Shown piece after piece: positions 1 through 64,000 of a stretch of 64,000 bases of DNA. The translations under genes and the position numbers were made by a program. The DNA comes from a virus. Its lineage: Duplodnaviria > Caudoviricetes. Where the stretch lies: IMG/VR virus record IMGVR_UViG_3300033068_001847, positions 96,001-160,000 of that record. One strand, given 5' to 3'. The notes under the pieces were generated by a model. It made no database searches. It saw nothing but the letters and a program-made list of their open reading frames with translations, and was not told the origin of the DNA. Each line of letters begins with the position of its first letter. The first letter of the stretch is position 1.

Positions 1-3000
1 ATAAATCTGATCCTTGGTTAATCCTTCTTTATTAACAATTGTACCTTCATAATATCCTAAAGCCATTGTAAACACAGACCATAATTTCTGTAAAGTATTT
101 CCTCTTGGTCTCTGACTTTTACCTTCAGTAGCATTATTTGTTGTTCCATAAAAAGACTCACCTAATGTCCAACCTTTATATTTAGGTTTAAGACCATGTG
201 AATTGTAGTATGGAAGTGATGCCCAAGTATTTGCTACTGTATCTAAATACTTTCTGAAATTATTTTCATTTACATTATTTAAATCTAATTTATATTTATT
301 AAACGACTCTCTGATATAATCAATTGCTCTTTTATCTTGATTAGTTGGATTAAACGGTTCATTCTTACCGCCCTTCAACCATGAAGATTGTAAAAATTGA
401 TATCTACCAGCAGCAGAAGGAAAATTATGTCCTAATTTATAATCTCTATTCCAAGGATTTATTAAAGTTCCACCATATAGTGTGTTATAACCATTATCTG
501 ATTTAATTAATAATACACCCTCAGCAAAAGCAATAACATCTAAAAATGCTTTCTCTTTATTTGTTAATACTGGATTAGTATTTCTTCCGATTAAATCAAT
601 ATCTTTTTTAGGTTTACCTGTATTTAATCCAGAATTATATACAGATCCACCATTTAAACCACTTGCACTACCAATATCTATGTTAGAAACAATTGTATAA
701 TTAGTTACATATGGTTTTGGTACTTTTGGTACTCTAACACCCTTAAATACTGAACTAATACTGTTAGGTGTTATTTTATGATTTACTTCCAGAATTAAAT
801 AAGTACCTTTAAACATTGCTACATTTTTTAAATCAAAGTACATGGTCGGTTGAATCATCATATTTCCCATCATACTGAAAGTAGCTGTATAACTTCTTTG
901 TTGATATGTATTAAATAAACTATTGGATGCGGTAGTTGATGAATTCTGATCACTGTTAGCAATTTTATCTAATAAAATAATACTTTCATTGGTTTCCTTG
1001 TATTCCAACTGATCTAATTCTAATCCATAAAAGAAACTTTGATTATGTGTACCAAAATCTACATTGAATGCTTGTACTGCATCCGTTTTTAAATCTACAA
1101 TTTTATCATAATCATCACTATCATTTTTATGACTATCTCCGTTAGAAATATTAATGTCTAACTGTGAAGATGTTCCTCCAATATACATACAAATGAATTT
1201 AGGTTTAGTCTTAGTATTTACATTATGATTTGTTCCAAATACAGTTTGTATATTACTATTACTCCATAAAAGACCGCTTTCATTATAATTTATATATGAA
1301 GGTAGAGCAAAAAATTCAAAATTATTTTTAGTTAATAAATTTAATAATAATGTATAAATACTAGTATCTGCACTAGTTTGAGTTGAATATAACGGTGAAA
1401 GATCTAACATTACATCTTCACCAATATTATTAAACGATCTATCGACCATCAAAAAGTTTTCCATAGAGAGCATATTATCAATCTCATCAGGGGTATTCAA
1501 CATCCATTTATCTACAAAACTTTTAAAATTATAATATAACTCAGTTTTAAGATCTGCATTATCAATTTTTGATTTAACTTCAGACTTTTGATTATTAATT
1601 TCTTTCTTAACAATATTTTTAGATACTAGTAGTTCAGACTTTAATACATTAAAATATTCATTATATAATGTAAAATCATCTCTAAAATCAGGATTATAAT
1701 TATTATTATAATTAAACATTCTATAATCACCTACACTCATATATTTTATTTCAGTGAATTCTATTACAAAATCTGTAGCAAAGAATTCATCAATTCTATT
1801 TCCTTTTTCTTTTTCAGCATTTTTTAATTTTAACATGAAAGTACCTGTAGGATCAGAATATAAGTTATTATATTTGTTTTTAAAATTAGTATAGTAACTT
1901 ATGAATTGAGTTTTTATAAAATCAGGTATTTTTTGCCACTTAGTTACATTAGTTTTATATACTGGATATTTCTGAGTTATTACATTTAAATTTGATAATA
2001 TGAATCCCCAAGCTATTAAAACAAAATGTGGAATTTCATGGATTGCAGAAGTCCTTTTGAAATTAGGTATATCAAAAGGTGGTATTATGTGATTATCTAT
2101 TTGTAGTAGATTATCAATAAACATCTTCTCCATTAAGTTATCAAATGATGTTGCAGAACTCAATCCTGTTGTTTCTTTGAAATAGAATACTTCACCACTA
2201 ACAAATTCACTCTTATTAACAAATCCACCTTTCATTTTTTGATCAATGAAAAACGGTACATTATATTGTGATAAATAACCATTATCCTTATTTAATTTCT
2301 TTAAAGTATCATTATATTTTACAATATATTCATTATAATTACCAACTGGTGTACTAACCAACTCTGTTGATTCTTTTAATACTGGTGTACCTAAATATGC
2401 ATCAAAATCAGAACTATTTCTTATTTTAAATAAAGTATCACTATTATATTTATAATCAATTGAATCTCTGGATACTTGTTTTAAATTATCAAGTATTGGT
2501 ATTGAATTAAACTTAAAATCTGGACTATTAATCTGCTGTATAAAGGCATCTAATAACTTTTCCTTACCTTGAAGCACTGTTAATATATTCATTGCTTCCA
2601 GTTTAGCATGTGCGTTAACAAGTATCTTACCGTTCCTACCAGCTAATGAATCAAAATTATTTGTAATATTCAATAATATAAGACCACGATATATTATTTT
2701 ATATAATATATTATCTTTTGTGGCATCTAAATATTCATTTGGTACATCTAATATACTATCAAAAGGATTAATTGGTACGAATGTATATTCTTCATTAGTA
2801 TTTGGCTCAAAATTAATATCACTACTTGCTTTATTTAAAGCACTAACTTTCATTTTAGCGTTAATATAATTATTTACAAATACAACCTCAGCCCAAGTAG
2901 GATCTTTTGGTATTGATTTAACTTTTTTATTATTACTGTCTAATACGTAATAATCAGGAAAAGCATATTTAGGTTCTTCACCATGACTTGTATCGTTATT

Positions 3001-4233
3001 ACCATCACGTTCTTTCTCTGCATTAATTACAACACTTTTAAGTTCAGTAAAGAACCTTTTAGCATCATTAACAATAATACTTAATATATTTGCAAGTGTT
3101 GGACCGCCTTTAAGTTCACTATAAACTAATTTAGTTACATTTTCATCTATTTGTTTTTGACGTTGATAAATAATTACATCATTCTTATCAATAACTTGAC
3201 GAATATTTTTATCTACATTAGTTAAATCTATAGAAAAAACTTTAACATATTGATCATTTGTGAATTCAATTACTGGTAAATTTTCATATGCTGGAATATC
3301 CTTAATTATTTTAACAGCTATATTATTTTCTTTGAAGAATGTTTTTTTATCACTGATCGCAGATAGTAAATTTTCATAAACTGTTTGGTTTGGGTAATGC
3401 TCTGTAGCTAATACTTTATACTTGTAACTTACATGTATTATATTACTATTATTTTTATCCCTATTTACATAGATCAAATTATTTTGTCCTGTTGTAATAT
3501 CAGCAACATTTTTAATATCACTTATAAACCTCTCTTGGTAATTATTGCAGACTTCTAGTAGCTGACTATTTTTAAATGTTATATCATTTAAAAATTTACT
3601 ATCCTCTGCCGTTGCTGTTTTAATAATTGTTGATAATTGATTTGATTTATTTTTAAGCTCCCAAAATGTATTTGTTGCACTATCATTTAATAAAGTATTT
3701 TCATTTAAATACGGTGCAACTTCTAAATAATCCACATATAAATCTGCTAGTGGTGCAAACGTCATACCTACAAAACTAGCACTGATCTCAAAACTATTAT
3801 TATTAACAAATTTGGTTGATTGTTTTACTAAATGTAATCTATATGTAACTGATTGTCCATAATACCCCTTTAATGTTAAATCAAAAATAGGTGGTGGCAT
3901 ATCAAATATCACTTGATATTTTGAATCATGAAAATTATTAAATAAAGCTTGTCCCCTAACATCTTCGAAAATAATATCTACTTGAGGTACGTAAGAAGAT
4001 GTTATTTTAAAATCAATACTTTTAATACCGAAATTCTCTTTATTATCAGTCCAATCAGTAGTAAATTCTCCATTACTATTTGCTCCAATAAAATTAATGA
4101 TCAGAGGTTTATCGTTATTTAATTTACCTAACCTATTTCTTTTGGTTACTTTAAGTTCGGCATAAAAACTAAGATCATCTAACTTAACACTCTCACCATT
4201 ACTAAAAACACTATGTGGATCAATATTTCCCAT
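1..4233 (-). CDS. Large baseplate hub / tail-associated protein with C-proximal lambda-type (GH104) muramidase domain; runs off the window edge
   Basis: Absent from the ORF track, consistent with its stop lying outside the window. ATG at 4233 (MGNIDPHSVF...). In-frame motifs KAFLDVIAFAEG (~555-520) and PSAAGRYQFL (420-391) are typical of phage-lambda-like lysozymes. Lies downstream of tape measure and baseplate genes. I did not check every codon by hand. Confidence 0.8.
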   Translation of the reverse strand, partial: MGNIDPHSVFSNGESVKLDDLSFYAELKVTKRNRLGKLNNDKPLIINFIGANSNGEFTTDWTDNKENFGIKSIDFKITSSYVPQVDIIFEDVRGQALFNNFHDSKYQVIFDMPPPIFDLTLKGYYGQSVTYRLHLVKQSTKFVNNNSFEISASFVGMTFAPLADLYVDYLEVAPYLNENTLLNDSATNTFWELKNKSNQLSTIIKTATAEDSKFLNDITFKNSQLLEVCNNYQERFISDIKNVADITTGQNNLIYVNRDKNNSNIIHVSYKYKVLATEHYPNQTVYENLLSAISDKKTFFKENNIAVKIIKDIPAYENLPVIEFTNDQYVKVFSIDLTNVDKNIRQVIDKNDVIIYQRQKQIDENVTKLVYSELKGGPTLANILSIIVNDAKRFFTELKSVVINAEKERDGNNDTSHGEEPKYAFPDYYVLDSNNKKVKSIPKDPTWAEVVFVNNYINAKMKVSALNKASSDINFEPNTNEEYTFVPINPFDSILDVPNEYLDATKDNILYKIIYRGLILLNITNNFDSLAGRNGKILVNAHAKLEAMNILTVLQGKEKLLDAFIQQINSPDFKFNSIPILDNLKQVSRDSIDYKYNSDTLFKIRNSSDFDAYLGTPVLKESTELVSTPVGNYNEYIVKYNDTLKKLNKDNGYLSQYNVPFFIDQKMKGGFVNKSEFVSGEVFYFKETTGLSSATSFDNLMEKMFIDNLLQIDNHIIPPFDIPNFKRTSAIHEIPHFVLIAWGFILSNLNVITQKYPVYKTNVTKWQKIPDFIKTQFISYYTNFKNKYNNLYSDPTGTFMLKLKNAEKEKGNRIDEFFATDFVIEFTEIKYMSVGDYRMFNYNNNYNPDFRDDFTLYNEYFNVLKSELLVSKNIVKKEINNQKSEVKSKIDNADLKTELYYNFKSFVDKWMLNTPDEIDNMLSMENFLMVDRSFNNIGEDVMLDLSPLYSTQTSADTSIYTLLLNLLTKNNFEFFALPSYINYNESGLLWSNSNIQTVFGTNHNVNTKTKPKFICMYIGGTSSQLDINISNGDSHKNDSDDYDKIVDLKTDAVQAFNVDFGTHNQSFFYGLELDQLEYKETNESIILLDKIANSDQNSSTTASNSLFNTYQQRSYTATFSMMGNMMIQPTMYFDLKNVAMFKGTYLILEVNHKITPNSISSVFKGVRVPKVPKPYVTNYTIVSNIDIGSASGLNGGSVYNSGLNTGKPKKDIDLIGRNTNPVLTNKEKAFLDVIAFAEGVLLIKSDNGYNTLYGGTLINPWNRDYKLGHNFPSAAGRYQFLQSSWLKGGKNEPFNPTNQDKRAIDYIRESFNKYKLDLNNVNENNFRKYLDTVANTWASLPYYNSHGLKPKYKGWTLGESFYGTTNNATEGKSQRPRGNTLQKLWSVFTMALGYYEGTIVNKEGLTKDQIY

Positions 4234-4235
4234 TA

Positions 4236-4553
4236 TTAATTATTTTTTGAATAGTTTTGAGATTTATCTAAATATTCATTTATTGTTTCAGTTAATGGAT
4301 AAGGTATTCTAATGATAGTATTATTTGGTATATCATTTTCCATAATATATTGAGGGTTTGCTAAAAGAATTAACCATCCGTATGTTGGATTAGAATAAAA
4401 ATCATAACTTAATTTATCCATTCTATCCTCATTAGTTTTCCATACTACTTTCTTATCGCTACCTTTAGAATCTAACTTTATGAATGGAACAGTACTTTGT
4501 TCTCCGTTTAAACTAAACGGTTTGTATCGAGAAAAAGATAAGTTATTAATCAT
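4236..4553 (-). CDS. Baseplate wedge / LysM-like tail protein (gp53-like)
   Basis: RMDKLSYDFY...GWLILLANP...IIRIP motif; baseplate context. Confidence 0.65.
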   Translation of the reverse strand: MINNLSFSRYKPFSLNGEQSTVPFIKLDSKGSDKKVVWKTNEDRMDKLSYDFYSNPTYGWLILLANPQYIMENDIPNNTIIRIPYPLTETINEYLDKSQNYSKNN

Positions 4554-4568
4554 TTATTTTAAATCTTA

Positions 4569-6986
4569 TTATATTTTATTGTAGACTTCAGTATTAGCAT
4601 AGAAATTATAATCTAATGCTGTTTGAAGTTTATTAACTGGACCACTAAGGCTACTACCACCTATTATGTTACAAGACATGTTCACTCTACATAACATCGG
4701 TTGCATACCTATACCTTCTGGATTCATATCCCATAATAGTGGTTCGTAATCAAAAGATATATTATTAATAATTATTTTAGTGTTAAAAAAATCACCTATT
4801 CTCAATACACAAACAGGTGGTCTACCAAATATTCCGTTTGAAACTGTACTACCTGAGAGTACAGTGCCTTGCTTTAAACACTGCTGTAAAAAAGTCACTC
4901 TAGTATTTAAATCCTCTGGAGTTTGGGAATGGAATACAGGGTGAAAATATTTAATATTATCACTATATGTTTTAAGTAAATTATCAGTTAACTCATCATT
5001 AGCTGTTGCTAATAATACATCTTCGTTTTGATTATATCTTTCGAAATAAAACTCATCAGAAGGATTAATAACTACTTCAGGTATTACTATTGGATCTTCA
5101 AATAAAGAACGTTGTTGATTTTTAATATCGGTTATAGTTGTATTCAATTTAGGATTTGCTTTAAGATATACATAACTTCTTCTATCCACAACATCTTCAT
5201 TTACTGTATTAACAGTAGAATTTTGATTTTTAGCTCTTTCCTCTCCGTAGAAATTAATAGTGAACTTATCATTTTTATATTGATCTAATGTAGGTTGTAC
5301 TCCATCAGAAAATACTTTATCATATGATCTCAATTTATAATTATCAATATTCGTTAAATTTGATTCAATTCTATTATATAAACTCTTACCTCTAAAAAAT
5401 GATAATAATTTATTATATTTTGCATTATCAAGTTTACTTGTGAATGTATCTATTACCACTTGATATTTCTTACCTTCTTCTGTATTTAAGAAAGCAATAA
5501 GATCATTAATACGGGCATTGAAATCATTAATAGCTTTTTGACCAGTACCAACATTATTATCTTGTGTTAACGTAGTCTTTAAAGTATAATCATTATTATC
5601 ATAATAATACTTCAATGCTTGATTAAGAGCAAAGGGGTTATTACCTGATGATAATGGTTTTGGTTTTTCAACTGGTCTTTCCTCTACCTTCTTAACATCT
5701 ATTTTACTTTTCTCCGTTGTTGATAAATTTTTAGTTAAAATATTATCTTGTTTAAAGAATTTATTATGTTCGTTGTTACTCTTATTTTTCCAACTAAATT
5801 TATTTAATTCAGAAGGGTAATCAGCAATTAGAACAAAACTAATTACACATTGACGTTCAGAACCATTATATGTATATATCGGTTCACTTCTACCAATGAA
5901 AGTTACTTTATCCCATCCTGCACTACTATTCTCACTTATTTGAAGATCATATGGTGCAAACCACATAACTCTTCCACCATTTGCTCCATGTTCTGAAGGT
6001 TTGATATCAATCTTAGCATCTTTGTAGGCTAAATTCTCAATTGAGAACATTAAATTTTTAACATCAGTTTCATTAATTGGTGCAATATTTGGGAATACAG
6101 TTTGTAATACTGAATTAGTTCCAGCATAACCATGATTATATTTCATTAAATCAGATGTTGAACCATACTTATTTTGTTTAGTAAATACTCGTAAGAATTT
6201 ACTTCCACTGTCATCAGTAGTAGTTCCACCACCTTTAGGAATTAACTTCATTTCACCATCATCACCAATATGTTTGAAAATCTTTGCAGTTGGATTGAGT
6301 TTATCCCCCGGATATTGAATAGATGGATCTGCTGGAATACCATCAGATAAACTATTTTGATTTAATAACTCATTAGTTTTAAATAATAAAGATTCTTCAA
6401 TTTGACCTTTCTTGATGCTTGCAGCATCCATATCATCTTTACCGTATTGACTATCTAATTGATCTCTATATTGATTTCTATTGATATTTTTTTGATATTC
6501 ATCTTGATATCCTTCACCTCTATTCTTTTTTAACCAATTATTACTATCTTCGTGACTGAAGTTTGAACCAATGAATGGTACGGGATTCACATCCCGTTGA
6601 TAACCTAACATAACTTGAACTAGATCAGAAAATGATTGTTTTTCTTTTCCTGATATATTCCAGTAGTTAGCTGGTTTGTTGATGTTAAAATCAATTATAT
6701 TTGATTGAGTAACACTTGGTAGTAGATTTGTACGTAGGTTTTGACCTACTCTTACAGCTAAAGCTTTAGCTAATTCTCTGTTAGCTACTTGTTGGATTGG
6801 AGTATTAGGTAATAATACTCTACTTAGTAGTGTATTTGAGAAATCAAAAGAATTGTTTGTAGCTAAACTACCAATAGTTGAAATAGTATTATTTAACCTA
6901 TTATTATCCAAACTGTATACATTCTTAGGATTGTATAGATTTAAAGATTCTAATATATTTAAATATGGTTGAGATGGTATAGGCAT
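4569..6986 (-). CDS. Baseplate / tail-tube-initiator-like structural protein
   Basis: 805 aa; FIGRSEPIYTY and GRPPVCVLRIGDFFNTKIII motifs of tube-fold baseplate proteins; late motif at 7005-7012. Confidence 0.55.
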   Translation of the reverse strand: MPIPSQPYLNILESLNLYNPKNVYSLDNNRLNNTISTIGSLATNNSFDFSNTLLSRVLLPNTPIQQVANRELAKALAVRVGQNLRTNLLPSVTQSNIIDFNINKPANYWNISGKEKQSFSDLVQVMLGYQRDVNPVPFIGSNFSHEDSNNWLKKNRGEGYQDEYQKNINRNQYRDQLDSQYGKDDMDAASIKKGQIEESLLFKTNELLNQNSLSDGIPADPSIQYPGDKLNPTAKIFKHIGDDGEMKLIPKGGGTTTDDSGSKFLRVFTKQNKYGSTSDLMKYNHGYAGTNSVLQTVFPNIAPINETDVKNLMFSIENLAYKDAKIDIKPSEHGANGGRVMWFAPYDLQISENSSAGWDKVTFIGRSEPIYTYNGSERQCVISFVLIADYPSELNKFSWKNKSNNEHNKFFKQDNILTKNLSTTEKSKIDVKKVEERPVEKPKPLSSGNNPFALNQALKYYYDNNDYTLKTTLTQDNNVGTGQKAINDFNARINDLIAFLNTEEGKKYQVVIDTFTSKLDNAKYNKLLSFFRGKSLYNRIESNLTNIDNYKLRSYDKVFSDGVQPTLDQYKNDKFTINFYGEERAKNQNSTVNTVNEDVVDRRSYVYLKANPKLNTTITDIKNQQRSLFEDPIVIPEVVINPSDEFYFERYNQNEDVLLATANDELTDNLLKTYSDNIKYFHPVFHSQTPEDLNTRVTFLQQCLKQGTVLSGSTVSNGIFGRPPVCVLRIGDFFNTKIIINNISFDYEPLLWDMNPEGIGMQPMLCRVNMSCNIIGGSSLSGPVNKLQTALDYNFYANTEVYNKI

Positions 6987-7258
6987 TTAATAATATTTTA
7001 TACCTATAAATACAATTGAGATAATTTTTCAATTACTTTACATTAAATGAAAAAAAATAAAATTATTTTACTTTTAGACTTGACAAATAGTAATTACTAC
7101 CCTATCTTTATATTATATATATATTTAGGTAAATACTGTTAAGTTATCTCTTAAGAGATTTTAAATCTTGTATTTATTAATTTCAACTAAATATTAATTT
7201 AATTAATTCAATTTAATATCAACTTAATAACAATTTAATTCTTAGTGGAAGTCTGATC

Positions 7259-9763
7259 TTATGAAGCTGAACCTTTTCTAGCTCGTTCAATATGTAATGG
7301 TACTTGTTTACTCAACATTGAACTGACTTTTTGTCCATCTAGGTTAGCTGTAACATCAACCTGTAAGTTAATTTTTTCATCCTTGAATTTAACTTCAATT
7401 GCATCACCGAATATACTATTCAATGAATTCAATGCTGTTACCAGCGTACCAATACCTGATAATGATTCTGAAACAGCAATCAACTTATCTAATTTTTTAT
7501 CATTAATTTTCTCAATTGCGGAAGCTATATTATTAAATTGGGTTGCTGCTACTGTTAAACTATCAAAGTTAGCTCCACGTATCTTTTCACTGATATCACC
7601 AATTGAACCACTTAATTTATTTAATCCAATCCAAGCTAGTGGATTTGCAAATAATAAAGAAGTTGTACCTAGTCCAGCCATTGATAACATCAATGAATTC
7701 ATTCCCATGATCAATTTAGGATCAGTAACTTTTGATAAACTATCAAACATATCACCAAATCCCTGTGCCATGAAACCTATACCTGCTGCTGCAATACCAA
7801 CACCAGCACCAATTAATCCTATACCAGCACCAAATGCTACTAATGGACCTGCTGCAATTGGTCCAAGGGTTGCCATCACTAGAGCTAAACCACCTAACGT
7901 TACACCTAATATTGCTAATGAAACGTTTATACCAATAAGTTGATCACTATTCAATCCTTTAAAAGCTTCAGCCATTGCTGAAATACCTTTAGTTGCTAAC
8001 CAAATACCACCACCAACCATAACAACAGCAGCACCATAAGCTAATATATTCTTCCAAGCTCCACCTGCTGCTTTTCCATTTTCAGCAGCTTCAGTAGCGA
8101 ACGTAGTTGATTTACCAGTAAATCTACCAGCAGCATCTCTAGCTGGTCCAGAAGATCTACCTTTAGTAGTACCAAATAATTTTCCTGATAATAATCCCGG
8201 AGCTAATGTTTTAAGTACACCAAATATTGGAGATAATGTACCAATTAAAGCACTTGCAGCCATTAATCCAAGACCTAATTTAAATGCTCCTTTACCAAAT
8301 TCTGATTGAACAATACCATTGATTGATTTAAGTAATGGTAGAAATAAAGTTTTCATTTCGTTGATAGTATTTTTAAGTACTTCATCAAACGCCTGAGCAT
8401 CTTTAGCCCTTTCTTCCAATGATTTATTAGATTCCATCAGAGCTTTTACTTGTCCTAATGATAATTGCCTGATATCTCTAAATTCATTCGGTGATATCTG
8501 TACTTTGAAATTACCATCCTTCTGTATTTGAGCAACACCCTCAATGAATTCTTTTTCTTCTTTACCTAATTTTCCACCAAGTAAACCACCGATAGCATTT
8601 ACTTTAGCTCCTTGTTTAGCTTGTTTGATTAAATCCTCAAAGGACATACCTGTTGCATCAGCAGCAAGTCTTAATCTATTTAAATCACCAGCTTGTATTT
8701 CAAATTCACCAGTAGTTTTATTAAAATTAGCCATACCCTTGGTAAGACTTTGCATAGTCTTAGTAAATCCTTCTGCATCGTTTCTAGCTTGATATAAGAG
8801 ACTAAAAGGATCTGTCTGAGCAAACTTACCACCTATAACTTGGAGTTGAGCAGCCATGTCCACAGCACCCTCTAAAGAGTTAGCTTTATCCATAGCATTG
8901 AACACACTAGTCATATCAACTTTAAACTTCGTTGCAAACATAGACATCTTCTTTAATCCTTCAATACCACCTTTAAAAACGTATTGTTGAGATCTATCAA
9001 AATTGTCGTTTAATGCATCAATTACTTTAGTAGCTGATACTCCGAATTTAACAGAAGATTTAACAGCATCTTCATAAAAATCTTTAACTTGAGTTACTGA
9101 TTTACCGATAAGGTCAAACTTACCAACCATTTTACCTGCAATATCAGTACCCATTTTAGTACCTTTACCAATTGCTATAATATTTTTAAGATTTTCTTTG
9201 GATAATAGAACACTATTACCCATTTCATCCGTATATGATGTTTGTATTTTACCTAAATCTTCAAAAGAAACACCCATGCTCATAGCATAGCTAGAAGCTT
9301 CCATTAAATTACTGGTCATTAATTTAGCTCGATCACCAGTTAATCCTAATGTTTGATTTACATTTTTAAATGATTTATCTGCTTCAGCTAGAAAATTAAT
9401 AATATTCGGTAAGAATCCAGCAAAAGTTGCCATTGACAACTTAGTAAATTCCTTATATGACATAACTAGGATACTTGCATTTTTAATCTCCTGTCTTTGT
9501 GCCTGAAGTAATCTATTTTTTAAATCTAATTGGCGTTTGAATTCTTTATAGATTTTGTCATTTTGTGACATACCGTTTGTGACAAGTAAAGACATAGCTT
9601 TCTCAATCTCAAAGATTTCTTCCTCAGCATTCTTTAAATTACGTTTAGCATTCAGGTAACCAGTAAATTCATTGTTAATACTTCGATTAATCTCAAGTAT
9701 TTGTTTTTGTATTTCAAGTTCTTCCTGTACACTTCTTAATATATCACTACTTTTTTTAGCCAT
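7259..9763 (-). CDS. Tape measure protein
   Basis: 834 aa, helical Ala/Gly-rich with hydrophobic C-terminal segments; sits between tube/chaperone and baseplate genes. Confidence 0.8.
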   Translation of the reverse strand: MAKKSSDILRSVQEELEIQKQILEINRSINNEFTGYLNAKRNLKNAEEEIFEIEKAMSLLVTNGMSQNDKIYKEFKRQLDLKNRLLQAQRQEIKNASILVMSYKEFTKLSMATFAGFLPNIINFLAEADKSFKNVNQTLGLTGDRAKLMTSNLMEASSYAMSMGVSFEDLGKIQTSYTDEMGNSVLLSKENLKNIIAIGKGTKMGTDIAGKMVGKFDLIGKSVTQVKDFYEDAVKSSVKFGVSATKVIDALNDNFDRSQQYVFKGGIEGLKKMSMFATKFKVDMTSVFNAMDKANSLEGAVDMAAQLQVIGGKFAQTDPFSLLYQARNDAEGFTKTMQSLTKGMANFNKTTGEFEIQAGDLNRLRLAADATGMSFEDLIKQAKQGAKVNAIGGLLGGKLGKEEKEFIEGVAQIQKDGNFKVQISPNEFRDIRQLSLGQVKALMESNKSLEERAKDAQAFDEVLKNTINEMKTLFLPLLKSINGIVQSEFGKGAFKLGLGLMAASALIGTLSPIFGVLKTLAPGLLSGKLFGTTKGRSSGPARDAAGRFTGKSTTFATEAAENGKAAGGAWKNILAYGAAVVMVGGGIWLATKGISAMAEAFKGLNSDQLIGINVSLAILGVTLGGLALVMATLGPIAAGPLVAFGAGIGLIGAGVGIAAAGIGFMAQGFGDMFDSLSKVTDPKLIMGMNSLMLSMAGLGTTSLLFANPLAWIGLNKLSGSIGDISEKIRGANFDSLTVAATQFNNIASAIEKINDKKLDKLIAVSESLSGIGTLVTALNSLNSIFGDAIEVKFKDEKINLQVDVTANLDGQKVSSMLSKQVPLHIERARKGSAS

Positions 9764-9770
9764 TGATTAA

Positions 9771-10934
9771 TTAATTATCTAATCCTAATAAGTCAATTAA
9801 TTCATCCATTGATGCACAACTTTCAAAATCTGAGAAATTGCTTACCTCAACGCTTGATGTGGCTTCTATATTTAGAACCTCAAAAATTAAGTGTATTTTT
9901 TCAATATTCTGTGTATCATAAACAACATCGTATTTATAACCTCTCTCAAGTTCAGCAGGTACTTTACCTTTTAAGAATACAAATGAGTTATTCTTATCTT
10001 TTTTATTTACAAATTGATAGTTTTTTGTTAACTCCTTAAATACAAAAGTGCTTGAGTAAATATTATTTTGATTATTATAATATGATCCAGCAACGTTGTA
10101 TAACTTGTAAGTAATTTTTACTTCAGCACCTCTATGTAAAGAAGATAAATTTAAATTATTAACTGAACTAATAGATTTATCTTTTCTTCCTTTATCTGGA
10201 ATAAAATTAATGTTACCTAATCTATCTTTGATATTAGTATATGAACTTAATAATTCTGTACAACTAGATTTTAATTTCTTATATAATGAATAAATTAATC
10301 CAGCTTCACTAGTAGGATCATCAGGTAAACTCAAATCATCATTATCCATTGCAGCTTTATATTTCATAACTTCAGGATCTTCTCCATTATTCTGAAAAAT
10401 TGAAATAACTTCATCATCAATGATATATGGAACTTTATCAATAGTAACTGTATTATTATTTTTTAAGCTATTTGTTTTTTGTAATGATGTACTTTGTATT
10501 TTGTTAGGAGCTAAATTATTACTTTTTTGTTGATTAACAGAAGGTGTTTGTTGTGGTGAAACACTAGCTGATGAACTAGTAACATCTGTAAATAAATCAA
10601 GTAATTCATCAAAAGCAGCCCTATATGCAGGTTCTTTAGTTTTATTTAATTTAATACGTAATCCTTTTGCAAAATTATAAACACGTCCAGAAGGTGAACT
10701 ATTTTCATATTCACTTTCCCAACTACCATTACCAATAAGTGCAAAAACGTCCTTAACACCGGGATCGTTTCTATTTGTAAGAATATTAAAATCATCAGGT
10801 TTAATAATATATTTACCCTCAATTTTAAAATTCTTATAATAATCTACTAGTTTTTGTAAATTCGGATATTTTGATAAATCAATCGAATTGTTTAAAACAC
10901 TTTCAAATAATATAGATAATTTCAACTTATTCAT
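9771..10934 (-). CDS. Hypothetical late protein
   Basis: 387-aa ORF; TATTTATA motif immediately upstream (10939-10946). Confidence 0.6.
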   Translation of the reverse strand: MNKLKLSILFESVLNNSIDLSKYPNLQKLVDYYKNFKIEGKYIIKPDDFNILTNRNDPGVKDVFALIGNGSWESEYENSSPSGRVYNFAKGLRIKLNKTKEPAYRAAFDELLDLFTDVTSSSASVSPQQTPSVNQQKSNNLAPNKIQSTSLQKTNSLKNNNTVTIDKVPYIIDDEVISIFQNNGEDPEVMKYKAAMDNDDLSLPDDPTSEAGLIYSLYKKLKSSCTELLSSYTNIKDRLGNINFIPDKGRKDKSISSVNNLNLSSLHRGAEVKITYKLYNVAGSYYNNQNNIYSSTFVFKELTKNYQFVNKKDKNNSFVFLKGKVPAELERGYKYDVVYDTQNIEKIHLIFEVLNIEATSSVEVSNFSDFESCASMDELIDLLGLDN

Positions 10935-10947
10935 TATCTATAAATAC

Positions 10948-11793
10948 TTATTTTTGTTTTATTTGTTCATTCATTTTATGAATTTTTGCGATTAACTCAT
11001 CCTCGTTAAATTTTCTATCAAAAGTAGTCATTTTAAGAAGATCATTATTATTATAACCTTGACCTTCATTCATTAAAAAGAACATGGATTTTTTAATACT
11101 TTTATTAATTTTAGCTAAATTCTCCTGAGAATATCCAAAAAATATTTCATCCATATTGATATTTGTTTTAACTGGTTTATCGTTAATATAACAGGTGGTA
11201 GTTTTTCCAACACCAAAATTTATTGAATCAATATATCGCTTTATTTTACGCCCCTCCAGTATAGGTAAAGTATGAATAAATGTTTTTATTTTATCACGAT
11301 CAGTATCTCCATCTAAAGAATGTATGTGTGAAATATAATAATCTAATTTACTATGATTCTTGTATTTTTTTTCATCAGCTACAGTAAGTAATTTAAACTT
11401 AAGTTCATGTTTTTGAAATCTGAGTGTGTATAAATTACCATCATCAGGGAATTTATCAATATTTTTAATTGAAATATTATGTGTATCAAAGAAAAATTTC
11501 TCTTTCTTATCTTTTGTAGTTTCATCATACTCAATAATATTACCAAAAGCATTTTCACGTAACCATAAAAGAATAAAATTCTTATCATTCACCAGTAGAT
11601 CATCTACATTAATATTATTATGTTTACATACTTTATTTTCCAGTAATTTGTATAAAACATCTCCTTTATTAAATAAGTTGGGTGAGGTCATCATTAATTC
11701 ATCCTCAGTTGTTAGATAAAACACTTCAAGGTATTCTGGTGTACCTTCGTAAAATAATCCCATAGAAGGGATAGGAATAGTATCTGAAAACAT
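10948..11793 (-). CDS. Baseplate hub assembly / tail chaperone (T4 gp26-like), paralog 2
   Basis: IPSMGLFY...YLTTEDE...DLLVNDKNFILLWLR, similar to the adjacent ORF. Confidence 0.6.
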   Translation of the reverse strand: MFSDTIPIPSMGLFYEGTPEYLEVFYLTTEDELMMTSPNLFNKGDVLYKLLENKVCKHNNINVDDLLVNDKNFILLWLRENAFGNIIEYDETTKDKKEKFFFDTHNISIKNIDKFPDDGNLYTLRFQKHELKFKLLTVADEKKYKNHSKLDYYISHIHSLDGDTDRDKIKTFIHTLPILEGRKIKRYIDSINFGVGKTTTCYINDKPVKTNINMDEIFFGYSQENLAKINKSIKKSMFFLMNEGQGYNNNDLLKMTTFDRKFNEDELIAKIHKMNEQIKQK

Positions 11794-11805
11794 ATTTTTT
11801 TAAAT

Positions 11806-11836
11806 AAAAAAACCAACCATAATTTATGATTGGTTT
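11806..11836 (-). terminator. Intrinsic terminator
   Basis: Hairpin aaaccaaccat/atgattggttt; the A-run at 11806-11812 is a U-tract on the minus strand. Confidence 0.55.
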
Positions 11837-11858
11837 ATTAGGAACTTACAATTTATAT

Positions 11859-12632
11859 TTAGTCTAAGTTTTGAGGATAAAAGAAGTCAAAACCCAAAGT
11901 TAAATTATCTTTAAATTCAATACCCTTTTGAGCAGATATAAATGTATATTCTAAATCTACTTTAGGTTCAATTGAATCAATATATTTTGATAGAGCAATT
12001 CTATCTTTTGGTGGCATCACCTTAACTACTTTACTAATATAAAGTTTATCACGTTCACCTTCAATTGACATGATTTGAGTTTCAAGCTTAGTTGTTAAAT
12101 AAGGAGTAATACCTGTAGTATTGTTCTTTCTACTTTCCGCAGTGTTATTAATATAATCACCTAACCCTACGGTAATAAGTTTAAAAGTAATTCTTTTATT
12201 TAATGTTGGAAGAACAAAAGTAAATTCACCATTTTCATCAAATTCAGCACCAATACCTTTTACCTTTAATTTATTTAAATCAACCTCAGTAGCCACTAAT
12301 TCTTTTAAATCTGGATCAAATACTTTAGTTTTATAAATATGACCATATGCACTCTTTCTAAGGAATACTAAAATTTGATTAAAATCACCAATTAAAAGAT
12401 CATTTACATTAATATTTTTATCTTTGATTTTTTTCTCAACAATTTTATTGAAAACAAGACCGTTATCCATTAAGTTATTAGAATATAATATATCCTCATC
12501 TTCGGTCACCAAGTATTCAACATCAATTACATCTGGAATACCTTGATATAATTTTCCTTCACTAGGAAGTTTTACTTTATCAAATGGTACTTTAAAAATG
12601 TCGTCACTGAACTTATCTTTTATTTCACTCAT
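11859..12632 (-). CDS. Baseplate hub assembly / tail chaperone (T4 gp26-like), paralog 1
   Basis: LPSEGKLY...YLVTEDEDIL...DLLIGDFNQILVFLRKSAYG motif; downstream of tail tube. Confidence 0.65.
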   Translation of the reverse strand: MSEIKDKFSDDIFKVPFDKVKLPSEGKLYQGIPDVIDVEYLVTEDEDILYSNNLMDNGLVFNKIVEKKIKDKNINVNDLLIGDFNQILVFLRKSAYGHIYKTKVFDPDLKELVATEVDLNKLKVKGIGAEFDENGEFTFVLPTLNKRITFKLITVGLGDYINNTAESRKNNTTGITPYLTTKLETQIMSIEGERDKLYISKVVKVMPPKDRIALSKYIDSIEPKVDLEYTFISAQKGIEFKDNLTLGFDFFYPQNLD

Positions 12633-12680
12633 ACTTTTAATAATATTTTATTTTATCTTATTTATAAATACCATTAAATG

Positions 12681-12712
12681 AAAAAATCCTGCAATAAGAT
12701 ATTACAGGATTT
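12681..12712 (-). terminator. Intrinsic terminator after tube operon
   Basis: aaatcctgcaat/attacaggattt hairpin plus A-run. Confidence 0.6.
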
Positions 12713-12728
12713 AATTTTATAATTTAGG

Positions 12729-12875
12729 TTATACACCTTGACCAGTGTTAGGTTTCACATATAAATGTGCACCCTTATTACTAGTCATTTTGGTTTTTGC
12801 ATGAATACCTTTTCTACGTTTCTTAGGTTTCTTTTTATATGCAGTTAGGTTTAAAGTTGTTTTTGCTTTTGCCAT
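12729..12875 (-). CDS. Small basic protein (48 aa, MAKAKTT...KKKPKKRRKG...YVKPNTGQGV)
   Basis: ATG at 12875, just after the tube stop. The longer start in the ORF track overlaps the tube gene and is unlikely. Confidence 0.6.
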   Translation of the reverse strand: MAKAKTTLNLTAYKKKPKKRRKGIHAKTKMTSNKGAHLYVKPNTGQGV

Positions 12876-12888
12876 TACCTTAATAAAA

Positions 12889-13377
12889 TTAGAAGCTTTG
12901 TACGCAAATTTGAGGTTGTAAAGTAAACTTAACTTTTTGTACCTCATCATCACCATGATCTAATGAACCAAAATCTGCTGTAGTCACAAAACATTTCTCC
13001 AAGATCCATTCTTCAACTGCAACACCAGTAGGGTCTAATGATTGTAAGATTATATCTCTAGCATAACCTTTGAAATAACCCATTCTTCCAGATAAAGACT
13101 CAACGTGTTGTCTAATCCACTCCATTAACTTCTGACTAGATGATGGTCCAATATACTGGATAATTTCGAAGTCCATTGTTTCCCAATTTACTTGTCCCGG
13201 AATGTAGTATTTCATATTCATAAATGGTAATTCAACAGAATTAATATTTATTTTTGGTTTACTCGCTGTTTGTACCATCCATGATTCTAAACCAATATCC
13301 GATGGGAATATAATTTGGAATCTGTTGTTTCTTAAAATTTCATATTCAAGTGGTGCTTGTCTTAATAAATCTGCCAT
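12889..13377 (-). CDS. Tail tube protein (T4 gp19-like)
   Basis: 162 aa; NRF...KPKI...WETM...QKLMEW...LDPTGVAVEEWIL; directly downstream of sheath. Confidence 0.85.
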   Translation of the reverse strand: MADLLRQAPLEYEILRNNRFQIIFPSDIGLESWMVQTASKPKININSVELPFMNMKYYIPGQVNWETMDFEIIQYIGPSSSQKLMEWIRQHVESLSGRMGYFKGYARDIILQSLDPTGVAVEEWILEKCFVTTADFGSLDHGDDEVQKVKFTLQPQICVQSF

Positions 13378-13452
13378 TTTTAGTATATTTCTTTATTAAT
13401 AAATATCATGGAAAAAAAAATATACTTTACTTTTGATAAAAAAATTAATAAT

Positions 13453-13485
13453 AAAAAAAACCTGACATATTTCTATATCAGGTTT
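13453..13485 (-). terminator. Intrinsic terminator after sheath
   Basis: aaacctgacata/tatatcaggttt hairpin with A8 run. Confidence 0.65.
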
Positions 13486-13508
13486 ATAATTTGTTTTAAA
13501 ATTTAAAC

Positions 13509-16154
13509 TTAGTTACCGATTGAGAATGAAGCACCTTGATCAGTTATTCCATACTCTATTGAAATATATTCAACAGCATTTGTAGGTTTAATTCTAATTG
13601 TTGCATTCAATTGTAATTGATCTCTGTCTGCATCTGTATTATTACTTTCATCACAGATTAATTCGAATGCACTAATACCTCTTTGTTTTTTTACATCACT
13701 TAGGATTGGAGTTATTAATCTCTTGAATTGATCCTGAAGTTCAACATCATTCGGTTCGAATAATAGTCTGATTGCAACAACAGAAACTAATTTATTTAAT
13801 TGAAGTAATAAACGTCTAACGTTAATACGATTTAATGCTGTATCTGCAACCTGTAACGTTTTATTACCCATAATTAACAAAGGTGATTGTGAGAATGTAC
13901 GGATAGGGTTTATTCTACCATCGTATAAAATATCACTTGCATCTTGATTAACTTTGTATTTAGTTCTCTTAGATTTTAATTGACCTCTGTTGTAACCAGC
14001 AGTTGCAAACCAAGGAGCTTTTGTTTTATCAGTTTCTGCAAAATCTCTAACTACTTCGAATGTTGGTGAAAGATAAATATTTACACCATTTTGAACATCG
14101 TTATGAGAAACCCAAGGTCCAAAAGTTGTAGTGTAGTTACTATCAATATCAGCAACATCTAAAAGATCAATTGAATCTTCAGCAGCACTAACAGCATCAA
14201 TCTGTTCACCACTATCTGTTTGATCTGGAGAAGTAACGATGTATAAAGCATCTTTTCTTTCTTCCTCTATCATGTCGATAGTTTCTTTTACTAAACCATT
14301 TTGTCTATCGTAATCAATACCCGGAGTAGCAAGTAAGTTAATTGCAACATCACTTGGGTTTGAGAAAGTTCTGATACCTTTTAAGTAAGCATAGTAATCA
14401 GATGGTAAAGATAAAGTGAATCCACTGAAGTTAGGTTGTGTAGATCTGAAGTCATCAGTATTAGTTCTGCTTGTTCTGTAAATATCCCAACCATCGAAAC
14501 CTCCTGCTGGACATAAAGTGAATTTTCTACTAGAAATTAATTCGTAATCACCACCAGTAACATCAGCTTCAGATAAGAATGATTCAGCACCAACTTCAAA
14601 TTTAGAAGCATCAGCATTAGTATCCATGTGGAAACCCTTAGTTGAACCACTGTAGATATTTTCTCCAATATAGTTAAACATATTTTGGTCAATACCAACA
14701 ATGTTACTAATACCTAAGTAAGCTTTCTTAATTTTTTCTGAAGTTAAATCGTACTCAGTTTTGTATAACATTTGTGGAATACCAGAACTAGCATAATTTT
14801 TAACTTTGTAACCTTCGAAACCAGCAGGTACTGCATCAATAGAAGCATTTGGATCTAATTCGATCATGATATACTCAGATCTGATTTCATAAAGTTCATC
14901 AGAAGTACCAACACGCTTTCCAACGAATGAAGTTAAAGCAGGATTCATTGAACATCTTCTGAATGCTTCTAAGATAGAAACATTAGCATCAGTATCATTG
15001 AAATCACGTACTATAATATCAAATTCTCTTGTAGCGAAGTTAATATTTTCAATACTAATTTTAATTTCTTTGTTCGCACTGTTACCATCAGAGATAGTAA
15101 TAATTTTGAACATTCTCTCAACTACATTACCTCTTAATTCAGAAACGATAAATGGAGTTTCAGGAGTAGCAAACTGGTGCTTATAGTCCGTTAATGAATT
15201 CTCAGCAACTAAAGTAGCTTTTAATCCGAATACTTTATCATCAGTAACTAATTGTTTTAGTTTTTTAGCGTAAATATCTTCTACGAAGATATCACCTTTG
15301 TTATCAGATGCGGTTACACCTAATACTTTACTAATAAAGTTTTGTTTACTTTCATCTAATGAAACAACATAAGTGTTATTATCAGTAGTTAAAGTAAATG
15401 CACCTAAAGCATCTTGAACAGCACCGCCATCAGATGATAATGTATCAGTTTTAAATTCTAATGCACCATCTACATATGCAGCCCTTGATCTGATTAAACC
15501 AACAGTTACGTTACTGTAACCAGTTAAAGAAGCACCAGTGATAGTTGTTAAAGTATAGTTTGCAGTTCCTTGAGTTGTACCAGAGAAAGTAACAACATTT
15601 AAACTTACTGCTTGAGCAGTAAAGCTTGAACCACCATAAGTTAAAGTACTTCCACTTGATACAGTAAAAGTTGATCCACTACTTAAAGCAGTAATTGGTA
15701 AGTTATCAAACTTAGCAGCTAAACCATTAATAGTAGAGTCACTAAATGAATTAGTAGATCCAGTAAAGGTGGTAGTTCCAGTTGTAACAACACTTCCGAT
15801 AGTTGCAGGGTCGATATCTCCAATAGTAGTAATAGTCCAAGCCTTACCAGCGTTATATCCTGATAAACCTAAGATTCTGGTTACATATAATTGATCCGAT
15901 TGAGTTAGATATTCATTTGCAATGTAAGGTAATTCATATTTAGGGACACCATTCGAAAATTTTTCAGGAGATTGTGCTCCAAATTTAGTTAAGAATTTAT
16001 TAGGATTTTTAACTAATATAGGTTCAAATGCCGGACCTTTTAACGTTTCACCAGCTACACCAAGTGTTGTAACACCTATAGATGTAGTTGCGTAAGATAA
16101 ATCAGTTTCTTTGGTGTATACACCGGGACTTACATAAATTTTATTATTTGCCAT
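13509..16154 (-). CDS. Contractile tail sheath protein (T4 gp18-like)
   Basis: SPGVYTKETDLS N-terminus; PWFATAGYNRG, INPI, RINVRRLL, LFEPND C-terminal motifs. Confidence 0.95.
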   Translation of the reverse strand: MANNKIYVSPGVYTKETDLSYATTSIGVTTLGVAGETLKGPAFEPILVKNPNKFLTKFGAQSPEKFSNGVPKYELPYIANEYLTQSDQLYVTRILGLSGYNAGKAWTITTIGDIDPATIGSVVTTGTTTFTGSTNSFSDSTINGLAAKFDNLPITALSSGSTFTVSSGSTLTYGGSSFTAQAVSLNVVTFSGTTQGTANYTLTTITGASLTGYSNVTVGLIRSRAAYVDGALEFKTDTLSSDGGAVQDALGAFTLTTDNNTYVVSLDESKQNFISKVLGVTASDNKGDIFVEDIYAKKLKQLVTDDKVFGLKATLVAENSLTDYKHQFATPETPFIVSELRGNVVERMFKIITISDGNSANKEIKISIENINFATREFDIIVRDFNDTDANVSILEAFRRCSMNPALTSFVGKRVGTSDELYEIRSEYIMIELDPNASIDAVPAGFEGYKVKNYASSGIPQMLYKTEYDLTSEKIKKAYLGISNIVGIDQNMFNYIGENIYSGSTKGFHMDTNADASKFEVGAESFLSEADVTGGDYELISSRKFTLCPAGGFDGWDIYRTSRTNTDDFRSTQPNFSGFTLSLPSDYYAYLKGIRTFSNPSDVAINLLATPGIDYDRQNGLVKETIDMIEEERKDALYIVTSPDQTDSGEQIDAVSAAEDSIDLLDVADIDSNYTTTFGPWVSHNDVQNGVNIYLSPTFEVVRDFAETDKTKAPWFATAGYNRGQLKSKRTKYKVNQDASDILYDGRINPIRTFSQSPLLIMGNKTLQVADTALNRINVRRLLLQLNKLVSVVAIRLLFEPNDVELQDQFKRLITPILSDVKKQRGISAFELICDESNNTDADRDQLQLNATIRIKPTNAVEYISIEYGITDQGASFSIGN

Positions 16155-16218
16155 GTTTGTACATTATTTTTATATAAATAGTTTTCTAATTACCTAAATA
16201 GTCCTTTAAAAGAAAAAA

Positions 16219-16250
16219 CTTGTAATTTATTTTTTATTAATTTATATTTG
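16219..16250 (+). promoter_or_regulatory. Bacteroidota sigma70-type promoter (-33/-7)
   Basis: CTTG 16219-22, 20-nt spacer, TATATTTG 16243-50; ATG follows at 16255. Confidence 0.7.
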
Positions 16251-16254
16251 TAGA

Positions 16255-16716
16255 ATGAAACAATTGATGGCTGTTACCGCTTGGGAATTTACTGGTGATG
16301 AAATAGGTAAATTAAGAAAGTTAAATAATGGATTTACCAAATGGTATGAACATCTACCAAAATATACATTAAATACAATCACTGGTGAAATTGTAGAAGT
16401 TTATTATTACTTACAATTTATTGAATTTGGTGAAGAAAAATATCTATTATTTGATATACCATTTATTAGTAATTTACTTTCAGAAGAATTAGGTGGTGGG
16501 GTAGATTTTATAGAAAAAATTGATTTCAGACCAATATTTTCAAAATTTAATAAACATAATTTCGAAGAATATCATAGAATGATTCCCAATATGGAATATC
16601 TAGTATTTGATTTAATATACTCGCAAAGTGGGTGGGAAGTAACTGAATATAATCTTGAAATGAATTTAGTTGGATACTTAGATTCGGAAATGACTTTAAT
16701 TAAAATGGTAGATTAA
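16255..16716 (+). CDS. Hypothetical protein
   Basis: 153-aa ORF with its own host-type promoter, inserted antisense in the structural block. Confidence 0.65.
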   Translation: MKQLMAVTAWEFTGDEIGKLRKLNNGFTKWYEHLPKYTLNTITGEIVEVYYYLQFIEFGEEKYLLFDIPFISNLLSEELGGGVDFIEKIDFRPIFSKFNKHNFEEYHRMIPNMEYLVFDLIYSQSGWEVTEYNLEMNLVGYLDSEMTLIKMVD

Positions 16717-17450
16717 TCATTCCTAGAATCAATTTTATTTCTTCGTAAACCTTTAATAACCTCAAAGTTATTACTGTCTTGAATAAATCCTTGTAGAATC
16801 ACAGTAAATGCTTGGCAATAAAATTTCTGACCATCAAAATCATTCATTGTACTTTCATCAGCAACATTATCTAGTTTTAATGGCATGTAATATCCATGAA
16901 CATTTATATAATCTTGACCACTAGCAAATTTATATTGAATCTTTTCATTAATCATATTCAGATCTAACATAAAGTGTGTAAATAATCTAATTTCAAAAGT
17001 AATATCAATAGGAATAGGTTGAGGTGTTTTATAAATATCAACACCAAATACACCATTTTCAAATGTAGGTACTTTAGAGTAAATGAAAGTCTTATTCTGA
17101 GCAATACGATATTTAATATTTTCATTAGTCCCCTGTTTCGGTGGTTCATTTCTTCTTACAGTAATAAAGGGCATAATAATATTACCATCTTGATCACTTT
17201 GTTGCCATGTTAAAGATAAATCAGCCCACTTCTCTTTCGTTAAGAAAAATACTGGAACATCTTTACCTTCCACAGTAATTTTAAATTGTTCAACTACATG
17301 ATTGAATAATTCAGTATCAAGATCTTCAAGACCTATATGTTTTGGTAAATAAACTGATTTGTCACTAATTAAATTAATAAGTTCTTCCTGTCTATCAACA
17401 CCATATGCTTCTTCAAATGTAGTTTGTGTTTTCTTTTTAGGTACAGCCAT
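16713..17450 (-). CDS. Tail terminator / sheath stabiliser (T4 gp15-like)
   Basis: Lies between neck and sheath; PFITVRR...PIPIDITFEI motif. Confidence 0.6.
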   Translation of the reverse strand: MAVPKKKTQTTFEEAYGVDRQEELINLISDKSVYLPKHIGLEDLDTELFNHVVEQFKITVEGKDVPVFFLTKEKWADLSLTWQQSDQDGNIIMPFITVRRNEPPKQGTNENIKYRIAQNKTFIYSKVPTFENGVFGVDIYKTPQPIPIDITFEIRLFTHFMLDLNMINEKIQYKFASGQDYINVHGYYMPLKLDNVADESTMNDFDGQKFYCQAFTVILQGFIQDSNNFEVIKGLRRNKIDSRND

Positions 17451-17891
17451 TTATTTATTTACAAATTTTGCTATTTCATCTAAGTTATTAAATACATTAG
17501 CTTTATTCTCTTTTACTAATTTTTTAACAGCTTCTAATGATTTCAATTGTGTTTTCGAAAATTCTTTTGAATCATCCTTTTCTAAAACACAAAATAATGT
17601 TTTATCAGGACGTTTGTTAGAGTCATCAACTATTTCAGCGATACTATAAACACCATCCATTTTTGGTGTGATAACATATAATACGTAGTCACATGTTTTT
17701 CTTTTTTCTAATTCCTTCTTTGCATCATCTTCAGTCCAATCTTCAACTACTGGATTAAAGTAATTTATCTTTAATTTAGGTATTAGATCTTCTCTCCATA
17801 AACTGTTATTACACGTTCCACCTAAAAACACTTCTTTACTTGAGCTTTCAGTAATTAATTTATATTGTTGCTCTGTTAATATTACCTTCAT
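17451..17891 (-). CDS. Nucleoside 2-deoxyribosyltransferase-like protein with N-terminal 'ILTEQQY' peptide
   Basis: VFLGGTC...WRE...YFNPVVEDW...YSIAE fits the NDT-like Rossmannoid family. Confidence 0.7.
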   Translation of the reverse strand: MKVILTEQQYKLITESSSKEVFLGGTCNNSLWREDLIPKLKINYFNPVVEDWTEDDAKKELEKRKTCDYVLYVITPKMDGVYSIAEIVDDSNKRPDKTLFCVLEKDDSKEFSKTQLKSLEAVKKLVKENKANVFNNLDEIAKFVNK

Positions 17892-18349
17892 TAAAATTTA
17901 ATTATTTTGGTATCCAAGTTTATTTCGAAACTTCCGTACTTAGAAGGAAAAATTAGTTCATTATTATCAACTTCTAAACCATAAGAAGGTAATTGTATTT
18001 TATAATCCCTTCTACTATCTATTTTTACAATGAAAGGATCACTACGTTTTGCAGTATCCCAATTGTAAGCAGTTAATTTCAATTCACCAGCAACTGCAAT
18101 TATTTTAGGAACTACTTTGAATCCATTTTCTGAAAAAATAAAAGTGCAAGTCCAATCAATATTAATTACAGATTCATCCCAATTATCATATGGTTCGAAT
18201 TCAGGTTTAGAACTATCCCAATTTATGTCAGTTCCTTTTAGAGTAGAGAAGAAATGTTTATTCTCACTACCAGTAGATTGATATTGCATTACTTCATCGT
18301 TTTCACTTATAAGTTTATATTGTTCTTCAGTTACTAAAATTTTTTTCAT
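17891..18349 (-). CDS. Hypothetical late protein with N-terminal 'ILVTEEQY' peptide
   Basis: 152-aa ORF abutting the NDT-like gene. Confidence 0.65.
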   Translation of the reverse strand: MKKILVTEEQYKLISENDEVMQYQSTGSENKHFFSTLKGTDINWDSSKPEFEPYDNWDESVINIDWTCTFIFSENGFKVVPKIIAVAGELKLTAYNWDTAKRSDPFIVKIDSRRDYKIQLPSYGLEVDNNELIFPSKYGSFEINLDTKIIKF

Positions 18350-18360
18350 TCTTTTAAATA

Positions 18361-18879
18361 TTAACCAGCAAAAACATCAGAGTCTACAGGGAAACAAACA
18401 ATTCTCCTGTAATAAGATGCAAGACCACCAATCGTTTTACTATTTGATACGTTCATAGTATCTGGATCATTTACTTCATAATAAGCTAAGTTTCCGTTGC
18501 TATTTTTAAATCCGATGAAATCACCACGTTTAATATCAACACCTTTTTCCTTTAACTCATCTTCATAAATAGTAAATGTTAATTTACCTGCCCAATGTTT
18601 AGGAATATTACTATCACCTAAGTAATCATTTTCATTCTCATCCACACCCATTTTAACTTGTAATTCTATCGGTGTGTATGTTACTTTTTCAGAAGCCCTA
18701 GTTTCTCCGTATATATTATTTGTTTTAGTTTTAATACGATCTACCCGAAATAATAAAACAGTAGCTGGAATATCATTATCTAAATATTCTCGTCCTATTT
18801 TAATGTCAAAGGACATATCAGTTTTAGTAAAAAACTTACCTTCTACAATACCCGTATTTATTACTTTTCTTCTACCCAT
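18361..18879 (-). CDS. Neck / head closure protein (gp14-like)
   Basis: NIYGE motif; directly downstream of the gp13-like gene. Confidence 0.6.
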   Translation of the reverse strand: MGRRKVINTGIVEGKFFTKTDMSFDIKIGREYLDNDIPATVLLFRVDRIKTKTNNIYGETRASEKVTYTPIELQVKMGVDENENDYLGDSNIPKHWAGKLTFTIYEDELKEKGVDIKRGDFIGFKNSNGNLAYYEVNDPDTMNVSNSKTIGGLASYYRRIVCFPVDSDVFAG

Positions 18880-18881
18880 GT

Positions 18882-20003
18882 TTAGTGTATGTAAATTCCA
18901 AGTGGTGAATAACCTAATATTTTATTTAATTGTTCAGCTTCATTTGCACGTTTGGTTAATTGTGTTTCATAGCTTAGTCCATCTAATCTTTCTTTTAGTT
19001 CAGCTTTTAACGCTTCAACTTCTGATCTACCATCTTCCAGAAGGAAAGAATAATCCATTTGGATAGAAGCATCAGTTATATCAATATTACCACTATATTT
19101 ACCACGAATTAATCCTAATAATTTTTTAGCTTCAGCTAGTAAATAACGTCTGATCCATGTTTTAGAACTTGCATTTAATTTACCCCATTTAAGATTCTCA
19201 ATTGGAACATCTGAAGGTCTGGTAATAACAGCTAAATCCGCATTATCACTTAAACATTTACTCTTGTTTTTAGAATTTGTTTCATAATAAAAATACCAAA
19301 CTTGCATTCCATCTGCATTACTAGAAAAATAACTTCCTAGACCTCTTGGTTGATATTTACCTCCCGGTACTGGATATAAGTGTAATATTTTACTTCCATC
19401 TGCTTTTCCAGTAATTCTATAAGATAATTCACTCTTCATGATTTTATTCTTCATAGATCTATCAGAAGCTGCAAGTAAAGATGAATAAGCTGGAGCAACA
19501 TAACCAAACATAGTACCACCGTAACCCCACCCCCATTCATTTGCAGACCAACCTACAGGGTTTAAAGTATCATAAGCCATAAAAGATGGAGTCGCCCAAA
19601 TAACTTCATTAACTTCTCTACCTTTAGGTATTGGATAAAATTGTGTATTAGCACTTAGTATTATACAGTCTTTCTTTAATTCCCAACTTTCACCTGCTGG
19701 AGCATTAGTACCTAAACCTACCTGTCTTGAATATGCATAAGAAAATGATTTAGCAAAACTTAAATCCTTAGTAGAGAAAGCAACATTAAAATCAGAATCT
19801 TCAATACTTAATCCAGATAATGTAGACCATTGCTGATCAACTAACCAATCATTAATATATTGGGAATAATCTTCTAATGCATTACAGAATAAAGTATCTA
19901 ATTGTTCATCTGTAAGTTCTACATTACGAACACCCATACCTAATTGATGATATATGTTTTTAAATAATTTTTCTCTCTCTGGTGCGGTTATTAATGTTGC
20001 CAT
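18882..20003 (-). CDS. Neck / head-tail adaptor protein (T4 gp13-like)
   Basis: LG...VELTDEQLD N-terminus; WIRRYLLAEAKKLLGLIRGKY C-terminal motif. Confidence 0.8.
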   Translation of the reverse strand: MATLITAPEREKLFKNIYHQLGMGVRNVELTDEQLDTLFCNALEDYSQYINDWLVDQQWSTLSGLSIEDSDFNVAFSTKDLSFAKSFSYAYSRQVGLGTNAPAGESWELKKDCIILSANTQFYPIPKGREVNEVIWATPSFMAYDTLNPVGWSANEWGWGYGGTMFGYVAPAYSSLLAASDRSMKNKIMKSELSYRITGKADGSKILHLYPVPGGKYQPRGLGSYFSSNADGMQVWYFYYETNSKNKSKCLSDNADLAVITRPSDVPIENLKWGKLNASSKTWIRRYLLAEAKKLLGLIRGKYSGNIDITDASIQMDYSFLLEDGRSEVEALKAELKERLDGLSYETQLTKRANEAEQLNKILGYSPLGIYIH

Positions 20004-20108
20004 TTATGTACTTTATCATAAATAGTTTTATACTTGATATTTATTTAACTATTGAATATATTTTGTAATGAGTGAGGTACATCCCACCAACATTAAAATA
20101 TAAATAAA

Positions 20109-20759
20109 ATGAAAAGTAGAATTAACTTAGATGTTGACTATGCAGGTCAACCATGTATTAAAATTAATCTTCAATCAAGTGAAGATATAAGAGATAAAAC
20201 CTTAACAAGGTTACTCAATCAAGTTGAATATCCTAATAATAACGGTTACAAAATAAAATTCCCGAAAAATATCTTTGTTATCGAAGAGGATTTTGATAAT
20301 AGTAGCTGTTCAAGTGGTTATGGTGAACCGGGAATAACTAAAACTCTAGTACCTATAGATCGAATAGTAGCTCAAAAATTAGGGATGATAGATCCACGCA
20401 CTTCACATTGTGATAATACTCCAGTTCGTTCTTCAATAATTGATGATATAAATAGAGTAAGAGACTTATATAGATTACTAAATTTAGAAACGTCAGATAT
20501 TGATAGAATTGAGAATATTTTGGAAACTGTACCACATTTTAAAAATAAATTAAATAAATACACATTAATCGAATATCCACAGTTTAATACTAAAGTTTTA
20601 TCTTATATTAATGAAAATGATTTCAGTGAACATATATTGATAGATAATGGAAAAATTATGAGTAAATATGATTTTGAAGAGAATTATTTAGGTAAGGTAA
20701 ATCTATCAGATACCCAAGGTTTTAATAACTCACAACAAATATCTGAAAGAATAGAATAA
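20109..20759 (+). CDS. Hypothetical protein
   Basis: 216-aa ORF with A-rich upstream region. Confidence 0.6.
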   Translation: MKSRINLDVDYAGQPCIKINLQSSEDIRDKTLTRLLNQVEYPNNNGYKIKFPKNIFVIEEDFDNSSCSSGYGEPGITKTLVPIDRIVAQKLGMIDPRTSHCDNTPVRSSIIDDINRVRDLYRLLNLETSDIDRIENILETVPHFKNKLNKYTLIEYPQFNTKVLSYINENDFSEHILIDNGKIMSKYDFEENYLGKVNLSDTQGFNNSQQISERIE

Positions 20760-20762
20760 AAA

Positions 20763-20793
20763 TTTGTAAATTAGAATATTTATACTATATTTG
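20763..20793 (+). promoter_or_regulatory. Bacteroidota sigma70-type promoter for tRNA-Glu/tRNA-Leu unit
   Basis: TTTG 20763-66, 19-nt spacer, TATATTTG 20786-93. Confidence 0.8.
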
Positions 20794-20866
20794 CATCAGT
20801 CTAAACATAATTGAAGTTACTCACTTGAATATTGAAACAATACTTTAATTGATTATTAGACATTTT

Positions 20867-20938
20867 GGACCGTTCGTCTAGGGGTTAGGACACGACATTT
20901 TCGATGTTGGAACAGGGGTTCGATTCCCCTACGGTCTA
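20867..20938 (+). tRNA. trnE: tRNA-Glu (TTC)
   Basis: Acceptor GGACCGT/ACGGTCT; anticodon arm CGACA-TTTTCGA-TGTTG; T arm AGGGG-TTCGATT-CCCCT; no encoded CCA. Confidence 0.93.
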
Positions 20939-20953
20939 CATATTATTGAATGT

Positions 20954-21184
20954 ATGAAATTACGATCAGCACAACAATTACATATCGAATGTTCAGTTGA
21001 AGAACTACAACAATTTATGATTGAAGAATTTAAAAAGAAAGGTTTTCTTGTTGGTGCAGATGATGTTAAAGTTATTAATTCAAATTTCATAGAGAAAGAT
21101 ACTACAGAATATGGTGATCACTTCCCATCTTCAAAAGTGGTTGGGTTAGAAATAACTATTGAATATGATGTAAAAGAACAATAA
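20954..21184 (+). CDS. Hypothetical protein between tRNAs
   Basis: 76-aa ORF. Confidence 0.55.
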   Translation: MKLRSAQQLHIECSVEELQQFMIEEFKKKGFLVGADDVKVINSNFIEKDTTEYGDHFPSSKVVGLEITIEYDVKEQ

Positions 21185-21281
21185 TTAATTTTTAAAAAGG
21201 GGAATGTTATACTCCGAATACGGAAAGCAAGAAAAGATAACACTCACTTGCGCTATTAGTTATTCTAAATATTAATTATTT

Positions 21282-21361
21282 GCTCGAATGGTGGAATTGG
21301 TAGACACGCAGGACTTAAAATCCTGTCCGAAAGGGTGCGAGTTCGATTCTCGCTTCGAGTA
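21282..21361 (+). tRNA. trnL: tRNA-Leu (TAA)
   Basis: GCTCGAA/TTCGAGT acceptor; CAGGA-CTTAAAA-TCCTG anticodon arm; variable arm; GTTCGATT T loop. Confidence 0.93.
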
Positions 21362-21389
21362 CTAAAAAATTTACTAGATATTTATGATA

Positions 21390-21632
21390 ATGAAAACGTT
21401 ATCAGAACAAATATATAGGATGAATGAATTAGCAGGAGTTATTGTTGAAGCAAATAAAACTCCTTGTCAAACACCAGATTCAACATTTCATACAGAAGTA
21501 AAAGATAATAAGATAACTTGTAGTGTAGATCTACCAATGGATTTAAATCTATCACCAGCAGATGCTAAAATATTAGAAACAAACATTCATAATGCAATGG
21601 AATTAGTTTTAGCCCCATATTTTAAAAAATAA
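21390..21632 (+). CDS. Small late protein (MKTLSEQIYRMNELAG...)
   Basis: TATTTAT late motif at 21379-85 on the + strand; likely start 21390. Confidence 0.6.
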   Translation: MKTLSEQIYRMNELAGVIVEANKTPCQTPDSTFHTEVKDNKITCSVDLPMDLNLSPADAKILETNIHNAMELVLAPYFKK

Positions 21633-21675
21633 TAACACTGATAATCAACAAGTTATAAAATAAATATAAATAAAG

Positions 21676-21706
21676 TTTGCAAATTTAAAATATTTACTTA
21701 CATTTG
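21676..21706 (+). promoter_or_regulatory. Bacteroidota sigma70-type promoter driving leader peptide and tRNA array
   Basis: TTTG 21676-79, 19-nt spacer, TACATTTG 21699-706; matches TTTG-N19-21-TAnnTTTG. Confidence 0.85.
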
Positions 21707-21726
21707 TACTATATATAATTAATAAA

Positions 21727-21834
21727 ATGAAAAATTTAAATACATATCACCGCTCTAGTTCGCTGCAACCGTATCAACACAGTTGCCCTGAAGTGGGTGC
21801 GTTAATATGTAAAGGAGGTGGAAGTACTATTTAA
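21727..21834 (+). CDS. Putative attenuator leader peptide, 35 aa (MKNLNTYHRSSSLQPYQHSCPEVGALICKGGGSTI)
   Basis: ATG after A-rich AATAAA; below the ORF-track size cutoff; codons 7-21 correspond to the nine downstream tRNAs; followed by a terminator. Confidence 0.8.
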   Translation: MKNLNTYHRSSSLQPYQHSCPEVGALICKGGGSTI

Positions 21835-21897
21835 ATACTGAAACACAATATATAAAGATGCACCCCAAGGATAATAGGATTCTTGGGGTTTTTCTTT
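21741..21897 (+). promoter_or_regulatory. Transcription attenuator (alternative 1:2, 2:3 antiterminator, 3:4 terminator)
   Basis: 1:2 = TACATAT-CACC (21741-51) with GGTG...ATATGTA (21796-811). 2:3 = GGGTGCGTT..TATGT (21795-810) with ATATA..GATGCACCC (21850-65). 3:4 = terminator. Confidence 0.75.
21862..21897 (+). terminator. Intrinsic terminator between leader and tRNA array
   Basis: ACCCCAAGGAT / ATTCTTGGGGT stem (21862-72/21879-89), then TTTTCTTT. Confidence 0.85.
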
Positions 21898-21914
21898 GGA
21901 AGAAACTTTTAAAT

Positions 21915-21989
21915 GACTATATGGCTGAGTGGTCAAAGGCAACGGTCTGCAAAACCGTAAAACCGTTGGTTCAAATCCAACTATAGTCT
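21915..21989 (+). tRNA. trnC: tRNA-Cys (GCA)
   Basis: GACTATA/TATAGTC acceptor; ACGGT-CTGCAAA-ACCGT; U73 discriminator. Confidence 0.93.
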
Positions 21990-22000
21990 CAGAAGAATAA

Positions 22001-22073
22001 CGGGTAGTAGGGAAGTTGGTATCCCGCCACATTTGGGATGTGGAGATCGCAGGTTCGAGTCCTGCTTACCCGA
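22001..22073 (+). tRNA. trnP: tRNA-Pro (TGG)
   Basis: CGGGTAG/TTACCCG; CCACA-TTTGGGA-TGTGG; GCAGG-TTCGAGT-CCTGC. Confidence 0.94.
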
Positions 22074-22096
22074 CTGGTTATGGGTTCACAATAGAC

Positions 22097-22105
22097 GTTC
22101 TTTGA
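22097..22105 (+). promoter_or_regulatory. boxA-like antitermination element (GTTCTTTGA)
   Basis: Resembles the rrn boxA core; lies in the Pro-Ser spacer. Confidence 0.4.
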
Positions 22106-22119
22106 ATGGAATTGTACTT

Positions 22120-22202
22120 GGAAGATTGGCAGAGTGGTCGATTGCGCTAGTCTTGAAAACTAGAGGATGAAAGTCCCAAAGGTTCGAATCCTTTATCTTC
22201 CG
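22120..22202 (+). tRNA. trnS: tRNA-Ser (TGA)
   Basis: GGAAGAT/ATCTTCC; CTAGT-CTTGAAA-ACTAG; long variable arm; G73. Confidence 0.94.
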
Positions 22203-22207
22203 CAAAC

Positions 22208-22321
22208 ATAAAAGGTTACCCTGCTTGTTCCGTATGGGGTTATAAATGTGTATAAGTTAACGGAACTCCTGTGGTGTTGCAGCCTAAAAATTGCACTAAA
22301 TATACTGAACAGACCTTTTAT
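22208..22321 (+). ncRNA. Candidate structured ncRNA within tRNA array (unassigned)
   Basis: Closing stem ATAAAAGGT/ACCTTTTAT; internal stems GTTCCGT/ACGGAAC and TGCAG/TTGCA; not a cloverleaf. Confidence 0.4.
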
Positions 22322-22341
22322 CTTTATAAAAAATAGAAATA

Positions 22342-22509
22342 ATGAATAAAAATGAAAAAAAGAAACAGAAATTAAAAGAACGTATTAATGCTTTGGAGCA
22401 GATCGTATTGTTATCATTAACTAAAAAAAGTTCGAATGAAACAGAAATTAATGTACCAGCATATCAACGACAAATAAATGATCTCAAAAAAGAATTGAGA
22501 GATTTATAA
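22342..22509 (+). CDS. Small coiled-coil hypothetical protein (55 aa)
   Basis: MNKNEKKKQKLKERINALE...QINDLKKELRDL; below ORF-track cutoff. Confidence 0.55.
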   Translation: MNKNEKKKQKLKERINALEQIVLLSLTKKSSNETEINVPAYQRQINDLKKELRDL

Positions 22510-22515
22510 TAAAAG

Positions 22516-22596
22516 GGGAGTGTTCCAGAGCGGTCAAATGGGACGGACTGTAAATCCGTTACTTCGGTTTCGTAGGTTCGAATCCTTCCACTCCCA
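22516..22596 (+). tRNA. trnY: tRNA-Tyr (GTA)
   Basis: GGGAGTG/CACTCCC; ACGGA-CTGTAAA-TCCGT; variable arm. Confidence 0.93.
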
Positions 22597-22601
22597 CAAT
22601 T

Positions 22602-22673
22602 AGTCTATTAGTTCAACGGATAGAATACCTGACTACGGATCAGGTGATAGGAGTTCGAATCTTCTATGGACTA
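22602..22673 (+). tRNA. trnR: tRNA-Arg (ACG)
   Basis: AGTCTAT/ATGGACT; CCTGA-CTACGGA-TCAGG. Confidence 0.92.
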
Positions 22674-22680
22674 CAAGAAT

Positions 22681-22760
22681 GCCCTTGTGACTTATGCAAA
22701 CTGGTACAGCTACGAGCCTTAGAACCTCGGTTTTTGAGAGTTCGAATCTCTCCAAGGGTA
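22681..22760 (+). tRNA. trnL: tRNA-Leu (TAG), atypical
   Basis: GCCCTTG/CAAGGGT acceptor; CGAGC-CTTAGAA-CCTCG (one C-C mismatch); GAGAG-TTCGAAT-CTCTC; enlarged D region; short variable loop. Confidence 0.8.
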
Positions 22761-22771
22761 CTTAAAATAAA

Positions 22772-22963
22772 ATGAAAATGATAACAGATATCAGATATAA
22801 CGAAGATGGTAAATTATATGCAAAATTATTAGGACATATAGATATTTACGGAACTGACTTAAATGATTTAAGAACAGCAGCTAGAGAAGCGTTTACATGT
22901 TTCTGTATAATTGCTGAAACTCATGGTCAGGGACTACAGCAGGAATTAGAAGGTTTAATCTAA
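22772..22963 (+). CDS. Small hypothetical protein (weak HicB-N-like pattern)
   Basis: 63-aa ORF; DGKLYA...GTDLNDLRTAAREA spacing recalls HicB N-terminal domains. Confidence 0.5.
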   Translation: MKMITDIRYNEDGKLYAKLLGHIDIYGTDLNDLRTAAREAFTCFCIIAETHGQGLQQELEGLI

Positions 22964-22968
22964 TATTT

Positions 22969-23042
22969 TGTTCTGTAGTGTAACTGGTTAACACGTCTGA
23001 TTTTGGTTCAGAAGATTCTAAGTTCGAACCTTAGCAGAACAA
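22969..23042 (+). tRNA. trnQ: tRNA-Gln (TTG)
   Basis: TGTTCTG/CAGAACA; TCTGA-TTTTGGT-TCAGA. Confidence 0.93.
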
Positions 23043-23104
23043 CGGGTTAGACTGTTAATAATTCATAGACTGTCATAAAAACATGGAGCGTAGAATTATA
23101 ATAT

Positions 23105-23178
23105 GGTAAATGTAGCTTAATTGGTAGAGCATCAGCTTGTGGCGTTGAGAGGTGGGGGTTCGATTCCCCTCGTTTACC
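23105..23178 (+). tRNA. trnH: tRNA-His (GTG)
   Basis: G-1:C73 pair; TCAGC-TTGTGGC-GTTGA; GGGGG-TTCGATT-CCCCT. Confidence 0.93.
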
Positions 23179-23185
23179 CAAAATT

Positions 23186-23268
23186 GGAGAATTGTCAGAG
23201 CGGTCTATCGTGCTTCTTTGCTAAAGAAGTGTGTGAAAGCACCACAGGTTCGAATCCTGTATTCTCCG
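23186..23268 (+). tRNA. trnS: tRNA-Ser (GCT)
   Basis: GGAGAAT/ATTCTCC; CTTCT-TTGCTAA-AGAAG; long variable arm; G73. Confidence 0.93.
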
Positions 23269-23285
23269 CTTAATTACCACAAATG

Positions 23286-23314
23286 TGCGGAGAATGTATC
23301 ACTTATTCTCCGCA
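23286..23314. terminator. Hairpin between convergent tRNA array and late genes
   Basis: TGCGGAGAAT/ATTCTCCGCA 10-bp stem; weak U-tracts. Confidence 0.5.
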
Positions 23315-23321
23315 TTAAATT

Positions 23322-24791
23322 TTAAGTTATAGGAAAACGATTATAACTAGCCATTGGTATAGAAGAATTACTTACAGTATCCCCATTCTGATATTTATAA
23401 GTTAATTTATCGGTTGCGCTGACAGTATTTGTACATTGTAATGTCCATGTAGTACCTGTACCAGAAATACCAGTAACTGGATTATCTGTAACACCTGTTA
23501 CATCTGTTACCACATATGCTTCATATAATGTTTGTACCATCGGAGAATCATAAACTAAAAGTACGGTAGTCCCACTAGCAGTTGCAGAAGTGATTTGTGG
23601 GAGTACAACATCTGTATTAGGATCAATTATAAAAGGATTTTCTGCATACATATTTATTAACCCTGTAGCACTATTAAATTTTACCTCAGCATTAGGAACA
23701 TTAGATTCTACTGTAACACTGATAATAGATGCGTCTGCATTCTGTACAGTAAAGGATGTATTAAAATAAACCAAATGTCTTTCTATTCCACTATATGATA
23801 AATAAGTATATAGTTTATTACCTACTATCTTGTATTGTTTATAAACACCCCTTCTAACTAATTCATAATCAAGAGCTTCTTGTGCTGTATAAATACCTGC
23901 ATTTTCATAATTAGCATGATCTTTAATTATATTACACATTGTGTGAAAGTTAGTAAGAGTATCATCCTCCCCAAGTATACCATGATAAAAATATGGCATA
24001 TATCCAAAAGCATCCCCTATACCAGTACAAGCAGCATAATGGGTATTAACTTGAGTTTCAAAATCATCAATGGCGGTTTGATTAATAGTATTACCGACAT
24101 AATATCTATAATATAGATGTCTTGTGGTATTCATTAAAGTAGGAAACCATCTATTACTAAAACCATAACCATCATCCATACCTGCTACACCCCAAGTACT
24201 CATCCAAATAGGAACATAATTAAGTGGACCTGATGCAGCATAACCAGCATCAGCACTTGGAACTACTCCCGTAGTAGCTAATAATCCAAATTTCTCCCAA
24301 AACTTTTTAGTGTTTAGGGTAATCTCACTATATAAATTAAATCCACCATGATTATAACCATGATTTGTTGGATAACATAATCTATGACCTATTACAATTG
24401 GGTTACCAGTAGTTTCTTTAGAAAATATAGGAATTAATTGTGACCACTTTGCAGCATTAGGATTACCAGAATCTTCATCATGGTCTGGATTAGCATTAAG
24501 AGCTATATTAAATTTAGCTGGTCTTTGATTTCCACAACCATCTGAATAAGTCCAAAGAGGGTAAGTATTACCATCTGCTGTTTCTACACCTTGTAAGTAT
24601 TTATGTAAATAAGTATTGTCTGATGGACCAGCATCATCAGTATATGGTATAAATCCAGTCGTCTTACCTTCTGGCATCTTATTATGTGATAAGACTACAG
24701 AAGGATTAGGTGGTGTATCAAATTCAGTTATAATAGTTATAAGTTGACTATTTTTAACTACTGGTATTTCAAAATTACCTTCTATATTCAT
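23322..24791 (-). CDS. Polysaccharide deacetylase-like (NodB/CE4-type) protein with C-terminal beta-sandwich domain
   Basis: YTDDAGP resembles TFDDGP and NHGYNH resembles HxxxH; Thr/Val-rich C-terminus; in a late operon. Confidence 0.5.
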   Translation of the reverse strand: MNIEGNFEIPVVKNSQLITIITEFDTPPNPSVVLSHNKMPEGKTTGFIPYTDDAGPSDNTYLHKYLQGVETADGNTYPLWTYSDGCGNQRPAKFNIALNANPDHDEDSGNPNAAKWSQLIPIFSKETTGNPIVIGHRLCYPTNHGYNHGGFNLYSEITLNTKKFWEKFGLLATTGVVPSADAGYAASGPLNYVPIWMSTWGVAGMDDGYGFSNRWFPTLMNTTRHLYYRYYVGNTINQTAIDDFETQVNTHYAACTGIGDAFGYMPYFYHGILGEDDTLTNFHTMCNIIKDHANYENAGIYTAQEALDYELVRRGVYKQYKIVGNKLYTYLSYSGIERHLVYFNTSFTVQNADASIISVTVESNVPNAEVKFNSATGLINMYAENPFIIDPNTDVVLPQITSATASGTTVLLVYDSPMVQTLYEAYVVTDVTGVTDNPVTGISGTGTTWTLQCTNTVSATDKLTYKYQNGDTVSNSSIPMASYNRFPIT

Positions 24792-25843
24792 TATGGTATT
24801 AAAATAGCTCCAAGAGATATTAAGTTATGAATTTCTGCTGGTATTTGTTCTGAATAGAATTTAATGTAAAGATCAGCTACACCTCTAACTACAGTACCAT
24901 GACTATCCCAAGTACTACCACCATCAGGAGATACTTCATAATAAATATAGTCAGCATCAATTCTCATTCTGAGTTTTAATAAAACTCCAGCAGTATAGTC
25001 AGTTGTTGCATTACTATTACCAGTACCATTTTTTACAGATATTCTATCATTACCCCAATTGAATGCAATAGCACTCAATGAGTTACCCGGTGTTACTGCT
25101 GTATCTCTGTTAGGTGATAGAGAAGCCCATAGATTTTGTCCCGGTTCTGTACCATCTATATCAAACTGTAACCAACCATTTACACCAACAGGGAAATAGT
25201 AATTTGCTCTACCTGCTGCATAAATAGAATTTTGACTTCTTACATTATTAGTAGTATCTCCTATCGTTAATTGAACAAAGTTACCAACATCATAAGCGGT
25301 AAATAAATCAATATCTTGTGTAACAGCTACAAAAACCTCACTATTTAATACATAATCAGAAGCATTACGAATATCATCAACAGCTTTAATACGTATACCC
25401 ACAGTACCTATAGCAGCATCAACATTACCAACTTCAATATATAAATTCCCATTAACATCTTCCAATACAGTTTTTTCGATTAATGAACCTCCAATATTAA
25501 TAAAACCTTCATAATCATCTACATTTGGAAATTCAGGGTTTTTAATAACATCACCAAAAATACCTAAATCATCATCAACACTACCACCAGTTGGTGCTGC
25601 TGGATTTAATAATAAAATTATTATACTTGACCCATTGTATGTATAAGCTAAATCATTACTTCCTTGAAACCCTAAAGGTATAATAGGATTTCCCTCTGTA
25701 CCATCTCCGCTAAAATATAAGCTTGATAATATACTACCACTACCGCCTGAACCAACAATTATTTGATCAGGATTAACATTATTATTTGGAGTTAATTCTG
25801 GATCATTACTATTAAAATTAAATGATGCACCTTGTTCTTTCAT
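24791..25843 (-). CDS. Putative fibre / decoration protein B
   Basis: Beta-rich; N-terminal ~33 aa nearly identical to the upstream gene; probable start ATG 25843. Confidence 0.5.
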   Translation of the reverse strand: MKEQGASFNFNSNDPELTPNNNVNPDQIIVGSGGSGSILSSLYFSGDGTEGNPIIPLGFQGSNDLAYTYNGSSIIILLLNPAAPTGGSVDDDLGIFGDVIKNPEFPNVDDYEGFINIGGSLIEKTVLEDVNGNLYIEVGNVDAAIGTVGIRIKAVDDIRNASDYVLNSEVFVAVTQDIDLFTAYDVGNFVQLTIGDTTNNVRSQNSIYAAGRANYYFPVGVNGWLQFDIDGTEPGQNLWASLSPNRDTAVTPGNSLSAIAFNWGNDRISVKNGTGNSNATTDYTAGVLLKLRMRIDADYIYYEVSPDGGSTWDSHGTVVRGVADLYIKFYSEQIPAEIHNLISLGAILIP

Positions 25844-25851
25844 AACATTTA
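25741..25851. repeat. Direct repeat copy 1 (shared 5' module)
   Basis: ~111 bp, high identity to 26931-27041. Confidence 0.9.
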
Positions 25852-25863
25852 CCAATTTTAAAA

Positions 25864-27033
25864 TTATATAGGAGTTATAGTTAATACTCCATCTACTAAT
25901 GTAATTCTATTAGTAACAGCAGTTACTGTATCAACTAAAACAATACCTTTAGCTGAATTATTAATAATTAAATCACCATTGTATATCTCAGTTTGGTTAT
26001 ATAATAATATACGTCCACTATCACCTCCATTTACACCATTACCTGCTGTAATTTGAATATCACCTCCATTTTGCGGATTAATACCAGTACCTCCATTTCC
26101 AGCTACTAGCTCTATTCCTCCACCGCCAGCATCTCCATTACCATCTGAACCAGTCATAGTTATACTATTTCCACTAGTATCAGCAGTAGTAGACGCTCCA
26201 GCTTGGAGTGTTAGATTTTGATTTTCAGAACTATATACTCCATAAAGTGTAGCAATTCCAGCATCTAAATTTGTTACTCCATCAGGATCAAATAAAATTC
26301 TAGCTGGAGCTAAAAGTAATGTGTCACTATTTAATACAATTTTCCCATTAACTTCTCCAAGACCAGCAGTAAGAACAACATCACCACCATCACCTGATGT
26401 ACTACCTCCAGCACCAGCATCTAATATTATATTACCTCCATCTCCTGTAATTCCACCATTACCAGCTAAAAGTTCTATTACTCCACCACCCCCCGAATCA
26501 TTACCTGCACTAGCTGCTAAATATATTCCATTTCCTGTAGAATCAACTGACTCTGGAGTATTACAAGTTATACTGATACTGCTTTCTAAAGGACTAGTAA
26601 TATTTTGTACCCCTAATATATCTACACCAACTTCCCCCCAACTTATTTCATTATTAGGACCTAAAGAACCATAACTAAATTCATCCCAACGTACAACATT
26701 ACCTATATCTCCTGAATAATTATTATTAAAAGTAAAAGCATTACCACCAATACCAGAAGGATTTATATAAAAACTTGTACCACTCGATAATAATGATATA
26801 TTAATATCACTTAAATTAGCTACTTCAGTACTATTTGATATTAACGATATTGAGTTTCCATCTAAAGTTCCTATTACTAAAGGACTCCCTTCTGTATTTC
26901 CACCCTGTAAAATAATTCCGTCAGGAATTGTACCACCTGAACCAGTAATTATTTGATCAGGATTAACATTATTATTTGGGGTTAATTCTGGATCATTTGT
27001 ATTAAATTCAAATGACGCACCTTGTTCTTTCAT
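25864..27033 (-). CDS. Putative Gly-rich fibre protein A
   Basis: Repeated GGxIxLxAGxG units; probable start ATG 27033; late motif at 27050-56. Confidence 0.55.
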   Translation of the reverse strand: MKEQGASFEFNTNDPELTPNNNVNPDQIITGSGGTIPDGIILQGGNTEGSPLVIGTLDGNSISLISNSTEVANLSDINISLLSSGTSFYINPSGIGGNAFTFNNNYSGDIGNVVRWDEFSYGSLGPNNEISWGEVGVDILGVQNITSPLESSISITCNTPESVDSTGNGIYLAASAGNDSGGGGVIELLAGNGGITGDGGNIILDAGAGGSTSGDGGDVVLTAGLGEVNGKIVLNSDTLLLAPARILFDPDGVTNLDAGIATLYGVYSSENQNLTLQAGASTTADTSGNSITMTGSDGNGDAGGGGIELVAGNGGTGINPQNGGDIQITAGNGVNGGDSGRILLYNQTEIYNGDLIINNSAKGIVLVDTVTAVTNRITLVDGVLTITPI

Positions 27034-27041
27034 AACATTTA
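26931..27041. repeat. Direct repeat copy 2 (shared 5' module)
   Basis: Matches 25741-25851, including the untranslated bases before the ATG. Confidence 0.9.
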
Positions 27042-27079
27042 TTATATTAATAAATAGTTTGAAACACAATTTAAAAAGT

Positions 27080-27111
27080 TTTGTAAATTAAAAAATTTAA
27101 TACTATATTTG
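27080..27111 (+). promoter_or_regulatory. Bacteroidota sigma70-type promoter
   Basis: TTTG 27080-83, 20-nt spacer, TATATTTG 27104-11. Confidence 0.8.
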
Positions 27112-27118
27112 CCATGTT

Positions 27119-27754
27119 ATGAAAGAGTATTTATATAAATATAAAAAAACATATCATTTAGACTTTTCAGAATCAATTACCAGTGATGATAAGATATTGA
27201 AAAGTGTAGATCACTTCCTTGGTAAAAGAATTATTGTGACTGAAAAGATGGATGGAGAATGTACATCTGTTTATACTAATTACTATCATGCCCGTTCATT
27301 GGAATCAGCAAATCATCCTTCCCAAAATCTAATCAAAGGATATTGGGCAGAACGACAATACTTAATACCTGAAGGTTGGCGAGTATGTGGTGAAAATTTA
27401 TATGCACAACATTCAATTATATATGATAATCTTGATGCTTATTTTTATTGTTTTAATACTTGGAATGATAAGAATGAATGTTTATCTTATGATGAAACTT
27501 TAGAATGGTGTGAGTTATTAAATATTGTACATGTACCAGTTTTATATGATGGGATATTTGATTATGATCTCGTTAAAAAGATTTATTTAGATTTAAATAA
27601 AGATTTACATGAGGGTATTGTAATTAGATTAGCAGATTCATTTCATTATAAAGATTTCAGCAAATCATTAGCTAAAGCGGTAAGAAAAAATCATGTTACT
27701 ACAGATGAACATTGGTCTAAACAAGTTATTATACCAAATAAATTAAAACAGTAA
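27119..27754 (+). CDS. ATP-dependent RNA ligase (RNA_ligase family)
   Basis: Motif I TEKMDGE, GENLYAQHSI, EGIVIR, KAVR. Confidence 0.85.
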   Translation: MKEYLYKYKKTYHLDFSESITSDDKILKSVDHFLGKRIIVTEKMDGECTSVYTNYYHARSLESANHPSQNLIKGYWAERQYLIPEGWRVCGENLYAQHSIIYDNLDAYFYCFNTWNDKNECLSYDETLEWCELLNIVHVPVLYDGIFDYDLVKKIYLDLNKDLHEGIVIRLADSFHYKDFSKSLAKAVRKNHVTTDEHWSKQVIIPNKLKQ

Positions 27755-27882
27755 AATGGGAAATAAAAAATTTGATTTGATTAAGACTAACAATAATTTA
27801 ACTGAAGATATTAAATCATTGCAAGAACTTTATATAAAAAATATTTTTGAATTTAAAAATAAATTACTAATTTTACTTCCTG

Positions 27883-28077
27883 ATGTCGAAGAAAAATAAA
27901 AAGATGACTAAATCAGAGGAAATTGAATATAATATTTTATTATTTATTGAAGATTATAAAGATCAATTTAGTTATGTTCCTGATTATAGATATTTAAGAA
28001 CGTTCGCATTTCAAATGCATGAATTATTTAATAAATTAGATGAACAAGAAACAAGTAAGGGAAAAGTTCAGAAATGA
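27883..28077 (+). CDS. Hypothetical protein
   Basis: 64-aa ORF in operon. Confidence 0.45.
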   Translation: MSKKNKKMTKSEEIEYNILLFIEDYKDQFSYVPDYRYLRTFAFQMHELFNKLDEQETSKGKVQK

Positions 28078-28369
28078 TGTTTTCAAACGTGATAAAAATG
28101 AGTGTGCGATATGCGGTGATAAGTGGTCTAAATTAGATGCTCATCACATTACCAATCGTAATGAGTTTGAAAATGGTGGTTATGTATTGGAGAATGGTGT
28201 AACACTATGTGATAAAGTAGATGGTTGTCATTTTCAAGCCGAAAAATTTTTACAAACTAGGGATTATATAGGTGCATCGTATGAAATAACTCCAGATGGT
28301 TTATATGAACTAATAGGTTCATCATTTGAGAAAGCAGTTGAAGCTGATAAAAAACTAAAACAAAAATAA
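28040..28369 (+). CDS. HNH endonuclease
   Basis: RD..CAICG...DAHHI...NGVTLC...CH. Confidence 0.8.
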   Translation: MNKKQVREKFRNDVFKRDKNECAICGDKWSKLDAHHITNRNEFENGGYVLENGVTLCDKVDGCHFQAEKFLQTRDYIGASYEITPDGLYELIGSSFEKAVEADKKLKQK

Positions 28370-28370
28370 T

Positions 28371-28733
28371 ATGGGATATGATCAAAGAATATTTTTAGGT
28401 GCATGTATTAGAATACCTGCTGATAATGATGAAGTATTAAGGGAATTATTACATGAAACACATGTGGATGTACTAAGTCAGATTAATGGTCATTGGTGTA
28501 AACCAGAAGATGGTTATTATTATGTGACAGCTAATGAGTATAGAAATGGTAATGATTATGGTAAACATATTTCTGAAGGTGATAGAGAAGGTGGTGAACG
28601 TATTGACACTGGAACATTACTAATGTGGTTGAATAACTTCAATGAGGATTATAAAGAAGAAATAAGAATATTGAAAGAAGCATATGGTGATACAAGTATA
28701 ATTGCAGTTTTTTTAGTAAATGGCGGTAGTTAA
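28371..28733 (+). CDS. Hypothetical protein
   Basis: 120-aa ORF in operon. Confidence 0.6.
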   Translation: MGYDQRIFLGACIRIPADNDEVLRELLHETHVDVLSQINGHWCKPEDGYYYVTANEYRNGNDYGKHISEGDREGGERIDTGTLLMWLNNFNEDYKEEIRILKEAYGDTSIIAVFLVNGGS

Positions 28734-28744
28734 AAAATAAAGTA

Positions 28745-29662
28745 ATGAGAAAGAATAAAATCGTAAGAGTATTAATTGGACCTCCAGCCAGTGGTAAAAC
28801 TACATGGACTAAACAGTTCTTGTTGAGAAACCGTGATTGGGTGTCAGTGAATCGTGATGCCTTTCGGTTTATGTTCAGAGATGAACCTACACCTGAGCCA
28901 CGAGTAGAGGATCTTATAACTGAAATGCAAGCTGAAGCTATTGTTAAAGCTCTAAATAAAGGACTTAACGTAATAGTAGATAATACTAATTTAAGACATA
29001 AATATTTAAATGAAATTATTCAACTAGTTCAATTTAAAGCAGATGTTGAATTTCAAATATTTGATGCACCATTACATGTATGTCAGAAACGAGATAAGGA
29101 ACGTGCTAAATCAGTAGGTGATGAAGTTGTTAATAAAATGCACAACCAGTATAAAAACATCATTGATAGTTTTGGCTTTGAGAACCGTTCTAAGCGACCT
29201 TCATACGAAGATAGGTTTATTCCTCTTGTACAAGATCAAACACTCCCACAAGCTGTTATATTTGATATAGACGGTACAATAGCTTTGATGGGAAGAAGAA
29301 GTGAATATGATTGGAATAAAGTAGATGTAGATGATCCTCATGATATAGTTATTGAGCAAATAAAACTTCACCAAGATAAAGGGCGTAAGATTTTACTGGT
29401 TTCAGGTAGGGATGAAGAAGCTAGGGAAAAAACACTCTACTGGCTTGAGTATTATAATGTTTATTTTGATGAATTATTAATGCGTCCTAAAGATGATATG
29501 AGAAAAGATTATATTATTAAAAAAGAGATTTTTAATAATCAAATCAAAGACCGATATAATGTATGGGCTGTGTATGATGATCGCTTACAAGTAATTAAAA
29601 AAGCTTGGTTTGAATTAGGATTATTTTGTTTCAATGTTAATCAAGGGATGAAAGATTTTTAA
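28745..29662 (+). CDS. pseT: Polynucleotide 5'-kinase / 3'-phosphatase (T4 PseT-like)
   Basis: P-loop GPPASGKTT and NRD in the kinase domain; HAD DIDGT, SGR, DDR in the phosphatase domain. Confidence 0.92.
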   Translation: MRKNKIVRVLIGPPASGKTTWTKQFLLRNRDWVSVNRDAFRFMFRDEPTPEPRVEDLITEMQAEAIVKALNKGLNVIVDNTNLRHKYLNEIIQLVQFKADVEFQIFDAPLHVCQKRDKERAKSVGDEVVNKMHNQYKNIIDSFGFENRSKRPSYEDRFIPLVQDQTLPQAVIFDIDGTIALMGRRSEYDWNKVDVDDPHDIVIEQIKLHQDKGRKILLVSGRDEEAREKTLYWLEYYNVYFDELLMRPKDDMRKDYIIKKEIFNNQIKDRYNVWAVYDDRLQVIKKAWFELGLFCFNVNQGMKDF

Positions 29663-29922
29663 TCAACTAAGCCACTTTTTTTTAAAATACTGTAATAATT
29701 TGGGTTTTCCATTAGATGATCTAAAGCTATTTCTAAAGCTAATTTTTTATTTTTAGTATGTTCCATTTCAGTAGGTACTCCAATTTTTAATTGGGATTCT
29801 ATTTTTGAAATTGAGACTTTATGTTTTTTAGCAATAGATTCAATACTTTGATAATCACTTATACCGCCTTTTATTGTATCCGATATTTTTTTATATTGAG
29901 CTTCGGTTATTATAATTTTCAT
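29659..29922 (-). CDS. DUF5661-like small late protein with 'IIITEAQY' peptide
   Basis: IKGG..D...QLKIGVPTEMEHT...IALDHL.E.P.YY; late motif 29934-41. Confidence 0.65.
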   Translation of the reverse strand: MKIIITEAQYKKISDTIKGGISDYQSIESIAKKHKVSISKIESQLKIGVPTEMEHTKNKKLALEIALDHLMENPNYYSILKKSGLVD

Positions 29923-29965
29923 AATATGTTTTTTATAAATATTTCTAAATTAGAAAAATAATAAC

Positions 29966-29973
29966 TATATTTG
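29966..29973 (+). promoter_or_regulatory. Bacteroidota -7 promoter element
   Basis: TATATTTG upstream of the AlkB-like gene; -33 element degenerate. Confidence 0.55.
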
Positions 29974-30005
29974 ATTATTATTATGAATTATAACTTAAAA
30001 AGGTT

Positions 30006-30572
30006 ATGGAAAAGATTGAATTATTTGAAAATTTTGATATAGGTGTAGATCCAAATACGTGTTTTGATATCTTATCAAAAAATATCAAATGGCACGAAAC
30101 GTTATTGAGTGTAAATAATGAGCCAGTTAAAATTAAAAGAAAAATGGCTTATGTCTATGATAGAGTTGTAACTTATTATTATAGTACATTACACTTTGAA
30201 GGTGAATTATGGATTCCTGTATTAGAAACGATCAGAGATAAAGTAAATGGATTTACTGGTATTGAATTTAATTCAGTATTGTTGAATTACTATAAAAATG
30301 GTAAGGATGAAATAAAATGGCACTCTGATAAAGAAGAAAATTTAGGTGATATAAGCGAATCAGTTATTGCTACAGTAAATTTAGGAGCTACCAGAAAATT
30401 CTGGTATTTAAATAAAGCTACTGGTGATAAAGACTTTTACTCTGTAGCCAACGGTGGATTGTTAATGATGAATGCTGGTTTTCAAAATGAGTATTTACAT
30501 GCAATATTACCTGAAAAACAAATAAAAGATCCAAGGATTAGTTTAACATTTAGAAAAGTAACTCATGACTAA
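30006..30572 (+). CDS. AlkB-family 2OG-Fe(II) dioxygenase
   Basis: NSVLLNYY..G.D.I.WHSD, H.I, RISLTFR motifs. Confidence 0.88.
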   Translation: MEKIELFENFDIGVDPNTCFDILSKNIKWHETLLSVNNEPVKIKRKMAYVYDRVVTYYYSTLHFEGELWIPVLETIRDKVNGFTGIEFNSVLLNYYKNGKDEIKWHSDKEENLGDISESVIATVNLGATRKFWYLNKATGDKDFYSVANGGLLMMNAGFQNEYLHAILPEKQIKDPRISLTFRKVTHD

Positions 30573-30861
30573 AATTTTTATAGGCGGTGAATATCAATAT
30601 GATTATAAAATACATGTTGATGATAAAAATGAAGTTCATTATCAATTATATTTTAGTAATGATGAGTTGTGGAATGAAATTAATAGAGGTAAATTAGCAT
30701 ATGAAATTGTTGATGATGGATTTAAAATTAAAACAAAAATTCAAAAAGATCTTGAATATGATGAAGCTGAAGGATACATGATATTATTACAGATTCGATA
30801 TAATTATCCAGATTCCTACTGTGAAATATTACTCTACGATAACCCTAAAAAATTAGCATAA
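30565..30861 (+). CDS. Hypothetical protein
   Basis: 98-aa ORF overlapping its neighbours. Confidence 0.55.
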   Translation: MTKIFIGGEYQYDYKIHVDDKNEVHYQLYFSNDELWNEINRGKLAYEIVDDGFKIKTKIQKDLEYDEAEGYMILLQIRYNYPDSYCEILLYDNPKKLA

Positions 30862-31319
30862 TGGATGAGTTTATAATAACTAAAATTCTTAAAGAAAATG
30901 TACAATTAGCAACATTTTTTGCATTAGTTATAATCTTATTTTTCACATTCTGTTTAATATATTTCTTAGTAGATTATGTCAGAAGATCATATTTCGAAAA
31001 AAGAATACCTAAATTAGCTAATATTAAAAAAGGTGATTCCTATGATTTATATATCGGTAGAGCTAATAAATGGTTAGATTTACCTGCATCAAAATGGGGA
31101 AATCCATTCTTAATGAAAAATGAATCCGAAAGAGCTAAAGTAATACTAGAGTACGAAAATCATATTTTAAATAATCCTGAATTAATTAAATCTTTACCAG
31201 AATTAGCTGGTAAAACTTTAGGATGTTACTGTTTTAATACTGATAGAAATGAAGGTAAAACTTGTCATGGATTAATTTTAATTAAATTATATAAAGAATT
31301 TGTAGTAAATAAAAAATGA
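30861..31319 (+). CDS. DUF4326-like protein with N-terminal hydrophobic segment
   Basis: YIGR...SKWGNPF...L.GKTLGCYC...CHG. Confidence 0.75.
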   Translation: MDEFIITKILKENVQLATFFALVIILFFTFCLIYFLVDYVRRSYFEKRIPKLANIKKGDSYDLYIGRANKWLDLPASKWGNPFLMKNESERAKVILEYENHILNNPELIKSLPELAGKTLGCYCFNTDRNEGKTCHGLILIKLYKEFVVNKK

Positions 31320-31441
31320 GAAAATTTAAACATTACTTAGGACTCACGTCCTTGGCGGTACAACTATAACAGAATAAGTTGACAAAATAAATTTTTATAT
31401 TATATTTACTTAAAAAAGTTTTTAACCTTAAACAAATAGTA

Positions 31442-31897
31442 ATGCAAGTAGTTAGAATTCTTATAATAATATTAGTTGTTTTAATTTCACCTATTTTATT
31501 AATCAGTTGGATCTTCAAGTTATATAAGAAGAAAGTTATTACCAGAAACGACAATGAAAAATATTTAATAAGATATAATTTATTTGATTGTAAATTATTT
31601 TCAGTTAAAATTCATAATATCCTTTTGAGTGATTATGATTGTTTACATGATCATCCTTGGGCATTCTTTACTTTTATTATGAAGGGAGGATATGTAGAAT
31701 ATACACCAGAAGGTAGTAGAGTCTACGGAGTGGGTAGTTTTTTATATCGTCCAGCATCTTACATACATAAACTTGAATTACATCAACCAGCTTGGACGTT
31801 TGTTATTACCTTTAAAAAAGTACGTAAATGGGGATTTTTTACAAAAAATGGTTGGGTAGAATGGTTTAATTATGTACCTGCAAATACTTGTGAATAA
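31442..31897 (+). CDS. Cupin-like hypothetical protein
   Basis: LHDHPW...GGYVE...H.LEL...WGF. Confidence 0.65.
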   Translation: MQVVRILIIILVVLISPILLISWIFKLYKKKVITRNDNEKYLIRYNLFDCKLFSVKIHNILLSDYDCLHDHPWAFFTFIMKGGYVEYTPEGSRVYGVGSFLYRPASYIHKLELHQPAWTFVITFKKVRKWGFFTKNGWVEWFNYVPANTCE

Positions 31898-31899
31898 TT

Positions 31900-32289
31900 A
31901 TGTTTAATTTAAGAAAAGAAAAAGAACTCCTTAAAAAGGAATTGGAATTATATAAACAGGAAGAAATTCTTAAAGTTGATATTGAAGTACAAACGTATAG
32001 ACAAAAAAGGGAGAAGGAGATTAGTGAACTAGGAAAAAAATGTCATGAACAACTTGGTCAGTATGAACATGTATTTCATAATACAAAAGAGGTTCGAGGT
32101 ATAGAACTTGCAAAATTAGAAGCTAAGGTTGAATCAATGAACGAACTAATTAAAGCAAGGCAAGAGGTTATTGCAGCAGATAATAATTTGATTTCACAAT
32201 TAAAAGCTGAGATCAAATCTCAAAAAGAGATTATCACATTATTGATTAATAAACAACCTGATATCACCGTTCAAAAACTTAAATCATAA
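31900..32289 (+). CDS. Coiled-coil hypothetical protein
   Basis: 129-aa E/K-rich ORF. Confidence 0.55.
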   Translation: MFNLRKEKELLKKELELYKQEEILKVDIEVQTYRQKREKEISELGKKCHEQLGQYEHVFHNTKEVRGIELAKLEAKVESMNELIKARQEVIAADNNLISQLKAEIKSQKEIITLLINKQPDITVQKLKS

Positions 32290-32296
32290 TAAAAAC

Positions 32297-32512
32297 ATGG
32301 GAAATAACTACGGAGCATTCCTAGATGGAATGAGAAAAGCAAAAGAATATCAAGAAATATTAGATGGATATGGATGGATTAAAGTACCTAAATTTGAAGA
32401 TGATTTATCACTTCCTTTAGAAGAAAGATATCTTAGATTGAATATACACCATGTAGAGGAAACAAATTTTTTAATAAATAAAATAAGAGAAATTGTAAGA
32501 GAAAATCTTTAA
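32297..32512 (+). CDS. Hypothetical protein
   Basis: 71-aa ORF. Confidence 0.5.
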   Translation: MGNNYGAFLDGMRKAKEYQEILDGYGWIKVPKFEDDLSLPLEERYLRLNIHHVEETNFLINKIREIVRENL

Positions 32513-33078
32513 ACTTTTTCCTGATCTAAAATTCTAATATTATTTACATCAAAAATAACATAGTTATTAGCATTAGTACCAGCTTCCTTAGAATCAAATT
32601 TAATACCATCAAAACCACATTTATCTAAGAATTCCGAAGCTGCTTTTTTAGAACCTAAAGTAACTGCAAGATAATCATACATGGACTGTACCCAAGGATG
32701 ATTTCCATAATAATCTTCAGATAAACCTAACATATCCATCATATCTGATAAAGCACTTTCATCGTGATTCATTTTATTAAAAGTTTTAAGAATTTTTTGA
32801 GCTTCCCATTCATCAATATAACCATCCCATTCCAAAAAATTATTACTTAAAACTTTTACAGTATATACATATTTATCAGCCCGTGTTTGATAAATATTTG
32901 CATAATGATGTGCCACATCCAAACTATCTGTAAAATAAATACCGTAACCGTGAACATCATTACCATCACCTGATCCAACTTTAGTTAAATCAAACCCATC
33001 AAAACTGTGTATAGAACCGTGATATAATTCTAAAGCTTCTTTTAATAATTGTTCAGTTAAAATCTTATTTAGATTCAT
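32509..33078 (-). CDS. ADP-ribosyltransferase-like protein (ART-PolyVal type), late
   Basis: LYHGS...F..FD...G.GIYFTD...A..YA...GFDGI...YVIFD pattern. Confidence 0.6.
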   Translation of the reverse strand: MNLNKILTEQLLKEALELYHGSIHSFDGFDLTKVGSGDGNDVHGYGIYFTDSLDVAHHYANIYQTRADKYVYTVKVLSNNFLEWDGYIDEWEAQKILKTFNKMNHDESALSDMMDMLGLSEDYYGNHPWVQSMYDYLAVTLGSKKAASEFLDKCGFDGIKFDSKEAGTNANNYVIFDVNNIRILDQEKV

Positions 33079-33349
33079 CCAAAGATAGAGTATAAATTAA
33101 TTGAGTATATTTATTATCAATACCGATAGGAGATCCGTCTACGTTCCACTCCATTAAAGACCAAACACCATAAGATGATTTAACTTCACCTTTGATAAAC
33201 TCACCCTCTTTAATTAGGTTTCTAACTTCGAAATTACCATTAGTTTTTTCGACACTTTCTAATAGTTCTTCTTTATTATCTTCACATGGAACTTCTTCCA
33301 TTTCCATAAGTTTTTGATATTGTTCTTCAGTAATTTTAATCTTTTCCAT
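33065..33349 (-). CDS. Small late protein with 'IKITEEQY' peptide
   Basis: Probable start 33349; late motif 33354-60. Confidence 0.6.
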   Translation of the reverse strand: MEKIKITEEQYQKLMEMEEVPCEDNKEELLESVEKTNGNFEVRNLIKEGEFIKGEVKSSYGVWSLMEWNVDGSPIGIDNKYTQLIYTLSLDESK

Positions 33350-33361
33350 ATACATAAATAG

Positions 33362-34078
33362 TTAGTAAATTCGATTATTTTTATTTAAATTACCAATATA
33401 AATAACACCATTAATTTCTCTGGTAGTTGCCCATAGTGGTTGTAAATTAGTGAGTGACCAGCACTCTTTAAAATCATTATCCTCAAAACTTGTAAATTTA
33501 AAATTTGATTGTGGAATTTTATGATCTAAGTGCCATTCACCGTAATTCTCCCATGACATACTATCAGTAAAAAGATTAGTAATATGTTCTTTAAGATCAG
33601 TTAAGGTATATGGTAGATGTTTTAACATGTTAGTTACGTTCTCAGAATGATTATCCTTGAAAGATTGCCAAATTGCTGTTCTTAAATACTTTTTGAATTT
33701 ATAATCTGGATCAGTAGCACATCTGTTTTTATCCCATTTCGCACTTTTTTTATTAACATGTTCTCTATTATTTTTACGCCATTCGGTGTGATACTCTTTT
33801 AACTTTACTAGGTTATCTTTACGCCAGTTTTCATGGTACTCACTTTTCGATTCTTTATTAACATGATGGTATGTCCGATCATATAATTTTTTATCAAAAC
33901 CAGTATTATACCTACCACTTTTTCGTAAAGAAATATTATTATCCTTTAAAAGTGAATTTATAGTAGGTTTACTAACATCATATAGTTCAGCTATTTTTAG
34001 AGTTGATAAATTTTCATTTATATATAAATGGATTACATTATTTATATCCGTTTGAGTATGTATTTTCTTTGTAGACAT
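33362..34078 (-). CDS. Free-standing HNH-type homing endonuclease-like protein
   Basis: N-terminal HTH-like region, basic repeats, WENYGEWHLDHKIP...CWSLTNLQPLW; directly downstream of the capsid gene. Confidence 0.7.
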   Translation of the reverse strand: MSTKKIHTQTDINNVIHLYINENLSTLKIAELYDVSKPTINSLLKDNNISLRKSGRYNTGFDKKLYDRTYHHVNKESKSEYHENWRKDNLVKLKEYHTEWRKNNREHVNKKSAKWDKNRCATDPDYKFKKYLRTAIWQSFKDNHSENVTNMLKHLPYTLTDLKEHITNLFTDSMSWENYGEWHLDHKIPQSNFKFTSFEDNDFKECWSLTNLQPLWATTREINGVIYIGNLNKNNRIY

Positions 34079-34130
34079 AATATAAATATATTATAAACAA
34101 ATAATCGTTTAAATGGTAAAAATCATTAAT

Positions 34131-34162
34131 AAAAAAAAGGTGAGAAAATTAATTCTCACCTT
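34131..34162 (-). terminator. Intrinsic terminator after major capsid gene
   Basis: aaggtgagaa/ttctcacctt stem with A8 run. Confidence 0.8.
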
Positions 34163-34183
34163 AATATTTATTCTATTTAATTA

Positions 34184-35836
34184 TTAGAACAATGGATCTG
34201 CCCATACAGTCAGACCATCAACTAATAATTTACCATAGAACCTGTTGTTTACGAGCTTCTTAGCGTAACGTGTTTGGATACCACGAACGTTTTTGAAATC
34301 GAATGGATTAACCATTACAGGGGTTAATTGCATAGGCACGTATGGTGCGTAGATATAACCTGATTCTAAGATAGAAGAACCTTTGTGTCCGATTAGGATA
34401 GTATTAGACGGAGCGTATGGATCACGGTATACTGTGTAACGTCCACCTAAAGTACCAACTTTCTCGATACCCATGTTGTATTTATCTTCTTCAGGACCTG
34501 CATTTGAAACGTGGAAATATTCCAAGTCATCAAGAACCGCAGAAACTTCAGGAGAAACAACTATCCAAGATGCACCACCACGTAAAGTAGATTTGTGAAT
34601 CTGAGCAGATATTTGGTTAATCTTAGTTAACAATGTTTGATTCCAATCTTTCTGAGTACCGTAGTAAGTAGTAGATTGATTTCTTAAACCATTGTAATCC
34701 CAACGAGCAGTCCAAGCAGCACCAGCACGTAAGTCACGAAGGATCTCACGGTCAATTTCAGCAGCAACTTGCTCTGATAATAAAGCTGTTAATTCAGCTT
34801 CAGCATCAATGTTTTGGAACGCTGAAACGTCTTGTGCAAGTTCAGGAGTCCACTGTGCTCTCATTTTACGAGATGTAACAGATACAGTTACTTCTTCAAG
34901 CTCGAACGTTACTTCAGCCATTTCAGAGTTTTCCTCTAATCTGTCGTAGTTTTTGTAAGTAGCCATGAATACTGGAGTACCTGTAATCGGAATTAAAGCA
35001 CCGTAACCATCAGCAGAAGGAGTTGATAAATCAATCTCAATTGTTAATGCACCACTAACTGGATTAGCAATCGCTTTACCATAAACTTGTGACTTAACAC
35101 GGTAAGGTAAAGAAGTTGTGTTACCCGGAGCAACAGAAACTGCACCACCTGCAACTGAAGTACCTGTGAAAGTAACACCAGTTTGGTAGATTTGTAATGA
35201 TGCTAAGAAAGCTTCAGTATCTACTAATTCACCTTCAGCGTTGATTAAACGACCTTGAGTAGTAGTAGAGATGTTAGGTACGATTGCAGTGATGAACTTG
35301 TCACCAGCAGTGTAAGAAACACCTGATAATGCAACTACAGTAGCAGTAGCTTTACCTTTAGAACGATCATAGTTACCAGCGTTAACACCGTAGAAATCGG
35401 TATTACCATAATATGCTTCATATAATGAACGAGTCTCGAACTGAGTTCTTGAATTATCACTAAATGCGTTTTCGTAAGCACCATCAGGAGTTGTTTGTGT
35501 AGTTGAAATCTTAGGGTTTAAGAAGAATAACTTACCAATAGGTAAAGATAATGCTTGAACCGAAACGATATCGTTAGCTAACAACTTAGAGAATACTCTA
35601 CGAATAATTGGGAATGCAACTGTTTCGAATGAACCGTTAGAACCAGCAGTGTCTGTTGATTCGTTGATCATGTACGCAGCCTGATTCTCGAATAATTGTG
35701 CAATGTTGTCCCTAACGTGACCGTTAAGACCATCAAGCAAACCTAAACCACCCCATTTTTCAGAGATCATTTTTCTGTCCTCTTTCAGACGATTAAGTGA
35801 AATGTTACCAACTTCACCAGATTTTAAAATACTCAT
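34184..35836 (-). CDS. Major capsid protein (T4 gp23-like)
   Basis: KW..LL.GL...AQLFENQ, FPIIRRVF, RKMRAQWTPELAQD, DAEAELTALLSEQVAAEIDREI, GYIYAPYVP, TRYAK. Confidence 0.96.
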   Translation of the reverse strand: MSILKSGEVGNISLNRLKEDRKMISEKWGGLGLLDGLNGHVRDNIAQLFENQAAYMINESTDTAGSNGSFETVAFPIIRRVFSKLLANDIVSVQALSLPIGKLFFLNPKISTTQTTPDGAYENAFSDNSRTQFETRSLYEAYYGNTDFYGVNAGNYDRSKGKATATVVALSGVSYTAGDKFITAIVPNISTTTQGRLINAEGELVDTEAFLASLQIYQTGVTFTGTSVAGGAVSVAPGNTTSLPYRVKSQVYGKAIANPVSGALTIEIDLSTPSADGYGALIPITGTPVFMATYKNYDRLEENSEMAEVTFELEEVTVSVTSRKMRAQWTPELAQDVSAFQNIDAEAELTALLSEQVAAEIDREILRDLRAGAAWTARWDYNGLRNQSTTYYGTQKDWNQTLLTKINQISAQIHKSTLRGGASWIVVSPEVSAVLDDLEYFHVSNAGPEEDKYNMGIEKVGTLGGRYTVYRDPYAPSNTILIGHKGSSILESGYIYAPYVPMQLTPVMVNPFDFKNVRGIQTRYAKKLVNNRFYGKLLVDGLTVWADPLF

Positions 35837-35872
35837 TTTATTTTTTGTTTGTTTTATTTGTTTTTATATGAA

Positions 35873-37159
35873 TTATTTTCTATAATTCATGATTTCTTTA
35901 ACCCTATCAATTCTCGCTTCTAATTCAGTTTTAACTGGACTAACCGATTCTAATAAAGGTTCACCTGTACCATTAAGAGTGCTTCCTATTTTTTGATCTA
36001 CTGACTCTTTAATGGTTGTTTGCTTCATTTCAGTAGAAATAGTTTTGTAAAGTGTTTTAACATCTTTTTGATCAGTGATTGTATCAGAATCAAAACGTTC
36101 TAATATTGATTTCTTCTCATCAGTTGTTGTTGCGTGTTCACAAAATATTTTGTTTACATATGCTAACTTGCTATTAAATAATGCTACGTTTTCTAAATTT
36201 TCTTTCATTAAACGCAAAGCGTCTTTATGTTTATCAAGATCAGTTTTCAAAGTTTCATTTTCAGTAATCAATTTTGCGTTTGTATCTTTCAATACTTGTG
36301 CTTCAGTGATCAACACTTTATCAGTAGCAGATTTTTTTTCTTCGTTTACTGCTGGTCGAAGTCTATTTGAAGCGTATTTGTAAAATCCTTCAGGTTTTCT
36401 TGTCATGTTGCGACCATCAGCGTGTGTCCTTGCAACTTCTTCAATAGGTTGTTCTTCTTCTAATGGTATTGGTGCTTCAGCAGCAGCAGGAATATCCGCT
36501 TCAACTTCTTCTTCCATTACTATTTCGAAGATTGCTCCACCTTGCTCATCATGAGATGGTTCAGTAGGTTTATCATCTAAGAATGAATATTTGTCACCTT
36601 GATCACCAAATTGTGCTTCAAAGTTTTCAAATTCTTCATTTATTAATTTTTCATTTTCGGTTAGTTTGATTAATAACTCTTCACCGTTTGCGTTAACATT
36701 TATAGATCCATCATCATTTTTTACTACTTGGATCTCTGCATCATCACCTAATTTTTTCCAAACTGTAAGAAGTTCATCATCAGATGCACCTGTTAAGTCT
36801 AAAGTATCATCAGATGGTTCGCCTGACATTGCTGGAACTTCAACTGCTGGTTCATCACCTAACATTGGTTCTTCGCTACCCATATCAACTGAAGCATCAG
36901 CTTCTGGAGATTCATCATCTACTGTTGGTTCTTCTAAAGAAGGTTCATCAACAATTGGTTCAGATGTAGGTTCATCAGAAATAGGTGTTTCTGCTGGTTC
37001 ATTTTCTTTATCATCATCCATGTCGATAGCTTCACTGATATTTTGATCTATCTCAGGCTTCATTTGATTATATAGCATATCTTTAGCATTCTCAGTTACT
37101 ACCCTTAGAATTTCTTCACTTTCTAATAAAGCTTGTTCTAATGCTGATTTCTTTGTCAT
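35873..37159 (-). CDS. Prohead scaffolding/core protein (gp22-like)
   Basis: Very acidic protein with coiled-coil C-terminus, between protease and capsid genes. Confidence 0.75.
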   Translation of the reverse strand: MTKKSALEQALLESEEILRVVTENAKDMLYNQMKPEIDQNISEAIDMDDDKENEPAETPISDEPTSEPIVDEPSLEEPTVDDESPEADASVDMGSEEPMLGDEPAVEVPAMSGEPSDDTLDLTGASDDELLTVWKKLGDDAEIQVVKNDDGSINVNANGEELLIKLTENEKLINEEFENFEAQFGDQGDKYSFLDDKPTEPSHDEQGGAIFEIVMEEEVEADIPAAAEAPIPLEEEQPIEEVARTHADGRNMTRKPEGFYKYASNRLRPAVNEEKKSATDKVLITEAQVLKDTNAKLITENETLKTDLDKHKDALRLMKENLENVALFNSKLAYVNKIFCEHATTTDEKKSILERFDSDTITDQKDVKTLYKTISTEMKQTTIKESVDQKIGSTLNGTGEPLLESVSPVKTELEARIDRVKEIMNYRK

Positions 37160-37220
37160 ATTGTTATAATTAAATATTATTTTTTTCTATAAATAGTATA
37201 GATTTATAGAAATGTCATTT

Positions 37221-37937
37221 TTATTGTAAAAAATTTTTTAATTTCTTAAATAAAACTGGTTCTACTATAGTAGTAATCTCTTGGCTTTCGTTAATTTTAA
37301 CATCACTTTGAGGATATAGGAATGCTCCCGGAGTTGATGGAGAAGAAACTAAATCATAACAAATCATTTCAAAATCTGATTGAACAGTATTCTTACCATA
37401 TATATTTTTAAGAGATCCAACACCTCTTGAAGAAATACCTAACTTTGCACCCTTAGATAAAAGGAATGCGATATAATCACCTTGAGTAGTAATAATACCA
37501 CTATCATGATAACTCTTAGAAGTTAATATTTCTAAAACACCCATTAATGTATTACCTTCCCACCAAGTCTTTACAACCCTGTGTGAGATATCATCTTTCT
37601 TTAAAGAAATGAAAGCATAGTCAGGGTGATTACTTTCACCAAATGCTCTACCTTCATTTATTAATGTTTGATATTTTTTATCTTCTCTAACTAAAAGTTC
37701 TCTTGGATAATATCTACCATTTCTGTTTTCAGTATCACATTTTTGAAGAATACAATTCATGAAAACTGAATAATCTTTTTTATCCTTATCAAAAGATTCC
37801 TTATCTTCAAATTCTTTCAATAATTCTTTTTGTTGCATATCAAGAGATACAACACCACTACATGATGAAGTATTCCATTCACATATAACACCGAAACCCT
37901 CTTCGCTTTCCGTTAATAGTTTTAAGGTTTTATACAT
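37221..37937 (-). CDS. Prohead protease (T4 gp21-like)
   Basis: NRNGRYYP, GESNHP, SHRV, LGISSRGVGS, DLVSSPSTPGA. Confidence 0.93.
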   Translation of the reverse strand: MYKTLKLLTESEEGFGVICEWNTSSCSGVVSLDMQQKELLKEFEDKESFDKDKKDYSVFMNCILQKCDTENRNGRYYPRELLVREDKKYQTLINEGRAFGESNHPDYAFISLKKDDISHRVVKTWWEGNTLMGVLEILTSKSYHDSGIITTQGDYIAFLLSKGAKLGISSRGVGSLKNIYGKNTVQSDFEMICYDLVSSPSTPGAFLYPQSDVKINESQEITTIVEPVLFKKLKNFLQ

Positions 37938-38403
37938 TTTCTTTAGTATCAGTTTTAATTTTTTTAGTCATTGCTAAGATGTGTTCTTTTATAAAGAACC
38001 ATATTTTTGTATCAGTAATTAATTCGATGTTTTCTATAATACTTTTTGTTTCTCTCGTACATATTAATGCAGCGAATAAGAACATAATATTTACTAAATC
38101 TTTAGCTATATGATGTTGTAGAACGTACATCACGATCACTCCTAATGCATATAATATTACCTTAGTAATACTATCAGCCATTCTTTTGGATGTAATAGGT
38201 TCTTTTGTTTTTATACACTTCCAAATACCTGTTATGAAATCTATAACTAGAAGGAATTGGATAACACCAATCATCTCATAAGTAGGAACTAGATATATAG
38301 TAAAAGACCATATAGTAAACTTTTCTATATTGGTTAATAAGAATTTAAATAGAGCAGATAACGAGTATTCCAATTTGTTGTTTAGTGTAATTATACTTTT
38401 CAT
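37930..38403 (-). CDS. Holin (phage holin 4-like)
   Basis: Several TM segments; IDFITGIWK...ITS..M...K, E..SIIEN. Confidence 0.75.
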   Translation of the reverse strand: MKSIITLNNKLEYSLSALFKFLLTNIEKFTIWSFTIYLVPTYEMIGVIQFLLVIDFITGIWKCIKTKEPITSKRMADSITKVILYALGVIVMYVLQHHIAKDLVNIMFLFAALICTRETKSIIENIELITDTKIWFFIKEHILAMTKKIKTDTKENV

Positions 38404-38567
38404 TAGGATTTATTATTAATCAAATCAATTCAGGTCTTTTACCTCTATAAATACTTTAATATTTAAATTATGTACCTTTTCTATATAAAAAACTTGCTAT
38501 TTTTCAATATTGATTTATACTTGTATTTAAGTAATAAAAATATTTAACCAAATAAAAAAAAATAGAA

Positions 38568-38795
38568 ATGAGTAGCAGTAGCACAAAGTATTACAAAGTG
38601 ATTGTAAAGATTTTCACTGAAGAATTAAGTAAAAAGGGTATGTCCGTAACTAAAGAACGTAAACATGAATTTGTTATTGAAGCTGTCACTGTTGGTGATG
38701 CTGAAACAAAGGCAAATGATTGGATGAAGGGTTCTGTGGACGAATTTGAGGTTTTTTCCGTTACGGAAACTAAAATTGAAGCAGTTGTGAAATAA
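38568..38795 (+). CDS. DUF4494-like protein
   Basis: K..K..FVIEAVTVGDAE...V.ETKI pattern of a Bacteroidota-associated family. Confidence 0.6.
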   Translation: MSSSSTKYYKVIVKIFTEELSKKGMSVTKERKHEFVIEAVTVGDAETKANDWMKGSVDEFEVFSVTETKIEAVVK

Positions 38796-38800
38796 AGTGG

Positions 38801-39286
38801 GTGAAATCAGGTAAAGAGTTAACATTAAAAGTTAAAAACAAAAATTTTAAAGTAAAATATGGTGCAGTAATTAATTATAAATCACCAGTAAGTGTTTATT
38901 TAAAAATTACTTCATGGTTGAGGGTTAAGGATAAAATTTTAAACCTTGACTCTCTTCTTAAGGAGTACAGAATGGAATTAAGAAAATATCTTAAATCCTC
39001 AGAGTTGGTATTGAATCATTTTGATTATAATACAATAATTGATATTGATATATCAGAAACCAGAGTCAAGGTAGATAAGCCAACTTTTTTCCAATTAGAA
39101 TTTAACTTTTATCAAAAAAATAGTAAAAACTTATTACCACTAGTTCAACCAAAAAGAAAAAATATCGAAAACTTAAAACCTGTTATTGAAGAAATAACTG
39201 AAGATATTTTAAATATGGGTTTGTTCAAAACCCATAGTAACTTTGATTATCAATATAGTAAACTAGATGACGGAGAAGGAAATTGA
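38801..39286 (+). CDS. Hypothetical protein
   Basis: 161-aa ORF, GTG start. Confidence 0.6.
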   Translation: MKSGKELTLKVKNKNFKVKYGAVINYKSPVSVYLKITSWLRVKDKILNLDSLLKEYRMELRKYLKSSELVLNHFDYNTIIDIDISETRVKVDKPTFFQLEFNFYQKNSKNLLPLVQPKRKNIENLKPVIEEITEDILNMGLFKTHSNFDYQYSKLDDGEGN

Positions 39287-39288
39287 AG

Positions 39289-39318
39289 AAAGGTAAGATT
39301 AACTCTTACCTTTTTTTT
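39289..39318 (+). terminator. Intrinsic (possibly bidirectional) terminator
   Basis: aaaggtaaga/tcttaccttt plus T-run between convergent genes. Confidence 0.7.
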
Positions 39319-40075
39319 ATGATGTAAAATCTTTTTGTAAATTGATGAGATCAACGTAGTCTGTGATTCTAAGCTCAGAATTGTATTTTAATTTATTTAA
39401 TTTTTCTTCAGTAAGAACGAGTAAATTCTCTAATGACTCATCTTCGCTTTCAGCTAATAAACGTTTAACTAGTTTCTTAGTCTCAGAAATTAATTCATTA
39501 TAATGTTCTTTTTTACTGGATTCATCTTTCTTTAGGAAAGCTTTTAATATACCTTGTTCTCTTTCATTAAAAAAAGAATATTTTTCATTTAAGATTTCAA
39601 TAGCTCTGTTAACAACAGTAACATCTACTTTTTTAACTTCTTCCTTGATAACTTCTTCTTTAACTAAAGTAGAAGCTACGGTATTAAATAATTCAGCTTT
39701 TTTATGTAAGTTACTTAACTTCCTATCTTTAGTGGATTCTAAAATTAATTCAAACAATTTATCCTCAACCACTTCACCCGTATGTTCTTTTAGAGTTGAT
39801 TTAATTTCGTTAGTTGCTGAAATAATATCTTTTTTACTGAACGAACCAAATGAAAATAAATTCTCATTTAAAAAGATTTCAGCAGTATCCTTATCTGTAA
39901 ACGTAGTATTTTCCACGTTACTGTACACTGCATATAATGTTTTTAAAATAGGTGATTTCTTTACCTCATTCAAAAAACCTTTATATACAGATGTCAATTG
40001 TTGATCACCAGTGTTATAACTTTCGAAAATAATACGGGTAACTGAATCTTTTATAGTTTTAAAATTGTTTTCCAT
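39317..40075 (-). CDS. Hypothetical head-module protein
   Basis: 252 aa, helical, downstream of portal; late motif 40080-87. Confidence 0.55.
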   Translation of the reverse strand: MENNFKTIKDSVTRIIFESYNTGDQQLTSVYKGFLNEVKKSPILKTLYAVYSNVENTTFTDKDTAEIFLNENLFSFGSFSKKDIISATNEIKSTLKEHTGEVVEDKLFELILESTKDRKLSNLHKKAELFNTVASTLVKEEVIKEEVKKVDVTVVNRAIEILNEKYSFFNEREQGILKAFLKKDESSKKEHYNELISETKKLVKRLLAESEDESLENLLVLTEEKLNKLKYNSELRITDYVDLINLQKDFTS

Positions 40076-40089
40076 TCCTTATAAATATC

Positions 40090-41889
40090 TTACTCTTTTA
40101 ATAGTTTATTAACATTATCTATATTTTTGTTAATATTTTCACTTAATAAAGTATTTCTTTCCTGTAAATTTCCCCCATCTGCTGGTATATCTGGTAAATC
40201 ACCACCAGCAGCACCCATATCAGGCATAGCAGATCCACCCATTGGAGTAGGAGGTAAACCATTTGGATCAGCTTCACCACCTTCAGGATTTTCTAAACTA
40301 TTGTTTGCGTTGTTCTCAGTGTTATCTGTATACCTTTTATCTAAATTATCAAAGATTCCGCTATTTATATTTTTGGAAGCCAACACTTCTGGAGTGTTAC
40401 GTATTGCTTCGGCTCTTTCTATTCGTTGTTGTTGTAATGTTAATTTAATTTCATCATCAGATTTACCAAGAATTTGTTTTGAAGCTTCAGTGAATGACAT
40501 TGGAGCAAAACCACCATCACCAATAGGGGTAACAGCTTTGATAAATGTATCTAATTTAACACCTAAAATTTCTAACTTAAGCATTTCTGCTTGTGATGAC
40601 GGATTAGCTAATGCTAAACTGAAGTTCATAACCTCATCTTCGAATCCTAATAAATACAAGTGAATGATAGCAATTTTATTAAGCTCCATTAACATAGCTT
40701 GTTGGATTCTGTTAATTGTTCTAGCAAATCTAACATCCTGCATCGAAAGGTTTTTACCATCACCAGCAGCTTCACTAAATCCTAAAAAAGTTTTAGGTAC
40801 ACGTAAACCAGAGAATAGTTTATTTTGTAAGTGCTCGATATCACCAATCTCAGATAAGTTTGAAGCTCCCTGTAAGGTATCAATTACAGTACCATTTTGT
40901 TGATTTCTAATAGGAAGGAAATAATCCTCATCCTGAGTCAACATATTATACCTAAAATCTAATTGACCATTTATTTGATTTACTTGTGAAGTTTTCTTGA
41001 ATTTATTTGCAATCTTCTGTACGTAATTCTCAACATCATCAGGATCTATATTACCCACATCAATTTTGAATACTCTTCGTTCAGGTGCTCTTGAAATACG
41101 ATAAACCATCATTGCATCTTCTGCAAGGGATAACATCTTCCAAATTTTTCTAACACAATCTAAAACCGATGTACCGTATGGTAATTTTTTATCATCACCA
41201 ATTAACCTAAAGTGAGCAATTTGCCATTCACTGAAAGTTTCATTACTTTGTTTCCATTCAAATTTTACGTGATCAGTTTCATTCTTGTTATCAATATTCT
41301 TAACATTATTAAAGTAATTACCTTCAATTCTATTAATTTCAAGGTTCTTCATTTGAACAGCCTTGGTAATACCTTTTCCTTCTTCAGTTCTTAAATAAAC
41401 GAAGTTATCACCATATTTACACACATTACGTGTCCAAGCTGGTAGTGTAACATTGATTTGAAGGATATTATTGAATAGGTGTTCTAGTATATTTTTTATT
41501 CTCTCAGAACTTGATCGGATTTCCAACATCTTACCTGAATCAAATAAACAGGTAGATTCCTCTGCCATAATATTTAATGCAGCAGCGATCTCTGGATAGA
41601 ATTCCATTTGTTCATAATCAATATATGAAGCCATTCTAGTGGATTCATAATATACTGATTTTTGATAAGCATCATTACTTATCTTTTTGTATTGATCGCC
41701 CTGAAATTTTTGTTGTTGTCTTTTTAATAACTCAGCTTCATATTCCTCTCTACTTGTGAATACACTATTAGCGGGTTGCTGAGGTTCTAATAACCCATCA
41801 ATATCAGATTTCTCTAAAGCCATTGGATTTACCGCACCGCCTAAGATCTTACCTAATTTGTTCCAAGTACTTTGTTTTTTATCAGCCAT
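40090..41889 (-). CDS. Portal protein (T4 gp20-like)
   Basis: LAEDAMMVYRISRAPERRVFKIDVGN, EDYFLP, LRVPKTFL, DVRFARTINRIQ. Confidence 0.95.
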   Translation of the reverse strand: MADKKQSTWNKLGKILGGAVNPMALEKSDIDGLLEPQQPANSVFTSREEYEAELLKRQQQKFQGDQYKKISNDAYQKSVYYESTRMASYIDYEQMEFYPEIAAALNIMAEESTCLFDSGKMLEIRSSSERIKNILEHLFNNILQINVTLPAWTRNVCKYGDNFVYLRTEEGKGITKAVQMKNLEINRIEGNYFNNVKNIDNKNETDHVKFEWKQSNETFSEWQIAHFRLIGDDKKLPYGTSVLDCVRKIWKMLSLAEDAMMVYRISRAPERRVFKIDVGNIDPDDVENYVQKIANKFKKTSQVNQINGQLDFRYNMLTQDEDYFLPIRNQQNGTVIDTLQGASNLSEIGDIEHLQNKLFSGLRVPKTFLGFSEAAGDGKNLSMQDVRFARTINRIQQAMLMELNKIAIIHLYLLGFEDEVMNFSLALANPSSQAEMLKLEILGVKLDTFIKAVTPIGDGGFAPMSFTEASKQILGKSDDEIKLTLQQQRIERAEAIRNTPEVLASKNINSGIFDNLDKRYTDNTENNANNSLENPEGGEADPNGLPPTPMGGSAMPDMGAAGGDLPDIPADGGNLQERNTLLSENINKNIDNVNKLLKE

Positions 41890-41937
41890 TTATAACCAAA
41901 AAATTAATATATTTAATCTCACTTATAAATAGTATCG

Positions 41938-43605
41938 TTATTTAAATAACCAAGAATTATCATTTAATTCATTAGGATTTACTGGACTAACACCAAAATT
42001 AGGTCTAGTAGTACCCTGAACACCCCATGCATTTAGCATTGCTAATGTTTGGGCATTGAATCTCTTTACATTTCTAAATGAGTTATGAAAAACAAATAGT
42101 AACATTGCTACAGCAATTAATAAATCATCATGATATCCTCTCATGTGATCTGCTTTACCGTTGATCCATACAAATGTTCTAAGTTCTTCGATTAATCGTT
42201 TACTTCTTATTTTAATGTGTCCTTCCCTTATAGCTAATTCTAAAGCTTGAATAGCTAATGTTCTGTTCGGACCAATAATAAATCCGGGAATTAAAGTATC
42301 AGATTTCTTATATTTACTCATCTGACTTTTAAGAACATTATTCTTATTTGAATCTGAATAAAATAAGTATGGATAATTTAAGTCACATAGTTTGATTACA
42401 GTAGCTTGACCCATACCACCTGTAATATCGACAATAGCTAAAGCCTGATATTTAAGTCCGATTTCATTAATCATTACACCTAACATATCAGGAGGTACTT
42501 TACCATGCCATTCCGCAGCTTGCTCTCCTGTATCAACATTGAAAATTTCAATACTAGAAAAGTCATCACTATCACCACGAGAAACATCCGCAGCTAAAAG
42601 ATACTGTTGATTCTCTTGTGGTTCTTCCCATGTCCATAAATTATTATCAAAGAAACCACTACTCTTAGGTAGACATGTTAATGCTTCCTGTACTTTTATA
42701 TATTCTTCACCAAATACGTTATCACCAGATCCTAGGAACGAACAATTTAACTCTTGTGCTATTTTACGTTGATCACCATTATAAGTACGACACATTTTAA
42801 CATACCATGCTGATGATGGCATATAACCCTCTTTGATCAATCTTTTAACGTCAGCAAAGTCCCATGTACCGTTATCTAATTTTTTAGGTATAATTGTTTG
42901 GTCACCGAATTTTAAAGTCAGATCTTTATTGAATCGTGGATCTTGCCACCAGTTCATTTCAAAAATCTTAAAGTCATTATCGTTTTTTAACGAAGCTTGA
43001 TATGTCTTATAATATAAAGCATCTAAACCATTCGGTGTAGAAATGAAGATAGCACCACCCCCTGTTGATAATGATGCAGCAGCCGAAGTCCAAAGCTCAT
43101 CACCTTTCTCGATAAAGGCTGCTTCATCCATCACTAATAGGGTAGGGGTATAACCCCGCATAGCATCTTCGGAAGTTGCAGTAGCCTTAGCTCCAGATTT
43201 ATTTGTTAATTCGAATTCACTAATGTTATTAGTGTCACCATAATCAATATCTAACCAAGCTGGTCTTGAATCAATGTAACTCCTAATTTTTTTAATAAAT
43301 TCATTGGCAGTGCTTAACTTATTCGCAACAATAAGAATCTTCTGTGGTGATTCTGCTGGTGCAAACATGATTTTATGTGCACAAAAAAGAGCAGTAACAG
43401 TAGATACTCCAGCCTGACGAGGTTTAAGAACTACACTAAAAAGATGTTTTTTATAGTGAGCAAGTAAATCCTTTTGTTTAGGAAATACCTTTAACGGAAC
43501 TTTTTTCTTTTGAGTTTGATCGAATGCTTCACAATATTTCTCACCGTAATAAGCTATATCGGAAAGACATTTTGCAAACTCTTGTAATACTTCTACTTTA
43601 GTCAA
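41938..43605 (-). CDS. Terminase large subunit (T4 gp17-like)
   Basis: KPRQAGVST Walker A, MDEAAF Walker B, STPNG, ADVSRG..D, HDDL; TTG start. Confidence 0.95.
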   Translation of the reverse strand: MTKVEVLQEFAKCLSDIAYYGEKYCEAFDQTQKKKVPLKVFPKQKDLLAHYKKHLFSVVLKPRQAGVSTVTALFCAHKIMFAPAESPQKILIVANKLSTANEFIKKIRSYIDSRPAWLDIDYGDTNNISEFELTNKSGAKATATSEDAMRGYTPTLLVMDEAAFIEKGDELWTSAAASLSTGGGAIFISTPNGLDALYYKTYQASLKNDNDFKIFEMNWWQDPRFNKDLTLKFGDQTIIPKKLDNGTWDFADVKRLIKEGYMPSSAWYVKMCRTYNGDQRKIAQELNCSFLGSGDNVFGEEYIKVQEALTCLPKSSGFFDNNLWTWEEPQENQQYLLAADVSRGDSDDFSSIEIFNVDTGEQAAEWHGKVPPDMLGVMINEIGLKYQALAIVDITGGMGQATVIKLCDLNYPYLFYSDSNKNNVLKSQMSKYKKSDTLIPGFIIGPNRTLAIQALELAIREGHIKIRSKRLIEELRTFVWINGKADHMRGYHDDLLIAVAMLLFVFHNSFRNVKRFNAQTLAMLNAWGVQGTTRPNFGVSPVNPNELNDNSWLFK

Positions 43606-43611
43606 AACATT

Positions 43612-44532
43612 TTATTCACCACCTTCACCACTACCAGAACCATCAGGTTCTACTATTAGTGTATTATCTTCTTTAGAAGCATTTGTTTGATCAGGGAAAT
43701 TTCTAAATCCTGATACATTTTTATAATATTTTTTAGTAAGCTTACCCATATCTTTATATCTACCAGAAGCAGCTTCTTTAACAAATAAATAAGCATTATC
43801 ACCCTCGAATACCTTATCTACTTTTTCTTTATCTTTAATAGAATAAACATATTCCATGATATCTTCTATCTTACTTTTTTCCTTGGTAACATAAACATTT
43901 AGTTTTTTACCTTCGAATTTGTGTTTGTAAGTTATAGGTTGTTCTTCACTCAATTTTTCATCAATCAAGGATACATTCAACCCCTTATCAGTGAGTTTTT
44001 TGATATCATTAGGGTTGGTTTTCTTATCAAGAACTACATTTCCTTCTTTATCATCAAATGCAGACATTTCTTCTTTAATCAATTGCTCTCTTAATTTTGA
44101 ATATTGTTCCTCAGTAATTTTAATTTTATTCATTTGTTTTATTTGTTTTTTATATATTTCAGATAATTGTTCAATTTGATTAGTTGAAAATACTGCAACA
44201 ATCGTTGGGTTAGTAACAGTAGTATTTCCAAATTTCATCGGACCACCCTTAACTAATAAAGAATCATGTCCCTTACTGATTAACTGATGTTTCCAGTTTA
44301 TGAACCATTGATCATCTTTTGCATGTATACCCCTAATATCATCCCACTGCTCTGGAGATATTATTTTCGGATTATTTATTGTTATATTTACACGTTTGAT
44401 ATAATTACCAAACATTTCAGCGAATTCTTCACTATCACTAAACCAGATTCCAAACTTCCCCCACTTTTTTGATTTTTCTAAATTAAAATCAGCAATTTCT
44501 TCCTCACTACCGTGAAATAAATTAAGCTTCAT
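43612..44532 (-). CDS. Late protein: N-terminal ART-like domain joined to a 'IKITEEQY' protein
   Basis: LFHGS...F...GIWFSD...A..F; internal MNKIKITEEQY at 44133. Confidence 0.55.
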   Translation of the reverse strand: MKLNLFHGSEEEIADFNLEKSKKWGKFGIWFSDSEEFAEMFGNYIKRVNITINNPKIISPEQWDDIRGIHAKDDQWFINWKHQLISKGHDSLLVKGGPMKFGNTTVTNPTIVAVFSTNQIEQLSEIYKKQIKQMNKIKITEEQYSKLREQLIKEEMSAFDDKEGNVVLDKKTNPNDIKKLTDKGLNVSLIDEKLSEEQPITYKHKFEGKKLNVYVTKEKSKIEDIMEYVYSIKDKEKVDKVFEGDNAYLFVKEAASGRYKDMGKLTKKYYKNVSGFRNFPDQTNASKEDNTLIVEPDGSGSGEGGE

Positions 44533-44920
44533 ATTCCATTTTAATTTTTCTAAGTTTTAATTTATCTTCAATAGCTTTGATACTTTCTCCGAAGTGAAAA
44601 ACCAATCTTGGAAAATTATTAAAATCCTCATCAATGATCTCATACCCTAATGGAATAATATTATCTTTCGCATCCGCTAAACTAAAATATTGGGATTCAT
44701 GAGCAACTTCTAAATTATAATCTCTGCATTTAATTAAACCTACTTTATGAATACATTGTTCATCAGGTGGATATGAATAACCATCAGCAGGAGAGATTTC
44801 CCAATTATCACCCCAAACATCATCAAGATCAATTGAATCATTACAAAAAATAAATTCATAACTAGTATCACCTTTATAATTTGTACCTAATCTGTTTATA
44901 TATATTAGTTTAAAATCCAT
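44522..44920 (-). CDS. Hypothetical late protein
   Basis: 132-aa ORF; late motif 44933-39. Confidence 0.6.
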   Translation of the reverse strand: MDFKLIYINRLGTNYKGDTSYEFIFCNDSIDLDDVWGDNWEISPADGYSYPPDEQCIHKVGLIKCRDYNLEVAHESQYFSLADAKDNIIPLGYEIIDEDFNNFPRLVFHFGESIKAIEDKLKLRKIKMEYEA

Positions 44921-44949
44921 AAACCTTTTTTCATAAATACACTTAAACT

Positions 44950-44983
44950 AAAAAAAGGCATTCAGAATAAACCAAATGCCTTT
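44950..44983 (-). terminator. Intrinsic terminator
   Basis: aaaggcatt/aatgccttt stem plus A7 run. Confidence 0.55.
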
Positions 44984-45003
44984 AAAATATATTGATAATT
45001 AAA

Positions 45004-46251
45004 TTAGATTAATTTTTTAATCATATCTTCAACTCTCTTTAAACCCTCATTAATAGGTTCATGAGCAGTTAAAGTTTGAAACTTATTAAATGTAGCTTCA
45101 CTTACATTAAATTTAAATTTCTTATCACCATTAGTTAAAACTAAATTACCTTTATTAGTACCTTCGATTAAGATATTATTGTATTGAATTTTATTTTCTT
45201 CAGCGATTAAAGCTGTTTTATCTATCTTATCGAAAAATTCATTGATCTTTAAATCATCTTGCTGATCAAAATCATGTGGATTTTTAAACTGTGATGTTGG
45301 TTTATCAAGAGGTGTTATAATCTCATCCATTGGGATACTAATTTCATCCATCTCTGATTTTTCTTTCTGTCCACCACGTTTGATTCTACGAGCAAGTACT
45401 AGTCTTTCTTCAGCAGGAAGAAAGTTTAATGGTAAAGCTGAAATAATTGAATTCATAATAGATTTAATCTTATCTGGATTCATTTCTTCTTGACCTGCAT
45501 TTCTAATTTCTGCTGTTAACTTACCTACAAAATGATCAATCCCTTCACCAGCAGGATCACCAGCAGGATCTTCTAAATCTGAATCATCATCCGCTAAACC
45601 TTCATCACCTTGAGGTGCAGGAGCATCTAATGGAGCTTCACCACCCATTTCTGGTTCAGGTTCTGGAGCAGGTGCAGCAGGTTCTGCTTGTGGCTCTGGA
45701 GCAGGCTCAGGCATTGGTGCTGGTGCAGCATCTTGACTAGGTGCAGCAGGAGCAGGTTGATCCATAGGAACTTCACCACCTTCACCCGGAGCAGGAGGAA
45801 TACCTTCACTACCATCATTTATATCTTTTGCGAAACGCTCTTCAATTTTTTCAGCATCTTCATCTTTTTCTTCAGATTCATCTCCCTTATCTTCAGAATC
45901 TTCTGCTTTATCCTCGTCTTTCTTTTCGAAGTTCCATGATTCATTTAAAGTAATCATCATCATGTTTAAGTTTTTTAATGCTTCAGCATATGAATCATAT
46001 TTAAATTTACCAATCTTATTTTTAAGACCACCGATATAATCAATTGTACTTTCGTTAATCACATCAGATTTTGTAGTTTTAATATAATACGAACCTTCTT
46101 CTTTAACAATTACATAATTAACGTTATCAATCCCTTTGGTACTTTCAATAATAGTAGTTGGTGTACCTACTTTTGGTTCACTAGTTTTAATGCCTGATAT
46201 TTCACGCATTCTTTGTAATTTATCTTCAAACGTTTGTGTATTTTTTTTCAT
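45004..46251 (-). CDS. Acidic Pro/Ala-rich late protein (possible prohead core / internal protein)
   Basis: 415 aa; PAP/EPE low-complexity linker; composition resembles the scaffold. Confidence 0.55.
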   Translation of the reverse strand: MKKNTQTFEDKLQRMREISGIKTSEPKVGTPTTIIESTKGIDNVNYVIVKEEGSYYIKTTKSDVINESTIDYIGGLKNKIGKFKYDSYAEALKNLNMMMITLNESWNFEKKDEDKAEDSEDKGDESEEKDEDAEKIEERFAKDINDGSEGIPPAPGEGGEVPMDQPAPAAPSQDAAPAPMPEPAPEPQAEPAAPAPEPEPEMGGEAPLDAPAPQGDEGLADDDSDLEDPAGDPAGEGIDHFVGKLTAEIRNAGQEEMNPDKIKSIMNSIISALPLNFLPAEERLVLARRIKRGGQKEKSEMDEISIPMDEIITPLDKPTSQFKNPHDFDQQDDLKINEFFDKIDKTALIAEENKIQYNNILIEGTNKGNLVLTNGDKKFKFNVSEATFNKFQTLTAHEPINEGLKRVEDMIKKLI

Positions 46252-46268
46252 TCTTATTTATTTTATAA

Positions 46269-46508
46269 TTAGGTATTTACTAATGAGTCTTTTAACATAT
46301 GTATAATAGATGTTAAAGTGGCTTTTTCTTTTTCATTATCAGGATTAACATTAGATAGAATATCCTCTAAAAAGTGTATTTCATCCTGAGAAAGGAATAT
46401 CTTCACTTTAGCTCTAGCAGTCATATTCATGTACCCACCTTCCTGAAGTTCCTTTTCAATCATTTTCTTAAGATCTTCTTGATGAAGTCTATATACTGTT
46501 TGTTCCAT
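46269..46508 (-). CDS. Small late protein
   Basis: 79 aa; late motif 46523-29. Confidence 0.55.
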   Translation of the reverse strand: MEQTVYRLHQEDLKKMIEKELQEGGYMNMTARAKVKIFLSQDEIHFLEDILSNVNPDNEKEKATLTSIIHMLKDSLVNT

Positions 46509-46554
46509 TAAATATTTTATTAATAAATAGTTTTGATAGTGAAATATGTTATCA

Positions 46555-47049
46555 TTATTTCTTATTTTTTATTGAATGCTCCAATAATTTTATTAATTTT
46601 TGTTTACTTGGCATACCACTACTCATGAATATCTTCCACTCATTATCAGTAATCACTGATAAATAAATTTTATTTTTAGTAGCTTCGTTTAAATGTTTTC
46701 TATCCTTTATTCTATTCTTGGGTTTATTATGCCAGTATTCTCCATTATATTCAATAATTAAATTCAATTCAGGGGAATAAAAATCATAATGATGTTCATA
46801 TCCATTTATTTTCCATTGTGATTCTAATTTAGGAAAGAAGCTTCTTAACATATCTCCAAACACTTTTTCTTCTTTTGAACTTTTGGGAATCCTATTGTTA
46901 ACTCTCTTAGCAACTTTTCTTTGAGAGCTTATACTGTAAGCTAAAGCACAATCTTTAGAACAAAATTTAGGTTGGAATTTATCAGTCCTTTGTTTTAACG
47001 TTAGTTTTTTCTTAAAGGCTTTAGAGCAGGTTTTACATGTACATTGCAT
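46555..47049 (-). CDS. Zn-finger plus Vsr/DUF559-like endonuclease (putative homing endonuclease)
   Basis: CKTC...FCSKDC; SKEE, YDFY, IIEYNGEYWH. Confidence 0.7.
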   Translation of the reverse strand: MQCTCKTCSKAFKKKLTLKQRTDKFQPKFCSKDCALAYSISSQRKVAKRVNNRIPKSSKEEKVFGDMLRSFFPKLESQWKINGYEHHYDFYSPELNLIIEYNGEYWHNKPKNRIKDRKHLNEATKNKIYLSVITDNEWKIFMSSGMPSKQKLIKLLEHSIKNKK

Positions 47050-47132
47050 TATTACAATATCATTTATACCTATAAATAGCCTTTTATATATTTTTCACTT
47101 GATTTTTTTAGCTTCTACAATATATTAGCATA

Positions 47133-47675
47133 ATGATTAAAAAGAACATAATAACTACAGTATTATTATCAATAATTTGTAGTATGATAAACGTTGCCTA
47201 TTGTCAGAAAAAAGATAGTATTAAACCTGAGATCTCAATTAGAGATCATGTATTTAACGAAACTGGAGTAAATATTCCTACAAAAATGTCTAGTCAACAT
47301 GTACGGATAATGTATAATGAATCATTAAAACACGGAATACCACTAAGTATTTTAGTAAAACTTATAAAAGTTGAATCTAATTTTTCTCCTGTGGCTAAAA
47401 ATGATAGTGGTGCGAGAGGATATATGCAATTGATGCCATCAACGTATAATAAATACAGTAAAATATTAAAACTTGAAAAAACACAAAGTAATAATATAAT
47501 AGTTGGTTCTTTTTATCTTAAAGAAATGTACAACTTATGGAATAAGAAAATATATGATGAACGTACAAAGTGGAGATTAGCATTAGCAGCGTATAATGCA
47601 GGTGAAGTAAGAGTATTGAAATATAATAAAGTACCAGTATATACAAAAAAGTTTGTTAATTCAATTTTAAAATAA
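47133..47675 (+). CDS. Lytic transglycosylase (SLT domain) with signal-like N-terminus
   Basis: VESNF, GARGYMQLMP, ALAAYNAG. Confidence 0.9.
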   Translation: MIKKNIITTVLLSIICSMINVAYCQKKDSIKPEISIRDHVFNETGVNIPTKMSSQHVRIMYNESLKHGIPLSILVKLIKVESNFSPVAKNDSGARGYMQLMPSTYNKYSKILKLEKTQSNNIIVGSFYLKEMYNLWNKKIYDERTKWRLALAAYNAGEVRVLKYNKVPVYTKKFVNSILK

Positions 47676-47676
47676 T

Positions 47677-48072
47677 ATGTGTGAAAGATTAAAAGCCTTA
47701 AAAGGTATAAGTAATGAAGAGTTTGTTAAAATTGACAACACAAACTTCAAGAGTGATGAATCAGATGCGTTAGTAGTAACTCAGGAAGAAATAAATGAAT
47801 TATTAGTTACTAGAATTAACGAAGAAATACCATTTATTAGTAATTTATTATTAAGGGTATTTCTACCTGAACGTTTTAATAATGATTTAATTCTTACTGA
47901 AATTAAAGAACTTGCAAAGTATGATCATACATTACTTTCCAATCTAATTAATGATAAAGAATTATTTTATACAACAATATTATCTTATAATTCATCAATT
48001 AGTGATTGGATTTTAGATGGGTCAGAAATAACAAAAAACGGAAATTATTTCGTTTTTATAAGAGAAAAATAA
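47677..48072 (+). CDS. Hypothetical protein
   Basis: 131-aa ORF. Confidence 0.55.
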   Translation: MCERLKALKGISNEEFVKIDNTNFKSDESDALVVTQEEINELLVTRINEEIPFISNLLLRVFLPERFNNDLILTEIKELAKYDHTLLSNLINDKELFYTTILSYNSSISDWILDGSEITKNGNYFVFIREK

Positions 48073-48098
48073 ATATAAATTTAAATAAATTAAACAAC

Positions 48099-48401
48099 AT
48101 GGATAACAAAGAATTCTTAGAAAAAGTAGAACAATTATTCTCACCAGAACAATGGTACAATGAAGATTATGAAGATGATGAGGAAACAGCTAAGATCATT
48201 GAAGAATTAGGTGAACCTAATGAAGTAGATCATTATGGTGGAGAAGGTCGAGGTGATAGCTATCATGTAGTGGTACACTTTCCTAAAGTTGATAAATATG
48301 TGAGAGCAGAAGCTTATTACAGTTCAGGAAATGGAGTATCTGATTGGGAAAATTGGTTTGTGGTAACTAAACAAGAAAGAGTAATAACAGTATACGAATA
48401 A
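48099..48401 (+). CDS. Hypothetical phage protein (YGGEG motif)
   Basis: Probable start ATG 48099; YGGEGRGD...YYSSGNG. Confidence 0.6.
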   Translation: MDNKEFLEKVEQLFSPEQWYNEDYEDDEETAKIIEELGEPNEVDHYGGEGRGDSYHVVVHFPKVDKYVRAEAYYSSGNGVSDWENWFVVTKQERVITVYE

Positions 48402-48407
48402 ATAAAA

Positions 48408-48821
48408 ATGGAAGAGAATAAGTTTTTAATGTATATATCAGAAATTGGTTTATCACCACAAAGATGGTATGAATGGGGAAGTAACATTCCCTTGAGTATA
48501 CCAGAAGAAGGAGTGAAAGTTAAGGAAATAAATAACTTAAAGAAAAAGTATAGCAATGATGCTAATATCCTACAGAAGCTAGATGAGGTGAATAATTTAA
48601 TAGTTGATAGTATAGTATTTAAAACATTTACTGTTCATGAGATTAGTAGAGCAAATAATGACTACGGTGATGTAGTATTGATGTTATATATTCCTGAGTT
48701 TGGTTATTTATTAAAAGCTACAGGTTGTAGTAATTCATATAACATCAAAGGTGATTCCCATGAATGGGACGGATGGTATATTACTGAAACGTCTAACGGT
48801 CTAAAAATCAAATATGATTAA
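48408..48821 (+). CDS. Hypothetical protein
   Basis: 137-aa ORF. Confidence 0.55.
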   Translation: MEENKFLMYISEIGLSPQRWYEWGSNIPLSIPEEGVKVKEINNLKKKYSNDANILQKLDEVNNLIVDSIVFKTFTVHEISRANNDYGDVVLMLYIPEFGYLLKATGCSNSYNIKGDSHEWDGWYITETSNGLKIKYD

Positions 48822-49665
48822 CTTCCATTCCATTGAACTGCCGATAGCTAATTATTTAGTTATCGGTTCAGTTCCTTTAGGTATACGATACTCAAAAGAT
48901 ATTGATGTAATCTGTTACCGTAAAGATATACAAGTTCCGTACAATGAAAGTGATGAAATAGCTACGTTCACTTATAATAATAGAAAAGTTGAGTGTTTAC
49001 TTGCTGATAATCAGCGTAGTTTGCAAGTATTTTTAAATGATTTTAAATATACAACTTATGAATTATTGTATATTATAAAAGCTGGTCACATCACCTTTCC
49101 GCATAGAGAATGGAATAAACATATTACTGATTACCATATTCTTAGAAAATTGGTTAATCCTGAAGATTTACTTACTAAAGAGTATATAAAATTACACAGG
49201 CAAACTACTAGTGATCGACTAAAAATTACAACACCTAAATTAAAGGGTGTAAGTAAGGCAGAATTTTTTGATGACGCTGTTGTGAAATATTATGAACACG
49301 ATTATATACATGCTTGCATGGCTCATAAAGAGTATCCAATGTATACCTACATGCAACATGATCATAATATAGTGGAGTGTGATAAAAATCTATGGGATCA
49401 ATTTACCTATGAGGAAAAGATTCAATGTGTTTTAGAAGAATGTTATGTTATAGCTTTAGAACGCAGGATTATCCCCTTAAAAAGGGAAGGTAAAATATTA
49501 CCACACGCTTTAGAAGCTTTTAAATGGGCACTATATCGTGTATGTACTACATTATGTTCAGGATGGTTCAGGAGATTTGCAATTGATAATTATTTTCAAA
49601 TATTCAATCAAGTAAATCCTAATTATATTAATGTTTTTTATGAAAAAGAAGCTTTAACACATTAA
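48814..49665 (+). CDS. Conserved phage protein with N-terminal nucleotidyltransferase-like motif
   Basis: IGS...DIDVI; FFDDAV..YYEHD..H; EECYVIALER; CSGWFR. Confidence 0.6.
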   Translation: MINFHSIELPIANYLVIGSVPLGIRYSKDIDVICYRKDIQVPYNESDEIATFTYNNRKVECLLADNQRSLQVFLNDFKYTTYELLYIIKAGHITFPHREWNKHITDYHILRKLVNPEDLLTKEYIKLHRQTTSDRLKITTPKLKGVSKAEFFDDAVVKYYEHDYIHACMAHKEYPMYTYMQHDHNIVECDKNLWDQFTYEEKIQCVLEECYVIALERRIIPLKREGKILPHALEAFKWALYRVCTTLCSGWFRRFAIDNYFQIFNQVNPNYINVFYEKEALTH

Positions 49666-49736
49666 CAGTGCTGATTTAATCACAAAGTTATATGATATTA
49701 GATTCACACCACTAATTGCTAGTGGTGATTATGTAG

Positions 49737-50054
49737 TTGATAAAAATGAGAAGAAAAAAAATTACTTGGAAATGTTATGTTACTAATATAACAGATACTG
49801 ATTTTGAAGCAGTAATGTATGAAATTAGAAAAAACACTGATTCTACCTACGAAATAGGTAAATTTTCTTTAGAAAAACTATCTACTGACCAATTAGTAAA
49901 TCTAACTATTGGATCAATTTTCACTTATGAAATAAATTTTGAGACAGAAAGTGATAAAATTACATTATATCCTAATAAACCATTTTCTAAAAAACAAAAA
50001 GAAAAAGCTAATAAAAGAGCAGAAGAATTATTTTTAAAATTAAAATTTATATGA
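49737..50054 (+). CDS. Hypothetical protein
   Basis: 105-aa ORF; start uncertain. Confidence 0.5.
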   Translation: MIKMRRKKITWKCYVTNITDTDFEAVMYEIRKNTDSTYEIGKFSLEKLSTDQLVNLTIGSIFTYEINFETESDKITLYPNKPFSKKQKEKANKRAEELFLKLKFI

Positions 50055-51553
50055 AATTAACTGGAGAACAAAATCTCATAATAGCAACTGATGAAAATCT
50101 TAAAGTTGAAGCTCGTGCTGGAACTGGTAAAACAACTACATTATATCATTATATAAAAACAAGACCAAAAAATTCTAAAATATTATATTTTGCTTTTAAT
50201 AAAAGTGTACAATATGAAGCAAATAAAAAATTTGCAGATATTAATCATGTATTTTTAAGTATTCGTACAGCACATTCATTGGCTTATGAAAGTATTATTA
50301 AAGGTAGTAGATATAAAGTAGGATTTCTTAATCCTGAAGAAGTTAGTCAATTACTAAATATAAAAAATTATATAACATGTACTCATATAGTTAAAATGGT
50401 TAACTATTTTTGTACATGTAAAGAGAAAAAAATACAAGATATTAACTATAGAGATACACTCTCAACGCAAAAAGCTATAGAATTTGTTGATGAAAACTAT
50501 GATGAAATTTCATATGGAGCAAGAAAAATTCTTGCAAAAATGGATAAAGCAGAAATTAATGTAACACATGATTTTTATTTAAAAAAATGGCAGTTAAAAG
50601 AAGAAATACTTGATTATGATTATATACTTTTTGATGAAGGTCAGGATGCGTCTGAGGTTATGTTAGATATTTTTAATAATCAAAAAGGTATTAAAATAAT
50701 AGTTGGTGATTCACATCAACAAATATACGCATGGAGAAATGCTGTTAATAGTTTAAATAAGGTTAATTATAAAGAATTAAATTTAACAGAATCTTTTAGA
50801 TTTAATCAAGAAATTGCTGATATGGCAATTAAATCCATTAAATGGAAAACTACGTTATTAAAAGATTCTGATGTTATAGATTTTAATATAACTGGATCAG
50901 GTAAGAATATTAATAAAAAACAAATAAAAACAAGTGCTATAATTTCAAGAACAAATACTAGATTATTGATGGAAGCAATTAAAACAGTTGTAGTAAGTCA
51001 AACTGTTAAAAAACCATACTTTGAAGGAGGATTTTCAAATTACTCTATAAGTAATATATATACTATTGCTGCTGATATAATCCATATTATAAATGGAAAG
51101 AGTCATAAAGTTAAAACAAGTAAATTAAAAAATATTATTAATTTAGATCAGCTTCAAAATTTTATTGATGAAACTGAAGATAGTAATCTTAGTCAAGCAC
51201 TTGAAATGGTTAAAGAATACGGTGAAAAATTAATCCCATTCATTACCATATTAAAAAATTACTTAGTTGAAGATAAAGAAGATGCAGATCTTATTTTTAC
51301 TACTATACATAAAGCTAAAGGTATGGAATATGATAAAGTAAGATTATTAGATGATTTCAATAGTAAAGATAGATTATATAAAATGTTGTTAAATGCTGAT
51401 GAAGGATTTATTGATAAAACATTAAAATCTATAAATGAAGAGATTAATTTAATTTATGTTGGTATAACTAGATCAAAAGGTATTATCCAAATACCGGGCG
51501 GTATATTAAAAGATATAGTAACTGTAAAAGAAGAAATATTAAATGAATGGTAA
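50051..51553 (+). CDS. UvrD/Rep-like SF1 helicase
   Basis: ARAGTGKTT, DEGQD, VGDSHQQIY, SFRF, TIHKAKGMEY, YVGITRS. Confidence 0.9.
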   Translation: MKLTGEQNLIIATDENLKVEARAGTGKTTTLYHYIKTRPKNSKILYFAFNKSVQYEANKKFADINHVFLSIRTAHSLAYESIIKGSRYKVGFLNPEEVSQLLNIKNYITCTHIVKMVNYFCTCKEKKIQDINYRDTLSTQKAIEFVDENYDEISYGARKILAKMDKAEINVTHDFYLKKWQLKEEILDYDYILFDEGQDASEVMLDIFNNQKGIKIIVGDSHQQIYAWRNAVNSLNKVNYKELNLTESFRFNQEIADMAIKSIKWKTTLLKDSDVIDFNITGSGKNINKKQIKTSAIISRTNTRLLMEAIKTVVVSQTVKKPYFEGGFSNYSISNIYTIAADIIHIINGKSHKVKTSKLKNIINLDQLQNFIDETEDSNLSQALEMVKEYGEKLIPFITILKNYLVEDKEDADLIFTTIHKAKGMEYDKVRLLDDFNSKDRLYKMLLNADEGFIDKTLKSINEEINLIYVGITRSKGIIQIPGGILKDIVTVKEEILNEW

Positions 51554-51556
51554 TAA

Positions 51557-52051
51557 ATGACTAAAAATATACAGAAAGCATTAGGTAAGTATGTAGTTTT
51601 AAAAAATCATCCATATGTGATAGAAAATGTCTCACTTCTTAGATTTGGTATGTCAGAACAAGATCTAGTTTCAATTAATAAGTCAGGTTTTTTTTATGAA
51701 TATGAAGTAAAGGTTTCAAGACAAGATTTTTTAAAGGATAAGAAAAAAAAGAAATGGGAATTTTATGATTTAAAAATGAATGAAAGACTCCCCAATTATT
51801 TAACCTATGTATGCCCTGAAAACTTAATTAAAGAAGATGAAATACCGCCTTTCGCAGGATTATTATATTATATTGAAGAAAGTGATAAAATTAAAGAAAT
51901 AAAACGACCTTCAGCAGTTCATAGAGAAAAACATGATTTGGATAGAATAATAAAAAAATCACTATTAGTTTATTCCCAAAGAACATTTTTAGGTCATTGT
52001 TTAATGACTTATTTGAATAAAGAAATTAAGAAAAATCAAAATGGCAAATAA
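51557..52051 (+). CDS. PD-(D/E)XK nuclease-like protein (MmcB-like)
   Basis: E.DL...YEYEVKVSRQDF..D. Confidence 0.6.
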   Translation: MTKNIQKALGKYVVLKNHPYVIENVSLLRFGMSEQDLVSINKSGFFYEYEVKVSRQDFLKDKKKKKWEFYDLKMNERLPNYLTYVCPENLIKEDEIPPFAGLLYYIEESDKIKEIKRPSAVHREKHDLDRIIKKSLLVYSQRTFLGHCLMTYLNKEIKKNQNGK

Positions 52052-53171
52052 ATTAGATCAATGTTTTAATCAGTTATTATATAAAATAAGAACAGAAGGT
52101 TATAATAAACAAGATAGGACTGGTACAGGTACACTCTCAATATTCGGACACCTATTAGAACATAATATGAAATCAGGTTTCCCTTTACTCACAAGTAAAA
52201 AAATATTTACTAAAGGTGTGATTTCAGAAATTCTATGGTTCTTGCGTGGTGAAACTAATATACAATCTTTAGTTAAAGATGGTGTAAATATTTGGGTAGG
52301 TGACGTTTATAAAAGATACTTATCTTTTGATCATTATGATGAATTAGAAAGTAGATGGGTTTTTAATAAAGCTGGTATCGAAAAAAATGATTTTAATGAT
52401 CCAAGAACTTGGTCTCGTCATTATACTGAAAAAGAATTTATTGAACTTATTAAAAATAATGATGAATTCGCTGCTGTATGGGGTGAACTTGGACCAATAT
52501 ATGGTAAACAATGGAGAGCTTGGGAGAAAAAAGATGGTACTCACATTGACCAAATTGATAATATAATAAACCTATTAAAATATAATCCAGATTCACGTAG
52601 AATTATGGTGAATGCTTGGAATGTAGGTGAAATTGATGAAGCTGTATTACCACCATGTCACTATGGTTTTCAGTTCTGGTCACGGGAATTAACATTTGCC
52701 GAACGATATGATATCTATTCAGAAAGAATGAAATATAGATTTGATACCGCAGATTTAAAAACACCCGAAAAATTAGATGCTAGAGGAATTCCTCGTAGAG
52801 CAATATCATTAGAATGGGAGCAACGAAGTGTAGACACCTTTCTTGGGTTACCTTTTAATATAGCATCATATGGGTTTTTATTACATATTATAGGTAAAAT
52901 AGTAAATATGCAGCCAGAATATTTAAAAGGATCTTTAAAAGATACTCATTTATATCTAAATCATATTGATCAGGCTATAGAACAAGAACAACGAGAGAAT
53001 ATATATGTATTACCTGAATTAGAGTTAATAGGAGAATTTGAAAATGTTAATTCTTATTGGATTGACGGTAAATTCGAACTAGATAAATTTTTAAGTAAAC
53101 TTACTGTAGATGATTTCGAAATAGTAGGATATGAATCACATCCAACTATTAAAGCACCTCTATCAAATTAA
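52041..53171 (+). CDS. thyA: Thymidylate synthase
   Basis: DRTGTGT, FPLLTSKK, GPIYGKQWR, LPPCHY, QRSVD.FLGLPFNIASY, DTHLYLNH. Confidence 0.96.
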   Translation: MANKLDQCFNQLLYKIRTEGYNKQDRTGTGTLSIFGHLLEHNMKSGFPLLTSKKIFTKGVISEILWFLRGETNIQSLVKDGVNIWVGDVYKRYLSFDHYDELESRWVFNKAGIEKNDFNDPRTWSRHYTEKEFIELIKNNDEFAAVWGELGPIYGKQWRAWEKKDGTHIDQIDNIINLLKYNPDSRRIMVNAWNVGEIDEAVLPPCHYGFQFWSRELTFAERYDIYSERMKYRFDTADLKTPEKLDARGIPRRAISLEWEQRSVDTFLGLPFNIASYGFLLHIIGKIVNMQPEYLKGSLKDTHLYLNHIDQAIEQEQRENIYVLPELELIGEFENVNSYWIDGKFELDKFLSKLTVDDFEIVGYESHPTIKAPLSN

Positions 53172-53175
53172 AACT

Positions 53176-53607
53176 ATGAAAACCAAATCCATCCTAATTG
53201 ATATGGATGACACAATTTGTCATTACAAAAAACATTATCTAAATTATAATGAAAAATATCCTCATATTAAATATCCACAATCGGTTGAAGGGTTTTTTCT
53301 GGATTTAGAACCTATTAAAGATGCTAAAGAAATAATTAGTTATTTGAATAGAGATTTTGATGTTTGGATAGTTACCAGACCTTCCTCTAAAAATCCATTA
53401 TGTTATACAGAGAAACGTATGTGGTTAGAAAAACACTATGGATTAGAAATGTGTGAAAAGTTGTGGTTCGCTCCGAATAAAGCTATGATAGAAGCTGATT
53501 ATTTAATTGATGATTGGCTTTGGAAGGACTTTAAAGGAATTCAATTACAATTTGGTACAGATCCCTATAAAACATGGGATGATATTTATACTTATTTTTA
53601 TAAATAA
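53176..53607 (+). CDS. 5'(3')-deoxyribonucleotidase (NT5C, HAD family)
   Basis: IDMDDT, EKRMWL, DYLIDD; probable start 53176. Confidence 0.8.
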   Translation: MKTKSILIDMDDTICHYKKHYLNYNEKYPHIKYPQSVEGFFLDLEPIKDAKEIISYLNRDFDVWIVTRPSSKNPLCYTEKRMWLEKHYGLEMCEKLWFAPNKAMIEADYLIDDWLWKDFKGIQLQFGTDPYKTWDDIYTYFYK

Positions 53608-53632
53608 ATTTCTCAATTTAAAATAAATTTAC

Positions 53633-53640
53633 TATCTTTG
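53633..53640 (+). promoter_or_regulatory. Bacteroidota -7 promoter element
   Basis: TATCTTTG; ATG at 53644. Confidence 0.55.
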
Positions 53641-53643
53641 GTT

Positions 53644-54579
53644 ATGAATTTATATGAAGAAGAATTAATTTTTACTAATCAACCCGATTTAAGTAAAATC
53701 CCCGGTGGAATAAGTTTAAAACCAAGGATAGATAAATTAAGTAAAACAGATCCTTATAATATTATAATTGGTGATGAAATTAACTTATTAAAAGGTGTGT
53801 TAAGCGTTGAAGATTGTGATAATATAATAGATAATTTTGAACGAGCAGGTAATTATGCGCCTGTAACTATGCAAGGGATGCAAAATGTTACAGATGATAA
53901 TATTGGATCAAATAGAATCACTGCCTTTGCACCTACATTATCTGAACTTATATATAAAAATATAGAATTCTTTTTTAAAGGAAATATAAAAACATGTAAT
54001 CAATTCACATCAACTGATTGGTGGCAACCATTTTCTACATATACCCCCGAAATACTTAATTATATACCAGTAACTTGCTCCCCACTATTACGCTTCATGA
54101 AATATGTTAGTGGAGGTAAACACTATCCTCATTATGATGCAGGGTACATTTATGAACAAAATAAAAGTTATAGAACTTTAAAATCATTTGTATTGTATCT
54201 AACTACCAATGATAGTGGTGCTACTAGATTTTTAGAAGATAATCAAAAAAACTTACCTGTATGGGATAGAGATCATAAAGATTGGATTAGAGAAAGTTAT
54301 CCTGAAGAAATACTTCATAAAATATTACCTGTTAAAGGTGATATGTTAGTATTTGATCATCGTATTTGTCATGATGTTGAAGAGTTTTTAGGAAATGAAT
54401 CTAAAAGAATTATAATTCGTGGAGATATAATTTATAAACAATTTAATATGGAACTACAATACTTATATTTTCATTATAATGAATGGAGAGGATGTAATGA
54501 TGCAGCAATTGAATACATGTTAGGTTTTAATAAAAAATTAGAATATAAACTTAATCCAAATTATAAAAGTGAGAAATAA
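53644..54579 (+). CDS. 2OG-Fe(II) oxygenase (prolyl-hydroxylase-like)
   Basis: RFMKY..GGKHYPHYD, VLYLT, G.T.F, GDMLVFDH...HD, R.IIR. Confidence 0.8.
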   Translation: MNLYEEELIFTNQPDLSKIPGGISLKPRIDKLSKTDPYNIIIGDEINLLKGVLSVEDCDNIIDNFERAGNYAPVTMQGMQNVTDDNIGSNRITAFAPTLSELIYKNIEFFFKGNIKTCNQFTSTDWWQPFSTYTPEILNYIPVTCSPLLRFMKYVSGGKHYPHYDAGYIYEQNKSYRTLKSFVLYLTTNDSGATRFLEDNQKNLPVWDRDHKDWIRESYPEEILHKILPVKGDMLVFDHRICHDVEEFLGNESKRIIIRGDIIYKQFNMELQYLYFHYNEWRGCNDAAIEYMLGFNKKLEYKLNPNYKSEK

Positions 54580-55531
54580 TTATAAAGATGTTTTATTTGG
54601 CGTTGCAGTTGGTGATGCACTTGGTGTACCAGTAGAGTTCTCTAAAAGAGAAGATCTTAAAGCTGATCCAGTTACTGGTATGCGTGAATATGGTGTACAT
54701 CATCAACCTGCTGGTACTTGGTCTGATGATTCCTCTCTTACTTTTTGTTTGGCTGATACTCTAGTAACTCATGGTTATGATGTAAGAAAAATAGCTAGAA
54801 GTTTTTATGATTGGTTAAATGATAATTTATGGACACCTCATGGGTTTGTATTTGATATAGGAAATACTACCAGATACGCTATAGATACATATCCCACATG
54901 TAAAACATTAGAGGATTATACTAAAGCTGGAGGTAATACCATTATGGATAATGGTAATGGATCTTTAATGAGAATACTTCCTTTAGTTTTTCATATTAAA
55001 GATTTACCGATAGAAGAAAGATTTTGTATAACTAAAGATGTTTCTTCCTTAACACATGGTAATGCAATTTCTGTAATTTCATGTTTTTATTACTTAGAAT
55101 TTGCCAGATTAATATTAAAGGGTGAAACAAATGAATTTGTGATTTATGGACTGTTAGAATCAATTTTTTATTTACCTTTCGTAAAGTCTTTTAGAGAAGA
55201 ACATAAAATAGAATTATCAATTTTTGATAATTTTAATGGAACTTTTAATATAGATAGATTCGGTGAAAATTATATTAAAAGCGGAGGTTTTGTGATAGAA
55301 TCTTTAGAAGCTAGTATATGGTGTATAATGAATACAGATAATTACAAGGATGCTGTTTTAAAAGCAGTTAATCTTGGAAGTGATACAGATACTACTGCTG
55401 CTATTGTTGGTGGGTTAGCTGGATTATTGTATGGATATGAAACAATACCATCTGAATGGATTGATGTTCTAGCTAGGAAGAAAGATATTGAAAATTTAGC
55501 TGACCGATTAATGGAAAAATATGAGGTCTGA
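54569..55531 (+). CDS. ADP-ribosylglycohydrolase (DraG/ARH family)
   Basis: GDALGVPVEF, WSDDSS, NGNGSLMR, GSDTDTTAAI. Confidence 0.93.
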   Translation: MRNNYKDVLFGVAVGDALGVPVEFSKREDLKADPVTGMREYGVHHQPAGTWSDDSSLTFCLADTLVTHGYDVRKIARSFYDWLNDNLWTPHGFVFDIGNTTRYAIDTYPTCKTLEDYTKAGGNTIMDNGNGSLMRILPLVFHIKDLPIEERFCITKDVSSLTHGNAISVISCFYYLEFARLILKGETNEFVIYGLLESIFYLPFVKSFREEHKIELSIFDNFNGTFNIDRFGENYIKSGGFVIESLEASIWCIMNTDNYKDAVLKAVNLGSDTDTTAAIVGGLAGLLYGYETIPSEWIDVLARKKDIENLADRLMEKYEV

Positions 55532-55685
55532 GAAGGAGATTCAGGAAAGGATTGAACACATTAAAACTCTATCAAACGGGTATGGTGTTAATGATAAACG
55601 TATTAAAGAACTCGAATGGGTTTTAAATCTAAAGAATAAAAAAAATAAATCTTATAAAACAGCAGATGGATTGGAAAATAAGTAG
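55521..55685 (+). CDS. Small hypothetical protein (54 aa)
   Basis: MRSEKEIQERIE...ELEWVL; bridges the ARH and NMNAT-like genes. Confidence 0.45.
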   Translation: MRSEKEIQERIEHIKTLSNGYGVNDKRIKELEWVLNLKNKKNKSYKTADGLENK

Positions 55686-57105
55686 GGATTATTTTTATGC
55701 TGAGTTATGTCAGAAATTTGGTGAAGAATATATTTATCAAGCTGGTTATTTTGAAGATAGTTGCGACTATGATTTCAATATAGAAGAATCTTTAGATATA
55801 ACTTGTACACCTCTTGATCATATTCGAAAGAATATTAATAAAACCAACCCTGCAATTATATTATCTACTGGTTCTTTTAATCCTATCCATGATGGTCACG
55901 TTCAAATGATGCTCAAGGCAAAAGAATGTATTGAAGATAAGGGATATACATGTATTGGTGGTTTTATTGCACCAGACCATGATAATTATATAATGAGTAA
56001 ATTAGGTGATGAAGGTTTACCTATCCACAAAAGAATTAAATTAATAAACAAAGCTATTGAACAATATAATTGGTTAAGAGTTGATCCTTGGTCTGGTGTA
56101 TTTCATGTAACTTCAATAAATTTTACCGATGTAATTTACCGTCTTAAATTATATATTAAAAAATATCTTGGAATTGAAATTCCTATCTTTTTTGTTTGCG
56201 GTGGTGATAATGCTCAGTTTGCAAAAACATTTGTTTTAAAAGGTAATTGTGTGTTAATAACTAGACCTGAATATGATCAAAAACATTATAATATTTTAAG
56301 AGAAATTATTTTAAAGAATAAAGAAGCTACTAATTGGGAAAATATATTTACTGGTATTCTTGATAATGATAATTCATCCACAAAGGTTCGAAAGAATTTT
56401 CAATACCCTAAAGATGAAAAAGATTTAATTTTAAGAACACTTGGTGATGTAAAGATTCCATCTCTTTACGATAATTTTATTAATGTTATATCAAAACGTT
56501 TTAATTCAGTAAAGGAAGTTAGGTTATTAAATCAGGTAATTGAATTTGAACAACTGGCTGAAAATAAAAAAATTATTAGTTTAGATCCTTTTATTAAAGG
56601 AAATTATAATATCGAAATTAGTCGCCTTTATGATACATTTGGGTTAAATAAATTAGGATATGTTAACAGACCAAAGTGTAATTCCTTCAGATTTGAAAAA
56701 ACCAAAATTGCGAAAACAGAAGAATACCATCTTTTTGATGATGATATCTGTACTGGTGCAACAATGGAATATGTAGAAAATTTATTAACTAAAGATAATA
56801 TTAAAATCAAGGGTAGATTAACTCTTGTTAACGGTATAAATAGCGAGGTATTAGATTTACGTGATTTCATTTATAAAGGTTGTAAAAATTCTGGCTTAGT
56901 AATTAAAACACCTACAGGTAAAATAACAAGAGTTCCTTACATTTATCCTTTTGTTTGTCCATATGTTAGAGCTTCAATTCAAGATCCTATGAAATTTTCT
57001 TTAGAAATTTGGGAAGCAAATATTGTATATTACAAAAAAATTAATAACTTTGATATGGTAAAAGAATGTGAATTTTATTATAACCTATTAAGAAAATTTT
57101 TATGA
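55666..57105 (+). CDS. NMN/NaMN adenylyltransferase-like (HxGH) domain fused to a PRTase-like domain
   Basis: TGSFNPIHDGH, CGGD, SSTKVR (NadD/NMNAT); LFDDDICTGAT (type I PRPP-binding loop). Confidence 0.7.
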   Translation: MDWKISRDYFYAELCQKFGEEYIYQAGYFEDSCDYDFNIEESLDITCTPLDHIRKNINKTNPAIILSTGSFNPIHDGHVQMMLKAKECIEDKGYTCIGGFIAPDHDNYIMSKLGDEGLPIHKRIKLINKAIEQYNWLRVDPWSGVFHVTSINFTDVIYRLKLYIKKYLGIEIPIFFVCGGDNAQFAKTFVLKGNCVLITRPEYDQKHYNILREIILKNKEATNWENIFTGILDNDNSSTKVRKNFQYPKDEKDLILRTLGDVKIPSLYDNFINVISKRFNSVKEVRLLNQVIEFEQLAENKKIISLDPFIKGNYNIEISRLYDTFGLNKLGYVNRPKCNSFRFEKTKIAKTEEYHLFDDDICTGATMEYVENLLTKDNIKIKGRLTLVNGINSEVLDLRDFIYKGCKNSGLVIKTPTGKITRVPYIYPFVCPYVRASIQDPMKFSLEIWEANIVYYKKINNFDMVKECEFYYNLLRKFL

Positions 57106-57362
57106 TTAAAAGATCATATACTGAAGTACTCAAAAGGATGATTGTTTTAATTCCTGAAACAGAAGTTGAATTAATAAAAGCTCTGGAAGCTGACTTAGAA
57201 GATGGGTTTTATAAAGCACCAGAAGAAACAGTTCAATGGTGGGCAACATCAGAAACGCTAGAATTATATATTCCATTACCAAAAGAAGATTGGCACTTTG
57301 AAATATTAAGTATTTACACAAATAAATCAATTGAAGAGATTAAAAAAGTATTTTTTACATGA
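57102..57362 (+). CDS. Hypothetical protein
   Basis: 86-aa coupled ORF. Confidence 0.55.
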   Translation: MIKRSYTEVLKRMIVLIPETEVELIKALEADLEDGFYKAPEETVQWWATSETLELYIPLPKEDWHFEILSIYTNKSIEEIKKVFFT

Positions 57363-57856
57363 AAATCGAAAAACCGAAACTACTTAAAAGCTATGAATGT
57401 TGGATTGAAAGAGGTGACGGAAATAAGTTTGTAACTACTCATATAGGAACATCGGCATCACAAGCCAGATATCAATTTTATATAGAATTAGATTGTAGTG
57501 AAAGTTATAGTAGAATGTTCAGACTCATAAGGAGTAAGTGTATAGGAACTATGAAAATAGAAAACCATTTCGGTAATCCTGATACATTTGAAAGAATGAT
57601 TAATAGTAGAAATATTCCGTTCGCCCGTTTAGGAATGGTTATAGATGTGGATGGTAAAAAGGGTTGGATTGTTGGATCTAATAGTTCTATGAATTTAGAT
57701 GTAATATTTGAAGGGACTACTTATTCTTCAAATTGCCATCCAACTTGGCAGACAACATATTACAATTCCGATGGTACTATAGTTAAAAATTTTAAAGAAC
57801 CAAAAAAAGAATATAAAATCCAAGTACTCGACCCTAATTACGATTATCCTTTTTAA
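57359..57856 (+). CDS. Hypothetical protein
   Basis: 165-aa coupled ORF. Confidence 0.6.
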   Translation: MKIEKPKLLKSYECWIERGDGNKFVTTHIGTSASQARYQFYIELDCSESYSRMFRLIRSKCIGTMKIENHFGNPDTFERMINSRNIPFARLGMVIDVDGKKGWIVGSNSSMNLDVIFEGTTYSSNCHPTWQTTYYNSDGTIVKNFKEPKKEYKIQVLDPNYDYPF

Positions 57857-57858
57857 TT

Positions 57859-58107
57859 ATGAATCAAAGTCAGAAAATTAATACTAATTATAAAAATGGT
57901 GAATTAGTGAAATGTTTATTATATGATAAAAATAATCCAGAAAAATATCCTGAGTTATTTGAAATTCAAAAATATAATAAAGATTTCGGTACAGTAGAGT
58001 ACCGTGATAATAAAAAATATGATAGTATTGGTATTGCGTATATTCGTAAAGCTAATCTACTGGAGAAATTTGTTTATTATGTTAAGGATTTAAAAAACAT
58101 GAATTAA
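57859..58107 (+). CDS. Hypothetical protein
   Basis: 82-aa ORF. Confidence 0.5.
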   Translation: MNQSQKINTNYKNGELVKCLLYDKNNPEKYPELFEIQKYNKDFGTVEYRDNKKYDSIGIAYIRKANLLEKFVYYVKDLKNMN

Positions 58108-58391
58108 TGAAAAAAGTTATAACTTTAACCTTCGATGCTGATCTTTTAAAAGGATATTCCGAAGTATATACCAAGCATGGTGTTGTTAATTCAGATGTAG
58201 TAAATTGTGCGGGTTGGGTTGTAGATAATTTTAGTTGGTCAATTGAACAATCCTATCCAGAAACATCTCCAAGAGGAATAGAAGCTACTAAACTGAGATC
58301 TCTTTTATATCAGCAAATTATAGATCAATGTACACCTCAACAACTCAGAGATACTAAACGCTTACGTAAATACATGGAGCATGAATATTGA
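58107..58391 (+). CDS. Hypothetical protein
   Basis: 94-aa ORF. Confidence 0.5.
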   Translation: MKKVITLTFDADLLKGYSEVYTKHGVVNSDVVNCAGWVVDNFSWSIEQSYPETSPRGIEATKLRSLLYQQIIDQCTPQQLRDTKRLRKYMEHEY

Positions 58392-59292
58392 ATATTATTT
58401 AAAAAGTTATCGGGAGAAACGTGGATTTAACGTTGAAAATTATTTAGAGAAAAAGATTATAGCAATTAATGATTTTTTTTCTAAAAATAATTTAGATTCT
58501 GCCGTAATTGGAATATCAGGAGGTGTAGATAGTGCATTAGTTCTTTATTTATTAAAAAGAGCTTCTGAAGAACATAACTCACCAATCAGACAAATTATGC
58601 CGATATCTATTCCTATACGTAATGTATCAGGTGTAACATCCCAAAATAAAGCTTCATTTTACGCTGACTTAGTGATGGAAAGTGCAGGATATACTTATTA
58701 TGAAGTACCATTGGAAGAAGCTTATAACTCAATTATAAAATCATCATGTGATATCCATGCTAATGAAAATGATGCATGGGTTAAAGGTCAGATGGCTTCT
58801 GTATTAAGAACACCAGTATTATATTTTCATGCAGCTATATTACAGGGATCAGGATATAAGTCAATAGTTGTAGGGACAACAAATAGAGATGAAGGTGCTT
58901 ATATAGGTTTTTTTGGTAAAGCATCAGATGCAATGGTTGATTTACAACCCATAGCTGATCTACATAAATCAGAAGTTTATCAATTAGCTAAACATTTAGG
59001 TGTCCCTGAAAGAATTATTAATAGAAAACCTCAAGGAGATGTTTGGGATCGTAGAAATGATGAAGAAATGATAGGAGCTTCATATGATATGATAGAGTTA
59101 TTTTTATTAATGGAAGATATAGAACCATTTCAGGATTTTTTTTTAATAGATGAAAATGAAAGAAATTTGTTTGATAATTCTTTCAATGCAATCATGGAAC
59201 TTCACTATATAAATAAACATAAATACGAAGTAGGTAATCCAGCACATTTTATTGATGTGATGCAACGTACCGTAAAAGGAGGATGGAAATAA
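58381..59292 (+). CDS. nadE: NH3-dependent NAD+ synthetase
   Basis: IGISGGVDSAL, VGTTNRDE...GFFGK..D, PIADLHKSEV, DEE.IG.SY; no glutaminase domain. Confidence 0.9.
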   Translation: MNIEYYLKSYREKRGFNVENYLEKKIIAINDFFSKNNLDSAVIGISGGVDSALVLYLLKRASEEHNSPIRQIMPISIPIRNVSGVTSQNKASFYADLVMESAGYTYYEVPLEEAYNSIIKSSCDIHANENDAWVKGQMASVLRTPVLYFHAAILQGSGYKSIVVGTTNRDEGAYIGFFGKASDAMVDLQPIADLHKSEVYQLAKHLGVPERIINRKPQGDVWDRRNDEEMIGASYDMIELFLLMEDIEPFQDFFLIDENERNLFDNSFNAIMELHYINKHKYEVGNPAHFIDVMQRTVKGGWK

Positions 59293-59483
59293 TGGGTTGG
59301 AAATCAACAATAGATATAACCAGAAAAACCGCAATTGATTTGATATTATCAAGATTAGACAGAAGTATCTATGAAGAAATGACAGATGAAGAGTTGGGTG
59401 ATATGGTTGAAAATTTAGGTTATGGTGATGATACCGATCTACCATATTATGGTTATAATTTTAATGTAACTGATGATGTTTGA
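59283..59483 (+). CDS. Hypothetical protein
   Basis: 66-aa ORF. Confidence 0.5.
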   Translation: MEIMGWKSTIDITRKTAIDLILSRLDRSIYEEMTDEELGDMVENLGYGDDTDLPYYGYNFNVTDDV

Positions 59484-59796
59484 ATTCAAAACAAAATATA
59501 AAGAATTAGACGATAGATCTAAGTTTGCAAACAAGGTGTGTCAATTATTACTTAATAAACATCAATTTTCAACATTCGGTGATATTTCTGATTTAGTTGA
59601 AGAGATTAAAGAAATTAAAGAATATTTTGAGGAACATGTAGATAATATTCACGAACTGGTTGATAGTGAAATTCCTCTTTTCGCTTTATATGAGTTAAAA
59701 AATAATGGTGCTGAAAATTATGGATTTACCGAAGAAGAATATAGTGGTGCTATGGTCAATTGTTTATTAGCTTGTAAAATATTTTATAATATATGA
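59473..59796 (+). CDS. Hypothetical protein
   Basis: 107-aa ORF. Confidence 0.55.
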   Translation: MMFEFKTKYKELDDRSKFANKVCQLLLNKHQFSTFGDISDLVEEIKEIKEYFEEHVDNIHELVDSEIPLFALYELKNNGAENYGFTEEEYSGAMVNCLLACKIFYNI

Positions 59797-59822
59797 AGTT
59801 AATTATTGCTGTAAATAATTAA
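59793..59822 (+). pseudogene. Orphaned original DHFR N-terminus (MKLIIAVNN*)
   Basis: ATG overlaps the upstream TGA; the peptide matches LIVAVNN at the start of the DHFR gene ~850 bp downstream. Confidence 0.75.
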
Positions 59823-59849
59823 TTACTATTTTCCATACTATTTATTAGT

Positions 59850-60632
59850 ATGGAAAATAAAATAGGGATATATCAAATTATTAATGTTTTAAATAATGAT
59901 CGTTACATTGGTAGTTCAAAAAATATAACAAAAAGATTTTATGAACATAAAAGAACACTTGATTTAAATAAACACCATTCTACTATATTACAACGAGCTT
60001 GGAATAAATATGGTAAAGATAAATTTCGTTTTGAATATATAGTAGAATGTAACGTTCAGGATTTAATTCTTTTAGAAGATCATTATCTTAAGTTATATAA
60101 ACCTAAATATAATATTTTTAAAAATGCAACTTCTTCACGTCTTGGAATACCACATACAAAAGAAACCAAATTAAAAATCAGTCAAGCTAATAAAGGAAAG
60201 AAATTATCGCAAGAACATAAAATTAAATTTACCAGAAAAGGAATTAAAGTTTCAACTTATACGAAAAAGCTAATTAGCGATAAAAATACTGGTAAAAAAC
60301 GGACTGAAGAAGTAAAACAGAAATTAAGTCAAATTAGAAAAAAAGAAGCTGAATCTCCTTTCGTTTTAAAACGACTAAAAGAAATTGGTGCGAAAGGACG
60401 TGAAAATCGAGTATATAAAACAGGTTGGACAGTATCTGAAGAAACGAGGGAAAAAATGATATTAAGTCGATATAAAATTGCGGTAGTATCGTTTGATTTG
60501 AATTATAAAGAACTAGATACTTTTTCTTCTGTAAAAGAAGCTGCTTTACATTATGGAATTGATGCAAATGGTATAAGAAGGAAATTAGATAAAGATAAAA
60601 CATATAAAAACATGATATGGAAGAAGAAATAA
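59850..60632 (+). mobile_element. GIY-YIG homing endonuclease with NUMOD3/NUMOD1 repeats
   Basis: GIYQI...YIGSS...R..EH, YNI; HTKETKLKIS and SEETREKM repeats; late motif 59839-45. Confidence 0.9.
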
Positions 60633-61018
60633 ATACCAAACTTGGTCTCATTGTTGCCGTAAATAACTTCGGATATATCGGGTTGGATGGTAAAATTCCT
60701 TGGTATTGTAGAGAAGATCTTAAACATTTTAAAGCTCTTACATTGAACCAAAGTTTGATGGTAGGTAGAACAACCTTCGAACAGTTACCACCTCTTAGAG
60801 ATCGGGAAATCATCGTTGTTGGTCAAGGATATCATACACTAGATGAAGCTCTAGCTTTAAAACCAGATTGGGTGATAGGTGGGGCTAAATTATATACGTC
60901 AACAATACATTTATGTGATGAAATTCATGTCAGTAGAATTAATAATGATCTAATTGGAGATACAATATTTACGATCCCCGAAGATTATAAAGGTAAAATA
61001 TTTGAATATAAATTTTAA
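60617..61018 (+). CDS. folA: Dihydrofolate reductase
   Basis: LIVAV...IG..GKIPW...EDLKHFK..T...MVGRTTFE.LPPL..R, VIGGA.LY, GDT.F. Confidence 0.92.
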   Translation: MEEEINTKLGLIVAVNNFGYIGLDGKIPWYCREDLKHFKALTLNQSLMVGRTTFEQLPPLRDREIIVVGQGYHTLDEALALKPDWVIGGAKLYTSTIHLCDEIHVSRINNDLIGDTIFTIPEDYKGKIFEYKF

Positions 61019-61021
61019 GTT

Positions 61022-61723
61022 ATGAGTCCGTTTGAAAAAGGATTAATTGAAAATAGTAATATCATTAACGCTTATCATTTTGGTAGCAGAGTGTACGGTA
61101 GTGATACCATAAATTCAGATTATGATTATGTATTAGTAGTTGATGAATTCTTTGTTGCACCTGATAAGAATATTTGTGTGTATACAATACACCAATTTCA
61201 AACTCTTTTAAATAATTGTGATATTCAAATATTGGAATGTTTTTTTATACCGAATAAATTCATTGTTAAAGAAAAACACAGATTTTGTTTGAATTTAGAT
61301 AAACAAAAACTTAGAACAAGTATCTCAACTATTGCTTCAAACAGCTATGTCAAGGGGAAAAAAAAGGTCACGGTTATGAATGACTATGATTTACATGCTG
61401 GATTGAAATCCGTATTTCATTCTTTACGGATATTAAACTTTGGTATTCAAATCGCTGAACACGGTAAAATTATAGATTATGGTGCAATGAATTATGTACT
61501 TTGGGATCTTTTTAAATTATCTGAACAATACCAAACAGTAGAGTTATGGGAAGTTATTAATACGAAATACAAATCAGTTTTCAACCAATTAAGCAGTTTG
61601 TTCAAGCAGCTATGTCCAAAAGACTTAACAGAAAAAAATAAGAAACTTAATTTAATTAAGATTCTCAAAAAATATAATGTTGAAAATGTTGATTTAGTGG
61701 ATGAGTTATTAACTGTATTGTAA
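61022..61723 (+). CDS. Pol-beta-family nucleotidyltransferase
   Basis: FGSRVYG...SDYDYV. Confidence 0.75.
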   Translation: MSPFEKGLIENSNIINAYHFGSRVYGSDTINSDYDYVLVVDEFFVAPDKNICVYTIHQFQTLLNNCDIQILECFFIPNKFIVKEKHRFCLNLDKQKLRTSISTIASNSYVKGKKKVTVMNDYDLHAGLKSVFHSLRILNFGIQIAEHGKIIDYGAMNYVLWDLFKLSEQYQTVELWEVINTKYKSVFNQLSSLFKQLCPKDLTEKNKKLNLIKILKKYNVENVDLVDELLTVL

Positions 61724-62457
61724 TGAAATTTATAATTGAAACCAAAAAAGGTGAAGTAGTTCATGACTTTTCATTTACGTTGATTCAACGAATTAATGCT
61801 CATAACGATTGGTTACTTAATCAATCTGACTTAATTAAATATAAGTTAACTGACGGTGAAATGTTACCTGATTTCATACCTGTAGGATCAGTAGATTTTG
61901 TAGTGAAGTATATTCGGAAATATTATGGTATAACACCAGAACCTGTAAACATTCCTGATGTATTAAATCAGGATAGATTTTTAGAGAGAAAAGTCTATAT
62001 AGATAAATTTACTAATGTACTATCAACTACCTCACCATTATTTATAAAAAGTATTAATAAAATTAAAGGCTTTACTGGATTTGTTAGTAAAGTATCTCTA
62101 ATGGATATTCCCTCAGAAAGTTTTCTGTGTTCTGAAGTAATAGATATTGATTCTGAGTGGAGAGGGTTTGTCCATAAAAATGAGTTAATTGATATTAAAA
62201 ATTATTCTGGTGATCCATTTATATTTCCCAATGTAGATACAGTAAAGGAGATGGTGAAGGAATATGTAAATGCTCCAGTAGCATATACTATTGATGTAGC
62301 TATTAATAGTAAAACAGGTAATACTGTTCTTATTGAATGTCATGATTTCTTTTCATGCGGTTTATATGGTTTTGATTATCACAAATATCCTTGGATGTTA
62401 TCACAATGGTATTATGAATTTTTGAGGAAAAACAAACAAAATATATTGCAAATATAA
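61723..62457 (+). CDS. ATP-grasp protein (R2K/DUF4343-like)
   Basis: PVGSVDF, FIKS..K.F.G, SEWR.F, YTIDV...LIEC.DFFSCGLYG. Confidence 0.7.
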   Translation: MKFIIETKKGEVVHDFSFTLIQRINAHNDWLLNQSDLIKYKLTDGEMLPDFIPVGSVDFVVKYIRKYYGITPEPVNIPDVLNQDRFLERKVYIDKFTNVLSTTSPLFIKSINKIKGFTGFVSKVSLMDIPSESFLCSEVIDIDSEWRGFVHKNELIDIKNYSGDPFIFPNVDTVKEMVKEYVNAPVAYTIDVAINSKTGNTVLIECHDFFSCGLYGFDYHKYPWMLSQWYYEFLRKNKQNILQI

Positions 62458-62476
62458 ATTTTATATACTATATTTG
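62445..62476 (+). promoter_or_regulatory. Bacteroidota sigma70-type promoter
   Basis: ATTG 62445-48, 20-nt spacer, TATATTTG 62469-76; ATG at 62482. Confidence 0.7.
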
Positions 62477-62481
62477 TTTTC

Positions 62482-62745
62482 ATGAAAAGAATACCTAGTA
62501 ATCAAGTTCATGAATTTACCACAATCAATGAAATTTTTAATTTTGTAACTGCTGAAAATGTTGATGATTTTCTTCAGGATTTTGGAACAATGCTAAAAAA
62601 TTCTATCTCTATTAGAGAATCAATGGAAGAATTAACTAAAACATTAAACTTACCACTTGAAGATTTAGAAATAACATCCTTTAGTTGGAAGGATGATGGT
62701 AAAGACGAAGGTGGTTTAACTATAAGTGTAACAAATGAAATTTAA
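62482..62745 (+). CDS. Hypothetical protein
   Basis: 87-aa ORF. Confidence 0.55.
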   Translation: MKRIPSNQVHEFTTINEIFNFVTAENVDDFLQDFGTMLKNSISIRESMEELTKTLNLPLEDLEITSFSWKDDGKDEGGLTISVTNEI

Positions 62746-62926
62746 AGAAAATTCAGATATAGTAGAAACAGCAAATGTTTACTATGATTTATTTCAAGGT
62801 GGTTATATTAAACCTGAAAACATACTTGAAGATCCAGCAGATGTTAAAAGAGTTCAGGAAGCAATTAATATTCTCGAAGAATTTCTTTCACAAGCCGAAG
62901 AAGAAGGTATTATTATTTCGTTATAA
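62735..62926 (+). CDS. Hypothetical protein
   Basis: 63-aa coupled ORF. Confidence 0.55.
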   Translation: MKFKENSDIVETANVYYDLFQGGYIKPENILEDPADVKRVQEAINILEEFLSQAEEEGIIISL

Positions 62927-63627
62927 TGCAATACGATAAAGACTTTAAATTATTAAAAATACCTGAAGATACTGCTTGGGATAAATCTGATAAGTGGTAT
63001 AATTTATATAGTAAATTTCATAGTTATATGGTGATGAATCATCAATACACTAAGATTTATAATATAATTGATAAGATATTATTCACACCAGTGTATAATA
63101 TACATAACGGATTAATCAATATTAAAAACTGGTATAAATATATTTGGGAGGATAGAAATTTTGATTCTCATTTTATTTATACTATATTACAAAGAAAATT
63201 GGAATTAACTAGAGATTATCAAGTATCCAATAATAGACATAGCGATATTGCATTCACAAATAGGAATATTACAATCTGCTTGAATCTAATTGAGAAGATT
63301 AAAAATGAAACCTATGAGATGGAATATTTAGATTATACGAAAGATGAATGGATAACTTTACCTAGTAAAAATGTTTCAGCTAATGAATCAACAGGAGAAA
63401 AATTTAAATTAGTTGAAGTAGAAATTAAAACAGTTAGTGAAAATTTAGATGAATTTTTTGATAAACATAAATCTTCTGTTCGATTTATGAAAAAAGAATT
63501 GGAAAAAAATAGACCTAACTATGAAAAGAAAGTACTAGCAATATATGTTGCACAATATAATAATACAAAGGCTAAAAAATTACTCTTCAGAATATTAGAA
63601 GAACAGTTGGAATGCTGGTGGGATTGA
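62926..63627 (+). CDS. Hypothetical phage protein (ends ...WWD)
   Basis: 233-aa coupled ORF. Confidence 0.65.
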   Translation: MQYDKDFKLLKIPEDTAWDKSDKWYNLYSKFHSYMVMNHQYTKIYNIIDKILFTPVYNIHNGLINIKNWYKYIWEDRNFDSHFIYTILQRKLELTRDYQVSNNRHSDIAFTNRNITICLNLIEKIKNETYEMEYLDYTKDEWITLPSKNVSANESTGEKFKLVEVEIKTVSENLDEFFDKHKSSVRFMKKELEKNRPNYEKKVLAIYVAQYNNTKAKKLLFRILEEQLECWWD

Positions 63628-63658
63628 CCGGATTAAAATAATTCGACCATAAACATAT

Positions 63659-63898
63659 TTGATTACTTTAAAGGAATATTATAAAAATAACATCAGTACA
63701 TTAAAAGGTATAAGTAATACAAGTACATATAAACCGATCATTCAGTATAGTCTTGATGGTAAATTTATTAAAGAGTGGTGTAGTACTAAGAGTGTTTGTG
63801 AAGAATTAGGTTTTAATAATAGTTCAATATCTTCTAATTTAATAGGTAGAAGTAAAACATCCAATGGTTTTATTTGGAAATATAAAAATAAAATATGA
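63659..63898 (+). CDS. NUMOD1-domain protein, probably a homing-endonuclease remnant
   Basis: KPIIQYSLDGKFIKEW...GFIWKY; no nuclease domain; TTG start. Confidence 0.6.
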   Translation: MITLKEYYKNNISTLKGISNTSTYKPIIQYSLDGKFIKEWCSTKSVCEELGFNNSSISSNLIGRSKTSNGFIWKYKNKI

Positions 63899-64000
63899 AA
63901 AAATACGAATATAAAATGGAAATGATTGATTATGTAGGTAATGAACACCACGTCCATCATCCAATAGTAGATTTGAAAGAATTAGGTGAAAATGGTTGGT

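Follow-up and report, generated by a model that had tools for sequence, protein, structure and literature searches.

A candidate leader-peptide attenuator upstream of a phage tRNA array, with matching leaders in related phages

Introduction

Phage-encoded tRNAs, such as those of T5, vibriophages and mycobacteriophages, are believed to keep translation going once the host is shut off or tRNAs are cleaved. To our knowledge, accounts of phage tRNA arrays treat them as expressed constitutively or temporally. The locus described here carries the same cargo, but its array is preceded by a short open reading frame (ORF), rich in codons that the array reads, and by a terminator. Could this ORF be a demand-sensing leader that couples expression of the array to the need for its own products? 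Attenuation by a leader peptide is textbook knowledge for amino-acid biosynthesis and a small number of related genes, and the original prediction for this locus was that a leader-peptide attenuator senses the tRNAs that it controls. Here, we establish computationally the parts of the unit and their conservation, the match between leader codons and array and its covariation, and the alternative RNA pairings and their covariation.

Results

Organization of the tRNA island

The stretch of DNA analysed, referred to as the window, comprises 64,000 nt, corresponding to positions 96,001-160,000 of IMGVR_UViG_3300033068_001847, a record of 184 kb whose completeness as a phage genome is estimated at 53%. 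The tRNA island contains the following elements, in which the tRNA genes were called by both ARAGORN and Rfam unless stated otherwise:

20763-20793 (+), promoter-like site P1, a match to the two-box pattern at the upstream end of the island
20867-20939 (+), tRNA-Glu (TTC), outside the putatively attenuated block
21282-21362 (+), tRNA-Leu (TAA), outside the putatively attenuated block
21676-21706 (+), promoter-like site P2, with a two-box Bacteroidota-type pattern, about 20 bases 5' of the leader start codon
21727-21834 (+), leader ORF, 35 codons and stop
21745-21789 (+), control stretch, leader codons 7-21: Tyr His Arg Ser Ser Ser Leu Gln Pro Tyr Gln His Ser Cys Pro
21862-21899 (+), intrinsic terminator (segments 3:4), a stem-loop at 21862-21889 with a T-rich tail, 16 bases 5' of tRNA-Cys
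21915-21990 (+), tRNA-Cys (GCA)
22001-22074 (+), tRNA-Pro (TGG)
22120-22203 (+), tRNA-Ser (TGA)
22516-22597 (+), tRNA-Tyr (GTA)
22602-22674 (+), tRNA-Arg (ACG)
22681-22761 (+), tRNA-Leu (TAG)-like gene, degenerate and of doubtful function, detected only with a relaxed threshold
22969-23043 (+), tRNA-Gln (TTG)
23106-23179 (+), tRNA-His (GTG)
23186-23269 (+), tRNA-Ser (GCT)
23285-23315 (+), terminator-like hairpin at the end of the array, followed by a gene on the opposite strand

The unit thus runs from a promoter-like site through an AU-rich, unstructured start, the short ORF, a long hairpin and the terminator to tRNA-Cys. The leader ORF and a terminator beginning at 21862 had both been predicted, and both were recovered, the latter as a stem-loop with a run of T. 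The gap between terminator and tRNA-Cys is too small to hold a further promoter; phage-specific promoters may be present within the array. The predicted promoter at P2 does fit a Bacteroidota-type pattern, but that pattern occurs in the window at chance level (four found versus 3.5 expected), so that the call rests on its position and on its conservation in relatives. The two-box pattern was also seen at the homologous place in three related contigs (L004, L111 and L108) and before tRNA-Met in a fourth (L005). P1, which is closely similar to P2, would as a promoter-like site drive tRNA-Glu, a 76-aa ORF, tRNA-Leu (TAA) and an 82-aa ORF. No leader ORF was found behind P1, as there is no plus-strand ORF between it and tRNA-Glu.

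Eight of the nine predicted array tRNAs were confirmed by ARAGORN and the Rfam tRNA model, while tRNA-Glu and tRNA-Leu (TAA), upstream of the array, had been missed. The ninth, the Leu-TAG gene, was called neither by ARAGORN at default settings nor by Rfam at E ≤ 1. It aligns with well-formed Leu-TAG genes that occupy the corresponding array position in the relatives, but its D-arm carries a 5-base insertion, its variable arm is short and its anticodon stem contains a C.C mismatch. Judging from these defects, the gene may be dead in this phage, though a CTG codon remains in the leader.

An RNA ligase (27227-27682) and a PNKP (29246-29647) are encoded a few kb from the array. The ligase gene is preceded by a promoter-like site resembling those of the tRNA island. 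In L004, both genes abut the array, and in L111 the ligase gene is near it.

Match between leader codons and array

The claim that 15 leader codons all fall in boxes read by the array, with all nine tRNAs represented, held up: codons 7-21 are all within the 25-codon set of the array (15/15) and sample all nine tRNA classes. Of the codons in long ORFs, 23% belong to this set, as do 30% of trinucleotides overall. Among the 368,418 codon positions in the six frames of the record, the leader stretch is the single longest run of such codons and the only run that samples all nine classes. The next-longest runs have 13 codons and cover only 4-6 classes.

Leaders in related phages

Homologous ORFs, each followed by a terminator, were found just 5' of tRNA arrays in L004, L005, L108 and L111, in which the neck protein gp13 is 54-73% identical. 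The contigs of several closer relatives end short of the island, and the comparison comprised these four. Their leader ORFs have an intact frame, the same start and a similar length:

L004, 8822-8920 (-), leader ORF homologue
L005, 7355-7444 (-), leader ORF homologue
L108, from 9809 (-), leader ORF homologue
L111, from 6992 (-), leader ORF homologue

In the five genomes together, the array of the same genome reads 73 of the 79 control codons, and the pairing of each leader with its own array was the best of the 120 possible, although agreement among the closest relatives is partly inherited and the samples are small. The only tie was with the pairing in which the window and L004 leaders are swapped, because these two arrays are identical. 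The same two leaders differ in the amino acid encoded by six adjacent control codons, all of which nevertheless stay within the tRNA set and keep the nine classes. More generally, the amino acids of the control stretch are not conserved between the window and its relatives, whereas membership in the tRNA set is. Several relatives share the N-terminus of the leader peptide and a tail resembling Cys-Gly-Gly.

The leaders followed their arrays down to the isoacceptor level. The L108 array lacks Arg-ACG and Leu-TAG, and its control stretch has neither an Arg nor a CTN codon; it is also the only one of the five with a Gln-CTG tRNA and the only one with a CAG control codon. Leu-TAA lies downstream of the leader only in L111, and only there does TTA (twice) occur in the array-read run. 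L005 has no Ser-TGA and its stretch no TCN codon. Two mismatches were seen in L005, where a Cys codon is present with no Cys tRNA found, and where the His tRNA has no matching control codon. The L005 genes for Tyr and Ser-GCT were identified by eye only. The covariation that the original prediction had proposed to look for was thus present in all four relatives.

Wider searches yielded little more. The IMG/VR relatives by gp13 at ≤48% identity mostly lack tRNAs beside gp13, and prokaryote genome contigs, when scanned, yielded three distant loci, of which one was useful (a jumbo contig). BLAST of the island against deposited phage genomes returned only tRNA-to-tRNA similarity and no close relative. 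When IMG/VR and metagenome contigs were scanned with a DNA pattern for the conserved start of the leader, only plastid psaJ genes and unrelated ORFs were found.

Alternative RNA structures

Folding of the leader transcript (21712-21900) gave z = -3.4, and the predicted alternative pairings involve three elements in addition to the terminator hairpin:

21741-21811 (+), hairpin 1:2, enclosing the control stretch; predicted anti-antiterminator and possible pause hairpin, based on the minimum free energy (MFE) and centroid folds
21787-21804 (+), core of segment 2, with segment 3 or segment 1 as alternative partners
21855-21872 (+), segment 3, the 5' arm of the terminator and the bases just 5' of it, common to antiterminator and terminator

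An equivalent of hairpin 1:2 is present in the MFE structure of all four relatives, as is the terminator. The duplex between segments 2 and 3 has an energy of -18.2 kcal/mol, which was matched by 0.4% of shuffles. The terminator sequences vary between genomes and segment 2 varies along with them, so that the own pairing was again the best of 120 among the five genomes. This covariation was scored by comparing own and cross duplex energies; a MAFFT alignment of the five leaders was out of structural register.

To describe the effect of a stalled ribosome, we used a model in which the RNA was cut before the 3' arm of the terminator and a ribosome footprint of assumed size was set on the leader codons. 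With the ribosome on the control codons, the 5' arm of the terminator was bound by segment 2 with a probability of 0.55-0.98 in all five genomes. With the ribosome further along the leader, the 5' arm was mostly free. In the window, L004 and L111, its pairing increased once more over the final few codons ahead of the stop, and in L108 it did so at codons 25-31. In the free truncated RNA, the 5' arm was already partly paired (0.35-0.77), and the state with no ribosome is not cleanly separated by the model.

With the assumed footprint, the stall geometry works for window codons 7-17 and for most of the stretch in the relatives, while a ribosome stalled at codons 18-21 (His, Ser, Cys and Pro) of the window would cover segment 2, so that the only Cys codon may not signal. 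The proposal of an OR gate responding to any of the nine tRNAs would therefore apply to most control codons and was slightly overstated for the last three or four. When the full-length RNA was folded at equilibrium, the probability of the window terminator was at least 0.87 at every stall position. Since equilibrium folding never switches the terminator off, the switch has to be kinetic, as is that of the trp attenuator. No match to the Rfam leader families (Trp, His, Leu, Thr and others) or to the T-box was found at E ≤ 1 in positions 19000-25000.

Several leader types in jumbo relatives

Four leader-terminator units were found in each of three jumbo relatives (G002, G004 and G005). One type of leader is rich in Gln/Pro/His codons, a second in Asp/Glu/Ala/Val/Leu/Trp, a third in Tyr/Lys and a fourth in Thr/Ser/Arg/Asn/Gly/Ile/Phe/Cys. 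Every one of these leaders precedes a block of tRNA genes of matching identities, and in each of the three genomes the own pairing of leaders and blocks was the best of 24. The gated blocks together span nearly all amino acids. In a further relative, L026, tRNAs for Asp, Phe and Gly follow a Phe/Gly/Asp leader. Among the 13 units of the jumbo relatives and L026, only the seven with a correctly located terminator were used in the footprint model, the other six being left out, and all seven displayed stall-dependent sequestration of the 5' arm. The six bases at the foot of hairpin 1:2 form a motif that is also found in other leader types, where it lies in different reading frames.

Discussion

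We consider it likely, with good confidence, that the leader and terminator form a ribosome-mediated transcription attenuator that gates the phage tRNA operon by feedback on tRNA supply, a reading that combines the sequence comparisons with the footprint model. The tracking of arrays by the relatives' leaders, the covariation of the antiterminator and the matching of jumbo leaders to their blocks all support the original idea of a leader peptide sensing its own tRNAs. In the proposed mechanism, transcription would begin at P2, and the 35-codon leader would be translated while RNA polymerase approaches the terminator. If the control stretch is decoded rapidly, the ribosome would cover segment 2 up to the stop codon, the terminator would form, and most transcripts would end before tRNA-Cys. 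If a cognate charged tRNA is scarce, the ribosome would slow at its codon and sit on segment 1; segment 2 would then pair with the terminator 5' arm, and the array would be transcribed past the blocked terminator. Without any ribosome, both hairpin 1:2 and the terminator would form. We infer that the leader is translated, that its translation is coupled to transcription, and in which direction and how strongly the unit responds. The nine-tRNA array is thus probably made only when the leader codons are decoded slowly. As the products of the array are the tRNAs that read the test codons, such a response would constitute negative feedback, matching phage tRNA supply to translational demand. In nature, the tRNA pool may drop through host shut-off, codon-usage mismatch or tRNA-cutting defences.

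The last of these triggers leads to a different emphasis, in which the same attenuator is mainly an inducible counter-defence: anticodon nucleases or other tRNA-cutting immunity would deplete tRNAs, the ribosome would stall and the phage would resupply what was lost. The switch logic would be identical to that of a supply-control attenuator, and the RNA ligase and PNKP genes close to the array in the window, L004 and (ligase only) L111 would fit such a role, for which there is a precedent in T4, whose Pnkp and Rnl1 repair PrrC-cut tRNA. However, there is no sequence link between the leader and nuclease targets, and the jumbo blocks, which span nearly all amino acids, are better explained by general supply control than by a reply to a specific nuclease. 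We therefore regard counter-defence as the main role as speculative and rather unlikely.

A general translation gate, by which transcription of the array is coupled to overall ribosome activity or amino-acid supply with no specificity for its own tRNAs, appears improbable. Any leader-peptide attenuator also responds when amino acids run short or elongation slows globally, and sequence cannot separate a shortage of charged tRNA from a shortage of tRNA; yet a general gate needs no tracking of the array by the codons, whereas tracking exists at the isoacceptor level and across four leader types. Hardly credible is a small functional peptide or a small RNA with an ordinary, leaky terminator and a codon match arising from composition or chance: a small RNA gene would have the same layout of promoter, about 170 bases and terminator, the region is well folded, and both ends of the peptide recur in several relatives, but the amino acids of the control stretch vary while tRNA-set membership is kept, the 15-codon run is unique in the record, very different leaders precede matching tRNA blocks within one genome, RNA pairing accounts for the conserved bases at the ORF ends, with the hairpin-foot motif recurring in other frames, and no Rfam family matches.

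Compared with known systems, the putative attenuator most resembles those of ilvGMEDA (Ile/Leu/Val) and thr (Thr/Ile), which likewise have a translated leader in which several amino acids are represented by control codons, 1:2, 2:3 and 3:4 hairpins, and read-through upon stalling. Those operons regulate biosynthetic enzymes and use runs of one to three amino acids, whereas the phage unit would regulate tRNAs, the sensed molecule being the product itself, and its leader samples nine tRNA species, mostly once or twice each. The phage unit also differs from its enterobacterial counterparts in its Bacteroidota-type promoter motifs and has no sequence relation to them, consistent with the Rfam search. 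The trp, his, pheA and leu attenuators work by the same logic of three hairpins and by the same kinetic race of ribosome against polymerase, but each responds to one amino acid through tandem control codons and controls its own biosynthesis. In E. coli pheST, with the pheM leader, an attenuator ties a gene of the translation apparatus to the supply of its cognate charged tRNA; in this respect it is like the phage unit, but the target is a synthetase rather than tRNA genes and a single amino acid is sensed. In T-box riboswitches, too, tRNA status sets terminator versus antiterminator upstream of translation-related genes; these bind uncharged tRNA directly and without a ribosome, whereas the phage unit has a putatively translated ORF carrying the codons and lacks a T-box match. 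The idea that tRNA-Phe genes of E. coli are under a leader attenuator was rejected on the example of MG1655 pheV, which has a promoter directly before the tRNA. In the literature searched, we found no published leader-peptide attenuator on tRNA genes and no demand-sensing leader of a phage tRNA array.

Taken with the jumbo relatives, these findings suggest that a clade of T4-like large and jumbo phages probably sorts its tRNA genes by amino-acid class into operons, each under its own matching leader-peptide attenuator, with the window representing a compact, single-leader version. The device appears to control tRNA genes through the decoding speed of the codons that those tRNAs read and, if so, would be the first translation-based feedback on tRNA supply of which we are aware. 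Phages would then actively tune the decoding capacity of the host, beyond merely adding tRNAs, and if tRNA-cutting host defences act as a trigger, the attenuators would be an inducible counter-defence as well. The leaders would give a direct read-out of the tRNAs that a phage "worries about" and a simple reporter for tRNA depletion, and could act as natural, compact, multi-input sensors of the tRNA pool. With them, it could also be tested whether phage tRNAs are a response to mismatched codon usage, to host shut-off or to tRNA-cutting immunity.

The tRNA Island and Its Leader

The phage is T4-like. The window covers bases 96,001–160,000 of its linear record, which has 184,209 bases (29% G+C) and was estimated by CheckV to be 53% complete; outside it there may be more tRNA blocks, preceded by other leaders. 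The tRNA genes and several small open reading frames (ORFs) form an island between the gp13 gene and a minus-strand gene, with the following features in and around it:

18882–20003, minus strand: gp13 neck protein gene
20109–23315, plus strand: island of tRNA genes and small ORFs
20763–20793: promoter-like site, fitting the Bacteroidota two-box pattern
21676–21706: promoter-like site, fitting the same pattern
21727–21834: leader ORF
21862–21889: intrinsic terminator, a stem-loop followed by a T run
22681–22761: Leu-TAG, the ninth tRNA gene downstream of the leader
23285–23315: terminator closing the array
23322–24791, minus strand: next gene beyond the island
27080–27111: third promoter-like site, closely resembling the other two, which resemble each other
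27227–27682: RNA ligase (PF09414), just after the third promoter-like site
29246–29647: PNKP (PF25109), 2 kb beyond the ligase

Ten tRNAs were called concordantly by ARAGORN and the Rfam tRNA model: Glu-TTC and Leu-TAA upstream of the leader, and Cys, Pro, Ser-TGA, Tyr, Arg-ACG, Gln, His and Ser-GCT downstream. Eight of the nine tRNAs originally predicted for the array were thus recovered, while Leu-TAG was missed at default thresholds and appeared only at a relaxed one. It aligns to sound Leu-TAG genes in the same slot in relatives, but its D arm carries an insertion, its variable arm is short and its anticodon stem contains a C.C mismatch. This gene may be degenerate and decaying, despite which one CTG codon is still present in the leader. 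ORFs of 55–82 amino acids lie among the same-strand tRNA genes (20954–21184, 21384–21632, 22342–22509 and 22772–22963).

The leader ORF and the terminator were found where they had been predicted. The site of the promoter proposed at 21676–21706 fits the two-box pattern, but the bare pattern is not commoner than chance, so that the promoter call rests on its position and its conservation in relatives.

The Leader Codons Match the Array

Codons 7–21 of the leader (the control stretch) all belong to a set of 25 codons that the nine downstream tRNAs read, and each of these tRNAs is sampled, as had been claimed. These 25 codons make up 23% of the codons in the record's long ORFs and 30% of all trinucleotides. 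When all six frames of the record were scanned (368,418 positions), the longest run of such codons was the leader's 15; the runners-up, of 13, 13 and 12 codons, touch only four to six classes. Many of the leader codons, including CGC, TGC, CTG and TCG, are among the rarest in the phage genes.

Leaders and Arrays Covary in Relatives

Homologues of gp13, which is surrounded in relatives by gp23, sheath, gp19 and baseplate genes, provided a graded series of relatives. The tRNA array is kept at the same place in four of their contigs (L004, L005, L108 and L111; gp13 identity 54–73%). In all four, the first tRNA of the block is directly preceded by a short ORF with shared first residues, a long hairpin around the middle of this ORF, and a terminator.

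The L004 leader differs from that of the window in the amino acids encoded by six neighbouring control codons, yet all 15 remain in the set and the nine tRNAs are still sampled. L108 is without Arg-ACG and Leu-TAG genes, and its stretch is without Arg or CTN codons; it alone of the five genomes has a Gln-CTG gene, and it alone uses CAG. Leu-TAA follows the leader in L111 alone, and only there does TTA (twice) occur in the array-read run. L005 lacks a Ser-TGA gene and has no TCN codons; it contains two misfits: a Cys codon for which no Cys tRNA was found, and a His tRNA with no His codon. (The Tyr and Ser-GCT genes of L005 were identified by eye only.) When the stretch was delimited by a fixed rule, starting at the Tyr codon that follows ACA and ending just before the first Gly codon, 73 of 79 codons in the five genomes are read by the array of their own genome. 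The true leader–array pairing scored best of 120 permutations, tied only by the one exchanging the window and L004 leaders, whose arrays are identical. The proposed test of covariation between leader codons and array anticodons was therefore positive.

The region might instead encode a small RNA or a small peptide. This would not explain the codon match: it leaves unaccounted for both the retention of set membership while the amino acids change and the matching of four leader types to four blocks in the jumbo phages described below.

Two other observations concern individual relatives. In L005, a tRNA-Met (7467–7540, minus strand) separates the leader ORF from the promoter-like site, so that the leader would be translated from a transcript starting with a tRNA. 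In L108, a 388-kb relative, positions 1–6900 contain aminoacyl-tRNA synthetase-like genes, an ART-PolyVal domain gene and a gene resembling that of ribosomal protein L12, all adjoining or inside the tRNA region.

A Proposed Stall-Dependent RNA Switch

The minimum-energy fold of all five leaders comprises a hairpin (1:2) around the control stretch and the terminator. We modeled stalling by cutting the RNA before the 3' arm of the terminator, corresponding to its state at the time of decision, and barring a stretch the size of a ribosome from pairing. When the ribosome occupied the control codons, the 5' arm of the terminator (segment 3) paired with the 3' portion of the ORF (segment 2), with a capture probability of 0.55–0.74 in the window and as high as 0.98 in relatives. 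Once the ribosome had passed the control stretch, the 5' arm was mostly free, although in the window, L004 and L111 capture increased once more over the final few codons preceding the stop, and in L108 at codons 25–31. The free-RNA state was not cleanly separated in this footprint model, in which a ribosome stalled on any of the final three or four control codons would cover segment 2. With the full terminator at equilibrium, the terminator of the window always wins; hence, the switch must be kinetic.

The terminator stem sequences vary across the five genomes, and segment 2 varies along with them. Own 2:3 duplexes averaged −13.6 kcal/mol, compared to −8.5 kcal/mol for cross pairs, and the true assignment was the single best of 120.

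Distinct Leader Types in Jumbo Phages

In more distant relatives, which have large genomes, ARAGORN called 35–61 tRNAs in long regions. A blind scan for a short ORF followed by a terminator and a tRNA found four units in each of three jumbo phages (G002, G004 and G005):

Gln/Pro/His-rich leader: before Pro, His and Gln tRNAs (plus one Tyr-ATA call in G002)
Asp/Glu/Ala/Val/Leu/Trp-rich leader: before Asp, Glu, Val, Leu, Ala and Trp tRNAs
Tyr/Lys-rich leader: before Lys and Tyr tRNAs
Thr/Ser/Arg/Asn/Gly/Ile/Phe/Cys-rich leader: before the corresponding tRNAs (plus one Met-CAT call in G004)

Within each genome, the true leader–block pairing was the best of 24. In L026, a Phe/Gly/Asp leader precedes tRNAs for Asp, Phe and Gly. 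The terminator arm was again captured upon stalling in seven of 13 units, those in which the script had placed the terminator correctly. The jumbo and L026 leaders begin with the same residues and have in common a six-base motif at the base of hairpin 1:2; the motif occurs in different reading frames and is thus kept at the RNA level. The units resemble copies of a single module that have diverged and been retuned for each block.

A tRNA with a CTA anticodon, which would read the amber codon, is found at the end of the tRNA region in all three jumbo phages (at 16907 in L121, near 12386 in L123 and near 5313 in L126, the respective stretches), hinting at TAG suppression or recoding.

A Known Mechanism in a Probable New Use

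The simplest account, supported by the comparative evidence, is the predicted leader-peptide attenuator, the output of which would be the tRNAs that read its own test codons. The element matched no Rfam leader family or T-box, and full-text searches linking leader peptides or attenuation to tRNA operons, arrays, phage tRNAs or jumbo phages turned up no such control. The presence of a leader attenuator before tRNA-Phe genes of E. coli was not confirmed at pheV (MG1655), where a promoter immediately precedes the tRNA. Over its first 22 bases, the leader ORF also resembles the start of the plastid gene psaJ, which adjoins trnP and trnW in algal plastid contigs (L009–L025); this is a coincidence unrelated to the phage element.

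The RNA ligase and PNKP form a T4-like tRNA repair set a few kb from the array. Both genes also adjoin the array in L004 (5323–7121), and an RNA ligase lies near it in L111 (874–1521). Past tRNA damage would be consistent with these genes, but is not proved by them.

The putative attenuator would put a known mechanism to a new use, acting as negative feedback on decoding speed. Its natural trigger may be host tRNA decay after shut-off, a mismatch between phage codons and host tRNAs, amino-acid shortage, or tRNA-cutting defences. Small ORFs within the gated block would share this regulation with the tRNAs.

Follow-up and report, generated by a model that had tools for sequence, protein, structure and literature searches.

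The window analysed here is a 64,000-nt stretch of viral DNA, bases 96001-160000 of a 184,209-bp record with a G+C content of 29% (IMGVR_UViG_3300033068_001847). The products encoded in the window include a tail sheath, a portal, a large terminase and a T4-like major head protein. The head protein is only ~32% identical to those of the nearest GenBank phages, suggesting that the record represents an uncultured myovirus without close cultured relatives. GenBank phages showed similarity to the window at the tRNA level only. All ten tRNA genes of the genome detected by ARAGORN and Rfam are located on the + strand between 20867 and 23269. Two of these, tRNA-Glu(UUC) and tRNA-Leu(UAA) (20867-21362), lie outside the control region of the element described here. 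The other eight are preceded by a motif match to a Bacteroidota-type promoter (TTTG, 19 nt, TAnnTTTG; 21676-21706, +), a 35-codon leader ORF (21727-21834, +) and an intrinsic terminator (21862-21897, +). The terminator comprises an 11-bp stem (21862-21889) followed by the U-run TTTTTCTTT, and is positioned between the leader ORF and the first tRNA gene, 18 nt ahead of tRNA-Cys.

Downstream of the terminator, tRNA-Cys(GCA), tRNA-Pro(UGG) and tRNA-Ser(UGA) (21915-22203, +) are followed by a 55-aa ORF (22342-22509, +), tRNA-Tyr(GUA) and tRNA-Arg(ACG) (22516-22674, +), a 63-aa ORF (22772-22963, +) and tRNA-Gln(UUG), tRNA-His(GUG) and tRNA-Ser(GCU) (22969-23269, +). A second terminator (23285-23315, +) closes the operon, and genes on the opposite strand come next. 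Between tRNA-Arg and the 63-aa ORF lies a tentative tRNA-like gene with the anticodon loop UAG (Leu, CUN; 22681-22761, +), whose Rfam score of 19.8 bits falls short of the cut-off, 29. Its 7-bp acceptor stem and T arm are perfect, its D region is irregular and oversized, and its variable arm is short. The unit therefore comprises two small ORFs and eight tRNA genes, or perhaps nine with the tentative one, and falls outside the classical scope of attenuation, namely amino-acid biosynthesis and aminoacyl-tRNA synthetase genes. Neither small ORF matched a PHROG family, and no IMG/VR relative was found for the 63-aa ORF or for an 82-aa ORF upstream of the leader. A gene for a polynucleotide kinase of the RNA ligase/Pnk repair type is located a few kb downstream of the operon on the same strand. 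Three near-alike promoter-like boxes (TTTG, 19-20 nt, TAnnTTTG) were observed on the + strand at 20763-20793, 21676-21706 and 27080-27111, preceding tRNA-Glu, the leader and an ORF at 27119, respectively. A motif search found no such box inside the operon.

The leader ORF starts with Met-Lys-Asn-Leu and ends at a stop codon at 21832. It lacks a Shine-Dalgarno sequence, as is expected in Bacteroidota, and searches of its peptide against Pfam-type, NCBIfam and PHROG families found no match. The control codons of the element are codons 7-21 (Tyr His Arg Ser Ser Ser Leu Gln Pro Tyr Gln His Ser Cys Pro; 21745-21789, +), and 14 of the 15 are cognate to the eight downstream tRNAs. No other stretch of 15 codons, in any of the six frames of the 184-kb genome, scores as high. 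The Arg control codon is CGC, which accounts for 2% of the phage's Arg codons and fits tRNA-Arg(ACG), rather than the common AGA. Both Ser codon boxes occur in the leader and both Ser tRNAs occur in the operon. If the tRNA-like gene at 22681-22761 is functional, codon 13 (CTG, 2% of Leu codons) would be cognate too, giving a match of 15 of 15. Codons 7-19 represent every tRNA species of the operon except Cys. Many codons of the control region are rare for this phage (CGC, CTG, TCG, TGC, CCG and, twice, CAC), and its G+C content is 47% compared to 29% for the genome. The property under selection in this region could be either structure or slow decoding.

The RNA of the leader can fold into three helices, 1:2, 2:3 and 3:4, of which the last is the terminator. 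Segment 1 (21741-21765, +), identified from MFE folds, is the 5' arm of hairpin 1:2. Segment 2 (21786-21811, +; core GGGTGC, 21795-21800) is both the 3' arm of this hairpin and the 5' strand of an antiterminator. Segment 3 (21850-21872, +) is the antiterminator 3' strand and overlaps the terminator 5' arm at 21862-21872. An earlier reading of this DNA, made from the sequence only, had paired 21795-21803 with 21857-21865 (9 bp, two of them G-U) and 21806-10 with 21850-54, and a base-by-base reading confirmed both pairings. The best 2:3 duplex exceeds the proposed length, joining 21786-21804 to 21857-21871 at -17.9 kcal/mol, and was equalled in only 0.5% of cases when the upstream region was dinucleotide-shuffled 1000 times (p=0.005). 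Taken alone, hairpin 1:2 (21741-21811), the 2:3 hairpin (21786-21872) and the extended terminator (21853-21898) have stabilities of -22.8, -22.6 and -20.2 kcal/mol, respectively, and are thus near-isoenergetic. The MFE structure of 21727-21900 consists of the long hairpin 21741-21811 plus the terminator (-47.5 kcal/mol, z=-3.5). Antiterminator and terminator are mutually exclusive through their shared segment 3, and the antiterminator 5' strand lies within reach of a ribosome on the leader ORF.

In folds constrained by a ribosome footprint, the antiterminator formed 13-14 pairs when the A site was on codons 2-16 and 9-10 pairs when it was on codons 17-19. The sequence-only reading had cautioned that stalls at the last control codons may be sensed poorly. 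This caveat proved apt, as a footprint at Cys20 left a partial antiterminator and one at Pro21 left none; a ribosome stalled at either codon would, in this model, mask segment 2. With the A site on codons 21-30 the antiterminator was blocked. In the full-length RNA at equilibrium, the terminator stem retained 9-11 of its 11 pairs whatever the position of the ribosome. In transcripts ending early, segment 3 was partly paired in most states, even without a ribosome. Equilibrium folds under ribosome masks failed to discriminate the states. Since the terminator is retained at equilibrium in the full-length RNA, the model depends on the kinetics of folding. Another G-rich stretch, GGAGGTGG (21814-21821, +, codons 29-32), pairs with 21861-66 in the MFE structure of a truncated transcript. 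In the constrained folds this pairing was not robust. The stretch is possibly a back-up antiterminator strand that a terminating ribosome would mask and that a stall at Cys20 or Pro21 would leave free.

In the collections searched, no ortholog of the window's leader was found from which covariation in its own helices could be scored, and a degenerate pattern for its first eight codons was unmatched. A relative of the phage is represented by the IMG/VR contig G001, whose major capsid protein is 62% identical to that of the window phage and which carries 17 tRNAs in blocks. Three of its tRNA blocks are each headed by a short ORF and a terminator. Apart from the first four codons, the sequences of these leaders are unrelated to that of the window's leader. 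Their compositions track their blocks, one being Pro/His/Gln and another Asp/Glu/Val/Leu/Ala/Trp. The third is rich in Lys, Thr, Tyr and Arg, and only one tRNA downstream of it, Lys(UUU), can be read before the end of the contig. In each of the three, a stretch in the 3' part of the ORF can pair with the 5' arm of that unit's terminator (p=0.021, 0.013 and 0.014), and segment 2 pairs with the control-codon region in the MFE structure before segment 3 exists. One relative, L035 (IMGVR_UViG_3300031521_000040), has three leader/terminator units (2910-3043, 6707-6866 and 19472-19624). Its third leader starts with Met-Arg-Thr-Phe; the Met-Lys-Asn-Leu start is thus common, not universal, and pattern scans of IMG/VR that depend on it undercount the family. 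In L035, the Pro/His/Gln attenuator is followed at 3044-3397 by a G+C-richer spacer of ~265 nt and a 90-nt tRNA-Pro call, which may be an insertion, an intron or an extra structured RNA.

The wider family was collected by two pattern scans of IMG/VR, in which the first four codons (Met-Lys-Asn-Leu) had to be followed 105-166 nt later by GGGTTTTT. The pattern did not call for tRNAs. One scan found at least 120 stretches and the other 49. Among the matches listed, 76 of 89 unique short ORFs had tRNAs downstream on the same strand, and these 76 non-redundant leaders fell into at least 22 leader families. Codons 5-22 matched the leader's own tRNA set at 0.50 among the listed matches, compared to 0.225 +/- 0.031 for permuted sets (0 of 100,000 permutations). 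Specificity at the level of the codon box (Leu, Arg and Ser boxes against anticodons) was suggestive only among the same matches. The 2:3 duplex was significant (p<0.05) in 72% of the 76 listed leaders, with a mean z of -2.7, and in 15 of the 22 families among the matches listed (Fisher combined p = 3e-13). It was null in 11 listed pattern matches without tRNAs (median p 0.59). Within the listed set, leaders paired with their own terminator arm at -12.8 kcal/mol compared to -8.6 kcal/mol with the arms of other families (0 of 20,000 permutations), and for the window's leader its own arm ranked first of 22. The promoter element TAnnTTTG was present within 60 nt upstream of 48 of 76 leaders and 1 of 13 controls among the matches listed. 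The same design thus recurs in many unrelated leaders. ARAGORN also reported '???' tRNA-like genes with 2- or 4-base anticodons in six arrays headed by such leaders (L055, L067, L092, L096, L113 and L207). A leader of the Pro/Gln/His type from IMG/VR had no match among GenBank phages, and a cursory look at the tRNA region of one Flavobacterium phage found no similar unit.

These results bear on another account of the locus, in which an ordinary terminator or insulator stands before a tRNA cluster and the small ORF is there by chance or is unrelated, with no switch. Terminators are common in AT-rich intergenic regions of phages, and the preference of the full-length RNA for the terminator at equilibrium would suit such an account. 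However, nowhere else in the genome is the codon match as good as in the control region, the make-up of leaders varies together with the tRNA sets in 22 families among the matches listed, and each leader's 2:3 pairing is specific to the terminator of its own unit. Furthermore, listed matches that share the pattern and lack tRNAs show none of these signals. We therefore strongly disfavour this account and give it hardly any credence. The sequence-only reading had also put the competition between 2:3 and 3:4 under ribosome control, and this part of it is supported by the window's leader, by the three leaders of the relative G001 and by the family-wide tests.

Evidence of coding constraint on the leader ORF was obtained from a family alignment. 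In a 15-member family with Asp/Glu/Val/Leu/Ala/Trp leaders, 33 of 34 gap runs within the ORF were multiples of three, and gaps outside it were of arbitrary length. The 2:3 helix in this family was 88% paired with compensatory changes at the outer pairs, and its covariation score was reached by 4 of 500 shuffles. Segment 2 started within the short ORF in 75 of 76 leaders among the matches listed, and its end lay a median of 7 nt before the end of the ORF. An alternative is that the element senses tRNAs independently of translation, with the codons binding tRNA anticodons directly, like the specifier of a T-box, or acting as a tRNA sponge, and with the ORF unread by ribosomes. The match between codons and tRNAs, considered alone, would suit direct anticodon pairing too. 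This is very improbable in our view, given that a conserved ATG and a stop share the reading frame of the codons, that gaps respect this frame, and that segment 2 lies at ribosome-footprint distance from the stop in most leaders among the matches listed. A sensor of this kind would also carry as many as 15 distinct specifiers and lack a structure for docking tRNA, and no T-box or other Rfam match occurs in the region. Rfam leader families (His, Thr, Trp, Leu and similar) and T-box were unmatched both window-wide and in a permissive scan of 20700-23400, which returned tRNAs only.

Helix 1:2 is the weakest part of the proposed switch. The pairing put forward from sequence is present, with TACATAT (21741-47) perfectly paired to ATATGTA (21805-11) and CACC (21748-51) able to pair with GGTG (21796-99), and segment 1 overlaps the first control codons as claimed. 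The MFE structure, a 71-nt hairpin, retains the 7-bp outer stem; inside it, pairing of 21751-57 with 21794-21801 replaces that of CACC with GGTG. The claim of a complete trp-style switch stands insofar as 1:2 appears in the MFE and equals the other helices in stability. It is qualified in that the excess of 1:2 over chance is moderate and the family tests are mixed. Compared to dinucleotide shuffles, 1:2 reached p=0.043 (z=-1.7), and compared to permutations of codon order p=0.048, with segment 2 sequestered equally often in permuted and native orders. When the leader was recoded synonymously according to the codon usage of the phage, 7.5 kcal/mol of structure was lost (p=0.005), a result that selection for rare codons that are read slowly could explain as well. 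Among the matches listed, a family-wide duplex test of 1:2 was not significant. Transcripts of the listed family members up to segment 3 were structured (mean z -2.3), and their segment 2 was for the most part paired to upstream sequence. Listed control matches without tRNAs also had a negative mean z (-1.4).

Another reading is an attenuator with two helices, in which only the choice between 2:3 and 3:4 matters and a ribosome in transit or at the stop occupies segment 2 or 3. Helix 1:2 would then be a by-product of C-rich control codons lying opposite a G-rich segment 2. This explanation agrees with the non-significant family test among the matches listed, with the finding that upstream pairing of segment 2 is equally frequent in permuted and native codon orders, and with the median of 7 nt between segment 2 and the ORF end in the listed leaders, where a terminating ribosome would mask segment 2 without any help from 1:2. 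Most family members have their stop codon within or just after segment 2. In the window's leader, by contrast, 28 nt separate segment 2 from the stop codon, too far for a terminating ribosome, whose footprint would span ~21817-21846, to cover the segment. As a ribosome in this position cannot mask segment 2, helix 1:2 would be functionally necessary in the window's leader for termination under ample supply. The 7.5 kcal/mol cost of synonymous recoding (p=0.005) and the upstream pairing of segment 2 in the structured family transcripts (mean z -2.3 among the matches listed) also argue against the two-helix explanation, which we consider unlikely, though it deserves serious weight.

We propose that the element is a ribosome-mediated, leader-peptide transcription attenuator ahead of a phage tRNA operon, and put the probability of this reading, drawn from sequence, at roughly 0.6. 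The phage probably transcribes the tRNAs of the operon only if ribosomes run short of them. Transcription would start at the Bacteroidota-type promoter, and a ribosome would load onto the 35-codon ORF. When all cognate aminoacyl-tRNAs are ample, the ribosome would reach the stop codon at 21832 and 1:2 would re-form behind it. Segment 3 would then be left to segment 4, and RNA polymerase would terminate at 21890-97. A shortage of any of the tRNA species that decode codons 7-19 would make the ribosome stall, either over segment 1 or within the 1:2 loop. Segment 2 (21786-21804) would be free to capture segment 3 (21857-21871) as it emerges, so that the terminator could not form. The eight, perhaps nine, tRNA genes and the two small ORFs would then be transcribed. 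The fresh tRNAs would relieve the stall, closing a negative feedback loop. Candidate triggers of the stall would be codon supply, amino-acid starvation or host tRNA cleavage.

The last of these triggers leads to a variant in which the attenuator works as modelled and its natural trigger is host defence or shut-off, with anticodon nucleases or tRNA degradation acting during infection. The element would then be a damage sensor that replaces cleaved host tRNAs rather than a gauge of codon demand. The polynucleotide kinase gene of the RNA ligase/Pnk type a few kb downstream on the same strand is in line with this variant. Phage tRNAs have also been proposed, in published work, to counter tRNA-targeting defences (PMC10264068). 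However, the sequence holds nothing that separates one trigger from another, and the leader spans eight or nine tRNA species. We know of no single nuclease that targets as many. A host-defence trigger seems to us rather improbable as the natural one.

The proposed attenuator, with supply of the operon's own tRNAs as its input, can be compared to several known systems. In enterobacteria, leader-peptide attenuators include the multivalent thr (Thr/Ile) and ilvGMEDA (Leu/Val/Ile) elements as well as those of trp, his, leu and pheA. In such systems (PMC3082878; PMC1183508), a translated short ORF with control codons is coupled to alternative helices and a terminator, and stalling favours the antiterminator. 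The window's element resembles the attenuators of enterobacterial amino-acid operons in its ORF with control codons, its alternative 2:3 and 3:4 helices with a putative 1:2, and its terminator before the first regulated gene, and shares no sequence homology with them. Unlike these, it would regulate tRNAs rather than biosynthetic enzymes, so that the sensor would read the supply of its own products. Its single leader spans seven amino acids, corresponding to eight or nine tRNA species, and gives each between one and three codons, whereas the enterobacterial leaders use codon runs. To our knowledge, no natural leader is more multiplexed than this one, with seven amino acids in 15 codons. Its promoter is of the Bacteroidota type, it lacks a Shine-Dalgarno sequence, and its stop lies 28 nt beyond segment 2; in trp the terminating ribosome masks segment 2, which it could not do in the window's leader.

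Closer in its target is the pheST attenuator of E. coli with its pheM leader, which controls an aminoacyl-tRNA synthetase and senses charged tRNA. It shares with the window leader-peptide attenuation of a gene of the translation apparatus. In pheST, however, one amino acid is sensed and the regulated gene encodes a protein, whereas the window's regulated genes are tRNA genes. An attenuated tRNA-Phe gene of E. coli was considered as a precedent and rejected, as K-12 pheV with ~105 nt of upstream sequence showed no leader ORF. T-box riboswitches also convert tRNA status into a choice between terminator and antiterminator upstream of translation-related genes. They bind uncharged tRNA directly without translation, through a specifier loop and a conserved T-box sequence, and the window has no such structure. 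The nearest biology found is a long tRNA gene array in Anabaena that is induced under translational stress (PMC8421152). As proposed for the window's operon, its extra tRNA genes are silent by default and become active once translation falters. The array lies on a cyanobacterial chromosome, and the text of PMC8421152 contains no attenuator, leader or terminator terms, suggesting that its control differs from the mechanism proposed here. Full-text literature searches found no published account of leader-peptide control of tRNA genes. The mechanism itself is classical; the novelty lies in which genes are regulated, in sensing that is self-referential and in the extent of multiplexing.

We think it fairly probable that uncultured phages with Bacteroidota-type promoters, many of them on contigs of 100-500 kb, keep tRNA arrays under an undescribed class of multiplexed leader-peptide attenuators, of which the window's element is one member. 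If so, each array would be headed by a test ORF written in the codons of its own tRNAs and wired to a terminator/antiterminator switch. The supply of tRNAs would be demand-driven and self-limiting, and the switch could possibly serve as a sensor of host tRNA depletion. Why phages carry and control tRNA genes has been debated for decades, with codon compensation, replacement of degraded host tRNAs and evasion of anticodon nucleases among the explanations. An attenuator that reads the codons of its own tRNAs would be direct evidence for on-demand tRNA supply, and would turn the question into a testable one, namely which shortage opens which array. The at least 22 leader families in IMG/VR form a ready set of natural codon-specific sensors. 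If the proposal is correct, classical attenuation would be extended from amino-acid operons to the RNA genes of the translation apparatus.

Follow-up and report, generated by a model that had tools for sequence, protein, structure and literature searches.

An I-TevI-like GIY-YIG endonuclease gene that probably forms an intron-less mobile cassette inside the 5' end of a phage DHFR gene

Homing endonuclease genes (HEGs) that occupy coding sequences are thought to survive by hiding in introns or inteins. A rarer route is the splitting of the host protein into pieces that reassemble, as represented by MobA/gene 60 and by Aeh1 nrdA. The first of these, MobA/gene 60 of phage T4, is reportedly a mobile cassette, and in the second, mobE is said to be inserted in the nrdA gene of Aeromonas phage Aeh1. 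Free-standing seg and mob genes reportedly spread by 'intron-less homing' of the SegF type. A further group of elements, which includes phage 21 and e14 in icd and the phages that integrate in tRNA genes, bring with them a diverged duplicate of the gene end that they displace, and the native end persists as a remnant. As for a DHFR-targeting cassette of the design discussed below, no description was found in the searchable literature, most subscription journals being beyond the reach of that search.

The locus considered here lies in a 64-kb window, by which we mean the whole stretch of DNA that was analysed, taken from a 184-kb record of an uncultured virus that is estimated to be about half complete. 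According to the reading that we favour, to which we assign a probability of roughly 85% on the basis of the sequence, an I-TevI-like GIY-YIG HEG forms an intron-less mobile cassette that sits inside the 5' end of a DHFR gene. The HEG (59850..60632, + strand, assigned with Pfam) encodes 260 aa with the C-terminal sequence ..NMIWKKK and is the only GIY-YIG gene in the 184-kb record. Pfam recognises a GIY-YIG catalytic domain (PF01541, E 2.6e-11), NUMOD3 (E 1.6e-8) and a C-terminal NUMOD1 DNA-binding module (E 4.6e-5). In the alignment with the catalytic domain of I-TevI (1MK0/1LN0), the tyrosines of the GIY and YIG motifs are in place, equivalents of Arg27, His31 and Glu75 are present and His40 falls at an HH pair of the query; the catalytic columns are invariant across nine HEG relatives. 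The window HEG is 32-41% identical to its relatives at the same site, L009 being the highest listed (41%), and is the most divergent of the set. HEGs that have the catalytic domain alone in common with it, or that carry a different C-terminus, are not linked to DHFR. Among GenBank phages, tblastn searches with two cassette HEGs gave a best identity of 39%, and in the one full-length match that was checked (LR756500.1) DHFR is not adjacent.

On the upstream side, the HEG is preceded by a short remnant of a DHFR gene. This stub, MKLIIAVNN* (59793..59822, + strand), corresponds to codons 1-9 of the resident DHFR and matches the N-terminus of HEG-free relatives; its ATG is at 59793 and the TAA at 59820-59822 closes the nine codons, according to the open reading frame listing and a reading of positions 59200-61800. 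The ATG overlaps the TGA (59794-59796) of an upstream open reading frame of 107 aa (59473..59796, + strand) that has no Pfam family, and the resulting ATGA is apparently the translation-coupling signal of the resident DHFR, still present. A family-consensus pattern of nine residues finds one match when the 64-kb window is translated in six frames, located at 59793, exactly where a coupled DHFR start is expected, and no match in 200 shuffled windows. The stub is evidently a genuine DHFR start and no chance match. It is also undecayed, as 9/9 residues agree with the family consensus, and 22/27 of its nt are identical in L007, the nearest HEG-free relative (by our own count of codons). The inserted element begins with the TAA at 59820 as its first triplet. 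Compared with other carriers the left junction of the window is atypical: TAATTAC follows codon 9 here, and TAATTTT[TA]GG follows codon 11 elsewhere. A read-through fusion of stub and HEG was considered and rejected, given that the two are in one frame in the window with a single TAA between them and that the frames differ in L013; in this last lineage, TAA terminates both HEG and DHFR. Stop codons part the HEG from the host frames.

On the downstream side, the DHFR reading frame (60617..61018, + strand, 133 aa) belongs to Pfam DHFR_1 (PF00186, E 9e-24), is the only DHFR of the 184-kb record and begins MEEEINTKLGLIVAVNNFGYIG. It overlaps the HEG by 16 nt, its ATG being composed of the final base of the Ile codon of the HEG and the first two bases of the Trp codon (ATA-TGG, 60615-60620). 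The new start and a linker, MEEEINTK (60617..60640, + strand), are borne by the element and are followed by LGLIVAVNN (60641..60667, + strand), a replacement copy ('HomR') of beta-strand A that was delimited with the family alignment and an AlphaFold model. Leu holds the position of the native Met1 in this copy. Apart from 60617, there is no in-frame start upstream of strand A, the next ones being TTG/ATG at residues 47/48. The DHFR is predicted to have the N-terminus MEEEINTK, not MKLIIAVNNFGY. Codons 3-9 of the stub are identical to the second copy at 16/21 nt, and the replacement copy shares 13/27 nt with L007 (again by our own count of codons). Two parts of the original prediction hold at this level of detail: that the stub MKLIIAVNN* at 59793-59822 is coupled to the upstream gene, which its coordinates and the ATGA overlap bear out, and that DHFR begins inside the 3' end of the endonuclease gene with its first beta-strand present twice in different codons, which agrees with the 16-nt overlap and the 16/21 nt.

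Strand A forms part of the active site in E. coli DHFR (Ile5, Ala6/7), which explains why the element must supply it. AlphaFold, provided with the family alignment, returns a confident DHFR-type model (mean pLDDT 87) in which residues 1-5 are disordered and strand A comprises residues 10-15, which are those of the replacement copy. The family alignments show no variation at W29, D34, G50, T53 and I87-G89, the last being the IGG motif, and the window has R51 of the GR.T motif within VGRTTFE; GR.T and IGG are nucleotide-binding motifs. It could be argued that the insertion killed the gene and that the MEEE.. frame is untranslated or its product inactive, in view of the lack of a recognisable Shine-Dalgarno sequence before the ATG at 60617 and of the shortness of the protein (133 aa). 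We regard this as very improbable. The open frame and the DHFR motifs are kept in all seven carrier lineages despite the divergence of their HEGs, which are down to 33-67% identity, and the fold is confidently predicted; HEG-free relatives are just as short (120-136 aa), and many genes of the window have no Shine-Dalgarno sequence and use overlapping stop/start coupling.

The state of the gene without the insertion can be read from relatives that have no HEG. The seven nearest DHFRs in a collection of 5.8 billion proteins (50-66% identity) start with MKLIVAVNN, MKLIIAKNN, MKLIIAINA, MNLIVAVNN or similar sequences; none of the seven (0/7) has an N-terminal extension, and at the loci retrieved none has an endonuclease in front. 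A scan of IMG/VR contributed about 70 further family members, almost all of which read M-[KR]-[AG]-I-[IVL]-A-V-N-N-L-G-[FY]-I-G, with an extension in almost none of them and an ME start in none. As had been anticipated for endonuclease-free relatives, the stub sequence runs on into DHFR without a break in both the seven closest DHFRs and the approximately 70 IMG/VR members. L180 and L237 have odd N-termini of a different sort. At the DNA level, conservation across the family is good over the first ~42 nt of the gene and does not extend to the upstream DNA; a conserved stretch of this sort is the site type favoured by homing enzymes. No close kin of the window phage were found by megablast among GenBank phages, nor by IMG/VR scans that used as queries the DHFR and the proteins encoded upstream (107 aa) and downstream (233 aa) of it. 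Those searches found no HEG-free relative more than 70% identical to the window's own lineage, so the window's own insertion edges rest on relatives of 50-66% identity and on analogy with sister lineages.

Among the full-length HEG relatives whose loci were examined, the same placement occurs in six further lineages (L009, L010-12, L013, L093, L173 and L176/177), which gives a total of seven carrier lineages including the window. The ATATGG of the HEG contains the DHFR ATG in 7/7 lineages, with an overlap of 16-34 nt, and all seven DHFRs start with ME.. and have Leu at the old Met1. A stub of 10-11 codons closed by TAA is present in five of the six other lineages (MRAILAMNNLG*, MKAILAFNNLG*, MKAIIAVNNLW*, MRGIITINNLG* and MKAIIAVNNLG*), and these five have a conserved left end, GG(G/T)-TAATTTT[TA]GG. 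L009 has no clear stub and a vestige of four codons at most. In L013, stub and replacement copy are the same over 29 nt, starting from codon 3, which implies that immunity does not generally depend on a recoded strand. Ordinary free-standing GIY-YIG genes, located between thyA and an intact DHFR, were observed in L238 and L203.

The regularity of this layout bears on whether the HEG might instead be part of a self-splicing group I intron, in which case splicing would connect the stub with the body of DHFR and the MEEE.. frame would be a coincidence. GIY-YIG enzymes of such a type are classically intron-encoded, several database sources label the relatives as 'group I intron endonuclease', and the stub is intact and translationally coupled. 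Nevertheless, we give an intron hardly any chance. Rfam, at permissive thresholds, detected neither Intron_gpI nor any other ribozyme in the seven loci (E up to 10 for the window and up to 1 for the six sister loci), and there is no room for a ribozyme core outside the HEG reading frame, as the spacing between the stop of the stub and the start of the HEG is 27 nt and the HEG overlaps the DHFR start at its other end. Moreover, splicing would leave unexplained why 7/7 lineages have an ATG in frame, a linker that stays open and a second strand A. Translational bypass from the stub to DHFR was likewise rejected, the gap being about 800 nt and a second copy of the strand being pointless under such a mechanism.

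Two natural pairs of filled and empty sites show presence/absence polymorphism at one site; for the window lineage the empty relatives are only distant (50-66%). In the first pair, L093 (filled) and L185 (empty) have a common upstream gene (81% aa identity) and sister DHFRs. On the left side, they agree at 109/150 nt upstream and at 27/33 nt of the stub, and homology stops between the last two letters of GGGTAA. On the right side, there is no homology before the replacement copy; within it, codons 1-6 of L093 agree with L185 at 8/18 nt and codons 7-11 at 15/15 nt, and the next 117 nt agree at 106/117. In the second pair, the DHFR of L235 (empty) starts with MRAILAMNNLG, the sequence of the L010 stub, with 30/33 nt identical. 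The second copy of L010 agrees with L235 at 21/33 nt and the gene body at 104/120 nt; its replacement codons 1-7 agree with the native allele at 10/21 nt (own count). The gene bodies of both pairs are 87-91% identical. From these pair comparisons, it follows that the stub is the 5' end of the resident gene, that the second copy is that of the element and that the element ends inside codons 6-11. The original prediction had proposed an intron-less invasion of a coding sequence by an element that supplies a new start, and the recurrence of the layout together with the two natural empty sites upholds it.

The distribution of the carriers was analysed on a tree of 75 DHFRs obtained by a quick IQ-TREE search. 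The seven carriers need seven state changes, at least six of which are forced by well-supported branches, and pairs of a carrier and an HEG-free lineage on starred branches are L010-L235, L093-L185 and L176-L196; L173 groups with three HEG-free tips. No flanking genes are common between carriers. The scattering of carriers over the DHFR tree indicates repeated invasions, and the HEGs of the seven carriers, which are 33-67% identical to each other, are about as diverged as the DHFRs, indicating that the association is old and that it has moved between genomes. The replacement copy tracks the clade of the host, with K-L-I in one clade and [KR]-A-I in the other, which suggests that the replacement may occasionally be re-copied from the resident allele. 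Re-copying of this kind has been reported for the HomR of MobA (Manning & Atkins, bioRxiv 10.1101/2022.08.31.505936).

The same data speak to a further alternative, namely that the locus of the window is the scar of a one-off illegitimate recombination that brought together a free-standing HEG and a foreign DHFR 5' end, the stub being neutral debris and the whole not a mobile unit. Several features would suit such an origin: the junction of the window is unlike the conserved junction of the other lineages, its HEG, at 33-41% identity, diverges more than any other in the set, the searches yielded no polymorphic empty site for its lineage, and ordinary GIY-YIG genes do occur between thyA and an intact DHFR, as in L238 and L203. 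Yet the window agrees with the six other lineages in the ATG within ATATGG, the Leu at the old Met1, the TAA that closes the stub and the hairpin that covers the HEG AUG, its stub is undecayed in all nine consensus residues, and the carriers are polyphyletic on the DHFR tree. A scar is, in our judgement, improbable, if somewhat less so than an intron or a dead DHFR gene.

The hairpin just mentioned occupies 59827..59859 (+ strand), between the stub and the first codons of the HEG. RNA folding gives a perfect stem of 14 bp with the loop UUUAU, and its 3' arm holds the HEG AUG (59850-59852). In a single-sequence fold the window hairpin has -16.9 kcal/mol and a z of -4.8. A hairpin over the HEG AUG is found in 7/7 lineages, with z between -1.9 and -6.1 in the other six, and its arms co-vary across lineages: AUGGAAAAU is found with AUUUUCCAU, AUGGAGAAU with AUUCUCCAU and AUGAAA with UUUCAU. 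This evidence consists of single-sequence folds, the consensus fold from an automatic alignment being weak owing to register shifts. The loop TATTTATTA is invariant in six lineages. The structure probably acts as a translational brake on the endonuclease; hairpins in the start region are a known brake on I-TevI, segB and mobE (PMC2988022). With regard to transcription, sigma-70-type promoter-like sites in the element are no more frequent than in the shuffled expectation, and no terminator was found in it. The suggestion that DHFR is now read from a late promoter of the element thus receives no support, as its promoter-like sites are within the level of chance.

Taken as a mobile cassette, the element would span from the TAA at 59820 to about 60667 and would leave the nine resident codons as a vestigial stub. 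Its 3' end would bring a new ATG, built from the codons for Ile-Trp in the C-terminal motif of the endonuclease, followed by a short linker and its own beta-strand A, and this strand would join the body of the resident gene in frame. A single full-length DHFR, its N-terminal tail short and disordered, would then be produced, and splicing would be unnecessary. During mixed infection, the endonuclease would cut cassette-free DHFR alleles within their conserved first ~40 nt, and repair of the double-strand break would copy the cassette, with the stub providing homology on the left and the gene body on the right. Because neither junction would contain the whole target, the carrier itself would be immune: the stub junction would be without the downstream half, and the replacement junction would differ in codons 1-6 and in the upstream context. 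The hairpin over the start codon would hold down translation of the endonuclease.

Some aspects of this scheme can be judged against what is known of I-TevI, whose binding site is near the insertion point, with the cut some 23-25 bp upstream. A two-part site requirement would fit an I-TevI-like spacing, which would place the cut in the recoded codons, and it is plausible that the recoded copy of the window is resistant to cleavage. By eye, no CNNNG motif of the I-TevI style occurs at a fixed place in the native 5' ends. The left homology arm within DHFR measures only about 30 nt; for homologous repair such a length is short, and this may be a weakness of the homing model. Homing of T4 introns with limited exon homology is said to lead to illegitimate repair that creates duplications, and by analogy illegitimate repair could have been the first origin of the strand duplication.

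A broader interpretation, which is possible but which we hold far more tentatively than the cassette reading itself, is that these loci represent an undescribed and widespread class of homing elements that replace the start and the first structural element of the target. Such a class would invade the first codons of a conserved gene and would need no intron, no intein and no splitting of the protein, and the stub would be functional. In this respect, the stub may be a coupled upstream mini-ORF, with ribosomes that halt at its TAA, 4 nt before the hairpin, gating the translation of the HEG; it may be the left homology arm; and it is possibly an operator-like half-site for the enzyme. If this interpretation were true, any recombination that joined the stub to the replacement copy would remove the element precisely, so that the invasion would be reversible.

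Compared with introns, inteins and split proteins, the DHFR cassette would be a simpler route, in which the replacement of the start codon and of the first strand is enough for one intact enzyme still to be made. The route recurs in at least seven lineages with independent insertions, which points to a strategy and not to an accident. In practical terms, the natural pairs of filled and empty alleles offer a way to locate the target of a new I-TevI-like enzyme, and annotation calls for caution, as a short stub and an extended DHFR start would normally be mis-called.

From the perspective of how the interrupted gene is rescued, the known systems differ from the DHFR cassette in distinct ways. 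Phage 21 and e14 resemble it in that the inserted element keeps the gene whole by means of a diverged duplicate of its end, but they use site-specific recombinases and 3' ends, whereas the DHFR cassette would be driven by an endonuclease and affects a 5' end, including the start codon. SegF resembles it as a free-standing GIY-YIG gene that is inherited with its flanking markers, the carrier allele being unlike the target allele (reviewed in PMC2988022); seg and mob genes, however, are normally intergenic, and the DHFR cassette lies within a coding sequence whose frame must be rebuilt. I-TevI in the T4 td intron has a homologous catalytic domain and a similar modular NUMOD tail, targets a conserved stretch of a thymidylate-cycle gene and is restrained in its translation by an RNA hairpin (PMC2988022). 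In the td gene, the rescue is achieved by splicing, whereas the DHFR cassette has no ribozyme and the rescue would take place at the level of the DNA and of translation.

Closer in design are the two systems in which an intron-less HEG resides in a coding sequence. In Aeh1 (Crona et al. 2011, PMC3045599), the free-standing HEG mobE likewise sits in a nucleotide-metabolism gene, nrdA, the function of which is kept without an intron or intein through sequence contributed by the element. Also as in the DHFR cassette, a hairpin sequesters the translation start of mobE (PMC2988022). The outcome differs, in that Aeh1 nrdA yields two large fragments that must assemble (PMC3045599), and the DHFR cassette restores a single polypeptide. 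The closest precedent is T4 MobA/gene 60, in which an intron-less HEG lies within the coding sequence of the topoisomerase large subunit (bioRxiv 10.1101/2022.08.31.505936). There too, the downstream frame starts out of frame inside the 3' end of the HEG (8-32 nt there, 16-34 here), an N-terminal extension encoded by the element is followed by a HomR homologous to the target (67-81% DNA identity there), and independent insertions have occurred repeatedly at one site with closely related genomes carrying the empty site. The differences concern the enzyme, which is HNH in MobA and GIY-YIG in the DHFR cassette, and above all the fate of the target. In gene 60, the split host gene gives two functional polypeptides and has a conserved C-terminal extension, the parental region is deleted and replaced, and there is a 50-nt bypass cassette. 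In contrast, the DHFR cassette leaves a vestige of 9-11 codons without an extension, keeps the parental region so that the target is duplicated, and is followed by a frame without a coding gap or bypass that encodes the whole enzyme.

Immediately upstream of the ATG of the GIY-YIG homing endonuclease gene (HEG) lies the sequence TATTTATTA (window 59841-59849), which forms the loop of the 14-bp hairpin whose 3' arm holds this start codon (59827-59859) and which, despite its loop position, is invariant in six lineages, namely the window and the equivalent loops of the HEG-carrying IMG/VR loci L010, L013, L093, L173 and L176. It could belong to the promoter of a near-leaderless transcript, or enhance translation as an AU-rich signal. 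In L173, the database gene call for the HEG begins 15 nt too early (L173:368-382), and the hairpin together with the family alignment places the true start at the ATG of MENCG.. at 383. The minimum-free-energy fold of window 59780-59880 contains a second, all-A/U hairpin of 11 pairs (59797-59824), which spans most of the stub formed by the resident first DHFR codons and may be a chance product of AT-rich DNA.

Among the DHFRs without the cassette (the intron-less element made up of the HEG, a new DHFR start and a replacement strand A), two present unusual N-termini. The DHFR of L237 (~450-530) bears a 25-residue N-terminal extension, with Phe at the Met1 position, and that of L180 (2495 onward) begins MNK-L-KAIIAINK, which adds 3 residues and puts Leu at this position; the L180 N-terminus could have been left behind by a cassette since lost ('hit and run'). 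Candidate tRNA genes, judged by eye, lie directly upstream of DHFR in the cassette-free loci L005, L181 and L195.

Elsewhere in the window, a 79-aa ORF on the plus strand (63659-63898; C-terminal end ..NGFIWKYKNKI) encodes a NUMOD-like DNA-binding module (PF22083, E 1.4e-6) and nothing else. It looks like a homing endonuclease tail devoid of the nuclease domain, and may therefore represent either a relic or a free-standing binder.

The DHFR gene neighbourhood is highly mosaic. A GIY-YIG HEG different from that of the cassette, with a zinc finger and a DNA-binding domain of the I-TevI type, is located immediately 5' of an intact, unextended DHFR in two IMG/VR loci, at L238:1791-2516, between the thymidylate synthase and DHFR genes, and at L203:1543-2502, where a second HEG lies directly downstream of DHFR. 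This layout is the ordinary intergenic arrangement, and possibly the precursor state of the DHFR cassette.
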